From: a virus
Direction: 5' to 3' (one strand)
IMG/VR virus record: IMGVR_UViG_3300043774_000178
Location: 1-64,000 of that record
DNA: 64,000 bases
Below are positions 1-64,000 of this stretch, piece by piece (positions within the stretch are counted from its first letter, which is position 1; each line of letters begins with the position of its first letter). A model generated the notes under the pieces. The model did no database searches. It worked only from the letters and a program-made list of their open reading frames with translations, and was not told where the DNA came from. The position numbers were made by a program, and so were the translations under genes.

Positions 1-1
1 C

Positions 2-622
2 AAAAATAACTTCACACTTGACTTGTTCCGTTCTGAGATCTACAACTTCTTCAATGGTAAGGTTGAGTTCCAAGGTCCAGATCCAAAACGTAGCCTAGTT
101 GTACAAACTGGTATGGGTGGTATGCGTATGGTTAATGAAGCTATCAAGAGAGAAGCTATCTCTTCTGGTCTTCTTATCCAAGCTGCTGATATCGGTGCTA
201 TCACTGGTAAAGGTATGGACTTGAACTTTGGATTTGCATACACTTCATATGTTATCCCATTCTTGGCTAACGTGAAGTTTGTATTGAACCCTGCATTTGA
301 CAACGTTCATACTAATGATATTGAGAACCCAATCATTGATGGATTCCCATTGTCTTCTTACTCATTCATTATCTTTGATATCACTGATAACACTAATGAC
401 AACATCTTCTTGTTGAAACTTTCTTGGGATAACCAATTGAAGTGGTGGTATCAAAATGGTACAATGGATTATATGGGTAGAACACAAGGATTCCAGTCTT
501 CTGGACAATTCAATGGGTACCGTGTAATGATGTCTCAAACAATGCCAGCTATCTGGGTTAAGGATCCTACTAAGGTTCTTAAGATTGTTATGAGAAACCC
601 AATTACCGGTGGATCATTCTAA
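2..622 (+). CDS. major capsid protein, C-terminal part (5'-truncated by the window edge)
   Basis: The frame is open from base 2 (KNNFTLDLFRSEIY...). Motifs VVQTGMGG, FGFAYTSY, LNPAFDN and AIWVKDPTK resemble crAss-like HK97-fold MCP C-termini. A strong terminator follows, and CGT Arg codons suggest high expression. Confidence 0.85.
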   Translation, partial: KNNFTLDLFRSEIYNFFNGKVEFQGPDPKRSLVVQTGMGGMRMVNEAIKREAISSGLLIQAADIGAITGKGMDLNFGFAYTSYVIPFLANVKFVLNPAFDNVHTNDIENPIIDGFPLSSYSFIIFDITDNTNDNIFLLKLSWDNQLKWWYQNGTMDYMGRTQGFQSSGQFNGYRVMMSQTMPAIWVKDPTKVLKIVMRNPITGGSF

Positions 623-639
623 TATATAAACCAAGAGAT

Positions 640-669
640 GGGGGAGACTAAACACCTCCCCCTTTTCTT
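640..669 (+). terminator. intrinsic terminator after the MCP gene
   Basis: GGGGGAG-loop-CTCCCCC stem followed by TTTTCTT. Confidence 0.8.
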
Positions 670-711
670 ATTAAAATTTTTAACCAACAAATAATAAAAC
701 CAACAAACAAA

Positions 712-1728
712 ATGGAAAGTACAAATTTTACAATGGTTCAGACTAGTGAGAATAGAAAGACTCCTATATCTATTAAACCATATTTTGACAAATCAGTATC
801 AAACATGGGATTAGAAATCTATAATCTTTCCCTATTTGACGGTGTTAAACACAGTGAGCAATTAGCTTGCATAGAGAGGAATGGAGTAGTTCAGTATCTT
901 ACTGGATTAAATGAATTTGCTCCTGAGATTAAACTATTACCAGAAGAAGAGAGAGTAGCTAGAGTAAAAGAAATCAGAAGAGCTATTGCTGAATTAGAAA
1001 AAGAGTTAGCAGCTAATGTTCTTGATATTGAAGATACTCACTTCTGGAACAATGTAAAATTACTTAAACCAGATAATGCTGAGTTTTGGAATAAGATATC
1101 TATATCTTGTGGCAATGAACCAGTATACTTAGATCCTAAAGATCCATTTGATAGAATTAAACTTTATGCAATTGAAGCAGGAGGTTTCTCAATTGTAGCA
1201 AAAAATTATGATGAAGCTAGATCAAAAGCTGTTCCACCAAAATTCTATCTTGATAAAGAACAAGAAACTGCAGTTGTTAAAACAGAATACAAGAAGCTTA
1301 AAAACAAAGCACTTTCTGAACTTCAAAAACTATTTGATAAGAATAGCACAAAACTTTTCTACATTGCTAAAGCAGTAGACTTAGCTAGTGTACAGTATAA
1401 GAAACATACACCAAATGATATTATCTATGATAACATGGATAGACATATCAATGGTGAAGGTACTGAAGGTAATAAAGAAAGAGCAGCACAAGGCTTCTTA
1501 GATGCAGCTGCTATGGATATGGAAACATTAAAAGTTAAGGCAATTGTAAAAGATTCCATATTTTTTAAGTATATTATTAATAAGACTGATGGACACATCT
1601 ATCATGTAAAAACAAATACAATGATGGGTAGAAACATAAGTGAAGTTATTGAGTACTTGAAGAACCCGCTAAATGAGGATATTCTTAAAGATCTTAATAA
1701 CAAGATTGAAAAGTTATGGAACTCTTAA
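712..1728 (+). CDS. conserved crAss-like head-module protein (gene-75-like)
   Basis: 338 aa, directly after the MCP gene. The FW...YLDPKDPFDRIKLYAI segment resembles the conserved crAss post-MCP protein. Confidence 0.55.
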   Translation: MESTNFTMVQTSENRKTPISIKPYFDKSVSNMGLEIYNLSLFDGVKHSEQLACIERNGVVQYLTGLNEFAPEIKLLPEEERVARVKEIRRAIAELEKELAANVLDIEDTHFWNNVKLLKPDNAEFWNKISISCGNEPVYLDPKDPFDRIKLYAIEAGGFSIVAKNYDEARSKAVPPKFYLDKEQETAVVKTEYKKLKNKALSELQKLFDKNSTKLFYIAKAVDLASVQYKKHTPNDIIYDNMDRHINGEGTEGNKERAAQGFLDAAAMDMETLKVKAIVKDSIFFKYIINKTDGHIYHVKTNTMMGRNISEVIEYLKNPLNEDILKDLNNKIEKLWNS

Positions 1729-1740
1729 TTTATATATAAA

Positions 1741-2346
1741 ATGAAAACTAAAATGCAAAAAGGTGGTACTGCCAGAAATAAAAAAATGGAAAACCCACCT
1801 AAGCCTCCTATGAAGAAAGGAGGATCTGTTAGAAAAATGCAAGCAGGTGGGCAATCTGATAAACCTTATACTAGACCTAAAGAATTTCTACCTGAAAAAG
1901 GTCCTATAACGGATATGAAAGAAAGAAAAGATCTAGCAGACCTCTTGCTTAAATATAAAGCGGATCCTAGAGTTACTAGAGAAATAATGAGAACAGGCCA
2001 ACTTGCTCCTGATATAACACTAAAGACTAAACCTTCTTCTGAAATGCGTGTTGGTAAAACCATGAAAAAAGGTGGTGCTATGAAAAAAATGCAAAAAGGT
2101 GGATTACAAAAAGCAGCAACAAAAAGAAGAACAATTGAGAAGATGATGACAGGAGGTATGGTTAATCCTAACTCTTCTGTATCTGTACTAAAAGCTGCAG
2201 GTTCTAAAGGTGTTGCATCTGGAGTTAATCCAAAAGCTTCATCTTCTAAAGTAGCTGGTAGTAGAGGATCTGGTAAAGTAAACACTCCTCCTTCAAAAGC
2301 TGTACCTACTGCAAAGAGAGGAGGTATGGTTAAAAAGAAAAGATAA
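1741..2346 (+). CDS. basic low-complexity protein with 7 [M/A]xxGG motifs; putative internal head/DNA-condensing polyprotein
   Basis: Lys-rich; contains MQKGG x2, MKKGG x2, MQAGG, MMTGG and AKRGG. Confidence 0.6.
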   Translation: MKTKMQKGGTARNKKMENPPKPPMKKGGSVRKMQAGGQSDKPYTRPKEFLPEKGPITDMKERKDLADLLLKYKADPRVTREIMRTGQLAPDITLKTKPSSEMRVGKTMKKGGAMKKMQKGGLQKAATKRRTIEKMMTGGMVNPNSSVSVLKAAGSKGVASGVNPKASSSKVAGSRGSGKVNTPPSKAVPTAKRGGMVKKKR

Positions 2347-2347
2347 T

Positions 2348-2674
2348 ATGAAAAGAATAATTAAATCTACAAAAGACTTCATGAGAATGACTAAGGTTGT
2401 TTCTCAGTACTATACAGTTAGAAACACAATTAAAAATTTTATATCTTCCCCTAAAGAAGAAGTAAAAGAAGAAGAAGTTCCTGCTGAGGTTGTGGTTGAA
2501 GAAACAATAGTTATAGAAGAACCTGTAGCCACTGAAGTAGAACAACCTGTGGAAGTTGTAGTAGAAAAGAAAGTATCAAAACCTAGAGCACCTAGAAAAA
2601 AGGTAGTAAAAGAAGTTACTGAAGAACCGGTAGCTAAGAAAGCTCCAAGGAAAAGAAAAAAGAAAGATGCCTAA
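2348..2674 (+). CDS. small protein with an acidic middle and histone-H1-like basic tail
   Basis: E/V-rich core, then KPRAPRKK and KKAPRKRKKK. Confidence 0.55.
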   Translation: MKRIIKSTKDFMRMTKVVSQYYTVRNTIKNFISSPKEEVKEEEVPAEVVVEETIVIEEPVATEVEQPVEVVVEKKVSKPRAPRKKVVKEVTEEPVAKKAPRKRKKKDA

Positions 2675-3005
2675 AGACGCGTGTTATCATAGTGTAAAAG
2701 CAAGGTATGCAGTATTCCCCTCAGCAAGAGCTTCTCAGGCTATTGCTAAGTGTAGGAAGAAATCTGGAACTGTTAGAAAAACAGAGAAAGGTACTGAGCT
2801 TAAAAGATGGCAAGCAGAAAAGTGGCAAGATACAAAATCAGGAAAACCTTGTGGGGCAGGTGGTAAAAATGAATACTGCCGCCCCACTAAAAGGGTTTCT
2901 AGTAAAACACCAAAAACCAAGTATGAACTAACTCCTTCTAAACTAGCTGCTAAGAAAGCTGAAAAGTCTAGAGTAGGTATGGGAAGAAGAGTTAAAAAAG
3001 TATAG
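2667..3005 (+). CDS. small basic phage protein, DUF5872-like
   Basis: KDACY...PSARAS...CRKK and LKRW.AEKW.D...PCG...YCRPTKRVSSKTPKT pattern. Confidence 0.6.
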   Translation: MPKDACYHSVKARYAVFPSARASQAIAKCRKKSGTVRKTEKGTELKRWQAEKWQDTKSGKPCGAGGKNEYCRPTKRVSSKTPKTKYELTPSKLAAKKAEKSRVGMGRRVKKV

Positions 3006-3007
3006 TT

Positions 3008-3256
3008 ATGGCAGTGAGAAAAACAACAACAACAACTAGAAAAGCTCCAGCTAAGAAATCATCCTCTTCAGTTGGTATTTCTATTATGGGAGGTAGTAAA
3101 GCAGAAATGAGAAAGTGGGAAGTAGAATCTGCTATGTCTACATTAAAGAGAGCAGCAGAGATTCAGAAAAATGCTAAGCTCATGGCTGATGTAAAAAAGA
3201 TGGCTACTGAACAAGCAAGGATGTTTACCAATCTTGCTAATGGTAAAATGAAATAA
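3008..3256 (+). CDS. small basic hypothetical protein
   Basis: 82 aa, tightly packed in the operon; contains a KWEVESAMSTLKRAAEI helix. Confidence 0.6.
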   Translation: MAVRKTTTTTRKAPAKKSSSSVGISIMGGSKAEMRKWEVESAMSTLKRAAEIQKNAKLMADVKKMATEQARMFTNLANGKMK

Positions 3257-3258
3257 TC

Positions 3259-3609
3259 ATGGCAAGTAGTAGAGCACAACAAGCAGCAATAGCTATCTCA
3301 ATGAAGAAAGCTGGTAAGAAACCTAAGATGGCTAAAGGTGGCTCTACACCTGCATGGACAAGAAAAGAAGGTAAGAATCCTACAGGTGGACTTAATGCTA
3401 AAGGAGTAGCAAGTTATAGAGCAGCTAATCCAGGTTCTAAATTACAGACTGCTGTAACTACTAAACCTTCTAAGCTTAAGCCTGGAAGTAAAGATGCTAA
3501 AAGACGTAAAAGCTTTTGTGCTAGAATGTCAGGTATGCCAGGACCTATGAAAGATGAAAAAGGAAGACCAACAAGAAAAGCTCTTTCATTAAGAAAGTGG
3601 AATTGTTAA
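3259..3609 (+). CDS. small basic protein, DUF6321-like, with an N-terminal MAKGG motif
   Basis: AWTRKEGKNPTGGLNAKG...RRKSFCARMSG...SLRKWNC. Confidence 0.65.
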   Translation: MASSRAQQAAIAISMKKAGKKPKMAKGGSTPAWTRKEGKNPTGGLNAKGVASYRAANPGSKLQTAVTTKPSKLKPGSKDAKRRKSFCARMSGMPGPMKDEKGRPTRKALSLRKWNC

Positions 3610-3622
3610 TTTATATATAGTC

Positions 3623-4222
3623 ATGAAAAAATTAGGATGTGCTAAATGCGGGGGCTCCATGAAAAAAGGAGGACCTGTTAAGATGAAAAAGATGGCAGAG
3701 GGTGGTACTGCTAAAAGAAATATATCTAAACCAGGTGCTGGATTTGCAGCTGCTACTATAGGTAGTAATCAACCTGTAAATGTTTTTGGTATTCCTAATG
3801 CAGGTCAAACAGGACCTAATAGAAGAGTTACTACTGAGACTATGCAGAAAGGAGGAAACTTTGCACCAAACCGTGCAGTGCAATCCTCTTGCAGAAATGG
3901 TATGGTGAGAGATGAGAATGGTAGATGTGTTATGATGCGTACAATGCAGAAAGGAGGTGCATCACTACCTGACTTTAGTAAAGATGGTAAGATTACTCAG
4001 AAAGATGTTCTCATGGGTAGAGGAGTTATTCCTAAAGCTAAGAAAGGTGGTAACTGGATTCAAGGTGCAATTAAAAAACCTGGTGCTTTAAGAGAAGCTC
4101 TTGGAGTAAAAAAAGGTGAGACAATTCCTAAAGGTAAATTAAAAGCTGCTGCAGCAAAAGGAGGTAAGATTGGTCAAAGAGCAAGACTTGCTATCACACT
4201 TGGTAAAATGCGTAAAGGATAA
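3623..4222 (+). CDS. basic modular protein with 6-7 xxxGG motifs
   Basis: MKKGG, MAEGG, MQKGG x2 and AKKGG separate small modules, including the EF-hand-like DFSKDGKITQKD and a NWIQGAIKKPGALR...RARLAITL module. Confidence 0.65.
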   Translation: MKKLGCAKCGGSMKKGGPVKMKKMAEGGTAKRNISKPGAGFAAATIGSNQPVNVFGIPNAGQTGPNRRVTTETMQKGGNFAPNRAVQSSCRNGMVRDENGRCVMMRTMQKGGASLPDFSKDGKITQKDVLMGRGVIPKAKKGGNWIQGAIKKPGALREALGVKKGETIPKGKLKAAAAKGGKIGQRARLAITLGKMRKG

Positions 4223-4226
4223 GATT

Positions 4227-4631
4227 ATGAAAAAGACAAATAAACCTAGTAATCCACTTAAAGTCTTTAATGATAATAGAGCTATGGCTTATAAAAAAGC
4301 TGGTGGTGCTATGAAAGATTTTAAGAAGTCTTTACCTAAAGCTCAGACTGGTAAATCTGTAAAACCCTTGACACTAAAGGATAAAGAAGGATATCAATGG
4401 AATATTGATACTACAGGTTATGCTAAAGGAGTGAAGAATTTTTATCCATACGAAAAACCATATCCTGGAGTTAAAGGTGTTTTGACCAAAGCCGAAATGG
4501 ATAAAGTAATGTCTAATGTTGGTAAAGCTGTAGGTACTGCAAAAGGTCCCGGAGCTTTGGCAAAAGCTGCTGCTAATGCTACTAAATCTAAAAAAGCTAA
4601 AGGAGGCTCAGTTAAATCTAGAAAGAAGTAA
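4227..4631 (+). CDS. basic hypothetical protein with GG motifs
   Basis: The probable start is ATG 4227, just after the upstream stop (the ORF track starts at 4170). Contains KKAGG, KAQTG and KAKGG. Confidence 0.6.
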   Translation: MKKTNKPSNPLKVFNDNRAMAYKKAGGAMKDFKKSLPKAQTGKSVKPLTLKDKEGYQWNIDTTGYAKGVKNFYPYEKPYPGVKGVLTKAEMDKVMSNVGKAVGTAKGPGALAKAAANATKSKKAKGGSVKSRKK

Positions 4632-4634
4632 CAA

Positions 4635-5333
4635 ATGCTCAATAGTACAATTACCATAAAGATAAAACAAAGGCTCAATAAACTTGACAGCCAAGACTAT
4701 GACAACATTGAATGTTGGCAAGTAGTTGAGGCATTTAATAAAGCTCAAGTAGAATGGGCTAGAAGACAGCTTCATGGTATTAACATTGTTAAAGAAGGTG
4801 ATGAGCAATCTACTAGAAGAATAGATGACCTTCAGGTATTACTTAATACTCAGAACTTACCTATTGCTGATGAAGAGTATTATTACTCTGGGCCTGTTCC
4901 TGATAATTATCTTCAGTGGAAAAGAGTAGACACCTTTGCAAACAAAGACTGTTGTGATAAAAGACGTATGGTAGTTTACTTAGCAGAAGAAGCTAACTTA
5001 AATAATCTTTTAAGAGATGAAGGTAAGAAACCTAGCTTTGAATGGGCAGAGACTTTTGCTACTCTAAAAGATAATAGAGTTAATGTCTATACAAATGGAG
5101 ACTTTGAAATTGAGTCAGCTTCTCTTACATACTATAGACAACCTGCTAAGATCCAAGTTCAAGGATGTGTGGATCCATATACCGGGGTTGAAACACTAAC
5201 AGAAGTACAGTGTGAGTTTAAAGATGATATAATAGAATTAATAATTGATGAAGCAGCAAGTATTCTAGGTGGAGATATTGAATCAGGTAACCAATTCTCT
5301 AGAGGTACAGAAACTGCAGAACGTAACAATTAA
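4635..5333 (+). CDS. head-tail connector / tail ring protein (crAss gene-74-like)
   Basis: LNKLDSQDY...FNKAQ...EQSTRRIDDL...LTYYRQP...CEF...IIDEA pattern typical of crAss-like ring/adaptor proteins. Confidence 0.65.
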   Translation: MLNSTITIKIKQRLNKLDSQDYDNIECWQVVEAFNKAQVEWARRQLHGINIVKEGDEQSTRRIDDLQVLLNTQNLPIADEEYYYSGPVPDNYLQWKRVDTFANKDCCDKRRMVVYLAEEANLNNLLRDEGKKPSFEWAETFATLKDNRVNVYTNGDFEIESASLTYYRQPAKIQVQGCVDPYTGVETLTEVQCEFKDDIIELIIDEAASILGGDIESGNQFSRGTETAERNN

Positions 5334-5338
5334 TAACA

Positions 5339-5857
5339 ATGGAGACAAAATCAAGAATGTTAAAAAGAAATCCAGAACCAGCTAAGACTATAGCAAGACC
5401 TACTGTTACTGTTACACAACCTAAGAGTGAACCTGCTAAACCTCAACCAACTCCAGATACAGGAGTAGGAGGAAGCTCTCTAGATACTATGACTGCAGCA
5501 TGCGCTACTGAATTTATGAATGCTAGAACTAGTTTTCACAAACTACATTTAAAAGTTACTGGACCTGGATCATATGCAGCTCACAAAGCACTTAATGATT
5601 TGTATGATGCTTTACCTGATCACGCTGATTCACTTATAGAAGGTTATCAAGGAGCGGCTGAGAAGTTACTTTCTTATACAGAAACACAACCAAGAGCTCT
5701 AGATGATGTAGCAGATGCAGTTAATTACATAAGAGATCTTACTGCTATGGTTACAAAACTGCAAGGAAAAATGCCTTATTCTGAAATAGTAAATAACTTA
5801 GATACAGCAAAAGATACTTTCAATTCTGCTAAGTACAAATTATTATTCCTGAAATAG
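5339..5857 (+). CDS. ferritin/Dps-like protein (DUF5856-like) with a Pro/Thr-rich N-terminal extension
   Basis: HKLHLKVTGPGSYAAHKALNDLYD...DSLIEGYQG four-helix motif. Confidence 0.7.
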   Translation: METKSRMLKRNPEPAKTIARPTVTVTQPKSEPAKPQPTPDTGVGGSSLDTMTAACATEFMNARTSFHKLHLKVTGPGSYAAHKALNDLYDALPDHADSLIEGYQGAAEKLLSYTETQPRALDDVADAVNYIRDLTAMVTKLQGKMPYSEIVNNLDTAKDTFNSAKYKLLFLK

Positions 5858-5924
5858 TTTGGAATTTTAAACAGGATTCCTTATATTATATAGTGTATAT
5901 ATTTATTAATTAAAACAAAAAACA

Positions 5925-7574
5925 ATGGCTTATTTTAATCATGCTTTTAGAAAGTCATTTTTAGCTACAGGTTTAGATAACAACAATCTAAACATTACGC
6001 TATTAGATGGCTCTGTTCTATCAGTAGACACAGATGGTGGTTTTTTAACTACAGCTGGAGTTCCTACTTATGGATTGAATCTAATTTCACAAGAGGTTGA
6101 AGCTGGTGCTTCTCCTTATGTTAGTGGTTACATTGGATTATTTAATCCTCAAACTAACCTATCAGTATTTGAACCAACTGGTTGTTGTCCTTTGTATCTT
6201 GCTGGTTCAGCAATTTACTCTAATGACAAAATTGGTAAGTTCCACGGAGGTTACCAAGAGACTAACAAGTCTAAAGTAATCAATCCACGTTACGTATCTA
6301 GATTCTACTCTGTAGCTCCATGTGAGCCTCAGAATGAAGTAGTACACGTAGGTTCTACTTATTACACTGCAGGTGGTGGTGTTACAGGTATAGGTGCAAT
6401 TGGTGGTGTTAATACAGGATATACTTCTGGTATTACAACTGTAACTGGTGGTAATGGAGTTGGATTAGTAGTTCAGTTTACTGCTGCTGCGGGAGTTGTA
6501 ACATCAATTGATGCAATTCTTAATCCTGGTAAAAATTATGATAACGGTGATGTTATTACACTTGTTGGTGGTGGTAACAATGCTACTGTAGTTTTAGTAG
6601 TTGCTGATGAAAATGGTGTTGGTGGTGCTAACTGTTGTAAAGAGTTTTTGTGTGGTGAAAACTACCACTTACGTCTTGACATCAAAGGTTCTCCTGCACT
6701 ACGTTTCTTAGATCACAATGCATACTATACTGCTGATGCTTACACTGGTTGTTGTCCTGAAGGATCAATTGCCCCTACTCCAGTTGACTCAACTCTTGTA
6801 ATGATTCAGTGGGCTACTGCAATCTTGAGATCTCCAATTGTATCTCCTTTTGTACAAGTAGTAGTACAAGATCAAGAAGGTGTACTTTGGTATGCTCCAG
6901 GTACTTCTGCTGCTTTCTTAGCTGCTAACGGAGGTGATACTTGGGATCATTACAATGATGGAATTAATCACACTTCTCCAGGATATATTGAAGGAGCTTG
7001 TGCTGGTTTGATCTTTAATGGTGCTTATGTAGATACTCGTTTTGGAGATTGTACTTTCCAAATCTCTGACTTCTATGAAAAAGAGCCTGTAAAAATCTAC
7101 ATCTCTGAGATGGATCTTAACGGTGACCCGTGTACATTTGATGGTATCTGTGTATACAAAGAGTGTGAAGGTCTTCAAGTTCAAGGTCTTGGTGAAACAG
7201 TTTTACGTGATATGATTCTTTCTGAATCCTACAGACAAAACTTCTTTGCTACTGACTTCAGGATTAGAGAGATTACTCAAGGAAACCAGATTGTTGCTTC
7301 TATTGACCGTACTGCTTTGTACTGGAGATATTACTTGCAACACAGCATTCCACGTCACAATAACCCTACTGGTACTTTTGATTCTGATCAGTATTTGTTA
7401 GAGATCTATTCATTTGACAGATTGACTGCATTTGAAAATGATACAGCTGCTTGGTTAGATGGATGTGGTGTTTGTGAAATAAATGTTGGTGACGATGAGT
7501 ACACTTGTTTGACTCAGTGTGATGTTCCGATTAACTTCCCAGTTATCCCGGCTATCACTCCATCATTGAACTAA
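5925..7574 (+). CDS. abundant virion structural protein (auxiliary capsid/decoration-like, crAss gene-73-like)
   Basis: 549 aa, with its own promoter-like upstream region and a downstream terminator. Codon usage suggests high expression; FLCGENYHLRLDIKG motif. Confidence 0.5.
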   Translation: MAYFNHAFRKSFLATGLDNNNLNITLLDGSVLSVDTDGGFLTTAGVPTYGLNLISQEVEAGASPYVSGYIGLFNPQTNLSVFEPTGCCPLYLAGSAIYSNDKIGKFHGGYQETNKSKVINPRYVSRFYSVAPCEPQNEVVHVGSTYYTAGGGVTGIGAIGGVNTGYTSGITTVTGGNGVGLVVQFTAAAGVVTSIDAILNPGKNYDNGDVITLVGGGNNATVVLVVADENGVGGANCCKEFLCGENYHLRLDIKGSPALRFLDHNAYYTADAYTGCCPEGSIAPTPVDSTLVMIQWATAILRSPIVSPFVQVVVQDQEGVLWYAPGTSAAFLAANGGDTWDHYNDGINHTSPGYIEGACAGLIFNGAYVDTRFGDCTFQISDFYEKEPVKIYISEMDLNGDPCTFDGICVYKECEGLQVQGLGETVLRDMILSESYRQNFFATDFRIREITQGNQIVASIDRTALYWRYYLQHSIPRHNNPTGTFDSDQYLLEIYSFDRLTAFENDTAAWLDGCGVCEINVGDDEYTCLTQCDVPINFPVIPAITPSLN

Positions 7575-7589
7575 TAAAACAACAACTTA

Positions 7590-7635
7590 AGAAAAGGGAG
7601 AGTGGGAGTTAATCTCTCCTCTCCTTTTCTTTTTT
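7590..7635 (+). terminator. intrinsic terminator
   Basis: AGAAAAGGGAG...CTCCTTTTCT stem followed by a T run. Confidence 0.75.
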
Positions 7636-7647
7636 ATATTATTTCTT

Positions 7648-8190
7648 ATGGCAAATCATGTCTTAAGTCTAGAAGTACCTACAGTAATGAATCCTTGTAT
7701 AATGTCTATACATGATACAAGTGTTTATTCTGATATAGTACCAATTACATGTGAGACCCTTAATGTAACTGTACCTGGATTCCAGTACTCAAATCAGTTT
7801 GATGTTGCTGCAGGATTTACAAAGATTATTACAGCATGTGATTTACAAATACAAGCTGGTGGTTGTGGAGAAACATATGCTAATATACCAGACGGTATTT
7901 ATATTATAAAATACAGTGTGTCTCCAAATGATCTGGTATATGTAGAGTACAATCATTTAAGAATTACTCAAGCTTTAGTGAGGTATAATAAAGCTTTGTG
8001 TAAATTAGATCTTGCAGCATGTGATCCTACAGTTGCTGTAAGAGAAAAGCTAGAAAAACTTAGAATGATAAAGTCATATCTTGATGCGGCTAAAGCAAAA
8101 GTAGAGTACTGCTTAGAGCCTCAGAAAGGAATGAGTTTATATAACTACGCACTCAGACTTCTTGATAAGCTTGATTGCAAAACATGTTAA
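7648..8190 (+). CDS. virion structural protein (tail hub-like)
   Basis: I.DTSVY...L.VTVPG...IPDGIYIIKYSVSP pattern seen in crAss-like tail proteins. Confidence 0.5.
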   Translation: MANHVLSLEVPTVMNPCIMSIHDTSVYSDIVPITCETLNVTVPGFQYSNQFDVAAGFTKIITACDLQIQAGGCGETYANIPDGIYIIKYSVSPNDLVYVEYNHLRITQALVRYNKALCKLDLAACDPTVAVREKLEKLRMIKSYLDAAKAKVEYCLEPQKGMSLYNYALRLLDKLDCKTC

Positions 8191-8210
8191 ACAAATAAAA
8201 CCAACAAATC

Positions 8211-8432
8211 ATGGCAAAATGTGGAAATTGTGGGAAAGCATTATCCTGCGGATGTCAAAAAAGAAAAGCTTCTAATGGAGCTGCTGTATGTAGTAATTGT
8301 ATAAAGAGTTATGAGCTAACCCTTGTAAACAAAACAGTAAAACCATTAGAGACTAATATTGAAGAAGATGTAAATAAACTGAGCACTCCTCCTTCTTGGA
8401 AGAAAGTGTATCAGAGTAGACAAATAAAATAA
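8211..8432 (+). CDS. small Cys-rich (zinc-finger-like) protein
   Basis: CGNC-x5-CGC-x11-CSNC. Confidence 0.55.
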   Translation: MAKCGNCGKALSCGCQKRKASNGAAVCSNCIKSYELTLVNKTVKPLETNIEEDVNKLSTPPSWKKVYQSRQIK

Positions 8433-8433
8433 A

Positions 8434-10074
8434 ATGGCAGCAGCATTCTATTTAAGATTTACTAGTTGTATTCCTGGGACATCTCTCTCAGGATTTACGA
8501 CAAACATAAATCCTAATATACAACCTGGTTCAATAATTACTTTTATTGACCCTGCTGCACCATTACCTGTAACTGTATTTGGTTGTTACACAGTAGAACT
8601 TATTATTGTACTTGATGGAACACCTCCTGATTATACTGTAAACTGGACTACACAAGAATTCTTTTCAGTAATTGATTGTCCTACATGTATTGACTTAGTA
8701 AGATACATTAGACAATATAAGTTTACTGCATGCTGTGATCCAGAAGACATAGTATACTTCAGAGCAAAAGATCTTATAACAGATGGTACTTATATCTACT
8801 ACGGTTTAGATCCTACTATAGGATTAATAAATCATCATTGCTATCAAGTAGAAGAAGTAGAGATTACAGACTATGCAGAGTTTTATAATCTAAATCCTAT
8901 ATCATTAACTGATATAGAAACTGAAGATTGTGAAAGTCAAACTTGTCAAAATGCATGTGACTCATGTTTCATGCTTGAAGACTGTGAAGGTTTACAAGAT
9001 CCTATTTATACAACCTCTGCTCAGTTCTTACAATATGCTGATACAGGTCAATCAATCATTGTAAATGGATATACTAACTGTTGGACAGTAACAACTACAA
9101 CTACAAATTGTGATTGTTCTATATCTTTAATACCTGTACTTGTTTACCAAAATTGTACATCATGTACTGATCCTAAAGGATACAAACTTACAAGTTGTGC
9201 AGATCCAGAGCATATAATTTACTCTACTGATGATTTAGATCAGTATGTAGGTAAAATAGTTAAAACTGATTGTGATACTTGTTGGTCAGTTGAAGCTATT
9301 GATATAGCACCACCAGATGTACAACCAGTTGTTATTGTAAACTCTTATGATAATTGTAGAGAGTGTACAGCAGTAACTTATGAACTTAGAGACTGTACAG
9401 GAACAGCAGATCCTATATACACCACTACAGATTTATCAGATTACATAGCAACTGTTATTACCCTTAAATATTGTCCTAATATTTGTTGGATTGTTGCTGT
9501 TGCTGAAGAAGAAAATGTAAATACTGGGGATGTATACTTAGATTCAGTCTATGAAGATTGTCCTGAGTGTTATCAAGCAGTTTATCCTATTACTTGTCAG
9601 ACTGCAACTAATACAGGAGACACACCAGTTACATTAACTTATTATGATGCAAATGGTATTCGTCAAATAATAACTCTTCAAGCAGGAGTAACAACAGATA
9701 AAGCATGTTTACTTCTCTTCTTACCTAATGCTGCTGTTACTATAACAAGTTATGGTGAGTGTACTGATGGTCAATGTCCTCCGCTAGATTTAGGTCCTAG
9801 AAGAAAAGTAAAACCAGGATATAATACTAAAGCTTGTACTGCAGATTACTATGAAGAAGTAATGTGTAATTACTCAGAGTGGATGTATAGAGATGTACTA
9901 GAAAGAAGATACGGTATATCTAATTGTTGTCCTGATGAATTAATGAAATGGGAAATAAGAAAAGAAATGCTAGAACTAGATGTACTAATCAATCCTGATT
10001 ATACATGTTTACCTGCACCTGATTGTGGATGCTGCAATCCGGTACAACTAACAGCTAGGTCTTGCGGGTCTTAA
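8434..10074 (+). CDS. Cys-rich repeat structural (fibre/decoration) protein
   Basis: About 4-5 repeats of roughly 65 aa: L.DC...DPIYT...L..Y....CW.V...Y..C..C. Confidence 0.55.
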   Translation: MAAAFYLRFTSCIPGTSLSGFTTNINPNIQPGSIITFIDPAAPLPVTVFGCYTVELIIVLDGTPPDYTVNWTTQEFFSVIDCPTCIDLVRYIRQYKFTACCDPEDIVYFRAKDLITDGTYIYYGLDPTIGLINHHCYQVEEVEITDYAEFYNLNPISLTDIETEDCESQTCQNACDSCFMLEDCEGLQDPIYTTSAQFLQYADTGQSIIVNGYTNCWTVTTTTTNCDCSISLIPVLVYQNCTSCTDPKGYKLTSCADPEHIIYSTDDLDQYVGKIVKTDCDTCWSVEAIDIAPPDVQPVVIVNSYDNCRECTAVTYELRDCTGTADPIYTTTDLSDYIATVITLKYCPNICWIVAVAEEENVNTGDVYLDSVYEDCPECYQAVYPITCQTATNTGDTPVTLTYYDANGIRQIITLQAGVTTDKACLLLFLPNAAVTITSYGECTDGQCPPLDLGPRRKVKPGYNTKACTADYYEEVMCNYSEWMYRDVLERRYGISNCCPDELMKWEIRKEMLELDVLINPDYTCLPAPDCGCCNPVQLTARSCGS

Positions 10075-10109
10075 TATTATTTAGTATATTATAATATATT
10101 GTATATAGC

Positions 10110-11669
10110 ATGAAGCCTTTAAATTTAGATCATTCTCCTTGTAGTCCAATATCATCTAACTGTGTGATATGGCAAGGACCAGATATTCCATGTATTAAAC
10201 TTTGTAAGGGTGATACGATAACTGATGTAGTATTCAAACTTGCTACTGAGTTATGTACTATAATGGATACTCTCAAAGTAACAAGTTATGATCTAGCGTG
10301 TTTCAATCTTGCAGAGTGTGCACCAAATACATTTCAAGAGCTTATTCAGTTTCTTATTACTAGAATCTGTGCTCTTGAGAATATTGATCCAGCTACAGTA
10401 GTTACTACAACAACATCAACTACAGGAACTAAATCTCCTGCAGTAAGTAACTTTCTTCTTACAGCAGCACCATGTTTTGGTGGAGGAACTGTTACTCTAA
10501 TAGAGTATGTAGATCTAATTGCTAATAGAGTATGTAGCATTGTAGATGATATTGCTCAGTTAAACATTGACATCTCTTCATTAGATATTAGAGTTAGTGC
10601 ACTAGAAGCTGCAGTACCTCCTGTATATACTACACCTACATTTACATTAACTTGTGCTATAGGAACAACTCCTCCTTTAGCAGCAGGAACAACTCAGGCT
10701 ATCAATACAGTACTTGAGAAGTTTATAAATGAAGAGTGGTGTCCAATGAAAACTGCATTGGGTACACCAGCTGATATATCAGCAGCAATTGCAACACAGT
10801 GTGTAGCCGGAACAGATTTAGCATTAGCTGTGCAATATACTTCTCCAGGAACAATTATGCAAGTAGCATATCCTACATATGTTGCTGCTCCTGTTTCTCT
10901 TGCTGACTTTATTAATAATACTTGGCTCGCATTATGTGACCTTAGAGATAGAGTTGAAAACTGGGAGAAAGAATCAGTTGTAGCTGCTGGTAATAATGTT
11001 ACAGTATCTTCATCTACAGTAGCTAATGTTACTACATATACTGTAAATGCATTAAACACTGTAATAGTAGCAGCTGATGATATAACAGTAACACCATCTG
11101 GACCAGTAGCAGGAGTCACAACTTATACAATAGGTAGAACTCCAGCAATCAATTTTTATGCTGAAGCATTAACTCCTGTAAATATAGTAGCAGATCCTGG
11201 ATTTGCAGACTTAGTATATTTTCAGCCTACAGGTTATACAGGATTAACTTATACTAATGCATCTGGTGTGACTAAGGATTTCATTGTACACGTTTCATAT
11301 CAAACAGAATCATCCTTTACATCATCTCCCCCTATTGGAGGTTTAACAAACTGGGTAGACGGAGCAATAGTAAAAAATCTAGCAACAGTTGAGTATGAGA
11401 ATTTATCTAGACCAAGTATATCATTCTCAATGTTTGACACTGTAACAAATTCAGTTGTTACATCAATAACAGCAGAAACTGTAAACACAAGTCCTAGTAG
11501 TGATCCTATTGACTTAACTGCAAGTGATAATTCAGTTCTAAGAGAAACGGTAAATTTCTTTAATAAGATAACTCTTAATGCTGCTGAAAGCGCATCACTA
11601 TTTTTTAGAAGTAGAGTAGGTACTACAGGGAATCTACTTAAAGCTCAAATTTTTGTTCAAGAATTATAA
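10110..11669 (+). CDS. tail fibre / receptor-binding protein
   Basis: N-terminal C.PISSNCVIWQGPDIPC anchor motif, a coiled coil (LDIRVSALE), V.AG.NVTV...VTTYT repeats and a beta-rich C-terminus. Confidence 0.65.
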   Translation: MKPLNLDHSPCSPISSNCVIWQGPDIPCIKLCKGDTITDVVFKLATELCTIMDTLKVTSYDLACFNLAECAPNTFQELIQFLITRICALENIDPATVVTTTTSTTGTKSPAVSNFLLTAAPCFGGGTVTLIEYVDLIANRVCSIVDDIAQLNIDISSLDIRVSALEAAVPPVYTTPTFTLTCAIGTTPPLAAGTTQAINTVLEKFINEEWCPMKTALGTPADISAAIATQCVAGTDLALAVQYTSPGTIMQVAYPTYVAAPVSLADFINNTWLALCDLRDRVENWEKESVVAAGNNVTVSSSTVANVTTYTVNALNTVIVAADDITVTPSGPVAGVTTYTIGRTPAINFYAEALTPVNIVADPGFADLVYFQPTGYTGLTYTNASGVTKDFIVHVSYQTESSFTSSPPIGGLTNWVDGAIVKNLATVEYENLSRPSISFSMFDTVTNSVVTSITAETVNTSPSSDPIDLTASDNSVLRETVNFFNKITLNAAESASLFFRSRVGTTGNLLKAQIFVQEL

Positions 11670-11677
11670 CTAGTAAA

Positions 11678-12166
11678 ATGGCAAATTGTAAAACCTGTGG
11701 ATGTGGTAATAATATAGATTGTGGATGTAAAGATTCTTATCTTACAACTCCACCACCATGTCCTACTCCAGTAGACTGTCCAGAGGCACAACCTTGTTCA
11801 GAAGTATTTGATTCTCAATGTATCATATACTCAGCTACAGATATTGTATGTTTACAAGATACAATTGTAAATCAAGATGATACTGTACAGACAGCATTAC
11901 AAAATATTGCAGATTACTTTTGCCAAGAAGTAAATGCAAGAACAAGTAAGTATTCTACTTTACAAACATTAGTAACTGAGACACCAACAACAATTACACA
12001 CAACTTAAATACTACAAATATTGTAGTTTCAGTTACATCAAATTCAACATTACCATATACAGCATATGTACATGGTACTGATTATAACTATACAGTTGAT
12101 ACTAGTAATACTATCTCAGTAACCCTAGTTACAGGAGCTACAGTGAACATTACTGTTATTGGCTAA
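11678..12166 (+). CDS. small Cys-rich fibre-associated protein
   Basis: Shares the CSEVFDSQCIIY...C anchor-like motif with the previous protein; C-terminal ITHNLNT domain. Confidence 0.55.
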   Translation: MANCKTCGCGNNIDCGCKDSYLTTPPPCPTPVDCPEAQPCSEVFDSQCIIYSATDIVCLQDTIVNQDDTVQTALQNIADYFCQEVNARTSKYSTLQTLVTETPTTITHNLNTTNIVVSVTSNSTLPYTAYVHGTDYNYTVDTSNTISVTLVTGATVNITVIG

Positions 12167-12202
12167 AGATGTCGCAGTTTGTTGGTTTCTGTGACTAACA
12201 AA

Positions 12203-12241
12203 AAACCCTGGGTGCTACCTCTGCCCAGGGTTTGTATTTTC
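12203..12241 (+). terminator. intrinsic terminator hairpin
   Basis: AAACCCTGGGT-loop-GCCCAGGGTTT followed by GTATTTT. Confidence 0.7.
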
Positions 12242-12289
12242 TGTATATTTGCTATAGTAGATAATTTTTTGTATATTAAATAGTATGTA

Positions 12290-12871
12290 ATGCATAACAA
12301 GTATAATTTACCAGATGTTAAAGCCCCAAGATTTAGACAAAATGGTTTTGATGTTTTGACAAAAAAGTTCTTTGATAATTTTAGAAGTAAGTATCCTAAG
12401 CATAAGAATATAACAGATTCTGAAATTAGGAATATAGTAAAAAGGTTTAATGAGCTTATGTGGGAAAACATAATAGAATATAGAGATGGTGTTCAGTTTC
12501 CAGAAGGTATAGGTACACTCTTTATTGCAACATGTCAAAATGCAAAAAGTAAAAACATTGACCATGTAAAATCTAAGAAGTATGGAGTTAGTGTAAGTAA
12601 TACTAATTGGGAAACAGATGGTAAACTAGCTAAAATATTCTATACAAGTTATGCAAGTAAATACAAGTTTGAATACAGAGAATGTTGGGGATTCAGAGCT
12701 TGTAGAAATTTTAAAAGGGCAGTTGCAAAAACATACCCTGAAAACTGGACAATGTATGTTCAGGTTGACCCAGTTAAAAAACTTAGAAAACTTTATCTAA
12801 AAGATACTTCTAAACATTATTTTAGAAAGCTTGACAAGAACTTAGAAGGCTATAATGATTTTGAAATATGA
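12290..12871 (+). CDS. IHF/HU-like DNA-binding protein of the crAss tail module
   Basis: EIRNIVKRFNELMWENII...GVQFPEGIGTLFI fits an HU/IHF fold pattern. It sits just before the ring and muzzle genes, as in crAss-like phages. Confidence 0.6.
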   Translation: MHNKYNLPDVKAPRFRQNGFDVLTKKFFDNFRSKYPKHKNITDSEIRNIVKRFNELMWENIIEYRDGVQFPEGIGTLFIATCQNAKSKNIDHVKSKKYGVSVSNTNWETDGKLAKIFYTSYASKYKFEYRECWGFRACRNFKRAVAKTYPENWTMYVQVDPVKKLRKLYLKDTSKHYFRKLDKNLEGYNDFEI

Positions 12872-13542
12872 CAACTGTAGCACAAGCAATATCAAGAGTT
12901 AGAGCAACTCTAAAAGCTGTTAAGGAAGACCCATTCTTGACTGATAGAAACATTTACTTTTCTATTGTTAAGTACGGTAAGACTCTTTTAAAGAGAGAAG
13001 ATAACATGAACAAGCTTATGAGAATAAGCTCGTTGTTTTCTGTACTCCCTTATATGGAGCTTATTGATGTTGACAAAGTAGAAGCAGGTTGCACAGGAGT
13101 TTACTCAGGATGTTATTTTAAAAGAACAAAAGAGAAACTACCTCAACTATTTGAAGGAATGTTTGGACCGTTATTAAGATCTGTATCTTCTATAGATTCA
13201 ACTATAAGAATGTTTAGAACAGAACCAGCAACATATGTTTCTATAACTAGATCTACAAACTACAAGTATAATAACAAGATATACTTTTGGTATAGAGATG
13301 GTTATATCTATGTAGGTAATGTTGATTGGGATGCTATAAAAATAGAAGGAATATTTGAAGGAAATAAAGCTGACTTTTTATGTCCAGCTCCTGACAATGA
13401 ATGTAAGACAAATCAAGATTTAGCTTTACCATTCCCAGAATATTTATTTTCTGAGATTGAGCAGTTTGTTATAAAAGATCTTACTACAGCATTACAAGTT
13501 CCTCCTAACGGACCAGATGATTCACAAAATGCACTTAGATAA
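12868..13542 (+). CDS. tail ring protein
   Basis: TDRNIY...C...RTKEKLP...YFWYRDGYIY...IEGIFE...P.PEYL pattern of crAss ring proteins. Confidence 0.65.
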   Translation: MTTVAQAISRVRATLKAVKEDPFLTDRNIYFSIVKYGKTLLKREDNMNKLMRISSLFSVLPYMELIDVDKVEAGCTGVYSGCYFKRTKEKLPQLFEGMFGPLLRSVSSIDSTIRMFRTEPATYVSITRSTNYKYNNKIYFWYRDGYIYVGNVDWDAIKIEGIFEGNKADFLCPAPDNECKTNQDLALPFPEYLFSEIEQFVIKDLTTALQVPPNGPDDSQNALR

Positions 13543-14582
13543 TGGACTTTAATTATACACTCAAATATAGAACGTTTGATACTCTACTTGAAGATATTCT
13601 TGTGGACTTTCAAAACTATGCATTAGAAAATATGATTGAGCCACAGACTCTAATCAAAGTGGCAAGAAAATTGAATTATGACTTAGGTCTAAGGATAAAC
13701 CAGCAGAAGGAAATAATACTTGAAATAGAACACGGAAAAGCTAAACTACCTGATGATTTCTACACTTTTAATTACGCTCTTATTTGTGGTGATTTTGCTG
13801 TTGATACTGGATATAACATAGGTGGTACTAATATACAAGAAGTACCATACAGAGAAGTTCCATCAACAGTTGATCAGTGTGCAGTACCTACAGTAAATTG
13901 TTCTGTGTGTAATTCTCATCCATGCAATAATACTGCAGCATGTCAAGGTCAGGTACGTCCTCCTCAAAACTATCTACCTGGTGAGTATGATCCTAATAAT
14001 CCATATGGAGATACTTGTATAAGACCGCGAGTATTCATGAACTGTAAAGGTGAGAATTATGAATTAATTCAAATACTAGGTACAGGTCAGAGGAGGACAT
14101 ACACTGTTCTCATTCCACTTAGAATGAAAGCTAGTCAGAATATAGATTGTGAATGTCCTAATCTATATTGGAATACTCCTAATGAAGGATGGATTAAAAA
14201 TGGTTTTCTATATACTACATTTAACTGTGGTAAAGTATATCTTAATTATCAAGGAGCATTAGAAGATGAGAATGGTGATTTACTTGTACCGGATCATGAG
14301 CTCATAAATGAGTATTATGAGTATGCACTTAAAGCTAGATTGCTTGAGAACTTACTTATGAATGGAGAAGATGTATCTCAGAAAGTACAGCTTATTGAAG
14401 GTAGATTAAGAGCAGCTAGAAATCAAGCACTTAATGTAGTTAACACTCCTAACTTTGCAGAAATGAAAAAACTCTGGTGGGCAAACAGAGTTGCAATGTA
14501 CGGGAAGTATTACAATATGTTTAAGAGTTATCCAATTGACGCAAGGTACTATAGATACAATGCTGGAATGAGAGTTATCTGA
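13542..14582 (+). CDS. tail tubular/ring protein with a Cys-rich insertion
   Basis: LEIEHGKAKLPDDF...IKNGFLYTTFNCGKVYLNY...DENGDLLVPD...YYEYAL. Confidence 0.7.
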   Translation: MDFNYTLKYRTFDTLLEDILVDFQNYALENMIEPQTLIKVARKLNYDLGLRINQQKEIILEIEHGKAKLPDDFYTFNYALICGDFAVDTGYNIGGTNIQEVPYREVPSTVDQCAVPTVNCSVCNSHPCNNTAACQGQVRPPQNYLPGEYDPNNPYGDTCIRPRVFMNCKGENYELIQILGTGQRRTYTVLIPLRMKASQNIDCECPNLYWNTPNEGWIKNGFLYTTFNCGKVYLNYQGALEDENGDLLVPDHELINEYYEYALKARLLENLLMNGEDVSQKVQLIEGRLRAARNQALNVVNTPNFAEMKKLWWANRVAMYGKYYNMFKSYPIDARYYRYNAGMRVI

Positions 14583-14583
14583 T

Positions 14584-17500
14584 ATGGCAAAGCAACAACA
14601 AGATCTAAGTCAAGATAAGAGTAACACTTTTATAAAGGGTCTAAACAAAGACTCTGATCCTTCTTTTGTACAAGAAGGAATGTGGACTCATGCGCGTAAT
14701 GCAACTAATAATACTTTTGAGGGAGACTTAGGTACATTATCAAATGAGTCATCAAATAAGTTCTGTGTACTTACAGCACCTACTGTAAATGGATCTGCTT
14801 ATATAATAGGTTCAGTACATCTTTATAGTGACAAGTGGATTTTATTTACTGCTATACACGGACCTGATCAAACTCTTCCATCAATTAATTCTGAAATAGG
14901 TTTGTTTGAAGAAGGTTTATGTAGATACAGACCTATTGTATTAGATCCTTGTTTAAACTTTAGCAAGTGGGATTTAATTACAGGAGCTGCTAGAGAGAAA
15001 GAAGATTGTACTTGGCAAGTATATTGGTCTGATGGATTAAACCCAGATAGATATCTAAATGTAGGTGATCCCCAAACATGGCCTACAGATAACTTTGTGT
15101 GGCAAGGTGATAACACTTATGCTAATCCAGCAGGAGATGTTATCCAGTGGCCTGGTGTAACATGGCAACAGATATGTACAGATTCATCAGGAGTATCTCA
15201 GACATCTCCAGGAGTGTGGCCTACAGGTCATCCAGTAGATGATTCATGTATAACTTGTGAGAATACAACAGATCTAGATTGTGATGCTTTAAGATTAGCT
15301 AGGCTAATGAAGACACCATGTATTCATGTATCTCCTGGTAAAGCAGGTGGTACATTACGTAATGGATCTTACATGGCTACTCTTGCTTATTCTATCAAGG
15401 GACAGAAAGTAACAGACTGGTTTTCATTAAGTAATGTACAACCAATATGGTTATTACCTGAACCCCAAGGTGCATTAGAGCTTGACATAGAAGCAGACAA
15501 TGATAACTTTGATGAGTTCATCTTAGTAATAGTTCAGAATATAAATCAAGGTGCTGTTGCAAAACAGATGGGTATCTATTCTACTAGTACTACTAAAGTT
15601 TATATAGATCAGATTAAAGAAGATTTAATCTCTGTACCAATTGGTCAGCTACCTATTCAGACTCCTGTGTTTGAGAAGTCTGATATAATGCTAGAAGTAA
15701 ATAACTATCTCTTAAGAGTAGGACCTACTTCAAGATTTGATTTTAACTATCAACCTCTAGCAAACCTAATAACAACTAACTGGGTATCTACAGAGTATCC
15801 TGCAAACTATTATACTCAAGGTGGATATAAACCTAGTTATCTAAGAGATGAAGTTTATGCTTTCTTTATTAGATGGATATACAATACAGGGGATAAATCT
15901 TCTGTATATCATATTCCAGGAAGAAAAGCTACAGATTATAGAATACCACAGACAGGACAGTTTTTATTTGAAAATGATGATTTAAATAACTTTGATTCAA
16001 TCTTTGCTCCGGAAAAAGTATTTGAAGTATATAATACTGCTACTGGATCCCCTGTTCCACCAGAAGTTCTTGATGATGGTGGAGTAATAATAGGTAGAGG
16101 TCCTATGGCATACTGGGAGTCATCAGAAAGATATCCTGACAATAAACCTGAAGTATGGAATGCATCAGAGCATTGTTGGACAGGTACACCACTTGATCCT
16201 AATACAGGATTGCCAATATCTGATCCAAGTTATGATTTATGCGGGCTACCAATTAGACATCATAAGTTTCCAGAAAATATTATATATAGTCCTAATGGTA
16301 TAGAACTTTCTATTACAAAACATTTTGCATCTTCTTTTGGAGTTAATGCTCAACCCAATAAAATAAGATTACTTGGTATAGAGTTTAATAATATTATTAT
16401 TCCAAAAGATAATCAAGGTAATGACATTCCTGGAATAGTAGGTTATGAAATTCTAAGAGGTTCAAGAGAAGGTAACAAGTCTATCATTGCAAAAGGAATG
16501 GTAAACAACTTAAGACCATATGATCTTAAAGTAGACCAGATTAACCCACAGCAACCATTAAAAGGATTGTATCCTAACCATCCATTTAATACTATTAGAA
16601 CTCTTAATCCTGATAATGCAATTAACGGTCCTTTAAATCCTAACTCAACAACTGGTATAAATGATCCTTACATAAAAGGTACAGATGAGAATGATGTTGA
16701 GATTAATTATACTATTGATGATATGCCTAAAAATATCATCACATTCCATTCACCAGATACAAACTTTAGAACACCTTTCTTATCAGCAACAGAATTAAAA
16801 GTTTATGGATACCTAAGAGGTAATTCTGAACAATTCTTTATTGAACCTAATGAACAACCTCAACAGAAAATACTTAAGAATATAATAGTAACTACAATGT
16901 TCTTAGGAGGTATTGTAGAAGGTTTGATTAGCTTACTTGGTAAAAGAACTATTAATTCTCCTAAAGGTGGATTCCAAAGTTTCTTTGAACTTCCAACTGC
17001 ACAAGGAACATCAGTAGGTCCTCCTTATATAGGAGTAAAAATATTTCCAAGACCGACTCAATTAGCACTAGCAAATAATACATTAAATACATATAATGCA
17101 GCGTTAAATACTTATTTTGCATCAGGTGGAGGTTCATTTGCAGATGCCTTTGCTCAAGGTATAACACTAAGTACGGGTACTAACACATTTACAAATACAA
17201 TGCTAGCTAGGGGTGGATATAAAGAAGCAGCTTCAGTATCTACAGAAGTTGGACCAGGAGGTATTCTTGGAATAGCAGGTGCAGTAGGTAACTTCTTATA
17301 CTACTTTTCAGAAGGAGCTGATCTTACACTTAGAACTATATATGCATTAGTGCCATATAGGCAATATGCTTTACAAATGTTAGGTCATGGTTTCTATAGA
17401 AGGTTTTTTGCTCATGATTTAAATCAAAGAAGAAGATTTAAAATAGAAGAAAGTTTTTACTTAAGAGATACTATTCAAGAACTTCCTCCTTATGTAAATG

Positions 17501-20031
17501 GTGCAGTAGTCGAGAAGTATAGAGTAAATAATCTTAAAAGACAAAACTCTGTTATTGTAAGAACTACAAATAATGTTAACCAGAATGATGGACCTCATTT
17601 TATTTTAAATCAAGGTAGTGTAGATAATAGTTTAGTTACTATAGGAACAGCAAGAGGTAACTTAGGTGAAGTTGGATTTTCTCAAAGAGATAAAATAAAA
17701 CCATTTAATGCTACAATTTCAAGTCACTATGCTGGATTAAAACTTAGAATAGTAAATCAGTATGGTCAACTTGATTCAATAAAACAAATACCTGTAACAC
17801 CTTGTGAGCAAAAGTTATCTGTCAGACCTTCTGGAGATAATTACCCTGCACCTAATAACACAGGTATACAGTGTTCATATGAGAATCTTGATGGGTCCTC
17901 AACATCTTATATACTTCAACAAAAGAAAATTGCTAAGACACCTGTATTCTTTGGAGGAGATACTTATATAAGTAGATACACAGAAAAGAATGTAATGCTC
18001 TTTTTCTATGATTGGTTATATGGACAACCAGATGGATTTGAATTTAATTACTTTACTAGACAGTTAATACCTGAACCAAGATTCTGGATTAACTCTGAGA
18101 AATATGATATTGGTAATCTTGCACCTAGCAGTGGTAACTGGTCTTTAAACGCACCAACATTAGGTACAGGACTTTTACCAAGTGCTTACTATAGACTTGA
18201 TAATGATGACTATAATTATTTCATAGATCAAAATGTACCTACAGGTTTACCAGAAGTACGATTCTCAGAAAAGGATGCATACTTCTATTTAGCTACTTGT
18301 GTAGTAAGAGACTTCTTTGTAGAGAGTGATATCATAGTTGATTTTAGAATAGATGGGTTAGAGCCATTCCAAAAGTCTTACAACCCTTATACCTATACTG
18401 ATCTACAAACAATGTTTAATATAAACCCTGATACAATAGAGAGGGGTAACTATTACGCATATGATTACTCACTAGCAATATCAAAACTATTTACTCAGTA
18501 TTTCTCACAGGGTAATTTACAATCTAGATACTATGACCCAGAAGTATCCAAGTTATGTTATACTTATTATCCTGATAGAATAATATACTCTTTACCTCAA
18601 CAAGATGAATCAGCAAAAGACTCTTGGTTTGTATATCTTGTAAATAACTATAAAGAGTTTAAAGATCAGATCTCTGGAGTAAAGAACTTTGCTAAGACTG
18701 GTATCTTTATTACATTCAAGAATTCTAGTCCTCTAGCATTCCAAGGAGTAGATCAGTTACAAACAGACTTTGGTACAAAGATTACTATAGGTGATGGAGG
18801 ATTGTTTGCTCAAACACCACAGAGTGTAGTAATTGCAGATAAACCTTTTGAGTACGGATCTTCTCAAGATTCTAGAAGTGTTATTTCTACTCCTGCAGGA
18901 CTTTACTATGTATCTCAGAACCAGGGTAAGATATTTGCTTATGCACAAGGTTTAACAGAGATATCTCAGTCAGGTATGAAGTGGTGGTTTAATAACTTCT
19001 TACCATTTAAACTACTAGAAGATTTCCCTGAGTATCCTCACATAGATAATCCGGTAGCAGGTATTGGTTGTCAATCAAGTTATGATAATGAAAACTCAGT
19101 ATTGTACTTTACTAAGAAAGACTACAAGCTGAGAGATGATATGAAGGGTACATTGTCTTATGACAGAAGACAAAATAAATTCTTTACTATAAACTCTTTA
19201 GGACAAGTAACAAAGACTTCTGTAGATCTTGGTAACCCATTATACTTTGAAGATGCCTCTTGGACAGTTAGTTATGATCCAAAAACTAAGTTCTGGATTT
19301 CATTCCATGACTGGCATCCAAGTCTTTTTATACCTACTAAGAATACATTCTGTACCACGGTATTTAATCAAGTGTGGAAACACAATGCTAACTGTGATGA
19401 CTTCTGTAACTTCTATGGAGTTAATTACCCATTTGAGATTGAGTTCCCATTCATAACTGGTCAGACTGTTACTACAACAAGATCAATGGAGTATATCTTA
19501 GAGTGCTATAGAAGAGCAAGATATAATTGTGTTGATCAGTTCCATGTATTAGATTATAACTTTGATAAAGCTGTAGTGTTTAATTCTGAACAAGTATCAG
19601 GATACCTTAATCTAAATCTATTCCCTAAAAACAATGTCACACTTAGCCTTGACTATCCACAAGTAAACTTGAACAGTATTGATATACTATTCTCTAAAGA
19701 AGAAAATAAATATAGATTCAATCAGTTTTGGGATATAACAAAAGACAGAGGTGAATTTCCAGTTGGTTCAGACTATCCTCCAACAGGTCCTGTAATTCCA
19801 GGATCAACTATTCTAGATGGTCCATATGAAGAACAGAACATTTGGATAACAGCACCTAATGGGTATAGTAAAATACTAAATCCTAATAATCTTGATTATC
19901 AAAAACCTGAGCTACAAAGAAAAAGATTCAGACACTATCTTAACTTCTTAAACTTAAGTAAGACAGTATCGGGTGAAACAAACATGATTGTTAAGATAAT
20001 GAATGTTAAGAACACATATTCACCAAGGTAA
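14584..20031 (+). CDS. tail muzzle / stabilization protein (P22 gp10-like in crAss-like phages)
   Basis: 1815 aa. Motifs F.KGLNKD, YWSDGLNPDR, SYLRDEVYAFFI, IRHHKFP, FGGDTYISR and WTVSYDP...WISFHDW.P. Confidence 0.8.
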   Translation: MAKQQQDLSQDKSNTFIKGLNKDSDPSFVQEGMWTHARNATNNTFEGDLGTLSNESSNKFCVLTAPTVNGSAYIIGSVHLYSDKWILFTAIHGPDQTLPSINSEIGLFEEGLCRYRPIVLDPCLNFSKWDLITGAAREKEDCTWQVYWSDGLNPDRYLNVGDPQTWPTDNFVWQGDNTYANPAGDVIQWPGVTWQQICTDSSGVSQTSPGVWPTGHPVDDSCITCENTTDLDCDALRLARLMKTPCIHVSPGKAGGTLRNGSYMATLAYSIKGQKVTDWFSLSNVQPIWLLPEPQGALELDIEADNDNFDEFILVIVQNINQGAVAKQMGIYSTSTTKVYIDQIKEDLISVPIGQLPIQTPVFEKSDIMLEVNNYLLRVGPTSRFDFNYQPLANLITTNWVSTEYPANYYTQGGYKPSYLRDEVYAFFIRWIYNTGDKSSVYHIPGRKATDYRIPQTGQFLFENDDLNNFDSIFAPEKVFEVYNTATGSPVPPEVLDDGGVIIGRGPMAYWESSERYPDNKPEVWNASEHCWTGTPLDPNTGLPISDPSYDLCGLPIRHHKFPENIIYSPNGIELSITKHFASSFGVNAQPNKIRLLGIEFNNIIIPKDNQGNDIPGIVGYEILRGSREGNKSIIAKGMVNNLRPYDLKVDQINPQQPLKGLYPNHPFNTIRTLNPDNAINGPLNPNSTTGINDPYIKGTDENDVEINYTIDDMPKNIITFHSPDTNFRTPFLSATELKVYGYLRGNSEQFFIEPNEQPQQKILKNIIVTTMFLGGIVEGLISLLGKRTINSPKGGFQSFFELPTAQGTSVGPPYIGVKIFPRPTQLALANNTLNTYNAALNTYFASGGGSFADAFAQGITLSTGTNTFTNTMLARGGYKEAASVSTEVGPGGILGIAGAVGNFLYYFSEGADLTLRTIYALVPYRQYALQMLGHGFYRRFFAHDLNQRRRFKIEESFYLRDTIQELPPYVNGAVVEKYRVNNLKRQNSVIVRTTNNVNQNDGPHFILNQGSVDNSLVTIGTARGNLGEVGFSQRDKIKPFNATISSHYAGLKLRIVNQYGQLDSIKQIPVTPCEQKLSVRPSGDNYPAPNNTGIQCSYENLDGSSTSYILQQKKIAKTPVFFGGDTYISRYTEKNVMLFFYDWLYGQPDGFEFNYFTRQLIPEPRFWINSEKYDIGNLAPSSGNWSLNAPTLGTGLLPSAYYRLDNDDYNYFIDQNVPTGLPEVRFSEKDAYFYLATCVVRDFFVESDIIVDFRIDGLEPFQKSYNPYTYTDLQTMFNINPDTIERGNYYAYDYSLAISKLFTQYFSQGNLQSRYYDPEVSKLCYTYYPDRIIYSLPQQDESAKDSWFVYLVNNYKEFKDQISGVKNFAKTGIFITFKNSSPLAFQGVDQLQTDFGTKITIGDGGLFAQTPQSVVIADKPFEYGSSQDSRSVISTPAGLYYVSQNQGKIFAYAQGLTEISQSGMKWWFNNFLPFKLLEDFPEYPHIDNPVAGIGCQSSYDNENSVLYFTKKDYKLRDDMKGTLSYDRRQNKFFTINSLGQVTKTSVDLGNPLYFEDASWTVSYDPKTKFWISFHDWHPSLFIPTKNTFCTTVFNQVWKHNANCDDFCNFYGVNYPFEIEFPFITGQTVTTTRSMEYILECYRRARYNCVDQFHVLDYNFDKAVVFNSEQVSGYLNLNLFPKNNVTLSLDYPQVNLNSIDILFSKEENKYRFNQFWDITKDRGEFPVGSDYPPTGPVIPGSTILDGPYEEQNIWITAPNGYSKILNPNNLDYQKPELQRKRFRHYLNFLNLSKTVSGETNMIVKIMNVKNTYSPR

Positions 20032-21005
20032 TGGGATTCAATAAGAAAGAACTTTCTAAAGCTACAGCAAACTTAGATGCAAGAAAAGCTCAAAGTAAAC
20101 CTAGAGATATAATCTATGACCCAGCAGGTCAGTGGAAACATCCTGGACAACCTACTAGAATTCCAGGAGGTAATATTACTATGCAAGGTGTACCTTATCC
20201 AGTGATGGCTTATCCTAATGTAGGACAACCACAGATGATGTACCCAGAGCAAGATTATAACTTTGCAGGAGCAGATTATGTAGATGAGTATCCTCAAATG
20301 AAAAGAGGAGGGTCTAAGAAGTTCTCTAGAGATATAAGAGCAACTAATGTACTCTTTACAAAGAATCCATATCTAAAAAAGAAAAAGTCAAAGAAGAAAA
20401 AAATCTTTGATCCTAATGCTGCATATTATAAAAACGGTGGTGACTTTAGTGATGATATAAATAAACGCAGACAAGTTTTACGTGACTGGACTTATGGTAA
20501 ATCTATAGGTATGTTACAAGAACAAGATGGTGGGGAACTTCCTGCAGACTACCAAGAATTTATAAATTATTCAGAAACAGCTCCAGAGAATAGAAGACCT
20601 GCTCCAAATGCTGTATATGGTGATCCAAATGATTATGATCATTATGGTATGTGGGAAGCATTGGGTAAACCTAAGAACTTTGAAGAAGCTCTTCAAATGA
20701 ATCCTGATTGGACACCAGATGAGTATGATGGTATGTATCACGGATTTAGTGTTAATCCTAACACAGGAGTATTTCTTAAAGCAGGTAAACCAGGGTTTAA
20801 AGAAGGTGATACAACATGGATGGAAGTAGCTGGTCATTATCTTAGTCCAAGAGCACAAGTAGACACACCTGTATTTGACATAGACTTACAAAGATTTAGA
20901 TATATACCAAATGAAAATCAAGAAGAGTATATAGAAACAGAACTTACTCCAGAAGAAATAGAAGTATACAGACAAGGTGGGTATATAGTAGAAGAATTAG
21001 ATTAA
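20031..21005 (+). CDS. modular head-internal (cargo) protein with GG motifs
   Basis: An IPGGNITMQGVPYPV...DEYP module, then MKRGG, YKNGG, EQDGG and YRQGG. Confidence 0.55.
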   Translation: MGFNKKELSKATANLDARKAQSKPRDIIYDPAGQWKHPGQPTRIPGGNITMQGVPYPVMAYPNVGQPQMMYPEQDYNFAGADYVDEYPQMKRGGSKKFSRDIRATNVLFTKNPYLKKKKSKKKKIFDPNAAYYKNGGDFSDDINKRRQVLRDWTYGKSIGMLQEQDGGELPADYQEFINYSETAPENRRPAPNAVYGDPNDYDHYGMWEALGKPKNFEEALQMNPDWTPDEYDGMYHGFSVNPNTGVFLKAGKPGFKEGDTTWMEVAGHYLSPRAQVDTPVFDIDLQRFRYIPNENQEEYIETELTPEEIEVYRQGGYIVEELD

Positions 21006-21064
21006 ACTTAACAGGTTTACTAAAGAAGTTAAAATTTATTATATTTAGTATATAGCGCGCTAAT

Positions 21065-24000
21065 ATGAAAAAAAGAGTTAGACTTTATAAAGCTCAAATG
21101 GGAGGGTATAATGCTGGGCAACAAGTACAACAGCAGCAACAAGCTCCTACAGAACAACAGTTGTATGATTATGTATTAGCTTCTTTGGGAGATGGAAAAG
21201 AGGCTGAACAAATACATGCTGAGTTAGTCCAGTCTGGTATTCCAGAAGAGATGTCTAAAAAGGTTATTGAAGATAGTGTAACTTATCTTGAAGAACAACA
21301 AGCTGATGAAGAAGCTGCTCAAACTCCTAATGATGAAGATAGTCAGAAAAGACTAGAAGCAGAAGAAATGGAGATGAGAAGAAGACAAGAAGATGACGAA
21401 GCAGACAGACAATATAATCAGCAGTTACAAGAAATGTATTCTGATTATAATGAGCATGACTACTCGGATGATGATGCTATAGCTTCTGATATCACAATGA
21501 GATATGGTGGTAAAGTACCTTCTAAAAGAACCTTTGTAAAAAATGTAATGAAGCTTACAAAGAAGCAATTAGGAGGAGAAGAAACTAAAGACAAAAATAC
21601 AGCAGACGGTACTGATACAGGACAGAGACAAAATATCCTAAAGTCATTTATAGGTAATGTACAAGGTACAGCTAATAATGCTTTGATGAAGGAAGATGCT
21701 GAGATGATGTACAATCAGTATTTTCAAAATGGTGGTGATACAGAATCAGGAATAATGGATTTTGATCCTTACCATAATCTAGCTCACTACAGTGATACCT
21801 TTGAGCATGCTATGCCAGTAGATCAAACTAGTATGATGAAAGCTCAAGATGGTGGTCTCACTCCTGGTCAAACTAGAAGAATGGAAAGAAGAACTAATAG
21901 GATGATTAGAAACATTCCTGTTGGTTATGGTGGTTATGGTGCAGGATTATTTCCACAAGGAATTAATATTCTAAACATAGCACAACCTCAAATGATGGCA
22001 GCATCTAATGCTAACCCTTTATCTAACTACATGAGTGGTGTAAAAATGGCCAACATAGATGTTAGAAGAGTAGGTTTATTTGGTAGACCAAAAGAGTACA
22101 CAATAAACTTTGCAAATGATGTAGCTAATAATCCTCAACTCCAAAAAGAATTAATGGAGCAGGAAGCTAGAAATACAAGACAGACTGTTAAAGATATAAC
22201 TGATGCTGGATATACAACAACTGTAACAGACTCAGGCATTAAAGGTAGTTCAAGTTCTGTACCTACAGAAGGTCAAGCTACAGACTTCTTTAAGAAAGAT
22301 GATAATAAAAATAATATTCCTGACTATCTAGAAGTAACAGGAGCATCTAGTACAACACCAGGAGGAGTAGCTTCAAGTACAACACCGGGAGCAGGTGGAA
22401 CTTCTTCAGGTGTAGGAGGTGGTGGTTCGCGTTCAGGTTCAGGATCTGGTTCAGGAAGTAGCAGTCAAGAATCTAACTTAGGTGTAGATGAATCAGGAGA
22501 AGAACTTGTAGTAGATGAAACTACTGGAGTAGTGGTACCAGTATCTATGAGTGCTCAAGCTTTACAATATGCTAATAGAAATATAGGTGAAAACAGTTTT
22601 AAAAATAATTTAATAGAAAAGTACGCTCATGGAATGTTTCCGACAACAGGATTAAGTAAGTTAACTCTTGATGATAAAAAAGGATATTATTATGTTCCTA
22701 ATTCTTATGGTACTATAGAAAAGTATAAAGGTGACCCTAAAGATTATACCCAATTTTCAAAGCCTGTTGAAATTATACAAGATCAAGGTAGAATTAACTA
22801 TATTATAAATAAAGGTACAATATATAAAAAACCTTCTTCTAAGGCTCCAAGTAAACCAAATGCTAATAAAACATTATATGGTGATAAAGCAGTTTCTTCT
22901 AATGCTAGTGTAGCTGCTCTAAATAAAGTTACTGCCCCAACAAAAGCTAGCACCCCTGTAAAAACTTATACAAAGAATGGAGTAAAAGTTCAGGTATATA
23001 ATAAGTATTCTACAGATGCTGAAACAGGAGAAAAGTATCCTATTAAGATTGTTAAAAGATTTGACACTAAAGGTAAACTTCTTCCATCTAGTTATGTAGA
23101 ATTTACTCCTTATGCTGATTATAAACCAGTTCAAGTATCTTACAGTCAGTACTTTAGAAAAAAACAAGAAGGTGGTGTAATATCTAATCCTTTTGAAGAC
23201 CCATATGGTAATCTACAAAAGTTTATCTATGGTGGAGGAGATGATATATCTATTCCACAAGTAGCAGGTAAACTAACTGATGATGCATACTTTGCATATG
23301 GTGGATTAACTAGCTATCAAGATGGAGCAAATGTAACAGCAGGAGCAGAACCTAAAACAGGTCAGACAAAAGCTGAGTGGGAAAAATCTTCTGGTTACGG
23401 TTCTACAGGTGAAGGTAGTGATTTAGTTTGGAATGGAAAGTCTTGGGTAAAAGCAGGTGACTATAAACCTGCAGAAACTAAAAGTAAAGAAAGTACAACA
23501 AGTAATAAAACTACCACAACTACTACAACTTCAAATCCTAGAACTACTAATACACAAGTTATAGGTAACTATGGAGCTCCAATCTATCCACCATTATTTG
23601 GAGGCAGAGGGTTACGTGGTATATTAGGAGCAACAGCTTTATCAGCTAATCCTTTTATTCAGTATGCTGGATCATGGACTCAACAAAGAGGTCAAGCATT
23701 TGATCCTGCAACAGGTAAACCTATTGATATTACAGGAATGGAGAATACTCCACTTTCTAGAATTAAAATAGATAAAGTAGGATTGCTTTCTGGTAGACCA
23801 AAAAAGTATACAATGTATTTTGGTGAACCAGTTGAAGAGGGTACTTCATCAACTGGTGCTGCAGCAGCAACTAGTCAAGAAACAAGAGATGAAAAAGGTA
23901 AAAGAAAAATGGCTCCTGGGTTAGAGAAAGCTCTTTTAAAAATACCTGGTATGTCTAGAGTTCTTTATCCTTATGGTGATGAAGAAGAAGCAGCAGCTGC

Positions 24001-26080
24001 TGTGACTACTCCTGCTACACCAACACCTGTAGATGAGAATGATGAACTTGCAGGGCTATACTGGGGGCATCCTACATTAAATACTTATGCTGCTGATAAA
24101 GCAAAATTAACAAGTAAAGAAGGACCTCTTAGCATGCCTATTAGACCTTCTTCTGGAATGACTATACCTACATCATTAGGAGATCAAGAATTAGCTGGAG
24201 ATTATACTAGTAATGAAATACCAGTATTACCACTAAGACCTCCTGGAGAAGTGATGGGTACAGATAGACAACAGGCTCTTGCTTTACAACAGTATATGCA
24301 AAGTCCTGGAGCAAGAGAATCTCTTATGCAGTTTATTCCTGAAGAGGAACAAATGCAAATGATGGAAGCTAATCCTCAATTAGCATTTGGACAAAATATG
24401 TCTGGACCAATAAATACGGAGATGATGCCAGAGTTATCTTCTGAAGAACAAGATGCAGAATACTTAGCTCAAAGAGATTTAGAGATTGCACAGAATCCTA
24501 TGCTTAATCCAAATGTGAGAGCTATGTATGAGTCTTTAGGACAAGATATTCCACAAGGAATGACTCCACAAGAAGCATTAGGTTATGAGACTGGTGAAAT
24601 ATACCCGGGTATGGAATATAACCCTGATGAGTTTACTAACTATGATATACAAGGTTTACCAGCTCCTTTAATCTCTGAAGCAAATTTAGCTGGACAAGAT
24701 GCAGGTAGAGCTTTAACAAATATTGCTGATGAAGCTGAGAGAAGAAGACTAGAGATACAAAGACAAAAATTAGCAGCATTACAAAGACAAAGAGCTCTTC
24801 AACAACAAAATCAAAAACCTGTTGCAAATTCTTCCTCTAGTAAAGTAAGAAAAGTTAAAGACTTGACTTTCAAACAAGGAACAGATAATGTCAAATTGTA
24901 TGACATGCAGGAAAAGTTATACAATCAGTATGATAAATATGGAGCAACCAATCATGTTCAATTAGTTAAAGATGCTAAATCTAGAATTAATAAACAGTAT
25001 GGTTCTGAGATGTTGAAACATTGGAGTAATATGGATCCGTCTAGAAGACTTAAATGGATTAACTCTCAACCTAAAAATTTTAGAAATGACTTTATATTAC
25101 TGAGTACTCTTAAAGCAGGAGGACAATTACCTAAAGCTCAAATAGGTATGGGTAATGTATACACAACTAATCCTGACATGATAGGATTAAGTGATATAGA
25201 TCTTGTATCTTCACAAACAGCTCCTATAGCTAACATGCCAGGAAGTATGAGTACTTGGTCAGATCAAATGCCAACTAGGTTTAATCAACAGAAAGATCCT
25301 ACTATGCTTTCTCTTGATCCTGGTCAAATGAATAGACAAACTCAGAAGAAGCAGTTTGATTTAAGTTTCCAACCAGGGCAAGGTGTTGACTTTGCAACAG
25401 GTGAGTTTCCTGAGATTAATGAGGGTACTAATGATTTCTCATTCCAACCTGGAGAACCACTTGACTTTAATCAAGTATTAGAAGATGTAGGAGGTCCTAA
25501 TGAACCAGCTGCTGATGCAACAGCAAATAAGAAAAAAGGTTTTGCTGCAAAGTTCAAAGACAAAAACATGTATAACATTGATCCTAGAATGGGATTAAAC
25601 CTCTTTAACAAGTTTGCTAACATGGGTCTTCAAGGTTTGGAAAACAGAGAAGCTAGAAAACAAGAAAAAGAAAACTACAAACAACTCATAGGTGATAACC
25701 TGTATGGTTCTACTAATATTATGAGTAGAGGTACATACAATGTAAACTCAGGTTTACTAGATGAAAGTACTATGGGTTCTGTAGGTGTAGTTAAGTATGG
25801 TGGTAATGTATATCAAGATGGTGGTTATATAATAGATGAGGAATCTGCATATGAAGTAACACCGATGACTAATAACTGGATGGATGGTAGCACACTTCAG
25901 AATACTTATCTAAATCAAAACTCTATGAATGCATCACCAGAGTATCTTAACTCTATGATTTCTCAAGGTGTAGTGGATGAGGAGGAAGATCAAGAATATG
26001 CAGAAGGTGGAGAAACCTGGATGTCTGAAGATCAAATAAATAGATTTTTGGCAGAAGGTGGAGAACTAGAATTTATTTAA
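21065..26080 (+). CDS. large low-complexity cargo protein with about 13 xxxGG motifs
   Basis: 1671 aa, Q/G/S/T/M-rich and largely disordered-looking; located between the muzzle and the ejection-protein genes. Confidence 0.6.
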   Translation: MKKRVRLYKAQMGGYNAGQQVQQQQQAPTEQQLYDYVLASLGDGKEAEQIHAELVQSGIPEEMSKKVIEDSVTYLEEQQADEEAAQTPNDEDSQKRLEAEEMEMRRRQEDDEADRQYNQQLQEMYSDYNEHDYSDDDAIASDITMRYGGKVPSKRTFVKNVMKLTKKQLGGEETKDKNTADGTDTGQRQNILKSFIGNVQGTANNALMKEDAEMMYNQYFQNGGDTESGIMDFDPYHNLAHYSDTFEHAMPVDQTSMMKAQDGGLTPGQTRRMERRTNRMIRNIPVGYGGYGAGLFPQGINILNIAQPQMMAASNANPLSNYMSGVKMANIDVRRVGLFGRPKEYTINFANDVANNPQLQKELMEQEARNTRQTVKDITDAGYTTTVTDSGIKGSSSSVPTEGQATDFFKKDDNKNNIPDYLEVTGASSTTPGGVASSTTPGAGGTSSGVGGGGSRSGSGSGSGSSSQESNLGVDESGEELVVDETTGVVVPVSMSAQALQYANRNIGENSFKNNLIEKYAHGMFPTTGLSKLTLDDKKGYYYVPNSYGTIEKYKGDPKDYTQFSKPVEIIQDQGRINYIINKGTIYKKPSSKAPSKPNANKTLYGDKAVSSNASVAALNKVTAPTKASTPVKTYTKNGVKVQVYNKYSTDAETGEKYPIKIVKRFDTKGKLLPSSYVEFTPYADYKPVQVSYSQYFRKKQEGGVISNPFEDPYGNLQKFIYGGGDDISIPQVAGKLTDDAYFAYGGLTSYQDGANVTAGAEPKTGQTKAEWEKSSGYGSTGEGSDLVWNGKSWVKAGDYKPAETKSKESTTSNKTTTTTTTSNPRTTNTQVIGNYGAPIYPPLFGGRGLRGILGATALSANPFIQYAGSWTQQRGQAFDPATGKPIDITGMENTPLSRIKIDKVGLLSGRPKKYTMYFGEPVEEGTSSTGAAAATSQETRDEKGKRKMAPGLEKALLKIPGMSRVLYPYGDEEEAAAAVTTPATPTPVDENDELAGLYWGHPTLNTYAADKAKLTSKEGPLSMPIRPSSGMTIPTSLGDQELAGDYTSNEIPVLPLRPPGEVMGTDRQQALALQQYMQSPGARESLMQFIPEEEQMQMMEANPQLAFGQNMSGPINTEMMPELSSEEQDAEYLAQRDLEIAQNPMLNPNVRAMYESLGQDIPQGMTPQEALGYETGEIYPGMEYNPDEFTNYDIQGLPAPLISEANLAGQDAGRALTNIADEAERRRLEIQRQKLAALQRQRALQQQNQKPVANSSSSKVRKVKDLTFKQGTDNVKLYDMQEKLYNQYDKYGATNHVQLVKDAKSRINKQYGSEMLKHWSNMDPSRRLKWINSQPKNFRNDFILLSTLKAGGQLPKAQIGMGNVYTTNPDMIGLSDIDLVSSQTAPIANMPGSMSTWSDQMPTRFNQQKDPTMLSLDPGQMNRQTQKKQFDLSFQPGQGVDFATGEFPEINEGTNDFSFQPGEPLDFNQVLEDVGGPNEPAADATANKKKGFAAKFKDKNMYNIDPRMGLNLFNKFANMGLQGLENREARKQEKENYKQLIGDNLYGSTNIMSRGTYNVNSGLLDESTMGSVGVVKYGGNVYQDGGYIIDEESAYEVTPMTNNWMDGSTLQNTYLNQNSMNASPEYLNSMISQGVVDEEEDQEYAEGGETWMSEDQINRFLAEGGELEFI

Positions 26081-26089
26081 CAATACGTT

Positions 26090-28336
26090 ATGTATAGAGT
26101 AAAAATAAAAAGATTACCTCAAGCTAGATTTGGTAGAGGTGTAAAGACAGGTCAGCAAATGGATGGTGCACTAGCTATCCAACCTACAGCAATGGGTGGA
26201 GCTGATATTGATCAATACATAGGAGAGAAGCCTTTAAAGACAGTTAATACATTAAGTGCTGTTCCAAGAGAAGAAGCTAACCTAGAAGCAGAAGGAGGTG
26301 AGACTGCATACGGAGATCTCAATGGAGATGGTATGGCAGAACACGCTAAGATTGTAGGACCAAGACATCACAGTGGAGGTGTACCTTTAAATCTTCCTGA
26401 TGATACTTTTATCTATAGTGACACAAGTTCAATGAAGATAAAAGATCCTAAGATACTATCTATGTTTGGTAAAGCTACTGCTAAAGGTAAAAAGTCAAAA
26501 GGATTTACTCCAGCAGAACTAGCTAAGCAGTATGACTTAAATAAGTATAGAAAGATTCTTCAAGATCCTAACTCTGATAAGATTGATAAGAAGACAGCAG
26601 AGTTAATGATTCAAAACTACACTATGAAGCTTGGAGCTTTAGCATTAGCTCAAGAGTCTAAGAAAGGTTTCCCACAAGGTATACCTGTAGTAGCACAACC
26701 TTATATGGATGCTAATAAGATATCTGAACAAGATATCATGCCTACATATAAGTCTGTATCTCAAGGTGGTCAACAACAACAAGCTGATCAGATGTATGAG
26801 CAGGAGCAAGAAGGTATGCCAACAGAAATGCCTAATGGAGAACCTATTGCTATGTCACCAGAGATGCAAGGTCAGGAACAACCTATGCCTCCTATGGAAT
26901 CAATGCCTCCTATGGCTCAGTATGGTATGATGATGGGTGGATATGATATGCCTTACTATCCTGAGATGGCTTACGGTGGTATCCCAAGATTTAATGATGG
27001 AGGACGAAAAATGACTACAGCAGAACTTCAAGCAAAAGCAAAAAAAGATGCTGCAAAAAAAGTAAAAGAAGTCCCTGCAGGTTATGAAAATATAGGTGGA
27101 GGTTATTATGCTACGGGCACTATTAATCAACAAGAAGTAGAAAGTGGATTAGGTACAGCTAAACCTGGTTCAGGAGGTGGAGGTAGAAGTGTTGGATATG
27201 AAAGAACAATGTGTGATGAGTTGAGAAGAGGAGTTACCCCTGAACAATTAGCTGCAAAAGGACATGGTACCGCTGCTGGTTTAAAAAATAGGTTTAAAGA
27301 TTGTTATGAAGAAGGAAAAGCTAAGCTTCAACAAGGGTCAGAAAATATTGATGTATTACAACTAGAAGAACCAACTGATACACCATGTAATCCTTGTCCA
27401 GACGGAAGTGTTCCTCCAAGAACTCCTGATGGCAAGTGTCCATGTGAAGAAAAGAAATGTAATGCATGTCCTGATGGTACAGTACCTGAGATGACAGCTG
27501 ATGGTAAATGTCCTTGTGGTGAGACAACAGAAACTACAGAAACTACAGATACTGTTACACCTCCTCAACCTACTATGACAGCAGCAGGATGGACAGCACC
27601 TGATATTAGAAACTACTATGGAGCATTTAAAGATAAGTATTCATTAAACCGTTACTATCCTTGGGCAGCAAGAGCAGATCTAGAAGAACCTACAAATATT
27701 CTTTATGATCCAACAAGAGAGTTAGCTCAACAATCTGAGCAGACTAATATTCTTACACAGGGTCTAGGACAGTTTGCGGGACCACAAGCATTATCTGCCA
27801 GAGCATCTCAGATACAAGGTAATGCTGCACAGCAAGCTGCAGATACCCTATCTAGATATAATAATCTAAATGTAGGTTTAGAAAATCAGTTTGCATTAAC
27901 TCAGAACCAGATTAGAAATCAAGAGAAGATGCTTAATCAGGCAACAGCAAAAGAGTTGTATGATAAAACTATGATGACTAAACAGCAGTATGATAATGCT
28001 AAGAGACAAGCTGATGCAAATGTAAGGCAATCATTTGCTACAGGATGGAAGAATGCTTCTGATATTGCTATGCTTAATTCAATGCAGGAGCAGTATAAAG
28101 TAGACCCATACTCAGGTACAGTATTCCATACAGGAGTAGGTAAAACACCAACAACTGATAAACCTAGTATGTCTCCAACAGAATATTGGAACTCTCCTGA
28201 ACTTAGAGGATTAACAGATAAAGCTAAAGAAACTTTAGTAGCTAAAAAGTTTAGTACTGGTAAGTATGGAGGTAACATGAAAGATGGTGGTATATATGTA
28301 ATGGGTTCTAATGTATTCCCATTCATGTTTTACTAA
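26090..28336 (+). CDS. cargo protein (crAss cargo-protein-1-like)
   Basis: ANLEAEGGE...GPRHHSGGVP...FIYSD...TPAELAK domain, several GG motifs and a C-terminal coiled coil. Confidence 0.6.
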   Translation: MYRVKIKRLPQARFGRGVKTGQQMDGALAIQPTAMGGADIDQYIGEKPLKTVNTLSAVPREEANLEAEGGETAYGDLNGDGMAEHAKIVGPRHHSGGVPLNLPDDTFIYSDTSSMKIKDPKILSMFGKATAKGKKSKGFTPAELAKQYDLNKYRKILQDPNSDKIDKKTAELMIQNYTMKLGALALAQESKKGFPQGIPVVAQPYMDANKISEQDIMPTYKSVSQGGQQQQADQMYEQEQEGMPTEMPNGEPIAMSPEMQGQEQPMPPMESMPPMAQYGMMMGGYDMPYYPEMAYGGIPRFNDGGRKMTTAELQAKAKKDAAKKVKEVPAGYENIGGGYYATGTINQQEVESGLGTAKPGSGGGGRSVGYERTMCDELRRGVTPEQLAAKGHGTAAGLKNRFKDCYEEGKAKLQQGSENIDVLQLEEPTDTPCNPCPDGSVPPRTPDGKCPCEEKKCNACPDGTVPEMTADGKCPCGETTETTETTDTVTPPQPTMTAAGWTAPDIRNYYGAFKDKYSLNRYYPWAARADLEEPTNILYDPTRELAQQSEQTNILTQGLGQFAGPQALSARASQIQGNAAQQAADTLSRYNNLNVGLENQFALTQNQIRNQEKMLNQATAKELYDKTMMTKQQYDNAKRQADANVRQSFATGWKNASDIAMLNSMQEQYKVDPYSGTVFHTGVGKTPTTDKPSMSPTEYWNSPELRGLTDKAKETLVAKKFSTGKYGGNMKDGGIYVMGSNVFPFMFY

Positions 28337-28401
28337 ACTTAATAGGTTTAATAAACTTATTTGATTTTAATATTTTTACAATATATAGAATTTAAGAAAA
28401 T

Positions 28402-31317
28402 ATGGCAACGTATTTACAAGGTGTAACAGACTATGTACCACAGATTCAACCATTTCAACCTGACTTGAATCTGTATGCTAATGTGTTACAGACAAAACAG
28501 ACTCAGTATGATACTGCATGGAAAGCTCTAAACAATGTTTACAGTCAATACTTCTATGCAGATTTAACTAGAGACGGTAATATAAAAAGAAAGGAAGAGT
28601 TACTTAAGAATATTGATTTCAATCTAAGAAGAGTATCTGGATTAGATTTATCACTAGATCAAAACGTATCTCAAGCAACTCAAGTATTTAAACCTTTCTA
28701 TGAGGATAATAACTTAATGAAAGACATGGCTTGGACCAAAAACTATAATGGTGAAAAAGGTAGAGCTATGAGTTTCAAAAATTCTTCAGAAGCAGCAAGA
28801 AGAGAACAGTACTGGGATGCTGGTGTAAGAGAACTTGACTACAAACGTGAAGAGTTTAAAACTGCTACAGATGAAGAAGCAATGTCTTTTGATAATGTAT
28901 CATATACACCATATGTAAATGTAACTAAGAAAGCTAGAGAGATTGCAAAAGATGCTGGCTTATCTATAGAAACAGTTGACTTTAGTCCTGATGGTAAATG
29001 GATTGTAAAAACAAGAAATGGTGAAAACCTAATGGAGCCTCTAAGTAAATTGTTTGAGGCTGAGTTAGGTAGTGATCCTGCAGTGCAAGATGTTTATAAA
29101 TCACAAGCATATGTAAATCGTAAAGACTACGCTTACTCTAATGCTGCTCAATTCAATGGAGACAAGAATGCAGCAGAGATGAAGTATCTTGAAAATAACT
29201 TTAATGTACTTAAAGAAAAACAAGTACAGAGATATGAAGCTATGCAGGAGCAGTCAACTGTATATGATAATAAAATAAAAGATATAGAAGCTCAGATTGC
29301 TAAAGGTGATAAATCTCCATCATTGCAGAGAGCTCTATCTGAATTAAAACAAGGTAGAGATATAAACAACAAAGTTCTAGAAAGAGTAAGAACTGAAGTA
29401 GAAGATTTAGAAGACAGAAGTAAAACTCCTGGAACAAGTGGTTCATTTGTTAATCCATTTGGTGACTTAAAGTCTTTAAGATATAAAGTAGATAATGGTG
29501 TAGCAGGTATGCTCATGGAAAAAGACATGAATGAAGCTGCACAAATATTTGCATATAGAGATCATAAGAAAGATATACAAGCTAATCCATATGCAGTTAA
29601 TGAGCAGAAGCACGGATTTGCAATGCAAGAAATTGCATCAAGAAATGCAGGACTTGCAAGAGCTGCTCAGATTAGAAATGAAGGTGAGAGAAAAAACAAC
29701 AGAGAAAAGTATCTTGCTGAAAATGGATATGGATTCTATGATGCAGATGGAAACTTCCAGATGAAACAAAGTCTTCAAACAATGTTCTTGTCTAATAAAA
29801 ATGATGGTAATGTTACAGGAGAAATAAATCTTAAAAACTTTGCAAGGACAACAACTAATGAAATGCTTAATGATAAGGCACTACCTTATTTGCAACAGAC
29901 ATTAAACATGTTTGATAAACTACAAAAAGCTGGTACAATATCTCAAAAAGAAATAAGTAAACTTCTTACAGGGTCATATGATAAAACTATGACTATTGAA
30001 ACATTTAATAAAAAGTTGCAAGCGAATCCTGAAAAATACATGAAGCAACTTGGTTGGCAGAATCTAAGAAAGCTTCAAATGAGAGCTGACTGGTGGATAA
30101 AAAATAATAACCAAGTAAAAGCTGTAAAAGATGAAATTGCTGGTTATGATAAAATGAGTAGAGAATATGAGACTACAGCTCATCATTTAAGAGATCTAAA
30201 TAACTGGTATAAAACAAGTTCTAAATGGGTAGAGCAACAGATAGCTACAGCACTTCCAGCTGAATTAAAATGGACGGCAAAATTTGCATATGATGAAAAT
30301 GGTAATTTTAGATCTAAAGAAGATTTTGCTAAAGTAACAGGATTAAAAGTTCTAGATGAAAAATCAAAAGCTAAATTTAACCAATACTCACAAATGGAAA
30401 ACATAATGAGTAGAGGAGTTAATCCACAATATAAAACTAGTAACCGTGTAGGTGATATTTATGATCAAATACAAAAAGCTGCAGCAAAAGCATACTCATC
30501 TACAAGTACAGTAAAAGGATTAAAGGCTCCTCCAGGAGTTACTGGTTATGGAAAATTAGATCCTGGAACAGGACTATTTACCGCAGGTAGGAGTGGTATT
30601 GAAGTAGCACCAAGAGCAAAAGGTACACCAAGTTATTTCTACTTTAATGAATTTATGAATGACCTTAGAGGTCTTGATATGGGTGATATAAATAAAGTTA
30701 AACTTAGTGTAGCAGGAACAAGTAAAACAGGATTAAGTTATTCTAATGCAGAAAAGAATAGAGTTCTACAATCTATATTAGAAGCTGCTTATTCTGAAAT
30801 GCAAGATCCTAAAACTAAATTTAAAAACTTCTTGCTTGAATCTCAGAGAATTGCAGGAGGTGATGCTAGCAAAAGTGCAATGGTTGTCCATCTTGACCCT
30901 TTATGGTTAAAGAAATATGTAAAAACTAAAGATGGAACAGGTGGTGTATTATCTCAAGCCCAGTTTGAAAATGCTATTAAAAATGGTATATCTGTAGTAG
31001 CAGATGATAACATGTTTAATAACACTATGTTAAAGTCTATGGACATGACACCATTGGAGTCTACAATTGAGTATAATGGTTACTATGAAAAAGAAAGTCT
31101 TTATGGTAATGGTAAATATAGAATTGAAAAAAATCCAATACTAGGTGGTTATAGGGAAACTCTTACAACTAAGTTTGAAGATCCTAGAAGTGGAGAAGTT
31201 TATACAGGTAAGGAAACATGGGATAGTAATGTTAAACCTGATGTAGCTCTAAATAATGTAATGAACAACTTGAATCAGTTACAAGAACAATTTTCAAATA
31301 TAGGCTATGGCTACTAA
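28402..31317 (+). CDS. ejection/cargo protein
   Basis: 971 aa, helical. MATY...PFQPD...LQTKQTQYD N-terminus and YTPYV motif typical of crAss ejection proteins. Confidence 0.6.
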   Translation: MATYLQGVTDYVPQIQPFQPDLNLYANVLQTKQTQYDTAWKALNNVYSQYFYADLTRDGNIKRKEELLKNIDFNLRRVSGLDLSLDQNVSQATQVFKPFYEDNNLMKDMAWTKNYNGEKGRAMSFKNSSEAARREQYWDAGVRELDYKREEFKTATDEEAMSFDNVSYTPYVNVTKKAREIAKDAGLSIETVDFSPDGKWIVKTRNGENLMEPLSKLFEAELGSDPAVQDVYKSQAYVNRKDYAYSNAAQFNGDKNAAEMKYLENNFNVLKEKQVQRYEAMQEQSTVYDNKIKDIEAQIAKGDKSPSLQRALSELKQGRDINNKVLERVRTEVEDLEDRSKTPGTSGSFVNPFGDLKSLRYKVDNGVAGMLMEKDMNEAAQIFAYRDHKKDIQANPYAVNEQKHGFAMQEIASRNAGLARAAQIRNEGERKNNREKYLAENGYGFYDADGNFQMKQSLQTMFLSNKNDGNVTGEINLKNFARTTTNEMLNDKALPYLQQTLNMFDKLQKAGTISQKEISKLLTGSYDKTMTIETFNKKLQANPEKYMKQLGWQNLRKLQMRADWWIKNNNQVKAVKDEIAGYDKMSREYETTAHHLRDLNNWYKTSSKWVEQQIATALPAELKWTAKFAYDENGNFRSKEDFAKVTGLKVLDEKSKAKFNQYSQMENIMSRGVNPQYKTSNRVGDIYDQIQKAAAKAYSSTSTVKGLKAPPGVTGYGKLDPGTGLFTAGRSGIEVAPRAKGTPSYFYFNEFMNDLRGLDMGDINKVKLSVAGTSKTGLSYSNAEKNRVLQSILEAAYSEMQDPKTKFKNFLLESQRIAGGDASKSAMVVHLDPLWLKKYVKTKDGTGGVLSQAQFENAIKNGISVVADDNMFNNTMLKSMDMTPLESTIEYNGYYEKESLYGNGKYRIEKNPILGGYRETLTTKFEDPRSGEVYTGKETWDSNVKPDVALNNVMNNLNQLQEQFSNIGYGY

Positions 31318-34300
31318 TGATGAATTATTTAGCCCATTAGATGGATTGGGTACTGGGTATGGAAAATTTGATGCACCTACACCTGATGTTACAGGGTATA
31401 CTCCTTTTGAAGGAGATAGACTTAAAGATCCATCTATAAACTTTCCACAAACTTTTTTTCCACCAGCACCTAATATTGGTAGCTTAACTGTTCCTAATCA
31501 ACAGATTAGAACTAATGTAACTGGAGCACCACCTAGAAAAGCAGGACCAGCAAGAGGAGCAAGTCCAAAAGATATTGTGACATCATTTAATAAAATGATA
31601 AAGGCTCAGTCTCAAGCTAATCCTGATAATAATTATTATGCAAAAATTCATTCATATGATGCAGGTCCAGCAGGACCTAACTTTTACAAAAGGTATCAAG
31701 CATATGGACAAGAGACTTTTGATAAAATAGGATTTCATCCTCTAAGAAATAATGAAGCTGTATTTACAGAACAAACAAGTGGATGGGATGACTTTACTAG
31801 AATGCTGAAACACTCTGCTTGGCCACTATTCTCAAGAGGATTTGTCTCAGCACCTAAGAGTTTATTTAAAGCTTTTCAAGGAGACTTTAGTGCAGACACA
31901 GAAGATGCAAGAGTATATGAAGAAGCTGCAGCTATAGGACAATCTTCTAGAGGTGGTATAGGTGCTTTTACTTCTAACTTAGCTATGAACTTTGCATACA
32001 CAGCAGGTATTATATCTGAAGCTATTATAGAAGAAGCAGGTTTAGGTTTATTAACTGCTGCTACTGGAGGAGGTGCTGCTCCTGCTTGGATGGCATCACT
32101 TGCTAATAAAGGTAATCAATTTAAAAACTTATTTAGAACCTTATCTAAAGCTGACAATGTTGTTGATGCTTCAAATATATATAGGAAGTCATTGAAAGCA
32201 ATGGATAATGTTGATGATACTAGAAGAATTTGGAGTGCTCAAAAAGCAGACAAAGCATTAAACTCTGGTATAGGTAGATTCTTTAACCCAGTAGAAAATA
32301 CTGCAAATGCTATAATGAAAGGTATAAAGAATGAAGATAACCTAACAGGATTAGCAAGAGCATATACTACAGGATACAATACAGTAGGTGGATTATACCG
32401 TGATGTTAGATCAATTAACATGGCTCTTGCAGAAGCAAGACTTGAAGGAGGTATGACCCAGAATGATGTCTATAAAGAATTATATAATAGATATTATGAA
32501 AAGACTGGTAGAGCCCCGTCAGATGCAGAACAAGAGTTGATGATTAAGCAGTCTAAAGATGCTGCTACAACATCAATGATGTGGAACACAGGTCTTATAT
32601 ATTTGTCAAACAAAGTTGTACTTGATAATATAGTAGGTGCGGGAAAAGGAATTACTGGTTGGACAAGAGGCAAGATTGATGATATACTAGATTTAAAAAC
32701 AGGTAAGGTAATTAAAGAAACTGAGGAAGTTGTATTAAAGTCTGGTAAGAAATTTCAGAAACCTAAGTATAAGTGGGAAGAAAATACTTTTAAAAACAAA
32801 CTACTTAATATAAAGAAGAATCCAGTAAGTGGTACACTCAGTTTTGCAGGAACATACTTGAAAGGAAACATAATGGAAGCGGGGCAGGAAGTTGCTCAAG
32901 AAGTTATTGGTGATGCTACTAAAAAGTATTATGTTTCTACATTTAAGAATGAACACTTAAGAACTCAACAGTATGCAACCGGTTTAGCAAAGTCTGCATT
33001 TGATGACTTATTTAGTACTTCAAGAGGATGGGAAACAGCAGCTTCTGGTTTCTTTATGGGTATGTTTGCTGGACCATTAAATAAGTCAGTAGAACTTATG
33101 TCTGTAGGATATGATAAATACTTCAATCCTGAACAGTACAATGAGTATAAAAAAGTAAGAGATGAGTATGGCAAGAGGATTGTCAATACCCTATCTAGTG
33201 TAGACATGAATGAATTCTTTAATTCAAGAATTTGGAATTATGGTGTTCAAGGTTCTATGAGTGATTTAAGATTAGCAGACAGTGAAAAACTACAGAGAGA
33301 TGCGCAGGATCAAGCCTTCATAACTCAAATGAACACTGTACTTGAGAATGACATGATGAATCACTTTATAGAAAACTTAGAGTCTTATAAAGGATTAACT
33401 GCTGAAGAATTTGAAGAAGCCTTCCCTAATGTGCCTCAAGGAGAAGGAGCTAAATACATTGCTAAGCTAGATGAGACAATAGACAGAGCAAAAAATCTAG
33501 AGAAGAAATATAACTTCTATAAAGAAAGATTTCCAGATCCTGTTAGTGCAAAAGATCTAGAGGGATTGGCTCCTGAATCTAAAGAGTATCAAAATGCTCA
33601 GTTACTAAATGAGGCTTGGAAGGTTGCAAGATACAATGGTATATTCTTTAGTGAGACATTTGAGAATGTAACAAAAAGAATGTCAGGTATACTAGATTCT
33701 GTAGCATCACAAAAACTACTTAAGAATGCATCAGCTAGTGATATAACTGTATTGTTTGATCCTAAGTTACTTGCTAATCAAGCAGACATACTTAGAGATG
33801 AGATAGACATGATGTCTAAGACAGAAGGTACAAGACCTAAAGATCTCTTAGAAAGAAAACAAAAGCTTGAGGCTCTAGATAATTATGACAAAGCTGTAAA
33901 TACTTACTTGTCATTTACTATGACAAAAGAAGCTATAGCTGAGAAGTTTATTAACCGTGCTAAGATGCAGGGTAAAGAACTTTCTGATGAGGAGTTAGAT
34001 TCACTTGTAGAATCTGAAATGAGTAAGAGATCCGAATCAGACCAAGTAGAAGCAGCTAAACAATTAGAGATTGCTTACAAAGACTATCTTAAAACTCTTG
34101 CTGGTCAAACTGGTGACTATGTATTTGATGAGCAAATAGATGACTCATTCATAAAACTAATAGACTATTATAAGCTAAGTGATGAAGCTAAGCTTATGAA
34201 TACATATGCAAACTTATTAATGAATCCTGCAGGATATCTAGAACAAGTAGAGAAGAACCAGGAGTGGATGAGTGAGCTTTACAATAATAGAAAGGAGTAC

Positions 34301-37300
34301 TATCAAGAGATGGTACAAGAAGCTATAAAAGCAAAAGAGTCTAATGATCTTTTAAACTTTCTTGCTTCTAGAAACATCTATGTAAGTTTAGATGACTTTC
34401 AAAGATTCTTAGAAACAGGTATCCTACCTGATGAATTCTATAATGACACTAATAATACCGTAATAAAAAGATCTAATCCTGAATACATTGAGCTAGCTAG
34501 AGCATTTATAAAGTTTAATGAACTAAACAAACAAGTTATAAAAGCTCAGTCAGCAGATGAAACTCTTAGAGAGACTCTGAAGAATCTTGATGAGAAGATG
34601 ATGGATGAGATTGAGGCTCTTGAAAAATCAGAAGTAAGAAATGAACTTGGTCCAATACCTACAAAGAAAAAGGGTATAGGTATTTCTGATGTGATGGCTA
34701 ATGTAGAAGATGGTCAATATGCAGACCTTATCTACATGGAAGGTAAAGATGAAACACAGATTACTGTATACAGAGATGGTGATGTCTTAAAGTATAATAA
34801 CAAAGAAGGAGAAGAAGTTAATCCTAAACTTAAGACAAAGTTTATCTCTGGAGTAAAGTATGAAATAAAACTAGAACCAGACGCAGCTGAAGTAGAAGCT
34901 ATTAAAGAAAAGTATAGAGCAATAAAAGACCTTAAGGTAGAAGAAGCTTTAGCAGAAAAAGAAAAGGAACAGTTTGAAGAAGATAAGTTTGTAGAGATAA
35001 CTCCTAGTACTCCTATTGAAGAGTTTCCAGCTGATTTATATAATGAACTATATCTCATGTTTGAAGACTATATTGATAAAACAAATATAGAAGTTCAGGA
35101 TGATGAGTTTACTGACAGATTAGCTAACTTCATAAGAACCAACTCTTTAGCTGCTGAAGTAATAGCTGAGTATAATAAAAACAAAAAGTTAGAAATAGCT
35201 ACAGCTCCTACTGGTGAAGTTATTGTACCCACTATAACTACAAGAGATGGTAAAGAAGTTTCTGTAGATGAGTTACCTGAAGAAGAAGTAAGGTCATATC
35301 TGAACTCTTTCTTATCTGAATTAAAAGTATTAGAAACAAAAGATAAACTAGAACCACAAGAACAGAACAGACTCTATCAAATAAAAAGAGTAGCAGATGA
35401 TCTACAGAAGTATGTGGATAGTCTAGATAAAACTCAGTTTACGGAAGCACAGCTTGCCACTATTGAAGTACTAAATCAGATAAAACTTAAGAATGAACAG
35501 TTAGTAAGAACTCCTAATGGGTATATCATAGATGATACACTTCATAAAAGAGTTACTACTGAGATTCAAAAGCTAGTATCTAAAGGTTACCAGTATACAG
35601 ATATTGGTAAAATACGTATTGCATTTAATAGTACACTAGGTAAAACAGGACTTACTGTAGATTCAGTAGATGCATTTATAAATAAGCTAAGAGAGGAATC
35701 TCCAAAAGGATTCAGTGAGTATACATATACAGAATTAGACCAAGAGCTTAAAGCATTAGCTGGTCAACCTACTACTGCTGGTACTCAAGCTGATATAGAA
35801 AGAAAATCTAATGAGTCTGTAAAAGACTTTATAGAAAGATTGTTTTCTAATAATTACTTTTCAGAAGTAGATGGAAAACAAATATTTAGTTTGACACAAG
35901 GAAGATGGGGTGTTGTAGTTAATATAAATGGTGTACAAGTACCTTTTTATCAATCTACTTCTGGTACAGACACTAAAGTTACAGGCCAATGGTACCCATT
36001 CTTTGGAGACTTAGGTAATTGGGTTATAAAAGGGAATAGCGATGATTCTAATATAGGGTATGGGTTTAAAGCTATACAAAATGTTCAAAAGTTTTTAAAT
36101 GATAATATAAAAGAAACAGATGCTATAGCTTTAAGCGGTATTATATCTACAGACGTTAATCAAAATAAAGAAAGTTTAAGAAGCTTAGATGAATCTAAAA
36201 TAAAAGGTAATGAAAAAATATCTTTAAATAAAGAAGCAACTGCAAAAAGATTAGCTGATGTAGCAGGTTACTCACTTGAAGAAGGTAGGAAAACTAAATC
36301 AGATTTAGAATTATTTGAGTTAGCATCTAAAAAAATATTTGCAGAACTAGCTGCATTAGAACCTAAAGCAACTGAAAACCAAGTAGATAGAAAAGCTGCA
36401 GTCATAGAAGCTGGTTTAGGTAGAGAGTTAGAAAATATAGTTAGAGATAGACTAAGAAATGAAGGTGTCACCCAAGCAGAAAGAAATAAATTAACTCTTA
36501 CCCAAGAACAATCTATTTCATTAGCAACAGAAGCTGATTACAAAACTCTTTTAGAAAATAATAAGAGGAAACTCAAAGAAGAAGAAGCTAAGTTTGAAGC
36601 ATCTCAGAAAGAAGATTTTGATCCTACAACTGGAGAATTTGAAACTGGGGAGAATGTTGCTTTCTATCAGAATAAGATAAAATCTATTGAAGGTATAATC
36701 AATATTAAACCTACAGCTAAACCACAGTTTCTTACAAAAGCTGAGCTTAGAGAACTTGTTGAAAATCTAGTCCAGGAGAAAACATATGAAGATGCTAGAA
36801 TAGCAGGTAATTATGTAGATAGAGCCATAAGAGATTTCTTTGCAGGTAGAACTCCTGAGTTCAATGAAAAATATATTACTAAGGAAGCTTATGATAGTTT
36901 ATTTGGTGACTCATCTGCAGTAGATGCATCAGGTAATAGAACTTCAATAGGTTATTTAGAACTAGCAAAACAAAGACTTGAAGAGCAAGGTCTATATCTA
37001 TACTCAGAAGGGTTAGTATTAAATGATGTTGATGCTGTTGTTGCTGGTGAGATTGACCTTATAATGGTAGATAGACAAGGTAGGGTATTTATAGTTGATG
37101 TCAAAACAGGAGACGCAACAAAATGGGGGAATTTCAATGACCCTAAAAATCAATACTCTAAAAAAGAAGACTATGAGTTGCAACAAACTACATACTCTAA
37201 TCTTCTGTTTAACATGACAGGATTAAATTCATTAGTATCTCTTATGCCAATTGAGATAACTAAAGATAAAGAAACAGGAAAAATCCTTACTGCCTCAGCA

Positions 37301-38455
37301 CCTAAAGCTAAAGACTTACTTAAACCGGAATCATTTAGAATACCATTAAGTAAAGAAACTAAATCTATTGGTGCTGTTAAAACTATTACAGATACTCAGA
37401 GAGCTGAGATTAAAGGATTTGGTATTACTGATTCTCAAATTGAGCTAATGACTCAAAGAGAAATTGACTTACTTCTAAACCCAGAATTAAGGTCTGAGGT
37501 AATGATTGAAGACTTAAAGAAGAAATATAAAAATGCAGATACAGTTTTAGGAAAAACTATTCAAGAAAGAGTAGATACTATAGTACCAAGAAAAGATAGA
37601 GAAGCATCTATCATTCAAACAGGAAGACCTGTGTCAGAAGAAACAGTTAAGAAACTAAAGAGTCTAGGTTTTACTGATGAGATGATTGGTATAATGAGTG
37701 CAGAAGATATAGAAGAAGCTAAAAAGATCCGTAGAAAAGCAGATGCAAAAACTCTTATAGATAAGTATGCAGAACTTTTACCAAAAGAAGGATCTGAGGG
37801 TGACCAAGCTCCTCCTAAAAATTCTACTAATGCTAATCAGAATGTAGAAGAAAGTGCTGAACTAAGACAGTTTAGAGAAGGCTTAAGAGGACACCTAGCA
37901 AAAATGGATCTTATTGCACTAGATAAGTATGAAGCTGAGACTGTTGCAAACCTTATTAAAAACAAACAGATTACTGCTGAGTTTGCTATCATAGCGTCAG
38001 AAGAAATTCAAGCTAGAAGAGAAGAACTAAAACAAGGTGCACCATCTGAAGTAACTCCAGTTACTATTGAAAAAGGATCTGAATATGCGGTAGAAGTTAC
38101 TATCTTTGAAACAAGAAATCCTAATAATATTTTTGCAAAGCCTGGTGATGTTGTAAGAGTTGTAAGCTCTACTGAAAATAAAGTAGTAGTAAAGAACAGT
38201 AATAACAAACAAAAGACTTTAAGCTTTGAAGAGTTCAATAAAATGCTTATATTAAAAGAGAACGTAATGCAACCTAGTACTGATACAAGTGAAACTTTAA
38301 CTCCAGAAGAATCCTCTATAGTAGACGAATCTAATTCTGCAGCAATGGATCTATTAGATAGTCCAACTAGAATGGCAGAATTACAAAAAGAAGCTGAAGA
38401 TTCTAAAATAGAAGATCTGGAAAAAGATTTCTTAGACAGTATTGATGAATGTTAG
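31307..38455 (+). CDS. giant ejection protein with putative membrane segments and a PD-(D/E)XK nuclease domain
   Basis: 2382 aa. Hydrophobic Gly/Ala segments (AGLGLLTAATGGGAAPAW; AASGFFMGMFAGPL). Nuclease motif AGEIDL...IVDVKT...YELQQTTY at about 37040-37200. Confidence 0.7.
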   Translation: MATNDELFSPLDGLGTGYGKFDAPTPDVTGYTPFEGDRLKDPSINFPQTFFPPAPNIGSLTVPNQQIRTNVTGAPPRKAGPARGASPKDIVTSFNKMIKAQSQANPDNNYYAKIHSYDAGPAGPNFYKRYQAYGQETFDKIGFHPLRNNEAVFTEQTSGWDDFTRMLKHSAWPLFSRGFVSAPKSLFKAFQGDFSADTEDARVYEEAAAIGQSSRGGIGAFTSNLAMNFAYTAGIISEAIIEEAGLGLLTAATGGGAAPAWMASLANKGNQFKNLFRTLSKADNVVDASNIYRKSLKAMDNVDDTRRIWSAQKADKALNSGIGRFFNPVENTANAIMKGIKNEDNLTGLARAYTTGYNTVGGLYRDVRSINMALAEARLEGGMTQNDVYKELYNRYYEKTGRAPSDAEQELMIKQSKDAATTSMMWNTGLIYLSNKVVLDNIVGAGKGITGWTRGKIDDILDLKTGKVIKETEEVVLKSGKKFQKPKYKWEENTFKNKLLNIKKNPVSGTLSFAGTYLKGNIMEAGQEVAQEVIGDATKKYYVSTFKNEHLRTQQYATGLAKSAFDDLFSTSRGWETAASGFFMGMFAGPLNKSVELMSVGYDKYFNPEQYNEYKKVRDEYGKRIVNTLSSVDMNEFFNSRIWNYGVQGSMSDLRLADSEKLQRDAQDQAFITQMNTVLENDMMNHFIENLESYKGLTAEEFEEAFPNVPQGEGAKYIAKLDETIDRAKNLEKKYNFYKERFPDPVSAKDLEGLAPESKEYQNAQLLNEAWKVARYNGIFFSETFENVTKRMSGILDSVASQKLLKNASASDITVLFDPKLLANQADILRDEIDMMSKTEGTRPKDLLERKQKLEALDNYDKAVNTYLSFTMTKEAIAEKFINRAKMQGKELSDEELDSLVESEMSKRSESDQVEAAKQLEIAYKDYLKTLAGQTGDYVFDEQIDDSFIKLIDYYKLSDEAKLMNTYANLLMNPAGYLEQVEKNQEWMSELYNNRKEYYQEMVQEAIKAKESNDLLNFLASRNIYVSLDDFQRFLETGILPDEFYNDTNNTVIKRSNPEYIELARAFIKFNELNKQVIKAQSADETLRETLKNLDEKMMDEIEALEKSEVRNELGPIPTKKKGIGISDVMANVEDGQYADLIYMEGKDETQITVYRDGDVLKYNNKEGEEVNPKLKTKFISGVKYEIKLEPDAAEVEAIKEKYRAIKDLKVEEALAEKEKEQFEEDKFVEITPSTPIEEFPADLYNELYLMFEDYIDKTNIEVQDDEFTDRLANFIRTNSLAAEVIAEYNKNKKLEIATAPTGEVIVPTITTRDGKEVSVDELPEEEVRSYLNSFLSELKVLETKDKLEPQEQNRLYQIKRVADDLQKYVDSLDKTQFTEAQLATIEVLNQIKLKNEQLVRTPNGYIIDDTLHKRVTTEIQKLVSKGYQYTDIGKIRIAFNSTLGKTGLTVDSVDAFINKLREESPKGFSEYTYTELDQELKALAGQPTTAGTQADIERKSNESVKDFIERLFSNNYFSEVDGKQIFSLTQGRWGVVVNINGVQVPFYQSTSGTDTKVTGQWYPFFGDLGNWVIKGNSDDSNIGYGFKAIQNVQKFLNDNIKETDAIALSGIISTDVNQNKESLRSLDESKIKGNEKISLNKEATAKRLADVAGYSLEEGRKTKSDLELFELASKKIFAELAALEPKATENQVDRKAAVIEAGLGRELENIVRDRLRNEGVTQAERNKLTLTQEQSISLATEADYKTLLENNKRKLKEEEAKFEASQKEDFDPTTGEFETGENVAFYQNKIKSIEGIINIKPTAKPQFLTKAELRELVENLVQEKTYEDARIAGNYVDRAIRDFFAGRTPEFNEKYITKEAYDSLFGDSSAVDASGNRTSIGYLELAKQRLEEQGLYLYSEGLVLNDVDAVVAGEIDLIMVDRQGRVFIVDVKTGDATKWGNFNDPKNQYSKKEDYELQQTTYSNLLFNMTGLNSLVSLMPIEITKDKETGKILTASAPKAKDLLKPESFRIPLSKETKSIGAVKTITDTQRAEIKGFGITDSQIELMTQREIDLLLNPELRSEVMIEDLKKKYKNADTVLGKTIQERVDTIVPRKDREASIIQTGRPVSEETVKKLKSLGFTDEMIGIMSAEDIEEAKKIRRKADAKTLIDKYAELLPKEGSEGDQAPPKNSTNANQNVEESAELRQFREGLRGHLAKMDLIALDKYEAETVANLIKNKQITAEFAIIASEEIQARREELKQGAPSEVTPVTIEKGSEYAVEVTIFETRNPNNIFAKPGDVVRVVSSTENKVVVKNSNNKQKTLSFEEFNKMLILKENVMQPSTDTSETLTPEESSIVDESNSAAMDLLDSPTRMAELQKEAEDSKIEDLEKDFLDSIDEC

Positions 38456-38459
38456 TAAT

Positions 38460-41400
38460 ATGAAAATTACCTGTGCACTTTCACCCACTCAATTAGAGAA
38501 GTTATATAAACTTGTTTATAAAAATATAATCACTGCAGTAGAAAAAGGGGATACTACATTTGACCCTAATGTCTATATGCAGGATCTGTTTACTAAGATG
38601 GCTGATAATTCCTCAGAGGATAATGCCGCCAAGTTTATTCAACAGGTACCCATACTTTTAGTATCAATACAAGCTACTCCTAAAGTATTTAGAAGTGGTA
38701 TAAAGTTTCCTGAAGGCACAGACTTAAGAGAATTAGATTCTAGATATACTAATTCTGAAACAGGTATAGGTGAAATACTTAAAGACTTTGGATCATCAAA
38801 CATTAATGATCTTAGATCAAAGGTTCAAATGAATGCAAGGACTCAGTTTGATCCTACAGAAAGAGATCTTGAAGAACAAGAGATTCCAAGTGCACCAAGA
38901 CTAACATCATTCAACCCTAATACAGGAACCCTAATTGAGTTTCAACCTGTAAAGCCTGGTAAGAAAGCAGAAGATGTTCTGTTCCAAGAATCTATAAATG
39001 AAAATAGAACTACTATTTATACTACTATAAATAGATTAAGAGATGCTGTTGATCCTACTACACAACTAGTAAAAGATTTAGTATATCAAAATAGAACACT
39101 TAGATTAAAAGCAGTTCCTCTTGAAACTATTGACAGAGATTTACTTGATCAGACTACTTTAAAAGCAATTGAAAGATCACAAGTACTAAGAGCTGATAAA
39201 AAAACTCAAGCTGGTGTAGTTCAAACAGATAGTATGGTAGCATTAGTTGTTATTGATGCTGAAACAGGAGATTTTGTAAAGTTTGATGAGACCGGTGACA
39301 TAACAGATAATGTTGAAGGTAAGATAGTATATCAGTTCTTAAGACCTATAGCAAAGGATTCTAATGGAAAATATGTTGTTACTGATTTCTTTGCAAAAGA
39401 AAGAAGAATAGCTAAGCCTGACCTAGTTGCAACTAAGACATACTTTCCTGAAATGGGTATATCTTATGAGGAGTATCTTAAGCAAGTAGATAAAGAACAG
39501 CAAGAAGACTTTAAAAAAATAGAAGAACTTAGAAAAAAAGTTTTATCTGGAGAAGATATAGAACTTTCTATAATAAGTGTTACTGATGGTATTGCTCCTT
39601 CAGAAACTGGTATAAGACTTACTATACAAAAAATTAACGATAACTATTATGGTGATCTTAATTGGGAATCTATATTTAAAACAACAAGGATATTAAACAA
39701 GAAAGAAAAGGGATTAGGAGAAGGTGTTGCTGTTGTAGAAATAAAAGGTAAAGAATACGCAATAGATAGAAAAGACATACCTAATGATAAGGCAGAAGAA
39801 ATATCTTATGTATTAACAAATCCTAATATTCCTTTTGAAACAAGACTATCATTTTATCATCAGTTCTTTGGAGATAAGATATCACCTTCAGCTGTAAGTC
39901 ATAAGATAACTTATGATGTAGATACTAAAGAATTTAAGATCTTCATATATAATGAAACTTATGCTCAAAATAAAAACAGAAAAGAACCTAGAGGAATTGA
40001 TATATCGGATGCAGCATTAAAGAAAGCATCACCTGAGTTTTTAGAAAAATTAAGATATAATATAGAACAAAGATTAAAAAAAGGTAAGTCATCTGTTTCA
40101 GGAACAATGTATGCTGCTAAGATGAGTTATGTATCTGATTTATTTAAAGGTAATAAAGCATTCTTTACTTATGATATAAACACTCAGGAGTTTACACCAA
40201 CTAACTATACTAAGTTTATTACATCTCTTAACCCAGAAATTACTACAGCTCTGGAAGGAACTGAGAACTTTAATGCATCTATAGTATTTAACATGCCCTC
40301 ATCTATTGAGAGTAAGATTGAACAGACTAATAAAAATTTAAAAGCAGAAAAAGAAGATCCTGAATTAAGTGTAAAAGAAAACAAAGATGATTTAGTATCT
40401 TATCTTAAGACTGTTGGTGATGCTGAAACAGCATTAGTAGATACTCTTAATATTACAGAAAGTAAAAGTGGTAGCACTCTAACTTTTACATCTCCTTCTA
40501 ATGGATCTGAAATAACTGTAGGACTAGATCCAAAAGCTATTGATGAAAATTTAATACCTGAAAAAGAAGGTATAATTACATTAGGATTAGCTACAGTTGA
40601 AACAGATGACATATATGTAGAAGATGCAATAGAGGTTTTTCACAATGGTCAATTAATTGGATACGTTAGAGAAACTAGTACTCCTCAAGAAAGAGTAGAA
40701 AGAGAAAAATTTTACAAAGACAAAAAGAAAGAAATTCTAGCTCAGAGATTAGCAGAGCAAAATCAAATTCTTAACCCTACAAATGTTACTCAACCATCTG
40801 ATACAAAACAGAAGCCAGGTAAGAAAACAAAAATAGATCCTAGTAAATTCTCAGGTTTAAATAGAAGTAACTTACTAGATAATGGTGTCACTCAAGAGCA
40901 GATTACTGCTGCAGAGAAATGGTGGTCTTCACATCCACTAAATAAAGTTATTGGATTAGAGCACCTTACTAACATTGTTAATTCAAATGCTTTTGCAAGA
41001 TTTACTTCTTCTGCGCAGAAACTAACTGACCCTTCTTTACTAGGTAAAATAACTTTTTATAAAGGTGGTAGTTTAGTAGATATCTATCATGAAGCATGGC
41101 ATGCATTCTCTCAATTATATTTAACTAGAGATGAGAAGATAAAACTCTATGAGGAAGTAAGAAGAGCTACTCCAAAACTTGCTGATGCAAGCCAACGAGA
41201 AATAGAAGAAGAACTTGCAGAAGACTTTAGAACTTATGCTAAAAATCAAAAGGTAAAGAAAGACTCTCCTGTAAGAAACTCTTTGTTTAGAAAAATACTA
41301 AACTTTATAAGATCCTTTTTTGGAAAGAATCCTGCTAGTCAAGAAGTATCTAATAATCTATCTGATAATACAGTAGTAAAAGAACTGTATGATAAACTAT

Positions 41401-44400
41401 TTTTTGCTAATCAAAATCCTAGTTTATTAAATGACTATACTCCTCTTATTGACAATGTCATGTTTGACTCGCTAAATAGAGGTCCTCAGAGAGTAGATAA
41501 TAGAAAAGAACAAGCTTTGAGTAAAGCAGATGCAGATAAAGCAGTAGAAAGCTTAGATTCTATATTATCTGACTATATAGATGAGATCCATGACGTAAGA
41601 AAAAGTCAAGGAGATGCAAACTTAAAGTCTGGTAGTATTGCATTACTTTCAAGTCAAGTTGGTGAAGATGGTATAACTAATAAAGAAAGACTTTATGATT
41701 ATGCTAAATCAGAGTTTCAAGACAAACTCGAATATTGGCAAGATCAGCTAGGTGAAATATCTGGAGCTAACTTTAACAAGTTAAATTCTGTAGAAGAAAT
41801 AGAAAGAAATGCTATAGGTATAATTAGAAGTGAAAAAGGAAAACACAAATACTTTTTCTTAACTTCTCAAGTAGAAAATTTTGATAACCTAATACCTGAG
41901 TTAAAACGAGGTCAGAGAGTAAAAGGACAAGCATACTATAATATAAATGTAGTATCAGACTTCTATTCACATAAAAATATAAAAGTAGGTGACAGACCAA
42001 TAACTATTGCACTTGTATCAGATGTAAGAGATGCTGAGATACAATATGATAACTACATAAAAGGTGGAAATCAGGACGTTACTATTTTTGAGCAAAAAAA
42101 TCAACCGAACTTAGTACCTCTAACTCCTGAGCAACAAGCTATACAAAACAAAGTAAGATTGCTTGAGAAAGTTTTAGAGAACTGGGGTGATGCAAATACT
42201 GGTTTTGTAAAATATCATATGGAGAATAGTGACTTTGATATTATCAAAGAAACATTTGTTGAAGTAGAATATGATGAGGCTGGTGTAGAAGTAGATGAAA
42301 CAAGTCCTGAAGATGGTAAAGGTTCTGATGATACCTTCAATGATAAGACAGGTAAAGTATCATTAGAGAAACTAGCAAACAAAGAAACTGTATACCTACT
42401 AAAAAGTCTTTTTAAGATTGATAGAAAGACTGGTGAAACAATAGAAGATTCACTTGGATTTAAACAACGTGCAGACTATAGAGAAGTATGGAATGCAGTT
42501 GTAAGAGCAATGGGTGGAGAAAAGAATAGAGTTAAAGCTTATGAAAAACTAAAAAAAGCAGTATCTCATACTCCTGAATTAAAACAACTTATAGAGAAGA
42601 AGTTTCCTATGCCAGAGGGTATTACAAACCCATATGAGTTTAACATAAGCTCTTCATTCTGGCAAACATTCTCAAGACCAAGAGTACCTTATTTGCAGCT
42701 TACTGCATATATGAATGTAGAAAAAGTTTATGATCCTATATCAGGTTCAGAAACTTCAAAAGTTAGATCAGTAAACACTGAAGTTACTACAGCTTCTGTT
42801 GAGGTAAGTTCTACATTAAGAAAGTTTGAGACTAAATTTAAGACTGATCTTAATAATCCATATGTTACAAGAACAGCAAGTAATGAAACTCTATTAAAAG
42901 TACAGGAGGTAGCTAAAGCTTTTGCAAATAAGAAAACAGCAGATCTTAATGTTGCTGACTCATTTAATTTTGCAAGAGCTATAGGTTTCTATGTTGATGA
43001 TTTACTATCTATAAAGAAAGAACTTAAAGATAATCCGGGTCAATATGGGTTGCAATATATCTATGATGTTGTAAAAGGGTTTGCTGCAATAGAAGCTAAA
43101 GGTGCAGAAGCTACAGTAGAACAATCTAAGAAGTTATTAGAATTCAAAAGAAATCCTGTACAAGTATTATCTAGTGAGATTCCTAAAGGTATACTAGGAG
43201 ATAAGTCTGTTAACATGAGTACTAATGTTGATAGATTAGCTAAGCTACAAATTAACCTTGGTGTAGATTCTTCTAACTATTCAGTGTTTAGTGCTGATAG
43301 AAATAAGGTATTTGAGTTTATCAATGACCACTCTATAAGTAGAATGGTTGATGCTATAAATGATGTAAATAAGTTAACTGAGCTTTGGACAGAGTCAGAG
43401 TATAAGTACATGAGCTACTTGGATTGGAACAAAAATACATTTACTCAAAAGTCACAAATACTTAAAAGTCTATTTGATTTTACTGATCCAGAATTTGAGA
43501 AAAGAGAAGGTAAGTCACTCAAGTTATTTAATGACTCTGGTACTCAAGCTGTTATAAATGAAAATGGTAGGACTGAGTTTTTTACAGGAACTAATACTAC
43601 TTCACAAGATATCAATGGTAAGTTCATTCAAGAACTACACATGATGTTAAAAGGTGGTGTCCAAGAGTTTATTAGACACGCATCAAAGAAAACAGCACAA
43701 GGTGTAAAGGTAGATGGTGGAATAATAGGTGGTATTGAAAAAGGTATAGACCCTAATCTATATGTAGATATATCTATGTTCAAACCTGATGGTGCAGGTG
43801 TAAGCTATGCATTCAATCAAATACTATTACCATATATTACTGTAGAGTTTGATAGGATACAAAAGTTTAAAGCTAACAAAGAGAAGTATCTTAACTTCCT
43901 CGGATATAATAATAGAGTTGGTGGTACTAAAGAAAATCCTATTTATGCAGGAGAAGTATTCACAGCTTTTGATAATGTTATTACTGATAGTGTAAAACAA
44001 AAGTTGTATAATCTACCACTAGGTACAGATCTTAATGCGTACTTAAGAAGTAATCCTTCACTGAGATTAGAACTACAAAGAGATGTTGAACAGTACTTTA
44101 AAGAACAGACTCTTGATAATATCAGCATGCTTGAAGAGAACAAGTTTATAGACAGCTCTCTCTTTGATAAGTTAGGTATGCCTGCCCCTGTTAATGAAAC
44201 TCGTGAACAAAAACTAACAAGAGAAAAAGAGGCTGAAGCTTTGCTTGTAAAAGCATATACATACAACTCCTGGATACATAACTTTGAGACAATACATCTT
44301 TTCTATGGTGATATGGCTCAGTACAATCACATAAAAGAAGAGTTGCATAAGAGAAATACAGGATCTACTTCAGGTGGTATTAAGTTCTTATCAGATAAGC

Positions 44401-47400
44401 CTGCTCAAGACTTTATCAATAATAGTTTTAATCTTAAAACTTACGGTGCAAAGCTTGCTAAAGATTTAAAAGATGATAACTATAACTCTTTCTTCTTTGA
44501 CGGTACTTTAAACTCAGCAGTAATTCAGGATATAGAAAGAGAATCCGTTTACTTAACTGAGATAGAAGAAGCATTAAGAGAAGACTATACTGAGAGTCTT
44601 AAAAAGTTTAATTATACTGACAAGCAAGTTAAAGAAATAGTAGATAAGAGAATTAAGGAAGAGATAAAAGCATACAAGAAAATGACTGAAGGTGATGGTG
44701 CTGGATACATTACTCTTGATGCATATAGAACTCTTAAGAAATTATCTAATGAGTGGACTGATGATGTTCAGGAAAAGATTTATCAAGACATCATTAATGG
44801 AAGACCGGTTAAAGCAAAAGATATAAAAGAATTCTTCCCTGTATACAAACTTCAGTATTTTGGAAATATAGATACAGGAAAAGATAATCTTCCTGTTACA
44901 GCAATGCATAAGTTTGCACTTACTCCTTTGATACCAAGTGTATTTAAAGGTACAGAGTTAGAGAAGATGCATAAAGAAATGTTGAGAAACAATGTTCAGT
45001 ATGTAACATTCCAATCTGGTTCTAAAGTATCTGGTGTAACAAGCAATGGTAAAGTTGATGATATCTATGCAGACAGTGAGAGAAAGACTCTAAAAGATAA
45101 AATGGAGTTCACTCCTAACAAAATCTATTTAGAATATCTTAAAGATGTAACTAAAGTACCTAATAAGTTTAAAGAAACAATTACATATCCTACTCAGCTT
45201 AGAGGACTTCTTTTAGATGGTATCTATAATGAAGGAAACATAATTGATAAAGTATTTACAGAACCTGCAAATCAGTATAAGAATGCAGTTGATGGTTATT
45301 CAGAGTTGCTTAAGATTGAGTTGCTCAATGAAATAGGATATGAGTACGATGAGAAAACAGGTAAGTACACAGGGAATCTTCAGGACTTCCTTGAAATGGT
45401 TCAGAAAGAGTTAGAGAAAAGAGATCTTCCTGAACAACTTGTTAAGTTCGTAGGAGTAAATTTGGACAAGAGTCTAAGAACAGACTTATCTCTACACTTA
45501 GAAGCAGATACAATAGAAAAGATTCTTTTATCTGTAGTTCAGAAAAGACTTATTAAGCAGAAAGTAAAAGGAGAAGCTTTTGTACAGATACCTAGCTCTA
45601 TGACTAATGGGGGTTGGGGAAGTAAATTTAAGCTAGGTACAGTAGAGGACAGAAAGAAATTTATGGGTTCCAATACTCTTCCTTTCTATAAAAGAAATAA
45701 AGGAGGAAAGACATCTGCTATGAAAGTAGCTGTGGCTTTGCAAGGTGACTTTGAAAATTTACTTAAGCTTAAATATAATGATGAGGTAATAGGTGATATC
45801 AATACTCTAAATGAGGCAATTAAGGATGATGCTTGGTTAGAAAAACATAGAGAAGCTATAACACTTGCTGGAGCACGTATTCCTATTCAGAACCTTAACT
45901 CAATGGAATTTGCAGAGGTCTATCACTTCTTAGATCCTACTGCAGGTAACATGATTATAGTACCTACTGAGATTGTAGCTAAAGCAGGATCTGACTTTGA
46001 CGTTGATAAAATCTTCTTTAGTTTACCACACATTGATAAGAAAGGTAGATTTATTAAGACTAAGCTGACTAACCAAGAGTTAGAAGCTAAAATAAAAGCT
46101 GCAAAGAAACCTAAAGAAAAAGCTGCAGTTAAAGCTTTGATTAAAGAACAGAAACAAGCTTTAGAAAATAACCTCATAAGTACAACAAGAGGTATCCTAG
46201 AAGTAGATAAAAACTATTCAAACCTTGTAAGACCTAATGCTACATATCTAATGCAGGATATGGTAGAGTCCTTAGAAGATTATGTAGTTGACTACAGTAG
46301 GTATAATACTATGCACGATGAGGGTATAAGAATGTTTACTGATAATGACGGTAAACAGAAAAGAGTTATTAGTCCAACAAGAACACTTGAAGCTAGATAT
46401 AATTTACAGAAGCATCAGGTAAACATGGTAGGTAAAGATACTCTTGGTATTGTAGCTCTTGAAAACAAACAGCATCCTATTTGGAAATCTATAATGGCTA
46501 AGATGCCTCTTTTTTACAAAGAAGCAGTTTGGAGTAATGGATTAGGTAAGTATGTTGAAATACCTGAGATAGACAAGTTTATGTATCTCAGAATGAATCA
46601 TAATAAGATAGGTGATAATATCTCTATGTCATCCATGTATTCAAAAGATGGAGACAGAATATCAGATCTTATATCTCATATGATGAATGGTCTTTTAGAT
46701 GTAGAAAAAGATCCTTGGGTATTCTTTATTCAAGCTAACTTAGAACAGATACCTGTAATTAACTATTTACTTCAAGCAGGTGTACCTAAAAAAGAAGCAA
46801 TATACTTTGCTGCTCAACCTGCAGTAAGAGAGTATGCTAAAGTACAGAGAAACCTTAAGAGTACATTCTCTGCATTCAATAGTGCAACACCTATCAATGA
46901 AGCAATGATAGCAGCACAAGCTGCAAAAATTGTATTTGAAAATAATTTTGGTAATAGCTCTTTAGGTGAACAAGCTAGAGATGAGCGTCTTGGTCAAGTA
47001 TTTGACAAGTTTAAAAACAAAGATGTTTATATAACTTATGGTGTAAAAGGTACAAGTGAAGTTTATGAGGGTCCTCTTAAAGGTTTTGAAGACTTTTATT
47101 TTACATATAATGTAGCTAATAAAGTTCCAATTTTTATTAAAGGTATCAATGAAGCAAAAACAGGAAGAATATTATTTCAGCCTTCAGTAAATCCTGTAGC
47201 ATCAAGTAACATTTACTATAGTTCAAAAATTGTAAATGGTGCAAAAAACTTTACAGAAGAAGAGTTATATGATAATATTAAGAATAACAGATTTGATCTA
47301 GGATCATTCTTACATTTCTTAGAAATTGAGCAACAAATAAAAGGTATCCAAGCTGTTAAAAGACAAGCTAATCCAGATACTAAACTTGTAAAAACTGCAT

Positions 47401-50400
47401 ATCAAATTAACAAGCAAGAACTTGCATATGAGAATGTAGTTGATTCTTCTAAAGTAGATAATGATTTACCAGTAGCTATTAGGGAAAGATCTATCTTAAG
47501 CTCATTCTATGCTAGTAAACTAACAAAAGATTTAGTAACTCCTGTATTTCCTTTAAGATTAAATAATGAGATAAATGACTTTATCACAAATAGATTAAAT
47601 TTTGGAAGTCAGAGAATCAAGAAAAGATTTGGTGCAGGAGTAGATGGTCAAGAGAAGTTTACATCTAGCTTTAACAATGGTGTAGTTAATTATATATTCC
47701 AGAACTATCTTTCTAACTATATAGATAATAGTGGTAAAGCTACAGTTCTCCCAACTGTTTATAGGGAGATGACAGTAATCAGTGCTCCATTTAAAGAAGG
47801 AGACAATGAGTACTTTATACATGTAGACAAAGCAAATAAAACTATTAACGTAGACCTTGAGGAGTTAAAAGATATCTATGATAATGGTTTATACTTAAGA
47901 AGCAATAGAGAAGAAGGTAGCTACAATGATATAGGTTTATATAGCTTTATTGATGCTAACAATCCTTTTGATACATTTGAGTCCTTTGTACGATACACTA
48001 TTGAAGAAGCACACCTTAGAAGCATATATACTCCTGAGAGTCTTAAGGGTAATAAAACTTATGAAAGATATGAGAAAATAGTTAAGAGAGGTCTTAAAGA
48101 TGCAAAGCAATCAGAAATAGATGCTAAAGCATTTAATGCATATATAGCACAGAGAGCATTACTAAATGTTTACAATCCTAATGCTATAATGAAAACAGAT
48201 CTCTTCTCATACTCAGATCAAATCATGAGTGTAATAGAAGACTATCAAGGAACATCTCTCATGGATACGTATCCTATACTAAATCAATTTGAGATAGCAC
48301 AGTTCCCAGCAAAAAGAGGAGTTAAACTTATTACACTAAAAGATAAGAGTTTAGCAGAAGGTGATGTAGCATTTGGATACTATCAACAACTAAGACAACT
48401 TGGTGATATAAATATCAGAAAAGTAAATGACCCAGTAGAGAACAAAAGAATCAGTGATCTATTTAAGGTCTTTACTAATATGATGATATATCAACATGGT
48501 ATAGGATATAGTCCATATGGATTCCCTAAAGTACTAGACCCGGACCCATTTGTAGAAGTAATGAGAAATGCCAGTGCTAGATTTATGCAGGGTAATCTAA
48601 ACAATGATACTTTATCTAGTATATATGAAACAGTAGTATCTGATAGTCCATTACAAAAAGACTTTAGAAACTATGTAAAAACTGTTGAAGAGTTTAATAA
48701 AGGTGTTAAAGAAATAGATAACAGTTCTGAAAACCCAGAAGAGATAGAAGGAGAAAGTGAAGGTACATCTACTCAACCAACAGCCCAACCTGCTACAGGA
48801 GGAACAATTAGTTCCACTATATATGAACTTAATCCTAATATTACAGAAAAAGAAATTAAGAAGATATATAACAACTATGTTGCTCTAATGAATCTTAGGA
48901 GAGAAGGTAAACAGATAAGTTATAAAACTTTTAAAAGTCTTCTGGACTCTTACCAAGTATATAAATATAAAGACACTTATATATTTGGACAGTATGATAA
49001 TAAGAATGCGGTGTTTATTACAAGGATGAATAGTTCTCCAACTAGTAAAGAATTGCTAGCAGAAGCTATACCAAATCTTGTAAGTAAGGGATTAGACTTT
49101 ATGTCTTTTGTACCTAAAGATTATGCAGAAAAATTAGTAAGAAGTGGATATACATCTTCTACTGACTCATATTCTTATAATTTCAAGGGAGAAAAGATGC
49201 AAAAGTTTGCTGTAGCATCCAATCCTTTAATCTTCCAAAAAGTATTTAACAAGAAGTTTGATGAAGTAACTGCAGAAGAAATAGAAGATTATGCTGACTC
49301 AGTTGAGTTAAAGTATAAACCGGTTGAAATAAATGCTGATCTTATACAACAAGCAGGTAATGATCTTTCTAAAGTCTTAGAAACTTATCTTGGACAATTT
49401 GGAATACGTGTTGATGACATAAATGTTATAAAGGATAAACTAAAAGTTGATGAATTAGGTTTTGCAGATATACTATCTAAAGTTGCATATGTAAAAGATA
49501 AAAAAGATTTACCACCAATAGCTGGAGAATTCATTGCTTACATGATGCAGTATAATCCTTTAGTTCAGAGTATTGTAAATGATCTGATTCAGACTAATGC
49601 TATACTTATACCTAAAGACAGTTATACATTTAACGAGCAAGGGAATAAAGTTTATAACTATAAGTCTCTTGATAAAACAGAGTTCTTTAAATACATAGGT
49701 AAGTTAATCTCAGAAGATCTACAAAACAAACTTGAGGGTAACTATAATAAGTCTCTAGTACAGAAAATCAAAGACTTGATAAAAACATTCTTTGACTACA
49801 TTAATAGAACTCATATTGATAGGATAAATACTAATGTAGGTATCATATCAAATAACATCCTTCAACAGAACAAGAAGTTGATCACTTCATCTTTATATAA
49901 ACCTGGAGCATTTGGGCAACCAACTCAACAGGTAGATATTGAGTTTGCATTAAAACAAGATCAATTTGGAGCATCTATTATATACTCTTTAGCAAATGAA
50001 GGATTCATACTTACAGGAAGTACTGCACTATCAGAACAAGGTACAATCCTAAGACCTGATGAGAATCCTCTCCATGATATTGATTGGGTAAGTCCATTTA
50101 ATAGAAAGGAAACTGAAGAGAAGTTCTTAAAAGTATATCCAGATGCTGTTAAAGTAAGAGACATATATGGGGAAGGTTATATAACTGATAGCTATCTTAT
50201 TGCACCTGAAGGACACTCAATAGCTAATTATAAAGCTGATAACTTTAACGGTAAAATAATTATGAATTCCTATGATGTACTAGATAGTAGTGGTGCTGTA
50301 GTAGGTACATACCGACTACAGAAACAAGAGAATAATAATCAAATGGAAGAAGTTGTTACAGGTGTAGAAGGTAAAGTTATTGACTTCTTTAGTTATGAAA

Positions 50401-50672
50401 ACTATAATGACTTTAACAGAGGAAAAGCTTTTGAGTATACTTCAAAACAAGGTACAGTAATTAAGCTTGCAAACTGGAAAGACATCTTTGGTGCCAAGTT
50501 AGCATGGGCTAGATATAAGGACATATGGGATTACAATAGATTTATTCCAAATGAAAATATAGAAAAGATAACTGGTAACCAGCCTGGTGCAAATTTAAGT
50601 TCTTATGAAAATAAAAATGCTCCTGATGGACTTCCTCCAATTGATAGAACATCCCCTTCATGTGGAGGGTAA
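38460..50672 (+). CDS. virion-packaged DNA-dependent RNA polymerase (crAss-type) fused to a zincin protease and C-terminal accessory domains
   Basis: Catalytic AGSDFDVDK (45993-46007) preceded by RIPIQ; also ELHKR and GDGAGYIT motifs. Zincin HEAWH...EEELAEDF at 41088. The probable start is ATG 38460 (the ORF track starts at 38442). Confidence 0.85.
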   Translation: MKITCALSPTQLEKLYKLVYKNIITAVEKGDTTFDPNVYMQDLFTKMADNSSEDNAAKFIQQVPILLVSIQATPKVFRSGIKFPEGTDLRELDSRYTNSETGIGEILKDFGSSNINDLRSKVQMNARTQFDPTERDLEEQEIPSAPRLTSFNPNTGTLIEFQPVKPGKKAEDVLFQESINENRTTIYTTINRLRDAVDPTTQLVKDLVYQNRTLRLKAVPLETIDRDLLDQTTLKAIERSQVLRADKKTQAGVVQTDSMVALVVIDAETGDFVKFDETGDITDNVEGKIVYQFLRPIAKDSNGKYVVTDFFAKERRIAKPDLVATKTYFPEMGISYEEYLKQVDKEQQEDFKKIEELRKKVLSGEDIELSIISVTDGIAPSETGIRLTIQKINDNYYGDLNWESIFKTTRILNKKEKGLGEGVAVVEIKGKEYAIDRKDIPNDKAEEISYVLTNPNIPFETRLSFYHQFFGDKISPSAVSHKITYDVDTKEFKIFIYNETYAQNKNRKEPRGIDISDAALKKASPEFLEKLRYNIEQRLKKGKSSVSGTMYAAKMSYVSDLFKGNKAFFTYDINTQEFTPTNYTKFITSLNPEITTALEGTENFNASIVFNMPSSIESKIEQTNKNLKAEKEDPELSVKENKDDLVSYLKTVGDAETALVDTLNITESKSGSTLTFTSPSNGSEITVGLDPKAIDENLIPEKEGIITLGLATVETDDIYVEDAIEVFHNGQLIGYVRETSTPQERVEREKFYKDKKKEILAQRLAEQNQILNPTNVTQPSDTKQKPGKKTKIDPSKFSGLNRSNLLDNGVTQEQITAAEKWWSSHPLNKVIGLEHLTNIVNSNAFARFTSSAQKLTDPSLLGKITFYKGGSLVDIYHEAWHAFSQLYLTRDEKIKLYEEVRRATPKLADASQREIEEELAEDFRTYAKNQKVKKDSPVRNSLFRKILNFIRSFFGKNPASQEVSNNLSDNTVVKELYDKLFFANQNPSLLNDYTPLIDNVMFDSLNRGPQRVDNRKEQALSKADADKAVESLDSILSDYIDEIHDVRKSQGDANLKSGSIALLSSQVGEDGITNKERLYDYAKSEFQDKLEYWQDQLGEISGANFNKLNSVEEIERNAIGIIRSEKGKHKYFFLTSQVENFDNLIPELKRGQRVKGQAYYNINVVSDFYSHKNIKVGDRPITIALVSDVRDAEIQYDNYIKGGNQDVTIFEQKNQPNLVPLTPEQQAIQNKVRLLEKVLENWGDANTGFVKYHMENSDFDIIKETFVEVEYDEAGVEVDETSPEDGKGSDDTFNDKTGKVSLEKLANKETVYLLKSLFKIDRKTGETIEDSLGFKQRADYREVWNAVVRAMGGEKNRVKAYEKLKKAVSHTPELKQLIEKKFPMPEGITNPYEFNISSSFWQTFSRPRVPYLQLTAYMNVEKVYDPISGSETSKVRSVNTEVTTASVEVSSTLRKFETKFKTDLNNPYVTRTASNETLLKVQEVAKAFANKKTADLNVADSFNFARAIGFYVDDLLSIKKELKDNPGQYGLQYIYDVVKGFAAIEAKGAEATVEQSKKLLEFKRNPVQVLSSEIPKGILGDKSVNMSTNVDRLAKLQINLGVDSSNYSVFSADRNKVFEFINDHSISRMVDAINDVNKLTELWTESEYKYMSYLDWNKNTFTQKSQILKSLFDFTDPEFEKREGKSLKLFNDSGTQAVINENGRTEFFTGTNTTSQDINGKFIQELHMMLKGGVQEFIRHASKKTAQGVKVDGGIIGGIEKGIDPNLYVDISMFKPDGAGVSYAFNQILLPYITVEFDRIQKFKANKEKYLNFLGYNNRVGGTKENPIYAGEVFTAFDNVITDSVKQKLYNLPLGTDLNAYLRSNPSLRLELQRDVEQYFKEQTLDNISMLEENKFIDSSLFDKLGMPAPVNETREQKLTREKEAEALLVKAYTYNSWIHNFETIHLFYGDMAQYNHIKEELHKRNTGSTSGGIKFLSDKPAQDFINNSFNLKTYGAKLAKDLKDDNYNSFFFDGTLNSAVIQDIERESVYLTEIEEALREDYTESLKKFNYTDKQVKEIVDKRIKEEIKAYKKMTEGDGAGYITLDAYRTLKKLSNEWTDDVQEKIYQDIINGRPVKAKDIKEFFPVYKLQYFGNIDTGKDNLPVTAMHKFALTPLIPSVFKGTELEKMHKEMLRNNVQYVTFQSGSKVSGVTSNGKVDDIYADSERKTLKDKMEFTPNKIYLEYLKDVTKVPNKFKETITYPTQLRGLLLDGIYNEGNIIDKVFTEPANQYKNAVDGYSELLKIELLNEIGYEYDEKTGKYTGNLQDFLEMVQKELEKRDLPEQLVKFVGVNLDKSLRTDLSLHLEADTIEKILLSVVQKRLIKQKVKGEAFVQIPSSMTNGGWGSKFKLGTVEDRKKFMGSNTLPFYKRNKGGKTSAMKVAVALQGDFENLLKLKYNDEVIGDINTLNEAIKDDAWLEKHREAITLAGARIPIQNLNSMEFAEVYHFLDPTAGNMIIVPTEIVAKAGSDFDVDKIFFSLPHIDKKGRFIKTKLTNQELEAKIKAAKKPKEKAAVKALIKEQKQALENNLISTTRGILEVDKNYSNLVRPNATYLMQDMVESLEDYVVDYSRYNTMHDEGIRMFTDNDGKQKRVISPTRTLEARYNLQKHQVNMVGKDTLGIVALENKQHPIWKSIMAKMPLFYKEAVWSNGLGKYVEIPEIDKFMYLRMNHNKIGDNISMSSMYSKDGDRISDLISHMMNGLLDVEKDPWVFFIQANLEQIPVINYLLQAGVPKKEAIYFAAQPAVREYAKVQRNLKSTFSAFNSATPINEAMIAAQAAKIVFENNFGNSSLGEQARDERLGQVFDKFKNKDVYITYGVKGTSEVYEGPLKGFEDFYFTYNVANKVPIFIKGINEAKTGRILFQPSVNPVASSNIYYSSKIVNGAKNFTEEELYDNIKNNRFDLGSFLHFLEIEQQIKGIQAVKRQANPDTKLVKTAYQINKQELAYENVVDSSKVDNDLPVAIRERSILSSFYASKLTKDLVTPVFPLRLNNEINDFITNRLNFGSQRIKKRFGAGVDGQEKFTSSFNNGVVNYIFQNYLSNYIDNSGKATVLPTVYREMTVISAPFKEGDNEYFIHVDKANKTINVDLEELKDIYDNGLYLRSNREEGSYNDIGLYSFIDANNPFDTFESFVRYTIEEAHLRSIYTPESLKGNKTYERYEKIVKRGLKDAKQSEIDAKAFNAYIAQRALLNVYNPNAIMKTDLFSYSDQIMSVIEDYQGTSLMDTYPILNQFEIAQFPAKRGVKLITLKDKSLAEGDVAFGYYQQLRQLGDINIRKVNDPVENKRISDLFKVFTNMMIYQHGIGYSPYGFPKVLDPDPFVEVMRNASARFMQGNLNNDTLSSIYETVVSDSPLQKDFRNYVKTVEEFNKGVKEIDNSSENPEEIEGESEGTSTQPTAQPATGGTISSTIYELNPNITEKEIKKIYNNYVALMNLRREGKQISYKTFKSLLDSYQVYKYKDTYIFGQYDNKNAVFITRMNSSPTSKELLAEAIPNLVSKGLDFMSFVPKDYAEKLVRSGYTSSTDSYSYNFKGEKMQKFAVASNPLIFQKVFNKKFDEVTAEEIEDYADSVELKYKPVEINADLIQQAGNDLSKVLETYLGQFGIRVDDINVIKDKLKVDELGFADILSKVAYVKDKKDLPPIAGEFIAYMMQYNPLVQSIVNDLIQTNAILIPKDSYTFNEQGNKVYNYKSLDKTEFFKYIGKLISEDLQNKLEGNYNKSLVQKIKDLIKTFFDYINRTHIDRINTNVGIISNNILQQNKKLITSSLYKPGAFGQPTQQVDIEFALKQDQFGASIIYSLANEGFILTGSTALSEQGTILRPDENPLHDIDWVSPFNRKETEEKFLKVYPDAVKVRDIYGEGYITDSYLIAPEGHSIANYKADNFNGKIIMNSYDVLDSSGAVVGTYRLQKQENNNQMEEVVTGVEGKVIDFFSYENYNDFNRGKAFEYTSKQGTVIKLANWKDIFGAKLAWARYKDIWDYNRFIPNENIEKITGNQPGANLSSYENKNAPDGLPPIDRTSPSCGG

Positions 50673-50702
50673 TTAGTATCTTAGTATAATAATCTTTAAG
50701 AA

Positions 50703-53700
50703 ATGCCTTGCAGAATACAAATTGAAGAAAAAATAAGGACTCAAGCAGAAGATGCTATCAGACCTTATAGAGGAAGAGACTACATAAAGCTAAGAGTAGA
50801 AGCTAGTAACGTAAATAAAAGATATGGTTACCCTGTTGTACAAGTATCACAATGGGAAGCTGACATCTATGATGTAAATGTAAATGTTCCTGAGCCTTTG
50901 ATTGAAGAGTACTATCAGAATGAACTCAGAAAAGAAGAGGAAGAAGCAAGACAAAGTCAGATAGAAGATGCTGAAAGAGCAGGTGAAATATATAATGATA
51001 GATACCTGTTTGATAATAAACAACTTGTCTTAAAGACAATGGCAGAGCAAGGGGTTGATGACTATGATGAAGTCATGAGATCTCTTAAAGAAGATAGAAT
51101 AATGCAAGTAGCCAAACTCCTGGGAGAAAGATTCCAGAAAGCATTTGGTATACCACATGAAGTTATCACAGCAGCACAAGCAAGAGAGTTATTAAGAGGT
51201 ACTAATATACCTTACACAGGTGAGGCAGCATTCTATTATGGGAATGTTATATATGTAGTAGAAGGTAATATGAAACCTAGTGCAATACTTCATGAGTATG
51301 CACACCCTTTTATTCAAGCATTAGAAAAAGATAATCCACAGTTATTTGAAAGATTGTTTTACAATCTAGCTACCTATGATGTAGGTCAACAAATCATTCA
51401 AGAGATAGAGTCTAAGTACCCTGAGCTTGAAGGAGATACGCAAAGATTTAAACAAGAAGTTTTAGTTACTGCACTTGAGAGAGCAGCACTAGATAACTTA
51501 GCTGAAATAGAAAAGAATGATCCTGACTTTGACAACTTCATTTCTCAGTTATTATATGCTATAAAGAAGATAATAAGAAAGCTTGTAGATAAAGTAAACT
51601 TAAAAGAGCTTAGTCCTAATACTACAATGGAAGAGCTTGCTGATATGTTTCTTGATCCACAGTTTGTAATTGAAGTTCCTAAGTTCTCAGAAGATTCCTT
51701 TGTATACTTTAAAAAGAATCTTAGTGATTTTACTACACAGCTTCAAGACATAAAGTATGATTCTCTAATTGATACAATTAATAGAGTACATCAGGAAGCT
51801 AAGTATGAGATTGCAGCAATTAAAGCAGCACCTTTTAGATTAACAAAAGAACTTTCTGGTAAGGATGGTATAAAATTATTAAGAGGTGTAGAAGGAAGTT
51901 TAAAAAACTTTCAGACATATGAAAAAGATCCATCAAAAGCTGATCCTCAAGTAGTAGCTGATGCTATGTTAGACCATACGGAAGAGTTTAATAAAAGAGC
52001 ATTAGCATTGATTAACAGCATGAATGAGATGGAAGTCTTTGCTGAGAATATTGAGAAGGTTCTTGATGAGATGAAAGAAAACAAGGAGCACTTTACTTCT
52101 GTAGGTATCTCCAAGATAATGTACTTCAAAGATTTTATAGCAAGACAAAGTGAGTTCATAGATGAGATAAAGGAAATATCCGGGCTCAAGAAAACAAATG
52201 AGTTCTATAAGAAACTTAACTCTATTGACAATACACTACAGGGTGCATCAAAACAGATTAAGAGATTACAAAGAGAGTTTGTAACAGACTTCTTTGGTAA
52301 ATCTACTAATCTTATGACTACTAATCTGGAAGAAGGTATAAAGGAAAGGATTACTAAGGTATTTAAAGCAGATGGTCTTAGTGATGAGATGATTAATGAG
52401 TTTTACAAAACAGTAATTAATACTCCAAACGGTAAAACTATTACAATTAAAGATGCAAACTATCCTCTCAATCCTAAGAGAGCTCAGAGACTAATCAATG
52501 AAGTAAATGAATACTTTGCTAAAAGACTTGGTAAAGAACAGATAGATGATTTTATAGAAGGGAGAAGAGATGACTTAGGTTTCTTTAGTGCATGGATTAC
52601 TCCTTATGCAAATATTGATGATCCTCTAGTAGGTTCATTTGCAAACTTTATAAAAAGAGAACTAAAGAAAGCAGAGAATAAAAGTTTAAGACAAGCAAAT
52701 GATATTGCTCAAAGAACTTTTCAGTTACTTAAGGATGTAGGATATAATCCTAATAGTACAGGGCAGCTAGCTAAGATGGTTTTATTTACAGATAAGGTAG
52801 GTACCTTAAATGATAAAGGAGAGTATGAAGAGTTTGAGGTTAGAAGTTTCATGGACAAGTTTAAAAACTGGAGATATGAAAGAGGAAAACTTCAGCATGA
52901 GTTTGATGAGGCTAGAGAATCTAAAGATAAAGATGCAATTAAAAAAGCTTATGATGCTCTTTTAGAGTTTGATGAGAAGTACATGCATAGAAGGTATAAG
53001 AAAGAGTACTATGATTTACAAAAGATTTGGAAAGAAGGAGCAAGAGTAATTGACCCCTTTACAAAGGAAGAGATAGTTGTTTCTAAAGAAGATGCATTTC
53101 AGGCATGGTTAGAAAGACAAACAGCACTAGATAAGTTATCAGTTGTAAAGAATGTACACTTTACTGAGTTAGAAGATGTAGAAGGTTTCTCAATGGCTGA
53201 TGCAGCTAATGCTGAATACCAAAGATTATTTGATGTATATAATCCAGACAATACACCTAAGACTGGTGAAGAGCTTAGAAAAACTTTATTAAGAAGATTC
53301 TACAGATCTGAATCAAGAAAGTTCTATGAGTATCCTATAAGTATGGATAGAGTACAGCAAGATCTAGATAACTTTATAATTAAACTTGCTGGTGAAGGCA
53401 TCACATTAGAAAACAATGAAGAAAAGTTTAATGAAAAACTTGAGAAGTTTATAAGCGTAAACTTCAGAACAGCATATACAGATGAGTACTATTCTGAAAA
53501 AAGAAGAATACTATCTGATATTAGAGCAATCAACAATAGAGCAAAAGCTAATCAAGATATTCTAGATAAAAGAGAAGACTTAAGTAAACAGTTATTTGAG
53601 TTAGTAAATCTTGTACTTGATAAGAATGGTCAACCTAATGGTATTGAGTTTACTCCTGAGCAGATAAAAAGAGTTAAGACACTAGAAGAAGAAATAGCTA

Positions 53701-56564
53701 CTATTGATGCTCTGTATGATAAGAAGAGTGGATTAGCATTTGATGACTTAGATAGATACAGAAAGTATGAGTATAAGCTTGCTAATAACAAAAGTCTAAC
53801 TGAATCAGAAGAAATAGATTATCAGAATTTATTAAAAGCAAAGAATGAATTTGGTCTAAGTGCTGTTGAAAAAGCTAGTTTAGATGCTTTGTGGATTGAG
53901 TATAGGGGATTAGCTCAGAAACAACCTACTGAATATTACTTAGAAGCATTTGAGTATGCACTAGGTGGTTTAAATGTAGATCCGATTACTATGGATAATG
54001 CTGATGAATGGATCAATGGTCCAGAAGTAATAAAAGCATTAGCTGAAAATCCTAAGTTTAAAAACTGGTTTCTTAGAAATCATATTGTTAAAGAAGTATT
54101 TGATGCCTCTGTTTCTGAAATGGTGCCTAAATATTTTAGAACATCTGTTTGGAGTGTATCAAGACCTTCCTCAGAAAGTAGTTACAAGAAAACAACTTTG
54201 GTACATCCTGTAACTGGAGAACCTTTAGTTATTCCTGGAGTACCTGCTGGTAAATACTCATATCAAAAAATAAAAGATCAGTATCTAACAATTCCTAAAG
54301 GTTCAGATAAAAAACAATATGTAGGAAAAATCATAGATAACATGGGTAACTTTCTACCTAGAGAGTATAACCCTAATGATCCTGATTCTGCATATGATAA
54401 AGCTTTTATTAACGAAGAGTATGAAGCTCTAGATAAAAATAGCTCTCAGTTTAAACTTCTTGAAGAACTTAAAAAGATATTCTTAGAAATTCAAGAGGAG
54501 ACAACTAATTCAACTAAACTGTATTTAGATCTTCCTAGGATGAGGATGGTATCTAATTTAGAGTATGTTCAATCTGGTCAAGGAAGGGAAGACTTTAAAA
54601 CTAAGTTAGAGGGAGTTACATCTGTCATAAAGGCAATGGCAGGTAAAGATAGAGCTGCTGATGCTGCAGAAGATGGATTTAATGCTGATGTTGAAAGACA
54701 GTATTTAATAACTACTGATATGCAAGGTAAACCTCTCAGCAGAATTCCTGTAAGAGGTTTGTATAAACTCAAAACAAGTGAAGCTTCTCAAGATGTATTA
54801 AAAGTACTTTATGATTATTTATACTCTATAAATGAGAGCTCAGCATTAAGAGAATCAGAACCATTGGTAAATGCAGTTAGTGATGTATTAAATGATCCAG
54901 CTAATGCTATCAAGAAAATGGATGGTATTAGTAAGCAAATTAGAAAAGCTACTGGTAAACTTCAGTTTATTCCTAAAGGTAAGGGTAATCTTAGAGCTCA
55001 ATCTATTGATTATCTTATAGATAAAGTATACTACGGTCAAGGAAATGATACTCTTACAGAAGAGAATCCATTACTTGCTAAGTTTAGTAACTTCTTAATG
55101 AGAGCTGCAAGTAGATCTTTCATTGCATTAGATGTACCATCTGCACTTAAAAACAGATTTGGTATGATCTTCCAAAGTCTTATTGAAACTGCTGGTGGAA
55201 AGTTTGTTACACCTATGACTCTAGCTAAAGGTAGAGCAAAGTCTTTTACTACAATAGTTGAGTTAAGTTCTAAAGGTATCTATGATAGAGGACCAAAAAG
55301 TCTTGACTTACAGATTATGGAATACTTTGATCCTATAACCGGTAAGACTAAGAAAGACTTTGGTAAATCTTCTTCTAGAACTTTTATGAAAGATATGATG
55401 GACTTCAGTTTTCTATATGACTTTAGAAGACTAGCTGAAGTTGAAGCATCGTTACAAGTATTCTGGGGGATGATGTACCATAAAAAGGTAACTCAAGTAC
55501 AAGCAGATGGTACAGAAAAACAATTAGACTACGCTGATGCATTTGAACTTGATCCAGAGACTAAGCAAATAAAACTTAAAGAAGGTATTGATCCTGAGTT
55601 TGCTCCATATGAAGTAAACCATACATTCACAGAAGGAGATACTATGAGTAGTATAGCTAAGAAGTATGGGATTACAGAAGATGACTTAGCAGCTAGAATA
55701 AGAAGAGATGATCTTTCTGATGTAGAACCAGGAACAACTTTAGAAATAGGTAAGAGTACCAAGTTTTTAGATTTCCAACAACAGGTTACTAATATAGGTA
55801 AGATGTTGAATGGTCAGGTAAACTCACTTGATAGTTCACAAGCAGATAAGTTTCTTCTCTATAGACTCTTCACCTTCTATAAGAAGTTTGCTACAGGTAT
55901 GTTCCTAAATAGATTCCAAGCAGACCTAGCTAAAGATAATAGATGGGGTCATGTATATAACTGGGATTTAGGTACTACCTCAAAAGGTTATTATATATCT
56001 GCATACCAAGGTATATATAAAACTCTAAGAGATTGGGGAGCTTACTATCCTATGATGACAGATGAAGAAAAGATAGCTATTAGAAAAGTTGTTACTGAAA
56101 TTGCTGGAGTAATTGTACTAGGACTAGCTATAGGAATGTTATTTGGATATGATAAAGGAGATGAAGAAAGGTTTGAGAAAATGAGACTCCGTAATGAGAA
56201 GTATGGAGAACTAGGTGGTAAAATCACTAATCATATTCTCTATCAGTTAATGATGGTTAAGCAGGAGAATGAGGCCTTTGTACCAATACTAGGTACATCA
56301 GAGATGGTTAAGTATGGAGATAAGACATCAATTGTATTTGGACCTACCATCAATCTCTATGTTAAAATACTAGCTGACTTATGGAATACTGCTACAGGAA
56401 ATCCTAAAGCACTTTATAGAAATGATGCTGGACCATATCCTTGGCAAGAAGAAGGTAGATATAAACTATGGAACCACTTGTTCTCATTGTATGGTATTAA
56501 AGGTAAAACTTATGATCCTATACATGCTATCAAATCAGCTGAGACATTCCAAAATCTGAAGTAA
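50703..56564 (+). CDS. giant ejection protein with a zincin (HEYAH), a LysM domain and a C-terminal hydrophobic helix
   Basis: HEYAHPF at 51291-51305 with downstream QEVLV. LysM HTFTEGDTMSSIAKKYGIT...PGTTLEI at about 55620-55750. Hydrophobic IAGVIVLGLAIGMLFG at about 56100-56150. Confidence 0.75.
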   Translation: MPCRIQIEEKIRTQAEDAIRPYRGRDYIKLRVEASNVNKRYGYPVVQVSQWEADIYDVNVNVPEPLIEEYYQNELRKEEEEARQSQIEDAERAGEIYNDRYLFDNKQLVLKTMAEQGVDDYDEVMRSLKEDRIMQVAKLLGERFQKAFGIPHEVITAAQARELLRGTNIPYTGEAAFYYGNVIYVVEGNMKPSAILHEYAHPFIQALEKDNPQLFERLFYNLATYDVGQQIIQEIESKYPELEGDTQRFKQEVLVTALERAALDNLAEIEKNDPDFDNFISQLLYAIKKIIRKLVDKVNLKELSPNTTMEELADMFLDPQFVIEVPKFSEDSFVYFKKNLSDFTTQLQDIKYDSLIDTINRVHQEAKYEIAAIKAAPFRLTKELSGKDGIKLLRGVEGSLKNFQTYEKDPSKADPQVVADAMLDHTEEFNKRALALINSMNEMEVFAENIEKVLDEMKENKEHFTSVGISKIMYFKDFIARQSEFIDEIKEISGLKKTNEFYKKLNSIDNTLQGASKQIKRLQREFVTDFFGKSTNLMTTNLEEGIKERITKVFKADGLSDEMINEFYKTVINTPNGKTITIKDANYPLNPKRAQRLINEVNEYFAKRLGKEQIDDFIEGRRDDLGFFSAWITPYANIDDPLVGSFANFIKRELKKAENKSLRQANDIAQRTFQLLKDVGYNPNSTGQLAKMVLFTDKVGTLNDKGEYEEFEVRSFMDKFKNWRYERGKLQHEFDEARESKDKDAIKKAYDALLEFDEKYMHRRYKKEYYDLQKIWKEGARVIDPFTKEEIVVSKEDAFQAWLERQTALDKLSVVKNVHFTELEDVEGFSMADAANAEYQRLFDVYNPDNTPKTGEELRKTLLRRFYRSESRKFYEYPISMDRVQQDLDNFIIKLAGEGITLENNEEKFNEKLEKFISVNFRTAYTDEYYSEKRRILSDIRAINNRAKANQDILDKREDLSKQLFELVNLVLDKNGQPNGIEFTPEQIKRVKTLEEEIATIDALYDKKSGLAFDDLDRYRKYEYKLANNKSLTESEEIDYQNLLKAKNEFGLSAVEKASLDALWIEYRGLAQKQPTEYYLEAFEYALGGLNVDPITMDNADEWINGPEVIKALAENPKFKNWFLRNHIVKEVFDASVSEMVPKYFRTSVWSVSRPSSESSYKKTTLVHPVTGEPLVIPGVPAGKYSYQKIKDQYLTIPKGSDKKQYVGKIIDNMGNFLPREYNPNDPDSAYDKAFINEEYEALDKNSSQFKLLEELKKIFLEIQEETTNSTKLYLDLPRMRMVSNLEYVQSGQGREDFKTKLEGVTSVIKAMAGKDRAADAAEDGFNADVERQYLITTDMQGKPLSRIPVRGLYKLKTSEASQDVLKVLYDYLYSINESSALRESEPLVNAVSDVLNDPANAIKKMDGISKQIRKATGKLQFIPKGKGNLRAQSIDYLIDKVYYGQGNDTLTEENPLLAKFSNFLMRAASRSFIALDVPSALKNRFGMIFQSLIETAGGKFVTPMTLAKGRAKSFTTIVELSSKGIYDRGPKSLDLQIMEYFDPITGKTKKDFGKSSSRTFMKDMMDFSFLYDFRRLAEVEASLQVFWGMMYHKKVTQVQADGTEKQLDYADAFELDPETKQIKLKEGIDPEFAPYEVNHTFTEGDTMSSIAKKYGITEDDLAARIRRDDLSDVEPGTTLEIGKSTKFLDFQQQVTNIGKMLNGQVNSLDSSQADKFLLYRLFTFYKKFATGMFLNRFQADLAKDNRWGHVYNWDLGTTSKGYYISAYQGIYKTLRDWGAYYPMMTDEEKIAIRKVVTEIAGVIVLGLAIGMLFGYDKGDEERFEKMRLRNEKYGELGGKITNHILYQLMMVKQENEAFVPILGTSEMVKYGDKTSIVFGPTINLYVKILADLWNTATGNPKALYRNDAGPYPWQEEGRYKLWNHLFSLYGIKGKTYDPIHAIKSAETFQNLK

Positions 56565-56598
56565 AAAAAAAGGGGAGCTCAATTAAGAACTCCCCTTT
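56563..56598. terminator. bidirectional terminator between the convergent late and early modules
   Basis: A9-GGGGAG-loop-CTCCCC-TTT. Confidence 0.8.
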
Positions 56599-56628
56599 AA
56601 ACTTTAATCATTTATAAACTACACAAGT

Positions 56629-56802
56629 TTATTCTCCTTTTACAAACTTCAGTGCATCAATGAATTTGTCAACATCTTCAATGTGTACTGTGTTATCTCT
56701 TTTATCTACTTGGTTTTCACCACCTACAGTAATATATAATTCTGAATCTTCATAATCAATAGATACTGTAGTACCATTTGCATCTGTAAATACTATTGTC
56801 AT
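56629..56802 (-). CDS. small acidic hypothetical protein (57 aa; not in the ORF track)
   Basis: Translated by hand: MTIVFTDANGTTVSIDYEDSELYITVGGENQVDKRDNTVHIEDVDKFIDALKFVKGE*. It has an ATGA overlap with the upstream MazG-like stop. Confidence 0.7.
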   Translation of the reverse strand: MTIVFTDANGTTVSIDYEDSELYITVGGENQVDKRDNTVHIEDVDKFIDALKFVKGE

Positions 56803-57176
56803 AAGAATTGATTTAAGTTTGGTCTAAAATAGTTTGGACCTTTAGTTATCTTTCCATCTGCTCTCAAGATAGGTTTTCCATCTTCTCCAAGTTTACTCAT
56901 ATTACTGGAATGGATCTCATCAAATACGTCCTCAATTATGTGATGCATTCCGTGTTTTAGGATTGTACCACATAGGATATATAACATATCTCCTAGAGCA
57001 TCAGCAATTTCTTCAAGAGATTGTTTAGCACATGCTTCTAAATACTCACCATTCTCTTCATCCATTAATCTGTATCTTAGTTGACTTTCAGGCCACTTAA
57101 TTTTATCTGGAGTTTTTCCATTCTCTTGTCCAAAAGCATTATGGAATTCTTCTACTTTCTCAATTTGTTTTTTCAT
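56799..57176 (-). CDS. MazG-like NTP pyrophosphohydrolase
   Basis: V.EFH.AFG...LMDEENGEY...EIADALGDMLY...EIHSSNMSK...DGKPILRADGK. Confidence 0.85.
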   Translation of the reverse strand: MKKQIEKVEEFHNAFGQENGKTPDKIKWPESQLRYRLMDEENGEYLEACAKQSLEEIADALGDMLYILCGTILKHGMHHIIEDVFDEIHSSNMSKLGEDGKPILRADGKITKGPNYFRPNLNQFL

Positions 57177-57188
57177 GGTGCGAATTTA
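57177..57188 (-). promoter_or_regulatory. Bacteroidota-type -7 element (TAAATTCG) 4 nt before the ATG; probably a leaderless transcript
   Basis: The minus strand reads TAAATTCG-CACC-ATG; the consensus is TAnnTTTG. Confidence 0.45.
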
Positions 57189-57225
57189 AAAAAAAATAGG
57201 AGAGACTACAAGAGCCCCTCCTATT
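57188..57225 (-). terminator. intrinsic terminator
   Basis: Minus strand: AATAGGAG-loop-CTCCTATT followed by a T run. Confidence 0.65.
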
Positions 57226-57246
57226 ATGCTAACCTAACTGCAATGG

Positions 57247-58503
57247 TTATAAGAATAAATTAGACCCGTTAGAGTCATCATCATCTTTAAAATCTAAATC
57301 AAAATCAAAGAAGTCAGTATCTTTTTTTTCTTCTTCAAGTTTCAGTTCATTCTCCATAGCTACATGATCTTCAGGAGTAGGAGTTATTGAATCACCTTCC
57401 CAAGCAAATGGTTCTTGCTCTTCAGTAACTTCTGTTTCCCATACTATAGCTTCTAGAACTTTAGTATCTTCTTCAACTTTTTCTATCATAGCCTCCTCAT
57501 GAACTTCTACAAATGTTTTATCTTCAGGGATAACTATAGAAACTTCACTAGCAATAACATCATCTTCATATTCACCATCCTCAAGATCTTCCATAAATGC
57601 TTCCCGCATCATTTCAAAATCTTCATCCATACCAATAAATGCATCAGATACTTTAGGATCTGTTACTTCTGCTGACTGAGCATTTGTAATTTCTTCTATC
57701 TGATCTAGTATATTTGTTTGACCTGGATATGCATACAAAGGATCTATTGGTAAAACCACATCTCCTACTACAGAAACAGATACACCTGGGGTATCTAATT
57801 CTTCTGTAAGTACAAAGTGCAATACTCTCTGATCCTCCATCCACGTTCTAGGATGAGATTGTTGCAAAGCTAGAGTAACATGATTATAGAATGCCCATAG
57901 GGTATTCTTACCACCATTATAGAAAAAGCTAGGTTTAGTCATCTGATTCCTTACAAAGCTAGCTTGCTCAGTATTAAGTACCTCATACTCAGCAAATAGG
58001 ATACCTAGTATCTCAGCTTGTCTTCTATCAGTAAGTTGGATAGACTTCATTTCATTCTTTGCATCTACTAACTGATCATAATACATCATAGCATTAGTAA
58101 TCTGAGCTTGCATACTTGCAATTGTATCAGCATCTGCAGAACCAGTATGCTTACGATTATAGCTACCCATATCACCTGAAATCATAACTGCACCACTAGC
58201 ATTTATATAAGTACCAATAGCACATTTAAACCTCATTTGTTTATTATAACTGTTTGCCCATGCAAACATCAATGACAACTCGGGATCACTATTATACTCT
58301 AACTTGTATATACCCTGTGCAATTTGTCCATCATGAGTACATCTGTACTCTTCTTCTACAATTCCAAAACCTTGACTAGTAAGCTCTTGAAAAGCATAGT
58401 CAATAATAGATTCATGAGATATAACAGTGTAAGTGTCCGCATGATTAGGTAGCGGAACATTTACAATATAATCTCTAGTTACGTTTTTAATTTTTCTTGG
58501 CAT
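57247..58503 (-). CDS. DUF932/DUF945-like protein with a long acidic C-terminal tail
   Basis: TYTVISH...ANSYNK..RF.CAIG...RKHTG...TLWAFYNHVT, then a D/E-rich tail. Confidence 0.6.
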   Translation of the reverse strand: MPRKIKNVTRDYIVNVPLPNHADTYTVISHESIIDYAFQELTSQGFGIVEEEYRCTHDGQIAQGIYKLEYNSDPELSLMFAWANSYNKQMRFKCAIGTYINASGAVMISGDMGSYNRKHTGSADADTIASMQAQITNAMMYYDQLVDAKNEMKSIQLTDRRQAEILGILFAEYEVLNTEQASFVRNQMTKPSFFYNGGKNTLWAFYNHVTLALQQSHPRTWMEDQRVLHFVLTEELDTPGVSVSVVGDVVLPIDPLYAYPGQTNILDQIEEITNAQSAEVTDPKVSDAFIGMDEDFEMMREAFMEDLEDGEYEDDVIASEVSIVIPEDKTFVEVHEEAMIEKVEEDTKVLEAIVWETEVTEEQEPFAWEGDSITPTPEDHVAMENELKLEEEKKDTDFFDFDLDFKDDDDSNGSNLFL

Positions 58504-60500
58504 TAGAATAAACTTAATTGTGATTTATTTGGTTCTAGATTATGTATCTCTTTCATAATCTTTTCTAAATAGAATTCATAGTTCAAATCATATTCACCTA
58601 TATCTTTCTTGACATAATCAATAAAGAGAGTCTGCAACCACTTACCAGCAACAACCTGAGTAGTTCTCTTATCCAGATAATTATACTTTATAATCTTAGA
58701 GCCCTTGTTAGATACATAGTACCTAATAGTATTCTGCAGTTTATCTTTCTTATGTACGTGATTTACAACATATTCCTGATTAAACTGCCAGTCACCCTTT
58801 ATCTTTTTACCTGCACAGAAGTCATAGATATTTCTCTGATTAGCTAAAAACTCTATAGGATCAACACCATGAACAAAATAATAGAAGATAGCTTTAGGAA
58901 TAACTAAAAAGCTTTTGTTCTTGTGTAATGCTAGACCGTGGAATTCAAATCTACCTTTACACTTTACTGCATTGTAATAATACTTTTTATCATCAGTCTT
59001 ATAGAATACATAATGAGGATTATCTTTCTTGATTCCTCTTAATGTTTCTAAATCAACTTCTTTAGGAGTATTTACAGCTATGTAGTTATTCACATCACCA
59101 ATAATCATTTTATCATAGGTATCATGCTCTAGTTCTAGATTAGTAATCTGTTCCCATTCTTTACAGATCTCATAGTATTTATCTTCATACTCTCTTGGGA
59201 TCATAGTCTCAAGACCATCAGTATTCTGCATCAACGGAATAGCACCAGGAATCCTTTCACTTACCATCTCATACAGTAATGCTAGACTAAGTTGACCATT
59301 AATAGTAATCCTCATAGTAAACTCAGGATCATATAGAAAACTGTTCTCATCATTACTAAGACCATAAGTAGAATTCAGAATAATCTTGTATACATAATTT
59401 CTGACATCTTTCTTACTGATCTTTCTTCTCTCATTAAAGAACCATTCATACTGCTCACAGAAATCTTCTTTAGGTAAATGTGCAGGAGACCATCTGTTTC
59501 TAATAGCAAGATTAGGATAGAAACTTACAACATCTGATGTCATAATTATTACATCCTTATCTGACTTATAGATACCAGCTTTCCTAGCACCATGAATACC
59601 ACCTAATCCAAAGTCTGTCTTAACTCCTTTGTACTGTATTGAATATTTAAAGCCACCTTTAGTCTGATCAGGATATACTATTATCTCCCGGAATCTACTA
59701 ATTAGTTTTTGAAAGGTAGCTGTTTTGAAATCAAGATAGTCAAGTAGTATATCTTTTACATGTATCTCTGTTCTCCTAGTTCTAAGTTGTCTTATCTCAT
59801 TTTTCTTATAGCCCATTTTCTGACTCAAGAAATGAAGAAACAAGTCTTTAGATATCTTAGTTTCAGAAGCACTGAAAAGATTAATGTTATACTCTTCTGT
59901 AAGTGTCTTACGTAAAGCAATCTGACTCTTACTAAGTTGCATAATTTTCTTAGTAGAGTTAACATCATTCTTACAATACTTGATTATCTCTTTTATCTGA
60001 TCAAGAGTTTTTATCTCAGTACTATGATGAATAGGCATATCAACTATGTTGTCCCAGTCCATTGTGTACTGTATCCACTTTAATGAACTTCTCTTAGCTG
60101 CATTATCCCAGTGATTAAGTTTGAATACATCTACCTGGTTAATTTGAATATCCCAAGGATTAAATTCCAGAAACTTATCTTCATTCTGTCTTTGAATAAT
60201 ATCTTGAGCTTTTCCATATATCCATCTAGCTACTTCTTCTGGATTCATATGTACTAGTTGCTCATGACTTCTAAGAATGTATTCAGTTATCTGACTATCA
60301 AACCCTAGTCCATTAAAGCTTACATGCCACTCATCTAGTTCTATATTTCTGATAAGAAATTCTATCAGTTTTTCTGTGTCATTTTGAAGCCTATGTATTA
60401 CAAAAACTTCTGTATCATCTGTTTTAATATCCTGAAACACAGCAACAAAGCAGTTGCTCAAAGTTTCATAGTCCATGACGTAATGTGTACGTTGATGCAT
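58503..60500 (-). CDS. polB: DNA polymerase family B
   Basis: Exonuclease motifs DYET, FNGLGFD and YCKNDV. Polymerase motifs DVVSFYPN, KIILNSTYG and QNTDG, plus KCKG. Confidence 0.9.
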   Translation of the reverse strand: MHQRTHYVMDYETLSNCFVAVFQDIKTDDTEVFVIHRLQNDTEKLIEFLIRNIELDEWHVSFNGLGFDSQITEYILRSHEQLVHMNPEEVARWIYGKAQDIIQRQNEDKFLEFNPWDIQINQVDVFKLNHWDNAAKRSSLKWIQYTMDWDNIVDMPIHHSTEIKTLDQIKEIIKYCKNDVNSTKKIMQLSKSQIALRKTLTEEYNINLFSASETKISKDLFLHFLSQKMGYKKNEIRQLRTRRTEIHVKDILLDYLDFKTATFQKLISRFREIIVYPDQTKGGFKYSIQYKGVKTDFGLGGIHGARKAGIYKSDKDVIIMTSDVVSFYPNLAIRNRWSPAHLPKEDFCEQYEWFFNERRKISKKDVRNYVYKIILNSTYGLSNDENSFLYDPEFTMRITINGQLSLALLYEMVSERIPGAIPLMQNTDGLETMIPREYEDKYYEICKEWEQITNLELEHDTYDKMIIGDVNNYIAVNTPKEVDLETLRGIKKDNPHYVFYKTDDKKYYYNAVKCKGRFEFHGLALHKNKSFLVIPKAIFYYFVHGVDPIEFLANQRNIYDFCAGKKIKGDWQFNQEYVVNHVHKKDKLQNTIRYYVSNKGSKIIKYNYLDKRTTQVVAGKWLQTLFIDYVKKDIGEYDLNYEFYLEKIMKEIHNLEPNKSQLSLF

Positions 60501-60520
60501 GATATATAGTTTTATTATAT

Positions 60521-60558
60521 AAGAAAGGGAGAGCTACCGCATAACCCTCCCTTGTCTT
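60521..60558 (-). terminator. hairpin / possible terminator upstream of polB
   Basis: AAGGGAG...CTCCCTT inverted repeat with a weak U tract. Confidence 0.45.
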
Positions 60559-60573
60559 ATTTTGACAGAGTAA

Positions 60574-60948
60574 TTACTTTTTCATAAAGGACTCGAAGTC
60601 AAACTCCTTACAGTTTACCCCAAAAGTAGTAACAAGTCCTTTAATAGCCTCATGATCTTCAAGATAGAATTCTTGAAAGGTTTCAATGGTTCTTCTTTCT
60701 TCTTTAACTGATCTTCCATTTGGTCTTTTAGTTTTAAGAGGAGCAGGATCACCATTATCATCTAGCTTAGGAAGCATGTGTAAAGTTGTCTTAGTAATCC
60801 TACTAATAACAACAAATACTTTTGTTCCTGGATCCCATATACATTCTACATATGGACAATCCATTGATAAAGGAATCATTCTAAATGTTTGGTCTTCATT
60901 CCAAGAAGACTTAACTAGGAGCATATTGCCTCCAATGTTTGAACTCAT
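60574..60948 (-). CDS. conserved hypothetical protein
   Basis: 124 aa (TFRMIP...CPYVECIWDP...HMLPKLDDNGD), with an A-rich initiation region. Confidence 0.65.
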   Translation of the reverse strand: MSSNIGGNMLLVKSSWNEDQTFRMIPLSMDCPYVECIWDPGTKVFVVISRITKTTLHMLPKLDDNGDPAPLKTKRPNGRSVKEERRTIETFQEFYLEDHEAIKGLVTTFGVNCKEFDFESFMKK

Positions 60949-60972
60949 AATTGTTGGTTTTTTTAATGTTTA

Positions 60973-61004
60973 CAAATTAACCTAGAATTTTTTTGTTTTG
61001 CAAA
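60973..61004 (-). promoter_or_regulatory. Bacteroidota sigma70-like promoter (-33 TTTG, 20-nt spacer, -7 TTAATTTG)
   Basis: Near-consensus TTTG-N20-TAnnTTTG (one mismatch) upstream of the 124-aa gene. Confidence 0.5.
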
Positions 61005-61543
61005 TCTTTGATATCTACAGTTAGTCTTTCCTTTTCTAGGTCTGGTTTACTACAAAGTTCACCTACGGATCTTAGTAAATCTTCTGAAGTTCCTAAGAGT
61101 TCTGCATAAAGACTAAAATAGTTTTCTGGAAACATATAACTGTTTACATAAACATATGTACTACTACTCTTGTCAAAATGATCTCTTACTTTGCGCCTTA
61201 TTTGCATACTTAGCTGACTATACTTACCATTAATGAACTTCATCCAATCAGATTTTAAATCAGCAAAATCAAATATTACAACTGTTCTACCATCTGCAAG
61301 TTTGAAATAATCACTTATTCTTTTATGCCCTAGTAACACAGTTTTCTCAAACTTGTGATACTCAGCATCTTCTCTTGCAGGATATACAGCTATAAATTTA
61401 GCATCCTCAGAGGATACATGTCCATCCCAGTGAACATAAGTCTGTTCTGGAATAGCTACAGCACCTCTTTTAATACCAAGGAGCGGATACCACAACACCT
61501 TGGATTTTTGAAAATAGCTTTTATAAAGCGCATCAATTGCCAT
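60977..61543 (-). CDS. hypothetical protein
   Basis: 188 aa (YFQKSK..YPLLGI...FINGKYS...ELCSKPD) in the replication operon. Confidence 0.65.
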   Translation of the reverse strand: MAIDALYKSYFQKSKVLWYPLLGIKRGAVAIPEQTYVHWDGHVSSEDAKFIAVYPAREDAEYHKFEKTVLLGHKRISDYFKLADGRTVVIFDFADLKSDWMKFINGKYSQLSMQIRRKVRDHFDKSSSTYVYVNSYMFPENYFSLYAELLGTSEDLLRSVGELCSKPDLEKERLTVDIKDLQNKKILG

Positions 61544-61548
61544 AAAGC

Positions 61549-62577
61549 TTAAAGTTTTAAGTTACCCAATGCAAGCTCATAAGGAAGAGTATAATCTCTT
61601 TGTTTGTAGTGATAGTCTAAGACTTCCAATACATGTTTGAAATTATTCTCCCATACTTTCAGAGTTTGTTCTGATACTTGATAAGGATAAATCTGGTTAT
61701 ATTTATCTACTACAATGAACGTGAACACCACTTTCCAATATTCAGCATCAGGTCTGTGTCTAATAAAGTTATTTATTGTCAAGCCTAAGTACATCATAGC
61801 TTGAATATCATAACGATAATAGTCAACAGATTTTGGGAAATCTTGAATCAGCTTACCGGTTAGCTTAAGGTCATTGATAAATATAGTTCTAGATGATTCT
61901 TCTATAACTAGATTATCAACAACTCCTTTTAAACCAAAATCATGATTTTCTAAATCAGTTTTCAACATGAGTTCATTCATACAGGACATGGATTGCGGAC
62001 CACTTGTCCCTAATTGGAGAAGAGCTTTTACTCTGTCATCTGCTCTTATTATTCCAACAACTTCTTCTGCTTGCATTTTTACTGCAGCATCTATTACAGT
62101 TTTGTTTTTCTTAATCTTAAGAAAGTTAAAGTACTCTTTGTTATTATCTGTAAGAATCTTCTCTAACCTCTGAGCATCAGTCTTAAGACTCTGGTACAAG
62201 TTTACAGATAGCAAGTATGTTAGTATCTCATTACTAAAATCTCCAAGATCCAGTGCAGGGTTATTCATCTGAAGATAATAATTATTAAAGATATGATCTA
62301 ACAATAGTCTATTACTATCTGTAGGAATTTTACCAGGGAGCATAATAAACTGTTCATCAAAACTTTCTGGTTCAAGTAACAAACAGTGTGTTGCCCTACC
62401 TGCTACTAGGTGGGCATCAACACTATCTTCTCTTTGCTTAAGTATATAATGGCTATAGAATAACCTAGGTGAGAATAAAAGCTTATTTATGCTTGAGTAA
62501 CTAAAATAAAACTTCTCTTCATAAAATTTCTGAATCTCTTCAGATGAAATCAAAATTGATTGTGTTTGTATTGACAT
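61549..62577 (-). CDS. PD-(D/E)XK (RecB/Cas4-like) exonuclease
   Basis: FSYSSI...GRATHCLLLE...E...LKGVVDNL...INDLK...YRYDIQAMMY. Confidence 0.8.
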   Translation of the reverse strand: MSIQTQSILISSEEIQKFYEEKFYFSYSSINKLLFSPRLFYSHYILKQREDSVDAHLVAGRATHCLLLEPESFDEQFIMLPGKIPTDSNRLLLDHIFNNYYLQMNNPALDLGDFSNEILTYLLSVNLYQSLKTDAQRLEKILTDNNKEYFNFLKIKKNKTVIDAAVKMQAEEVVGIIRADDRVKALLQLGTSGPQSMSCMNELMLKTDLENHDFGLKGVVDNLVIEESSRTIFINDLKLTGKLIQDFPKSVDYYRYDIQAMMYLGLTINNFIRHRPDAEYWKVVFTFIVVDKYNQIYPYQVSEQTLKVWENNFKHVLEVLDYHYKQRDYTLPYELALGNLKL

Positions 62578-63703
62578 GTTCTACCTCCTGTGTATAATTA
62601 TCTTTTAGGTTTACTATTAATTCTTCATTCATGAGTTTATCAAACTCTTCACTCATAGTCACAGCTTTTACTTGAAAGTGTTTTGAATAAGATCCTGGAA
62701 TATTATTCTGAAACTTATTAAGTAAATGCATTAGATTGTCTCTTGTAAGAGCATTCTTATCTCTAAGAATCTCTACACAGTCATCCATACCGGGTGATAG
62801 ATGTCTATCAAATCCCATATAACTTTTAAGAGCTTTAAAGTTTACATGATTCCTACTAGGCATATCAGATATCCTACTACCAAAATCATAAAACAAATCT
62901 ACTAGATAAAGTATGCTACCTACATAATCACAGTTTGCCATAATCTCCATAGCAACAGTCCAGTTCTCTTTATCTGAGCTCATGAACATATCACTAATAG
63001 CTTTATGCATATCAGCATCAATTACTACAGCTTCTGGACCATTGATATAAGGCATAAGAGCTACTTCTTGAGTAAGTTGTTTACTAACAATAGAATCATA
63101 TAAATCCTTATGTGCATCAGCTACTTTATAAAAAGTTTGTCTGTTTCTAGTTACTCCTTTATCTCCATAATAAACTTTAGCAAGACGAAAAGGTAAATTA
63201 ACTTCTGTGAATACTTTAGCAGTAAAGTTATCACCTAAGATTACTACATTTTCTGTATAAAATTCTAGAGCTGTCTTAAGTTTATCATAATAGTAACTAT
63301 CAATATGGTTACCTTCTTTACAAGATTCTATAAACTCTGTGAATGATTGCGTATCACAGGTATGATACCAGTTATCATCAAATAAATTAAACCCAGTCTT
63401 TCTACCTGCAAAGATATGACTTGCTTTATCAGGATCTCTTACTATTTTGATACCATACTGAGAACCTAGATCTTTCAGTTTAACTCTTGGAATACTAACA
63501 CCAGGTAGAAAATAGAAAGTATCCCCTTTTTGAGGGGAATAACTTTCTAATACATCATTCTGAGTAAAAGACAAATCACCTATAGCATTAAAGCTACCAG
63601 TTATCATATCTACAGAAGTTTCAATATAAAACTTAAAGCAGTCGTTTACAAAGTTATCTGCTTCTGTTAATCTAATTACTAAATAATTTTTCAAAGAACT
63701 CAT
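62540..63703 (-). CDS. hypothetical protein with a possible BRCT-like N-terminal region
   Basis: FYFLPGVSIPRVKLKD...IKIVRDPDKASHIF. Confidence 0.5.
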   Translation of the reverse strand: MSSLKNYLVIRLTEADNFVNDCFKFYIETSVDMITGSFNAIGDLSFTQNDVLESYSPQKGDTFYFLPGVSIPRVKLKDLGSQYGIKIVRDPDKASHIFAGRKTGFNLFDDNWYHTCDTQSFTEFIESCKEGNHIDSYYYDKLKTALEFYTENVVILGDNFTAKVFTEVNLPFRLAKVYYGDKGVTRNRQTFYKVADAHKDLYDSIVSKQLTQEVALMPYINGPEAVVIDADMHKAISDMFMSSDKENWTVAMEIMANCDYVGSILYLVDLFYDFGSRISDMPSRNHVNFKALKSYMGFDRHLSPGMDDCVEILRDKNALTRDNLMHLLNKFQNNIPGSYSKHFQVKAVTMSEEFDKLMNEELIVNLKDNYTQEVEHVNTNTINFDFI

Positions 63704-63708
63704 AACTA

Positions 63709-63999
63709 TTATTTTACAGCCATTTTAACTACAGCAGGATTCATCATCAACTTAGCCCATTTAGTCTTATTACCATTTACAATCTCCTTGATAATAAAAT
63801 ACTTAAGGTCATCTGTGAATACATCACATCCTGTAGTAAGTTTAATTACTCTATTTATCATTTGATCACTAACTGGTTTTGTCTCAGAATGAACAAGACA
63901 ATAGTTAATCATCCTAGTTGCAATTACACTAGAGATATCTGCTCTAAAGTTACCTCCTTGATTTACAGAAGAGTTAAGAGCTCCTACTACATATGCTTC
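63709..63999 (-). CDS. C-terminal part of a probable MoxR-like AAA ATPase (truncated by the window edge)
   Basis: The frame stays open to the window edge (EAYVVGALNS...FRADISSVIATRMINY...FTDDLKY) and resembles the C-terminus of crAss-like AAA ATPases. The Walker motifs are outside the window. Confidence 0.45.
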   Translation of the reverse strand, partial: EAYVVGALNSSVNQGGNFRADISSVIATRMINYCLVHSETKPVSDQMINRVIKLTTGCDVFTDDLKYFIIKEIVNGNKTKWAKLMMNPAVVKMAVK

Positions 64000-64000
64000 A

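Follow-up and report, generated by a model that had tools for sequence, protein, structure and literature searches.

In the human gut, no phages are more abundant than the crassviruses. The passage of near-megadalton protein, including an RNA polymerase, through their narrow tail is a stated open question (PMC10172136, PMC13434306). The question asked of the locus described here is whether three giant cargo proteins, encoded one after the other, are joined end to end through the few cysteines that they contain.

Cargo genes of the window

The DNA analysed (the window) comprised positions 1-64,000 of the IMG/VR record IMGVR_UViG_3300043774_000178, from a crAss-like phage. The features concerned are listed in window coordinates; negative residue numbers count from the C-terminus (-1, last residue).

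28402..31317, + strand: 971-aa protein upstream of A; Cys-free, outside the putative chain, the beginning of which it marks
31307..38455, + strand: protein A, member 1 of the putative chain; 2382 aa, Cys only at the last residue
38450..38452, + strand: codon (TGT) of A Cys2382 (...SIDEC*), the C-terminal residue of A
38460..50672, + strand: protein B, middle member of the putative chain; 4070 aa from MKITC, virion-type two-barrel RNA polymerase
38472..38474, + strand: codon of B Cys5 (MKITC), the N-terminal Cys of B
45993..46007, + strand: DFDVD catalytic motif of the RNA polymerase, B residues 2512-2516
50661..50663, + strand: codon of B Cys4068 (...SPSCGG*), B position -3
50703..56564, + strand: protein C, third and last member of the putative chain; 1953 aa, sole Cys at residue 3
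50709..50711, + strand: codon of C Cys3 (MPCR), the N-terminal Cys of C

The genes are tightly packed, and the stop of A overlaps one possible upstream start of B. The start of B at MKITC was backed by a relative (L001, 80% identical), in which the ATG and the stop of the preceding gene share bases (ATGA).

In the gene order A-B-C, one more giant gene lies on either side of the RNA polymerase, as in the g067-g066-g065 block of phage phi14:2. The core of B was aligned to phi14:2 gp66 by BLASTP (E=1e-21 over ~930 residues), with GSDFDVDK opposite GSDFDIDK, and D2512, D2514 and D2516 were invariant across 24 homologues. A matched g067 in a 74-residue block only (E=1e-10) and C matched g065 at E=8e-4 only, a zincin-like HExxH motif (HEYAH, residues 197-201 of C) being common to both. 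Position and weak sequence similarity suggest that A is the orthologue of phi14:2 g067 and crAss001 gp47. In crAss001, the capsid carries gp47, gp49 and gp50 as cargo (PMC10172136), with masses of 262.5, 154.5 and 276.9 kDa, and cargo proteins of relatives were found in virions by proteomics (PMC10172136; bioRxiv 10.1101/2020.03.07.982082). The window shares with phi14:2 g067-g066-g065 and crAss001 gp47-gp50-gp49 apparently orthologous giant proteins, a DFDxD site and an identical terminal-Cys layout, but its B is almost double the length of theirs; it carries an HExxH domain, and accessory modules that vary take up its C-terminal 650 residues.

Conserved HExxH protease motifs were present in both B and C. 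Pfam searches of the cargo proteins returned a PD-(D/E)XK nuclease match in A (residues 1824-1940) and a LysM domain in C (residues 1640-1665) and nothing else; C also has a hydrophobic segment around residue 1800. No match was obtained for four cargo proteins upstream of A in PHROGs, for the capsid-region protein by tblastn against the phage collection, or for the B core by phmmer against the PDB sequences.

Cysteine content of the cargo proteins

An earlier note on this DNA had claimed that A contains a single Cys (its last residue), the RNA polymerase B one at residue 5 and one three from the end only, and C one at residue 3, with no others in these roughly 8,400 aa or in the 971-aa protein, while outer structural proteins are very Cys-rich. 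Counting by script gave the same result throughout. A, B and C together contain four Cys in 8,405 residues (A -1; B 5 and -3; C 3), and the 971-aa (28402-31317), 1671-aa (21065-26080) and 324-aa (20031-21005) proteins have none. Two outer structural proteins have Cys at 40 of 546 residues (8434-10074) and 11 of 162 residues (11678-12166). The mean Cys content of the remaining ORFs of the window was 1.99%, at which ~168 Cys would be expected in A+B+C (P(<=4) ~5e-66). The probability of four Cys falling <=5 residues from exactly those four termini was ~8e-12. His was depleted too (0.73% vs 1.39%).

Suppression of Cys is known in the ejection proteins gp50, gp51 and gp52 of the Schitoviridae (N4-like phages), for which passage through the oxidising periplasm is the published explanation (PMC11445570). 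In both systems there is almost no Cys in the injected polymerase of the virion or in the proteins that accompany it. The N4 polymerase, however, is one 3,500-residue chain with zero Cys and a T7-like fold, whereas the window encodes three chains, with a polymerase of the DFDxD two-barrel type and Cys kept exactly at the facing ends. The facing-end Cys are not explained by depletion alone.

Conservation in relatives

Across 79 related IMG/VR loci, both Cys were found at 109 of 110 unique junctions as read; at the remaining junction a poly-A frameshift conceals an MVNC start, so that the pair is present in all 110. The Cys lie at N-terminal positions 3-6 and C-terminal positions -1 to -8, and the pair is kept over intergenic gaps of -9 to 920 nt. 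Internal Cys in these loci numbered 15 in 512,038 residues (0.003%). The free ends of the putative chain served as a negative control: as the earlier note had proposed for the window, they lack Cys (0/49 N-termini of A, 0/46 C-termini of the last protein). Homologues of the 971-aa protein from 48 loci had 0 Cys in 45,974 residues.

Each family was also analysed separately. Exactly one Cys, within the last 1-8 residues, was present in 79 of 81 A homologues, and the column of A Cys2382 was invariant in the A-family alignment. Both terminal Cys were present in 117 of 143 cluster representatives of the B family, most of the others being visibly truncated or mis-started, with 52 internal Cys in 500,663 residues. 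B Cys5 was invariant in both B alignments checked. The C-terminal Cys of B was retained in 138/143 representatives despite the variable C-terminal modules; homologues without it include P0228, P0272, P0312 and P0321. In the C family, a Cys at residue 3-7 was present in each of 35 homologues, with identities as low as 25%, and the rest of the protein was nearly free of Cys. The residues flanking the terminal Cys vary and the Cys itself stays.

The pairs extend to cultured crassviruses: comparison of orthologue termini, including those of phi14:2 and crAss001, bore out the conservation that the earlier note had put forward as a check. In phi14:2, Cys were found at g067 -1, g066 3 and -2, and g065 3; in crAss001 they were found at gp47 -3, gp50 5 and -9, and gp49 5, and DAC15 has the same layout as crAss001. 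The purge of internal Cys is not absolute: several are tolerated in gut Steigviridae and Intestiviridae (IAS, cr271, p-crAssphage).

Gene fusions and splits

The earlier note had proposed to check whether gene fusions and splits lose and gain terminal Cys pairs, which is what was found. A and B are naturally fused in Suoliviridae and in phage FpV4, and B and C in Intestiviridae. The A+B fusions (FpV4 gp32, cr50 gp059, cr1 gp76) have no Cys at the N-terminus and none at the seam; FpV4 gp32 (4287 aa) has one Cys, at -2. The B+C fusions (p-crAssphage gp44, crAss002 gp33, Rudgehvirus, cr271 gp48) retain Cys3 and lack the C-terminal Cys. The domain order of the fusions was confirmed by blastp, except for the A-like half of FpV4 gp32 (no match). 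Conversely, loci L060 and L023 encode a free-standing module of 655 or 762 aa between B and C, with Cys at both ends, and these modules are homologous to segments inside B or C of other phages. A further candidate, the IAS virus gp055/gp056 boundary as a split without partner Cys, was dropped because its sequence is full of N and unreadable.

Possible docking of the facing ends of A and B

The tail of A has the pattern of an acidic amphipathic helix and the start of B that of a basic one; from sequence, the two look complementary. In an AlphaFold2 model, B Cys5 lies in a flexible tail directly before a helix (residues 9-28). Complex prediction was carried out with the window's own two pieces (B residues 1-250 and the last 90 residues of A). 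Of 78 solved complexes, 51 attained the mark used, against 2 of 108 mismatched pairs. The A-B pair scored 0.58 (best control, 0.00), and at scores <=0.60 only 5 of the 78 solved complexes reached the mark, as did all 4 passing mismatches (of 180). Contact agreement between runs was at least 43% and partner pLDDT at least 51. The predicted complex weakly supports docking of the A tail onto the B start.

Comparison with cyanophage A4

A disulfide between gp27 Cys1715 and gp26 Cys5 was resolved by cryo-EM in the virion of the cyanopodophage A4 (Anabaena phage A-4L), as part of its pre-ejectosome (PNAS 2025, PMC12002296). The bond stabilises a C-terminal helix inserted in a cleft of the next protein, in an ordered pentameric assembly (PMC12002296). 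It staples a folded, capsid-internal assembly and is treated as a local stabiliser; cysteine depletion, conservation and fusion or split behaviour are not mentioned in that paper (PMC12002296). In the A4 sequences, the only Cys of gp27 is at -3 and that of gp26 at 5; Pf-WMP3, Pf-WMP4 and TR020 (Saffermanviridae) share this pair. As in the window, consecutive large and otherwise Cys-free proteins set a lone C-terminal Cys facing a lone N-terminal one. Unlike the putative crAss chain, the A4 link is a single one; it joins two T7-like core proteins and involves no RNA polymerase.

No sequence or fold likeness between A4 gp27/gp26 and the crAss proteins was found in the comparisons made here. A Foldseek search (E<=0.001) with an AlphaFold2 model of the B N-terminal domain (residues 1-400, pLDDT 81) returned no match, and the best VIA hit of the model (Z 6.2) was to designed helical proteins. 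As no clear match to A4 gp26 emerged from these fold searches, the A4 precedent is probably an analogy and not a homology.

Proposed mechanism and alternative explanations

We consider it likely, judging from comparative sequence evidence, that pairwise head-to-tail disulfides tether the three separately made cargo proteins. The earlier claim that the facing Cys join the proteins end to end agreed with every comparative test (orthologues, fusions, splits, free ends) and with the A4 disulfide; for the bond itself, the case is a comparative one. A, B and C would be made as separate polypeptides and packed in the capsid as cargo, and two inter-protein disulfides (A Cys2382-B Cys5 and B Cys4068-C Cys3) would string 8,405 residues together as a single linear unit. 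With other Cys purged, no wrong or loop-forming disulfide would arise, and links 3-6 residues from the N-terminus and 1-8 from the C-terminus would make the joint no thicker than a short side stub. The tether would stand in for the peptide bond of the fused-gene lineages, with a 1:1:1 ratio and a fixed order, and would presumably serve co-packaging or ejection in order.

Phage assembly occurs in the reducing cytoplasm and many of the hosts are anaerobes, which counts against a tether in that the timing of oxidation is hard to place. If the bonds do form, oxidation probably takes place once the virion has been assembled or released, because the genome encodes no thioredoxin (no match in this genome). 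A search for the thiol oxidase Erv1 also gave no match in the genome and is uninformative, since Erv1 was silent in 14/14 control genomes too. Disulfides do occur in crassvirus virions, in the tail of crAss001 (PMC10172136). Mass spectrometry of reduced and non-reduced virions was carried out by Bayfield et al., with nothing reported on the cargo proteins (PMC10172136). The searchable literature on phi14:2 and crAss001 cargo makes no mention of terminal cysteines or a covalent link, and the literature search found no paper describing a terminal-Cys tether for Crassvirales.

Several other readings of the pattern were weighed. The packing of the genes and the overlap between the A stop and a possible B start might raise the suspicion of chance or an annotation artefact, in which disordered ends simply tolerate Cys or the overlap of start and stop codons imposes it. 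Gene A lies on the opposite strand in crAss001 and DAC15, so nucleotide-level constraints at the junction cannot explain the pattern, which also holds over the whole range of intergenic gaps; the pair occurs at 110 junctions (one behind the frameshift) against 0/95 free ends, and flanking residues vary. These strand, gap and free-end data refute the artefact reading, to which we give practically no weight. It is quite improbable that the terminal Cys act singly, as acylation sites, as attachments to portal, capsid or other cargo, or as nucleophiles in end processing. The conserved HExxH protease motifs would suit such a role, as would the lone terminal Cys on some other cargo proteins (p-crAssphage gp47, crAss002 gp30, Rudgehvirus g49, FpV4 gp30), but tags would be expected on the free ends too, and splits and fusions add or remove Cys two at a time. 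A lipoprotein-type N-terminal Cys was rejected: there is no signal peptide, and the Cys is at residue 3-6. Intein-like joining or native chemical ligation into a true polyprotein appears very improbable.

A metal ion (Zn, Fe or Cu) might link the facing Cys in place of a disulfide; such a bridge could arise ahead of packaging, under the reducing conditions of the cytoplasm, and the pairing pattern suits any two-partner bridge. It is nevertheless improbable, as each junction offers two thiols with no conserved His or extra Cys near, His being itself depleted, and in A4 the comparable pair forms a disulfide (PMC12002296). One metal node of four Cys for all termini was discarded, since phages in which one junction is fused still have the pair at the other. 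The disulfides might instead be static staples of a folded in-capsid cargo complex, the proteins separating or being reduced before or during exit. This would follow the A4 example, in which Cys1715-Cys5 stabilises a docked helix in an ordered pentamer (PMC12002296), and the A C-terminal tail and B N-terminal domain do resemble a docking pair. A static staple could, however, sit anywhere in the interface, and near-terminal placement with a Cys purge suits a translocated linear chain. We also know of no reductant, in the virion or in the periplasm, by which the bonds could be opened ahead of exit, and regard the static staple as unlikely. Beyond the tether itself, and much as the earlier note had suggested, the three proteins, with additional modules in some relatives, could exit in fixed order as a single thread of ~8,400 residues, strung by disulfides and for the most part unfolded, which host cytoplasmic thiol reductases would then cut into active enzymes; we hold this possible but doubtful.

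Meaning for crassvirus biology

A conserved covalent tether would account for the fixed stoichiometry and order of the three proteins, for the fusion, in certain families, of proteins that other families make separately, and for the swapping of accessory effector modules in and out; it would also connect the three-protein crAss system with the single-chain N4 polymerase. If the thread reading is true, reduction would be a built-in timer that frees the RNA polymerase only inside the cell, and terminal Cys pairs would be the plug-in rule by which new effector modules join the injected chain. For annotators of uncultured phages, the terminal-Cys rule would provide a simple sequence mark of injected cargo proteins.

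Chain genes and their products

The source record, an IMG/VR virus genome, is 114 kb long. On the + strand of the window lies a series of large genes (the cargo block), the last three of which encode the giant chain proteins A, B and C:

31307-38455, + strand: A, 2382 aa
38460-50672, + strand: B, 4070 aa counted from the MKITC start
50703-56564, + strand: C, 1953 aa

The genes switch strand past C, and no small + strand ORF was found past C in the window as a possible fourth member. From its sequence, B was assigned as the virion RNA polymerase of crAss type: pairwise alignment matched its core to phi14:2 gp66 (E=1e-21; GSDFDVDK aligned with GSDFDIDK), and the three catalytic-motif aspartates were invariant across 24 homologues. 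A was matched to phi14:2 g067 over a 74-residue block (E=1e-10) and gave a PD-(D/E)XK match; C was weakly matched to phi14:2 g065 (E=8e-4) and contains an HExxH motif and a LysM domain. The following features were located in B and C:

41085-41102: YHEAWH, zincin-type HExxH motif of B (residues 876-881), invariant in 24 homologues
51291-51305: HEYAH, zincin-type HExxH motif of C (residues 197-201), aligned with HEIMH of phi14:2 g065
55620-55697: LysM domain of C
about 56090-56150: hydrophobic, membrane-span-like segment VTEIAGVIVLGLAIGMLFGY, near the C-terminus of C

The polymerase protein B itself thus seems to carry a metalloprotease-like domain. The LysM domain and hydrophobic segment of C would fit a function at the cell envelope; together with the zincin-like motif, they suggest that C may be the envelope-facing end of the chain.

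The free chain ends were conserved (window 31307-31420, A start, and 56440-56561, C end; also contigs L014-L092): many A proteins begin F-S/N-P-L-D-x-L-G-P-E-Y/F-G, and the last chain protein usually ends in a W..YFL..G..G...P..A-I/V-K.F-E/Q motif. These motifs may be docking signals for portal or capsid.

Cysteine content of the window

A script count gave 4 Cys in the combined 8,405 residues of A, B and C: the final residue of A (2382), residues 5 and 4068 of B (the latter at -3, counting from the C-terminus) and residue 3 of C. The upstream 971-, 1671- and 324-aa proteins had no Cys, and outer structural proteins had up to 7.3%. The count upheld all the cysteine statements of the earlier note, which had proposed that terminal Cys pairs link A, B and C end to end. 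At the mean Cys content of the remaining window ORFs (1.99%), about 168 Cys were expected in A-C; the probability of 4 or fewer was about 5e-66, and the chance of four Cys lying 5 residues or less from exactly those four termini about 8e-12.

The outer virion proteins (window 5925-14582) had an extreme Cys content, the reverse of the cargo block, which suggests that the particle surface is heavily disulfide-bonded or metal-binding:

7648-8190: 9 Cys in 180 residues
8434-10074: 40 Cys in 546 residues
11678-12166: 11 Cys in 162 residues

Within the otherwise Cys-free cargo block, the 748-aa protein (26090-28336) has 10 Cys, all at residues 375-476 (including 433/436, 457/460 and two CxC pairs), a cluster that looks like a zinc ribbon. 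Over window 20031-56564, His was low (chain 0.73%, cargo 0.61%, other ORFs 1.39%), as was Trp, less so in cargo (chain 0.62%, cargo 0.91%, other ORFs 1.07%); Lys and Glu were abundant in the chain proteins.

Conservation of the facing cysteines

The Cys layout of cultured phages was as follows:

phi14:2: g067 (A-type, 1797 aa), last residue; g066 (B-type), 3 and -2; g065 (C-type), 3
crAss001: gp47 (A-type), -3; gp50 (B-type), 5, 1334 and -9; gp49 (C-type), 5
DAC15: A-, B- and C-type proteins, layout as in phi14:2 and crAss001

Overlapping translation signals were ruled out as the cause of the pattern, because gene A lies on the strand opposite to B and C in crAss001 and DAC15 and intergenic gaps in the survey ranged from -9 to 920 nt.

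In the C family, Cys was present at residue 3-7 in 35/35 homologues (identity down to 25%) and almost nowhere else. A single Cys, 8 residues or less from the C-terminus, was found in 79/81 A homologues; the source contigs of the two without Cys barely exceed the gene. B homologues had Cys at residue 3-5 and another in the final 8 residues. Searching the full library by HMMER with the B core retrieved 143 further cluster representatives. Cys was present at both termini in 117 of them, and the others were mostly visibly truncated or mis-started; internal Cys across the 143 amounted to 52/500,663 residues. The C-terminal Cys of B was kept although its C-terminal 650 residues are variable accessory modules.

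For the junctions (C-terminus of one chain protein and N-terminus of the next), an alignment-based IMG/VR scan yielded 79 loci containing the whole block. Both facing Cys were present at 109 of 110 unique junctions (N-terminal Cys 3-6, C-terminal Cys -1 to -8); at the exception, L050, a poly-A frameshift conceals an MVNC start. The expected conservation of terminal Cys in orthologues, including phi14:2 and crAss001, was borne out. Internal Cys were rare (15/512,038 residues, 0.003%, in 196 unique chain proteins). The free chain ends served as negative control: Cys occurred in 0/49 A N-termini and 0/46 C-termini of the last protein. The protein upstream of A had no Cys in 45,974 residues. The L050 frameshift (10001-10197) is caused by ten consecutive A roughly 60 codons past the start of the polymerase gene; this run reflects either an error of assembly or a slippery site.

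Further cargo-block proteins of relatives carry a lone Cys close to one end:

L004 5588-8161: p-crAssphage gp47, ending ...KQSCR
L006 6393-8066: crAss002 gp30
L007 6054-7850: FpV4 gp30
L012 5950-8223: Rudgehvirus g49

In crAss002 gp30 and Rudgehvirus g49, this Cys lies in an R-C-G-G motif ahead of a basic tail; B of the window likewise ends ...SCGG.

Fusions and splits

In Intestiviridae (p-crAssphage gp44, crAss002 gp33, Rudgehvirus, cr271 gp48), B and C are fused into a single protein of 4,070-4,620 aa, with B as N-terminal half and C as C-terminal end (blastp). Cys3 is retained and the C-terminal Cys is absent; in the upstream protein, Cys lies at -2. For crAss002 gp33, the annotation begins 32 codons ahead of the true MSC start, which is internal to it. 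Suoliviridae (cr50 gp059, cr1 gp76, cr10) carry an A+B fusion with no N-terminal or seam Cys; the C-terminal Cys is kept, and the following protein has Cys at 3-5. Flavobacterium phage FpV4 gp32 (1 Cys in 4,287 residues, at -2) was read as an A+B fusion; blastp confirmed the B part only, with no matches for the A-like half. Conversely, L060 (21945-23912) and L023 (8617-10905) encode a separate 655-/762-aa protein between B and C with Cys at each end, homologous to segments within B or within C of other phages; its tail matches the usual B tail through the final residue. The IAS virus gp055/gp056 boundary, which resembled a split lacking a partner Cys, is masked by runs of N and gives no readable sequence.

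On these sequences, Cys are gained and lost as pairs, one per polypeptide break, because fusions lack the pair and splits add one, as the earlier note had proposed checking; such paired gain and loss is what a partner relationship between facing Cys predicts. A single four-Cys node was ruled out, since one pair can go while the other remains.

The same roughly 400-residue module was seen in the B C-terminal region, in the C N-terminal region, or free-standing with Cys at both ends (L060 21945-23912; L023 8617-10905; L082 17794-25314; L071 18148-26043; L080 7202-19294), and accessory effector modules are thus shuffled from place to place in the chain.

Precedent and proposed mechanism

In cyanopodophage A4, cryo-EM has shown the C-terminal helix of the ejection protein gp27 inserted in a gp26 cleft and fixed by a Cys1715-Cys5 disulfide (PMC12002296). 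Our sequence check found these to be the single Cys of gp27 (1717 aa, at -3) and gp26 (1114 aa, at 5); gp29 has none. The terminal-Cys signature is therefore a real disulfide in one system. The pair, whose conservation is not discussed in the A4 paper (PMC12002296), is kept across Saffermanviridae in Pf-WMP3, Pf-WMP4 and TR020 (L094, L095, L096; the only Cys of the upstream protein lies at -2 or -3, and that of the downstream protein is Cys5). A4 resembles the crAss junctions in its lone Cys near the upstream C-terminus and its downstream Cys5; the precedent is taken as analogy rather than homology, because no sequence or fold link to the crAss chain proteins was found, the fold search covering the modelled N-terminal domain of B. 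PMC11445570 ascribes the known Cys suppression of N4-like ejection proteins to periplasmic passage, and PMC10172136 describes crAss001 gp47, gp49 and gp50 as capsid cargo thought to leave partly unfolded, and disulfides in the tail. No mention of terminal Cys in crassvirus cargo was found in the literature searched or by term look-ups in these two papers, the phi14:2 preprint, PMC13434306 and PMC12002296.

The most probable arrangement is head-to-tail docking of the proteins via complementary ends. The A tail has an acidic amphipathic pattern with Cys last; the N-terminus of B is basic and amphipathic, with Cys5 lying in a flexible tail ahead of helix 9-28 (AlphaFold2 model, pLDDT 81). Complex prediction with B residues 1-250 and the final 90 residues of A scored 0.58 (best control 0.00) and lends weak support: the mark was reached by 51/78 solved complexes and 2/108 mismatched pairs, and scores of 0.60 or less were given to 5/78 solved complexes and all 4 passing mismatches (of 180). 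Between runs, 43% or more of the contacts agreed, and partner pLDDT was 51 or higher. The Cys pairs would then oxidise, locking the links. By analogy with A4, the main rival is that these links would act as a static staple. Near-terminal Cys and the purge of all others suit a chain passing a narrow channel; the docked and locked proteins would pass through it as a chain and then be released by reduction in the cytoplasm.
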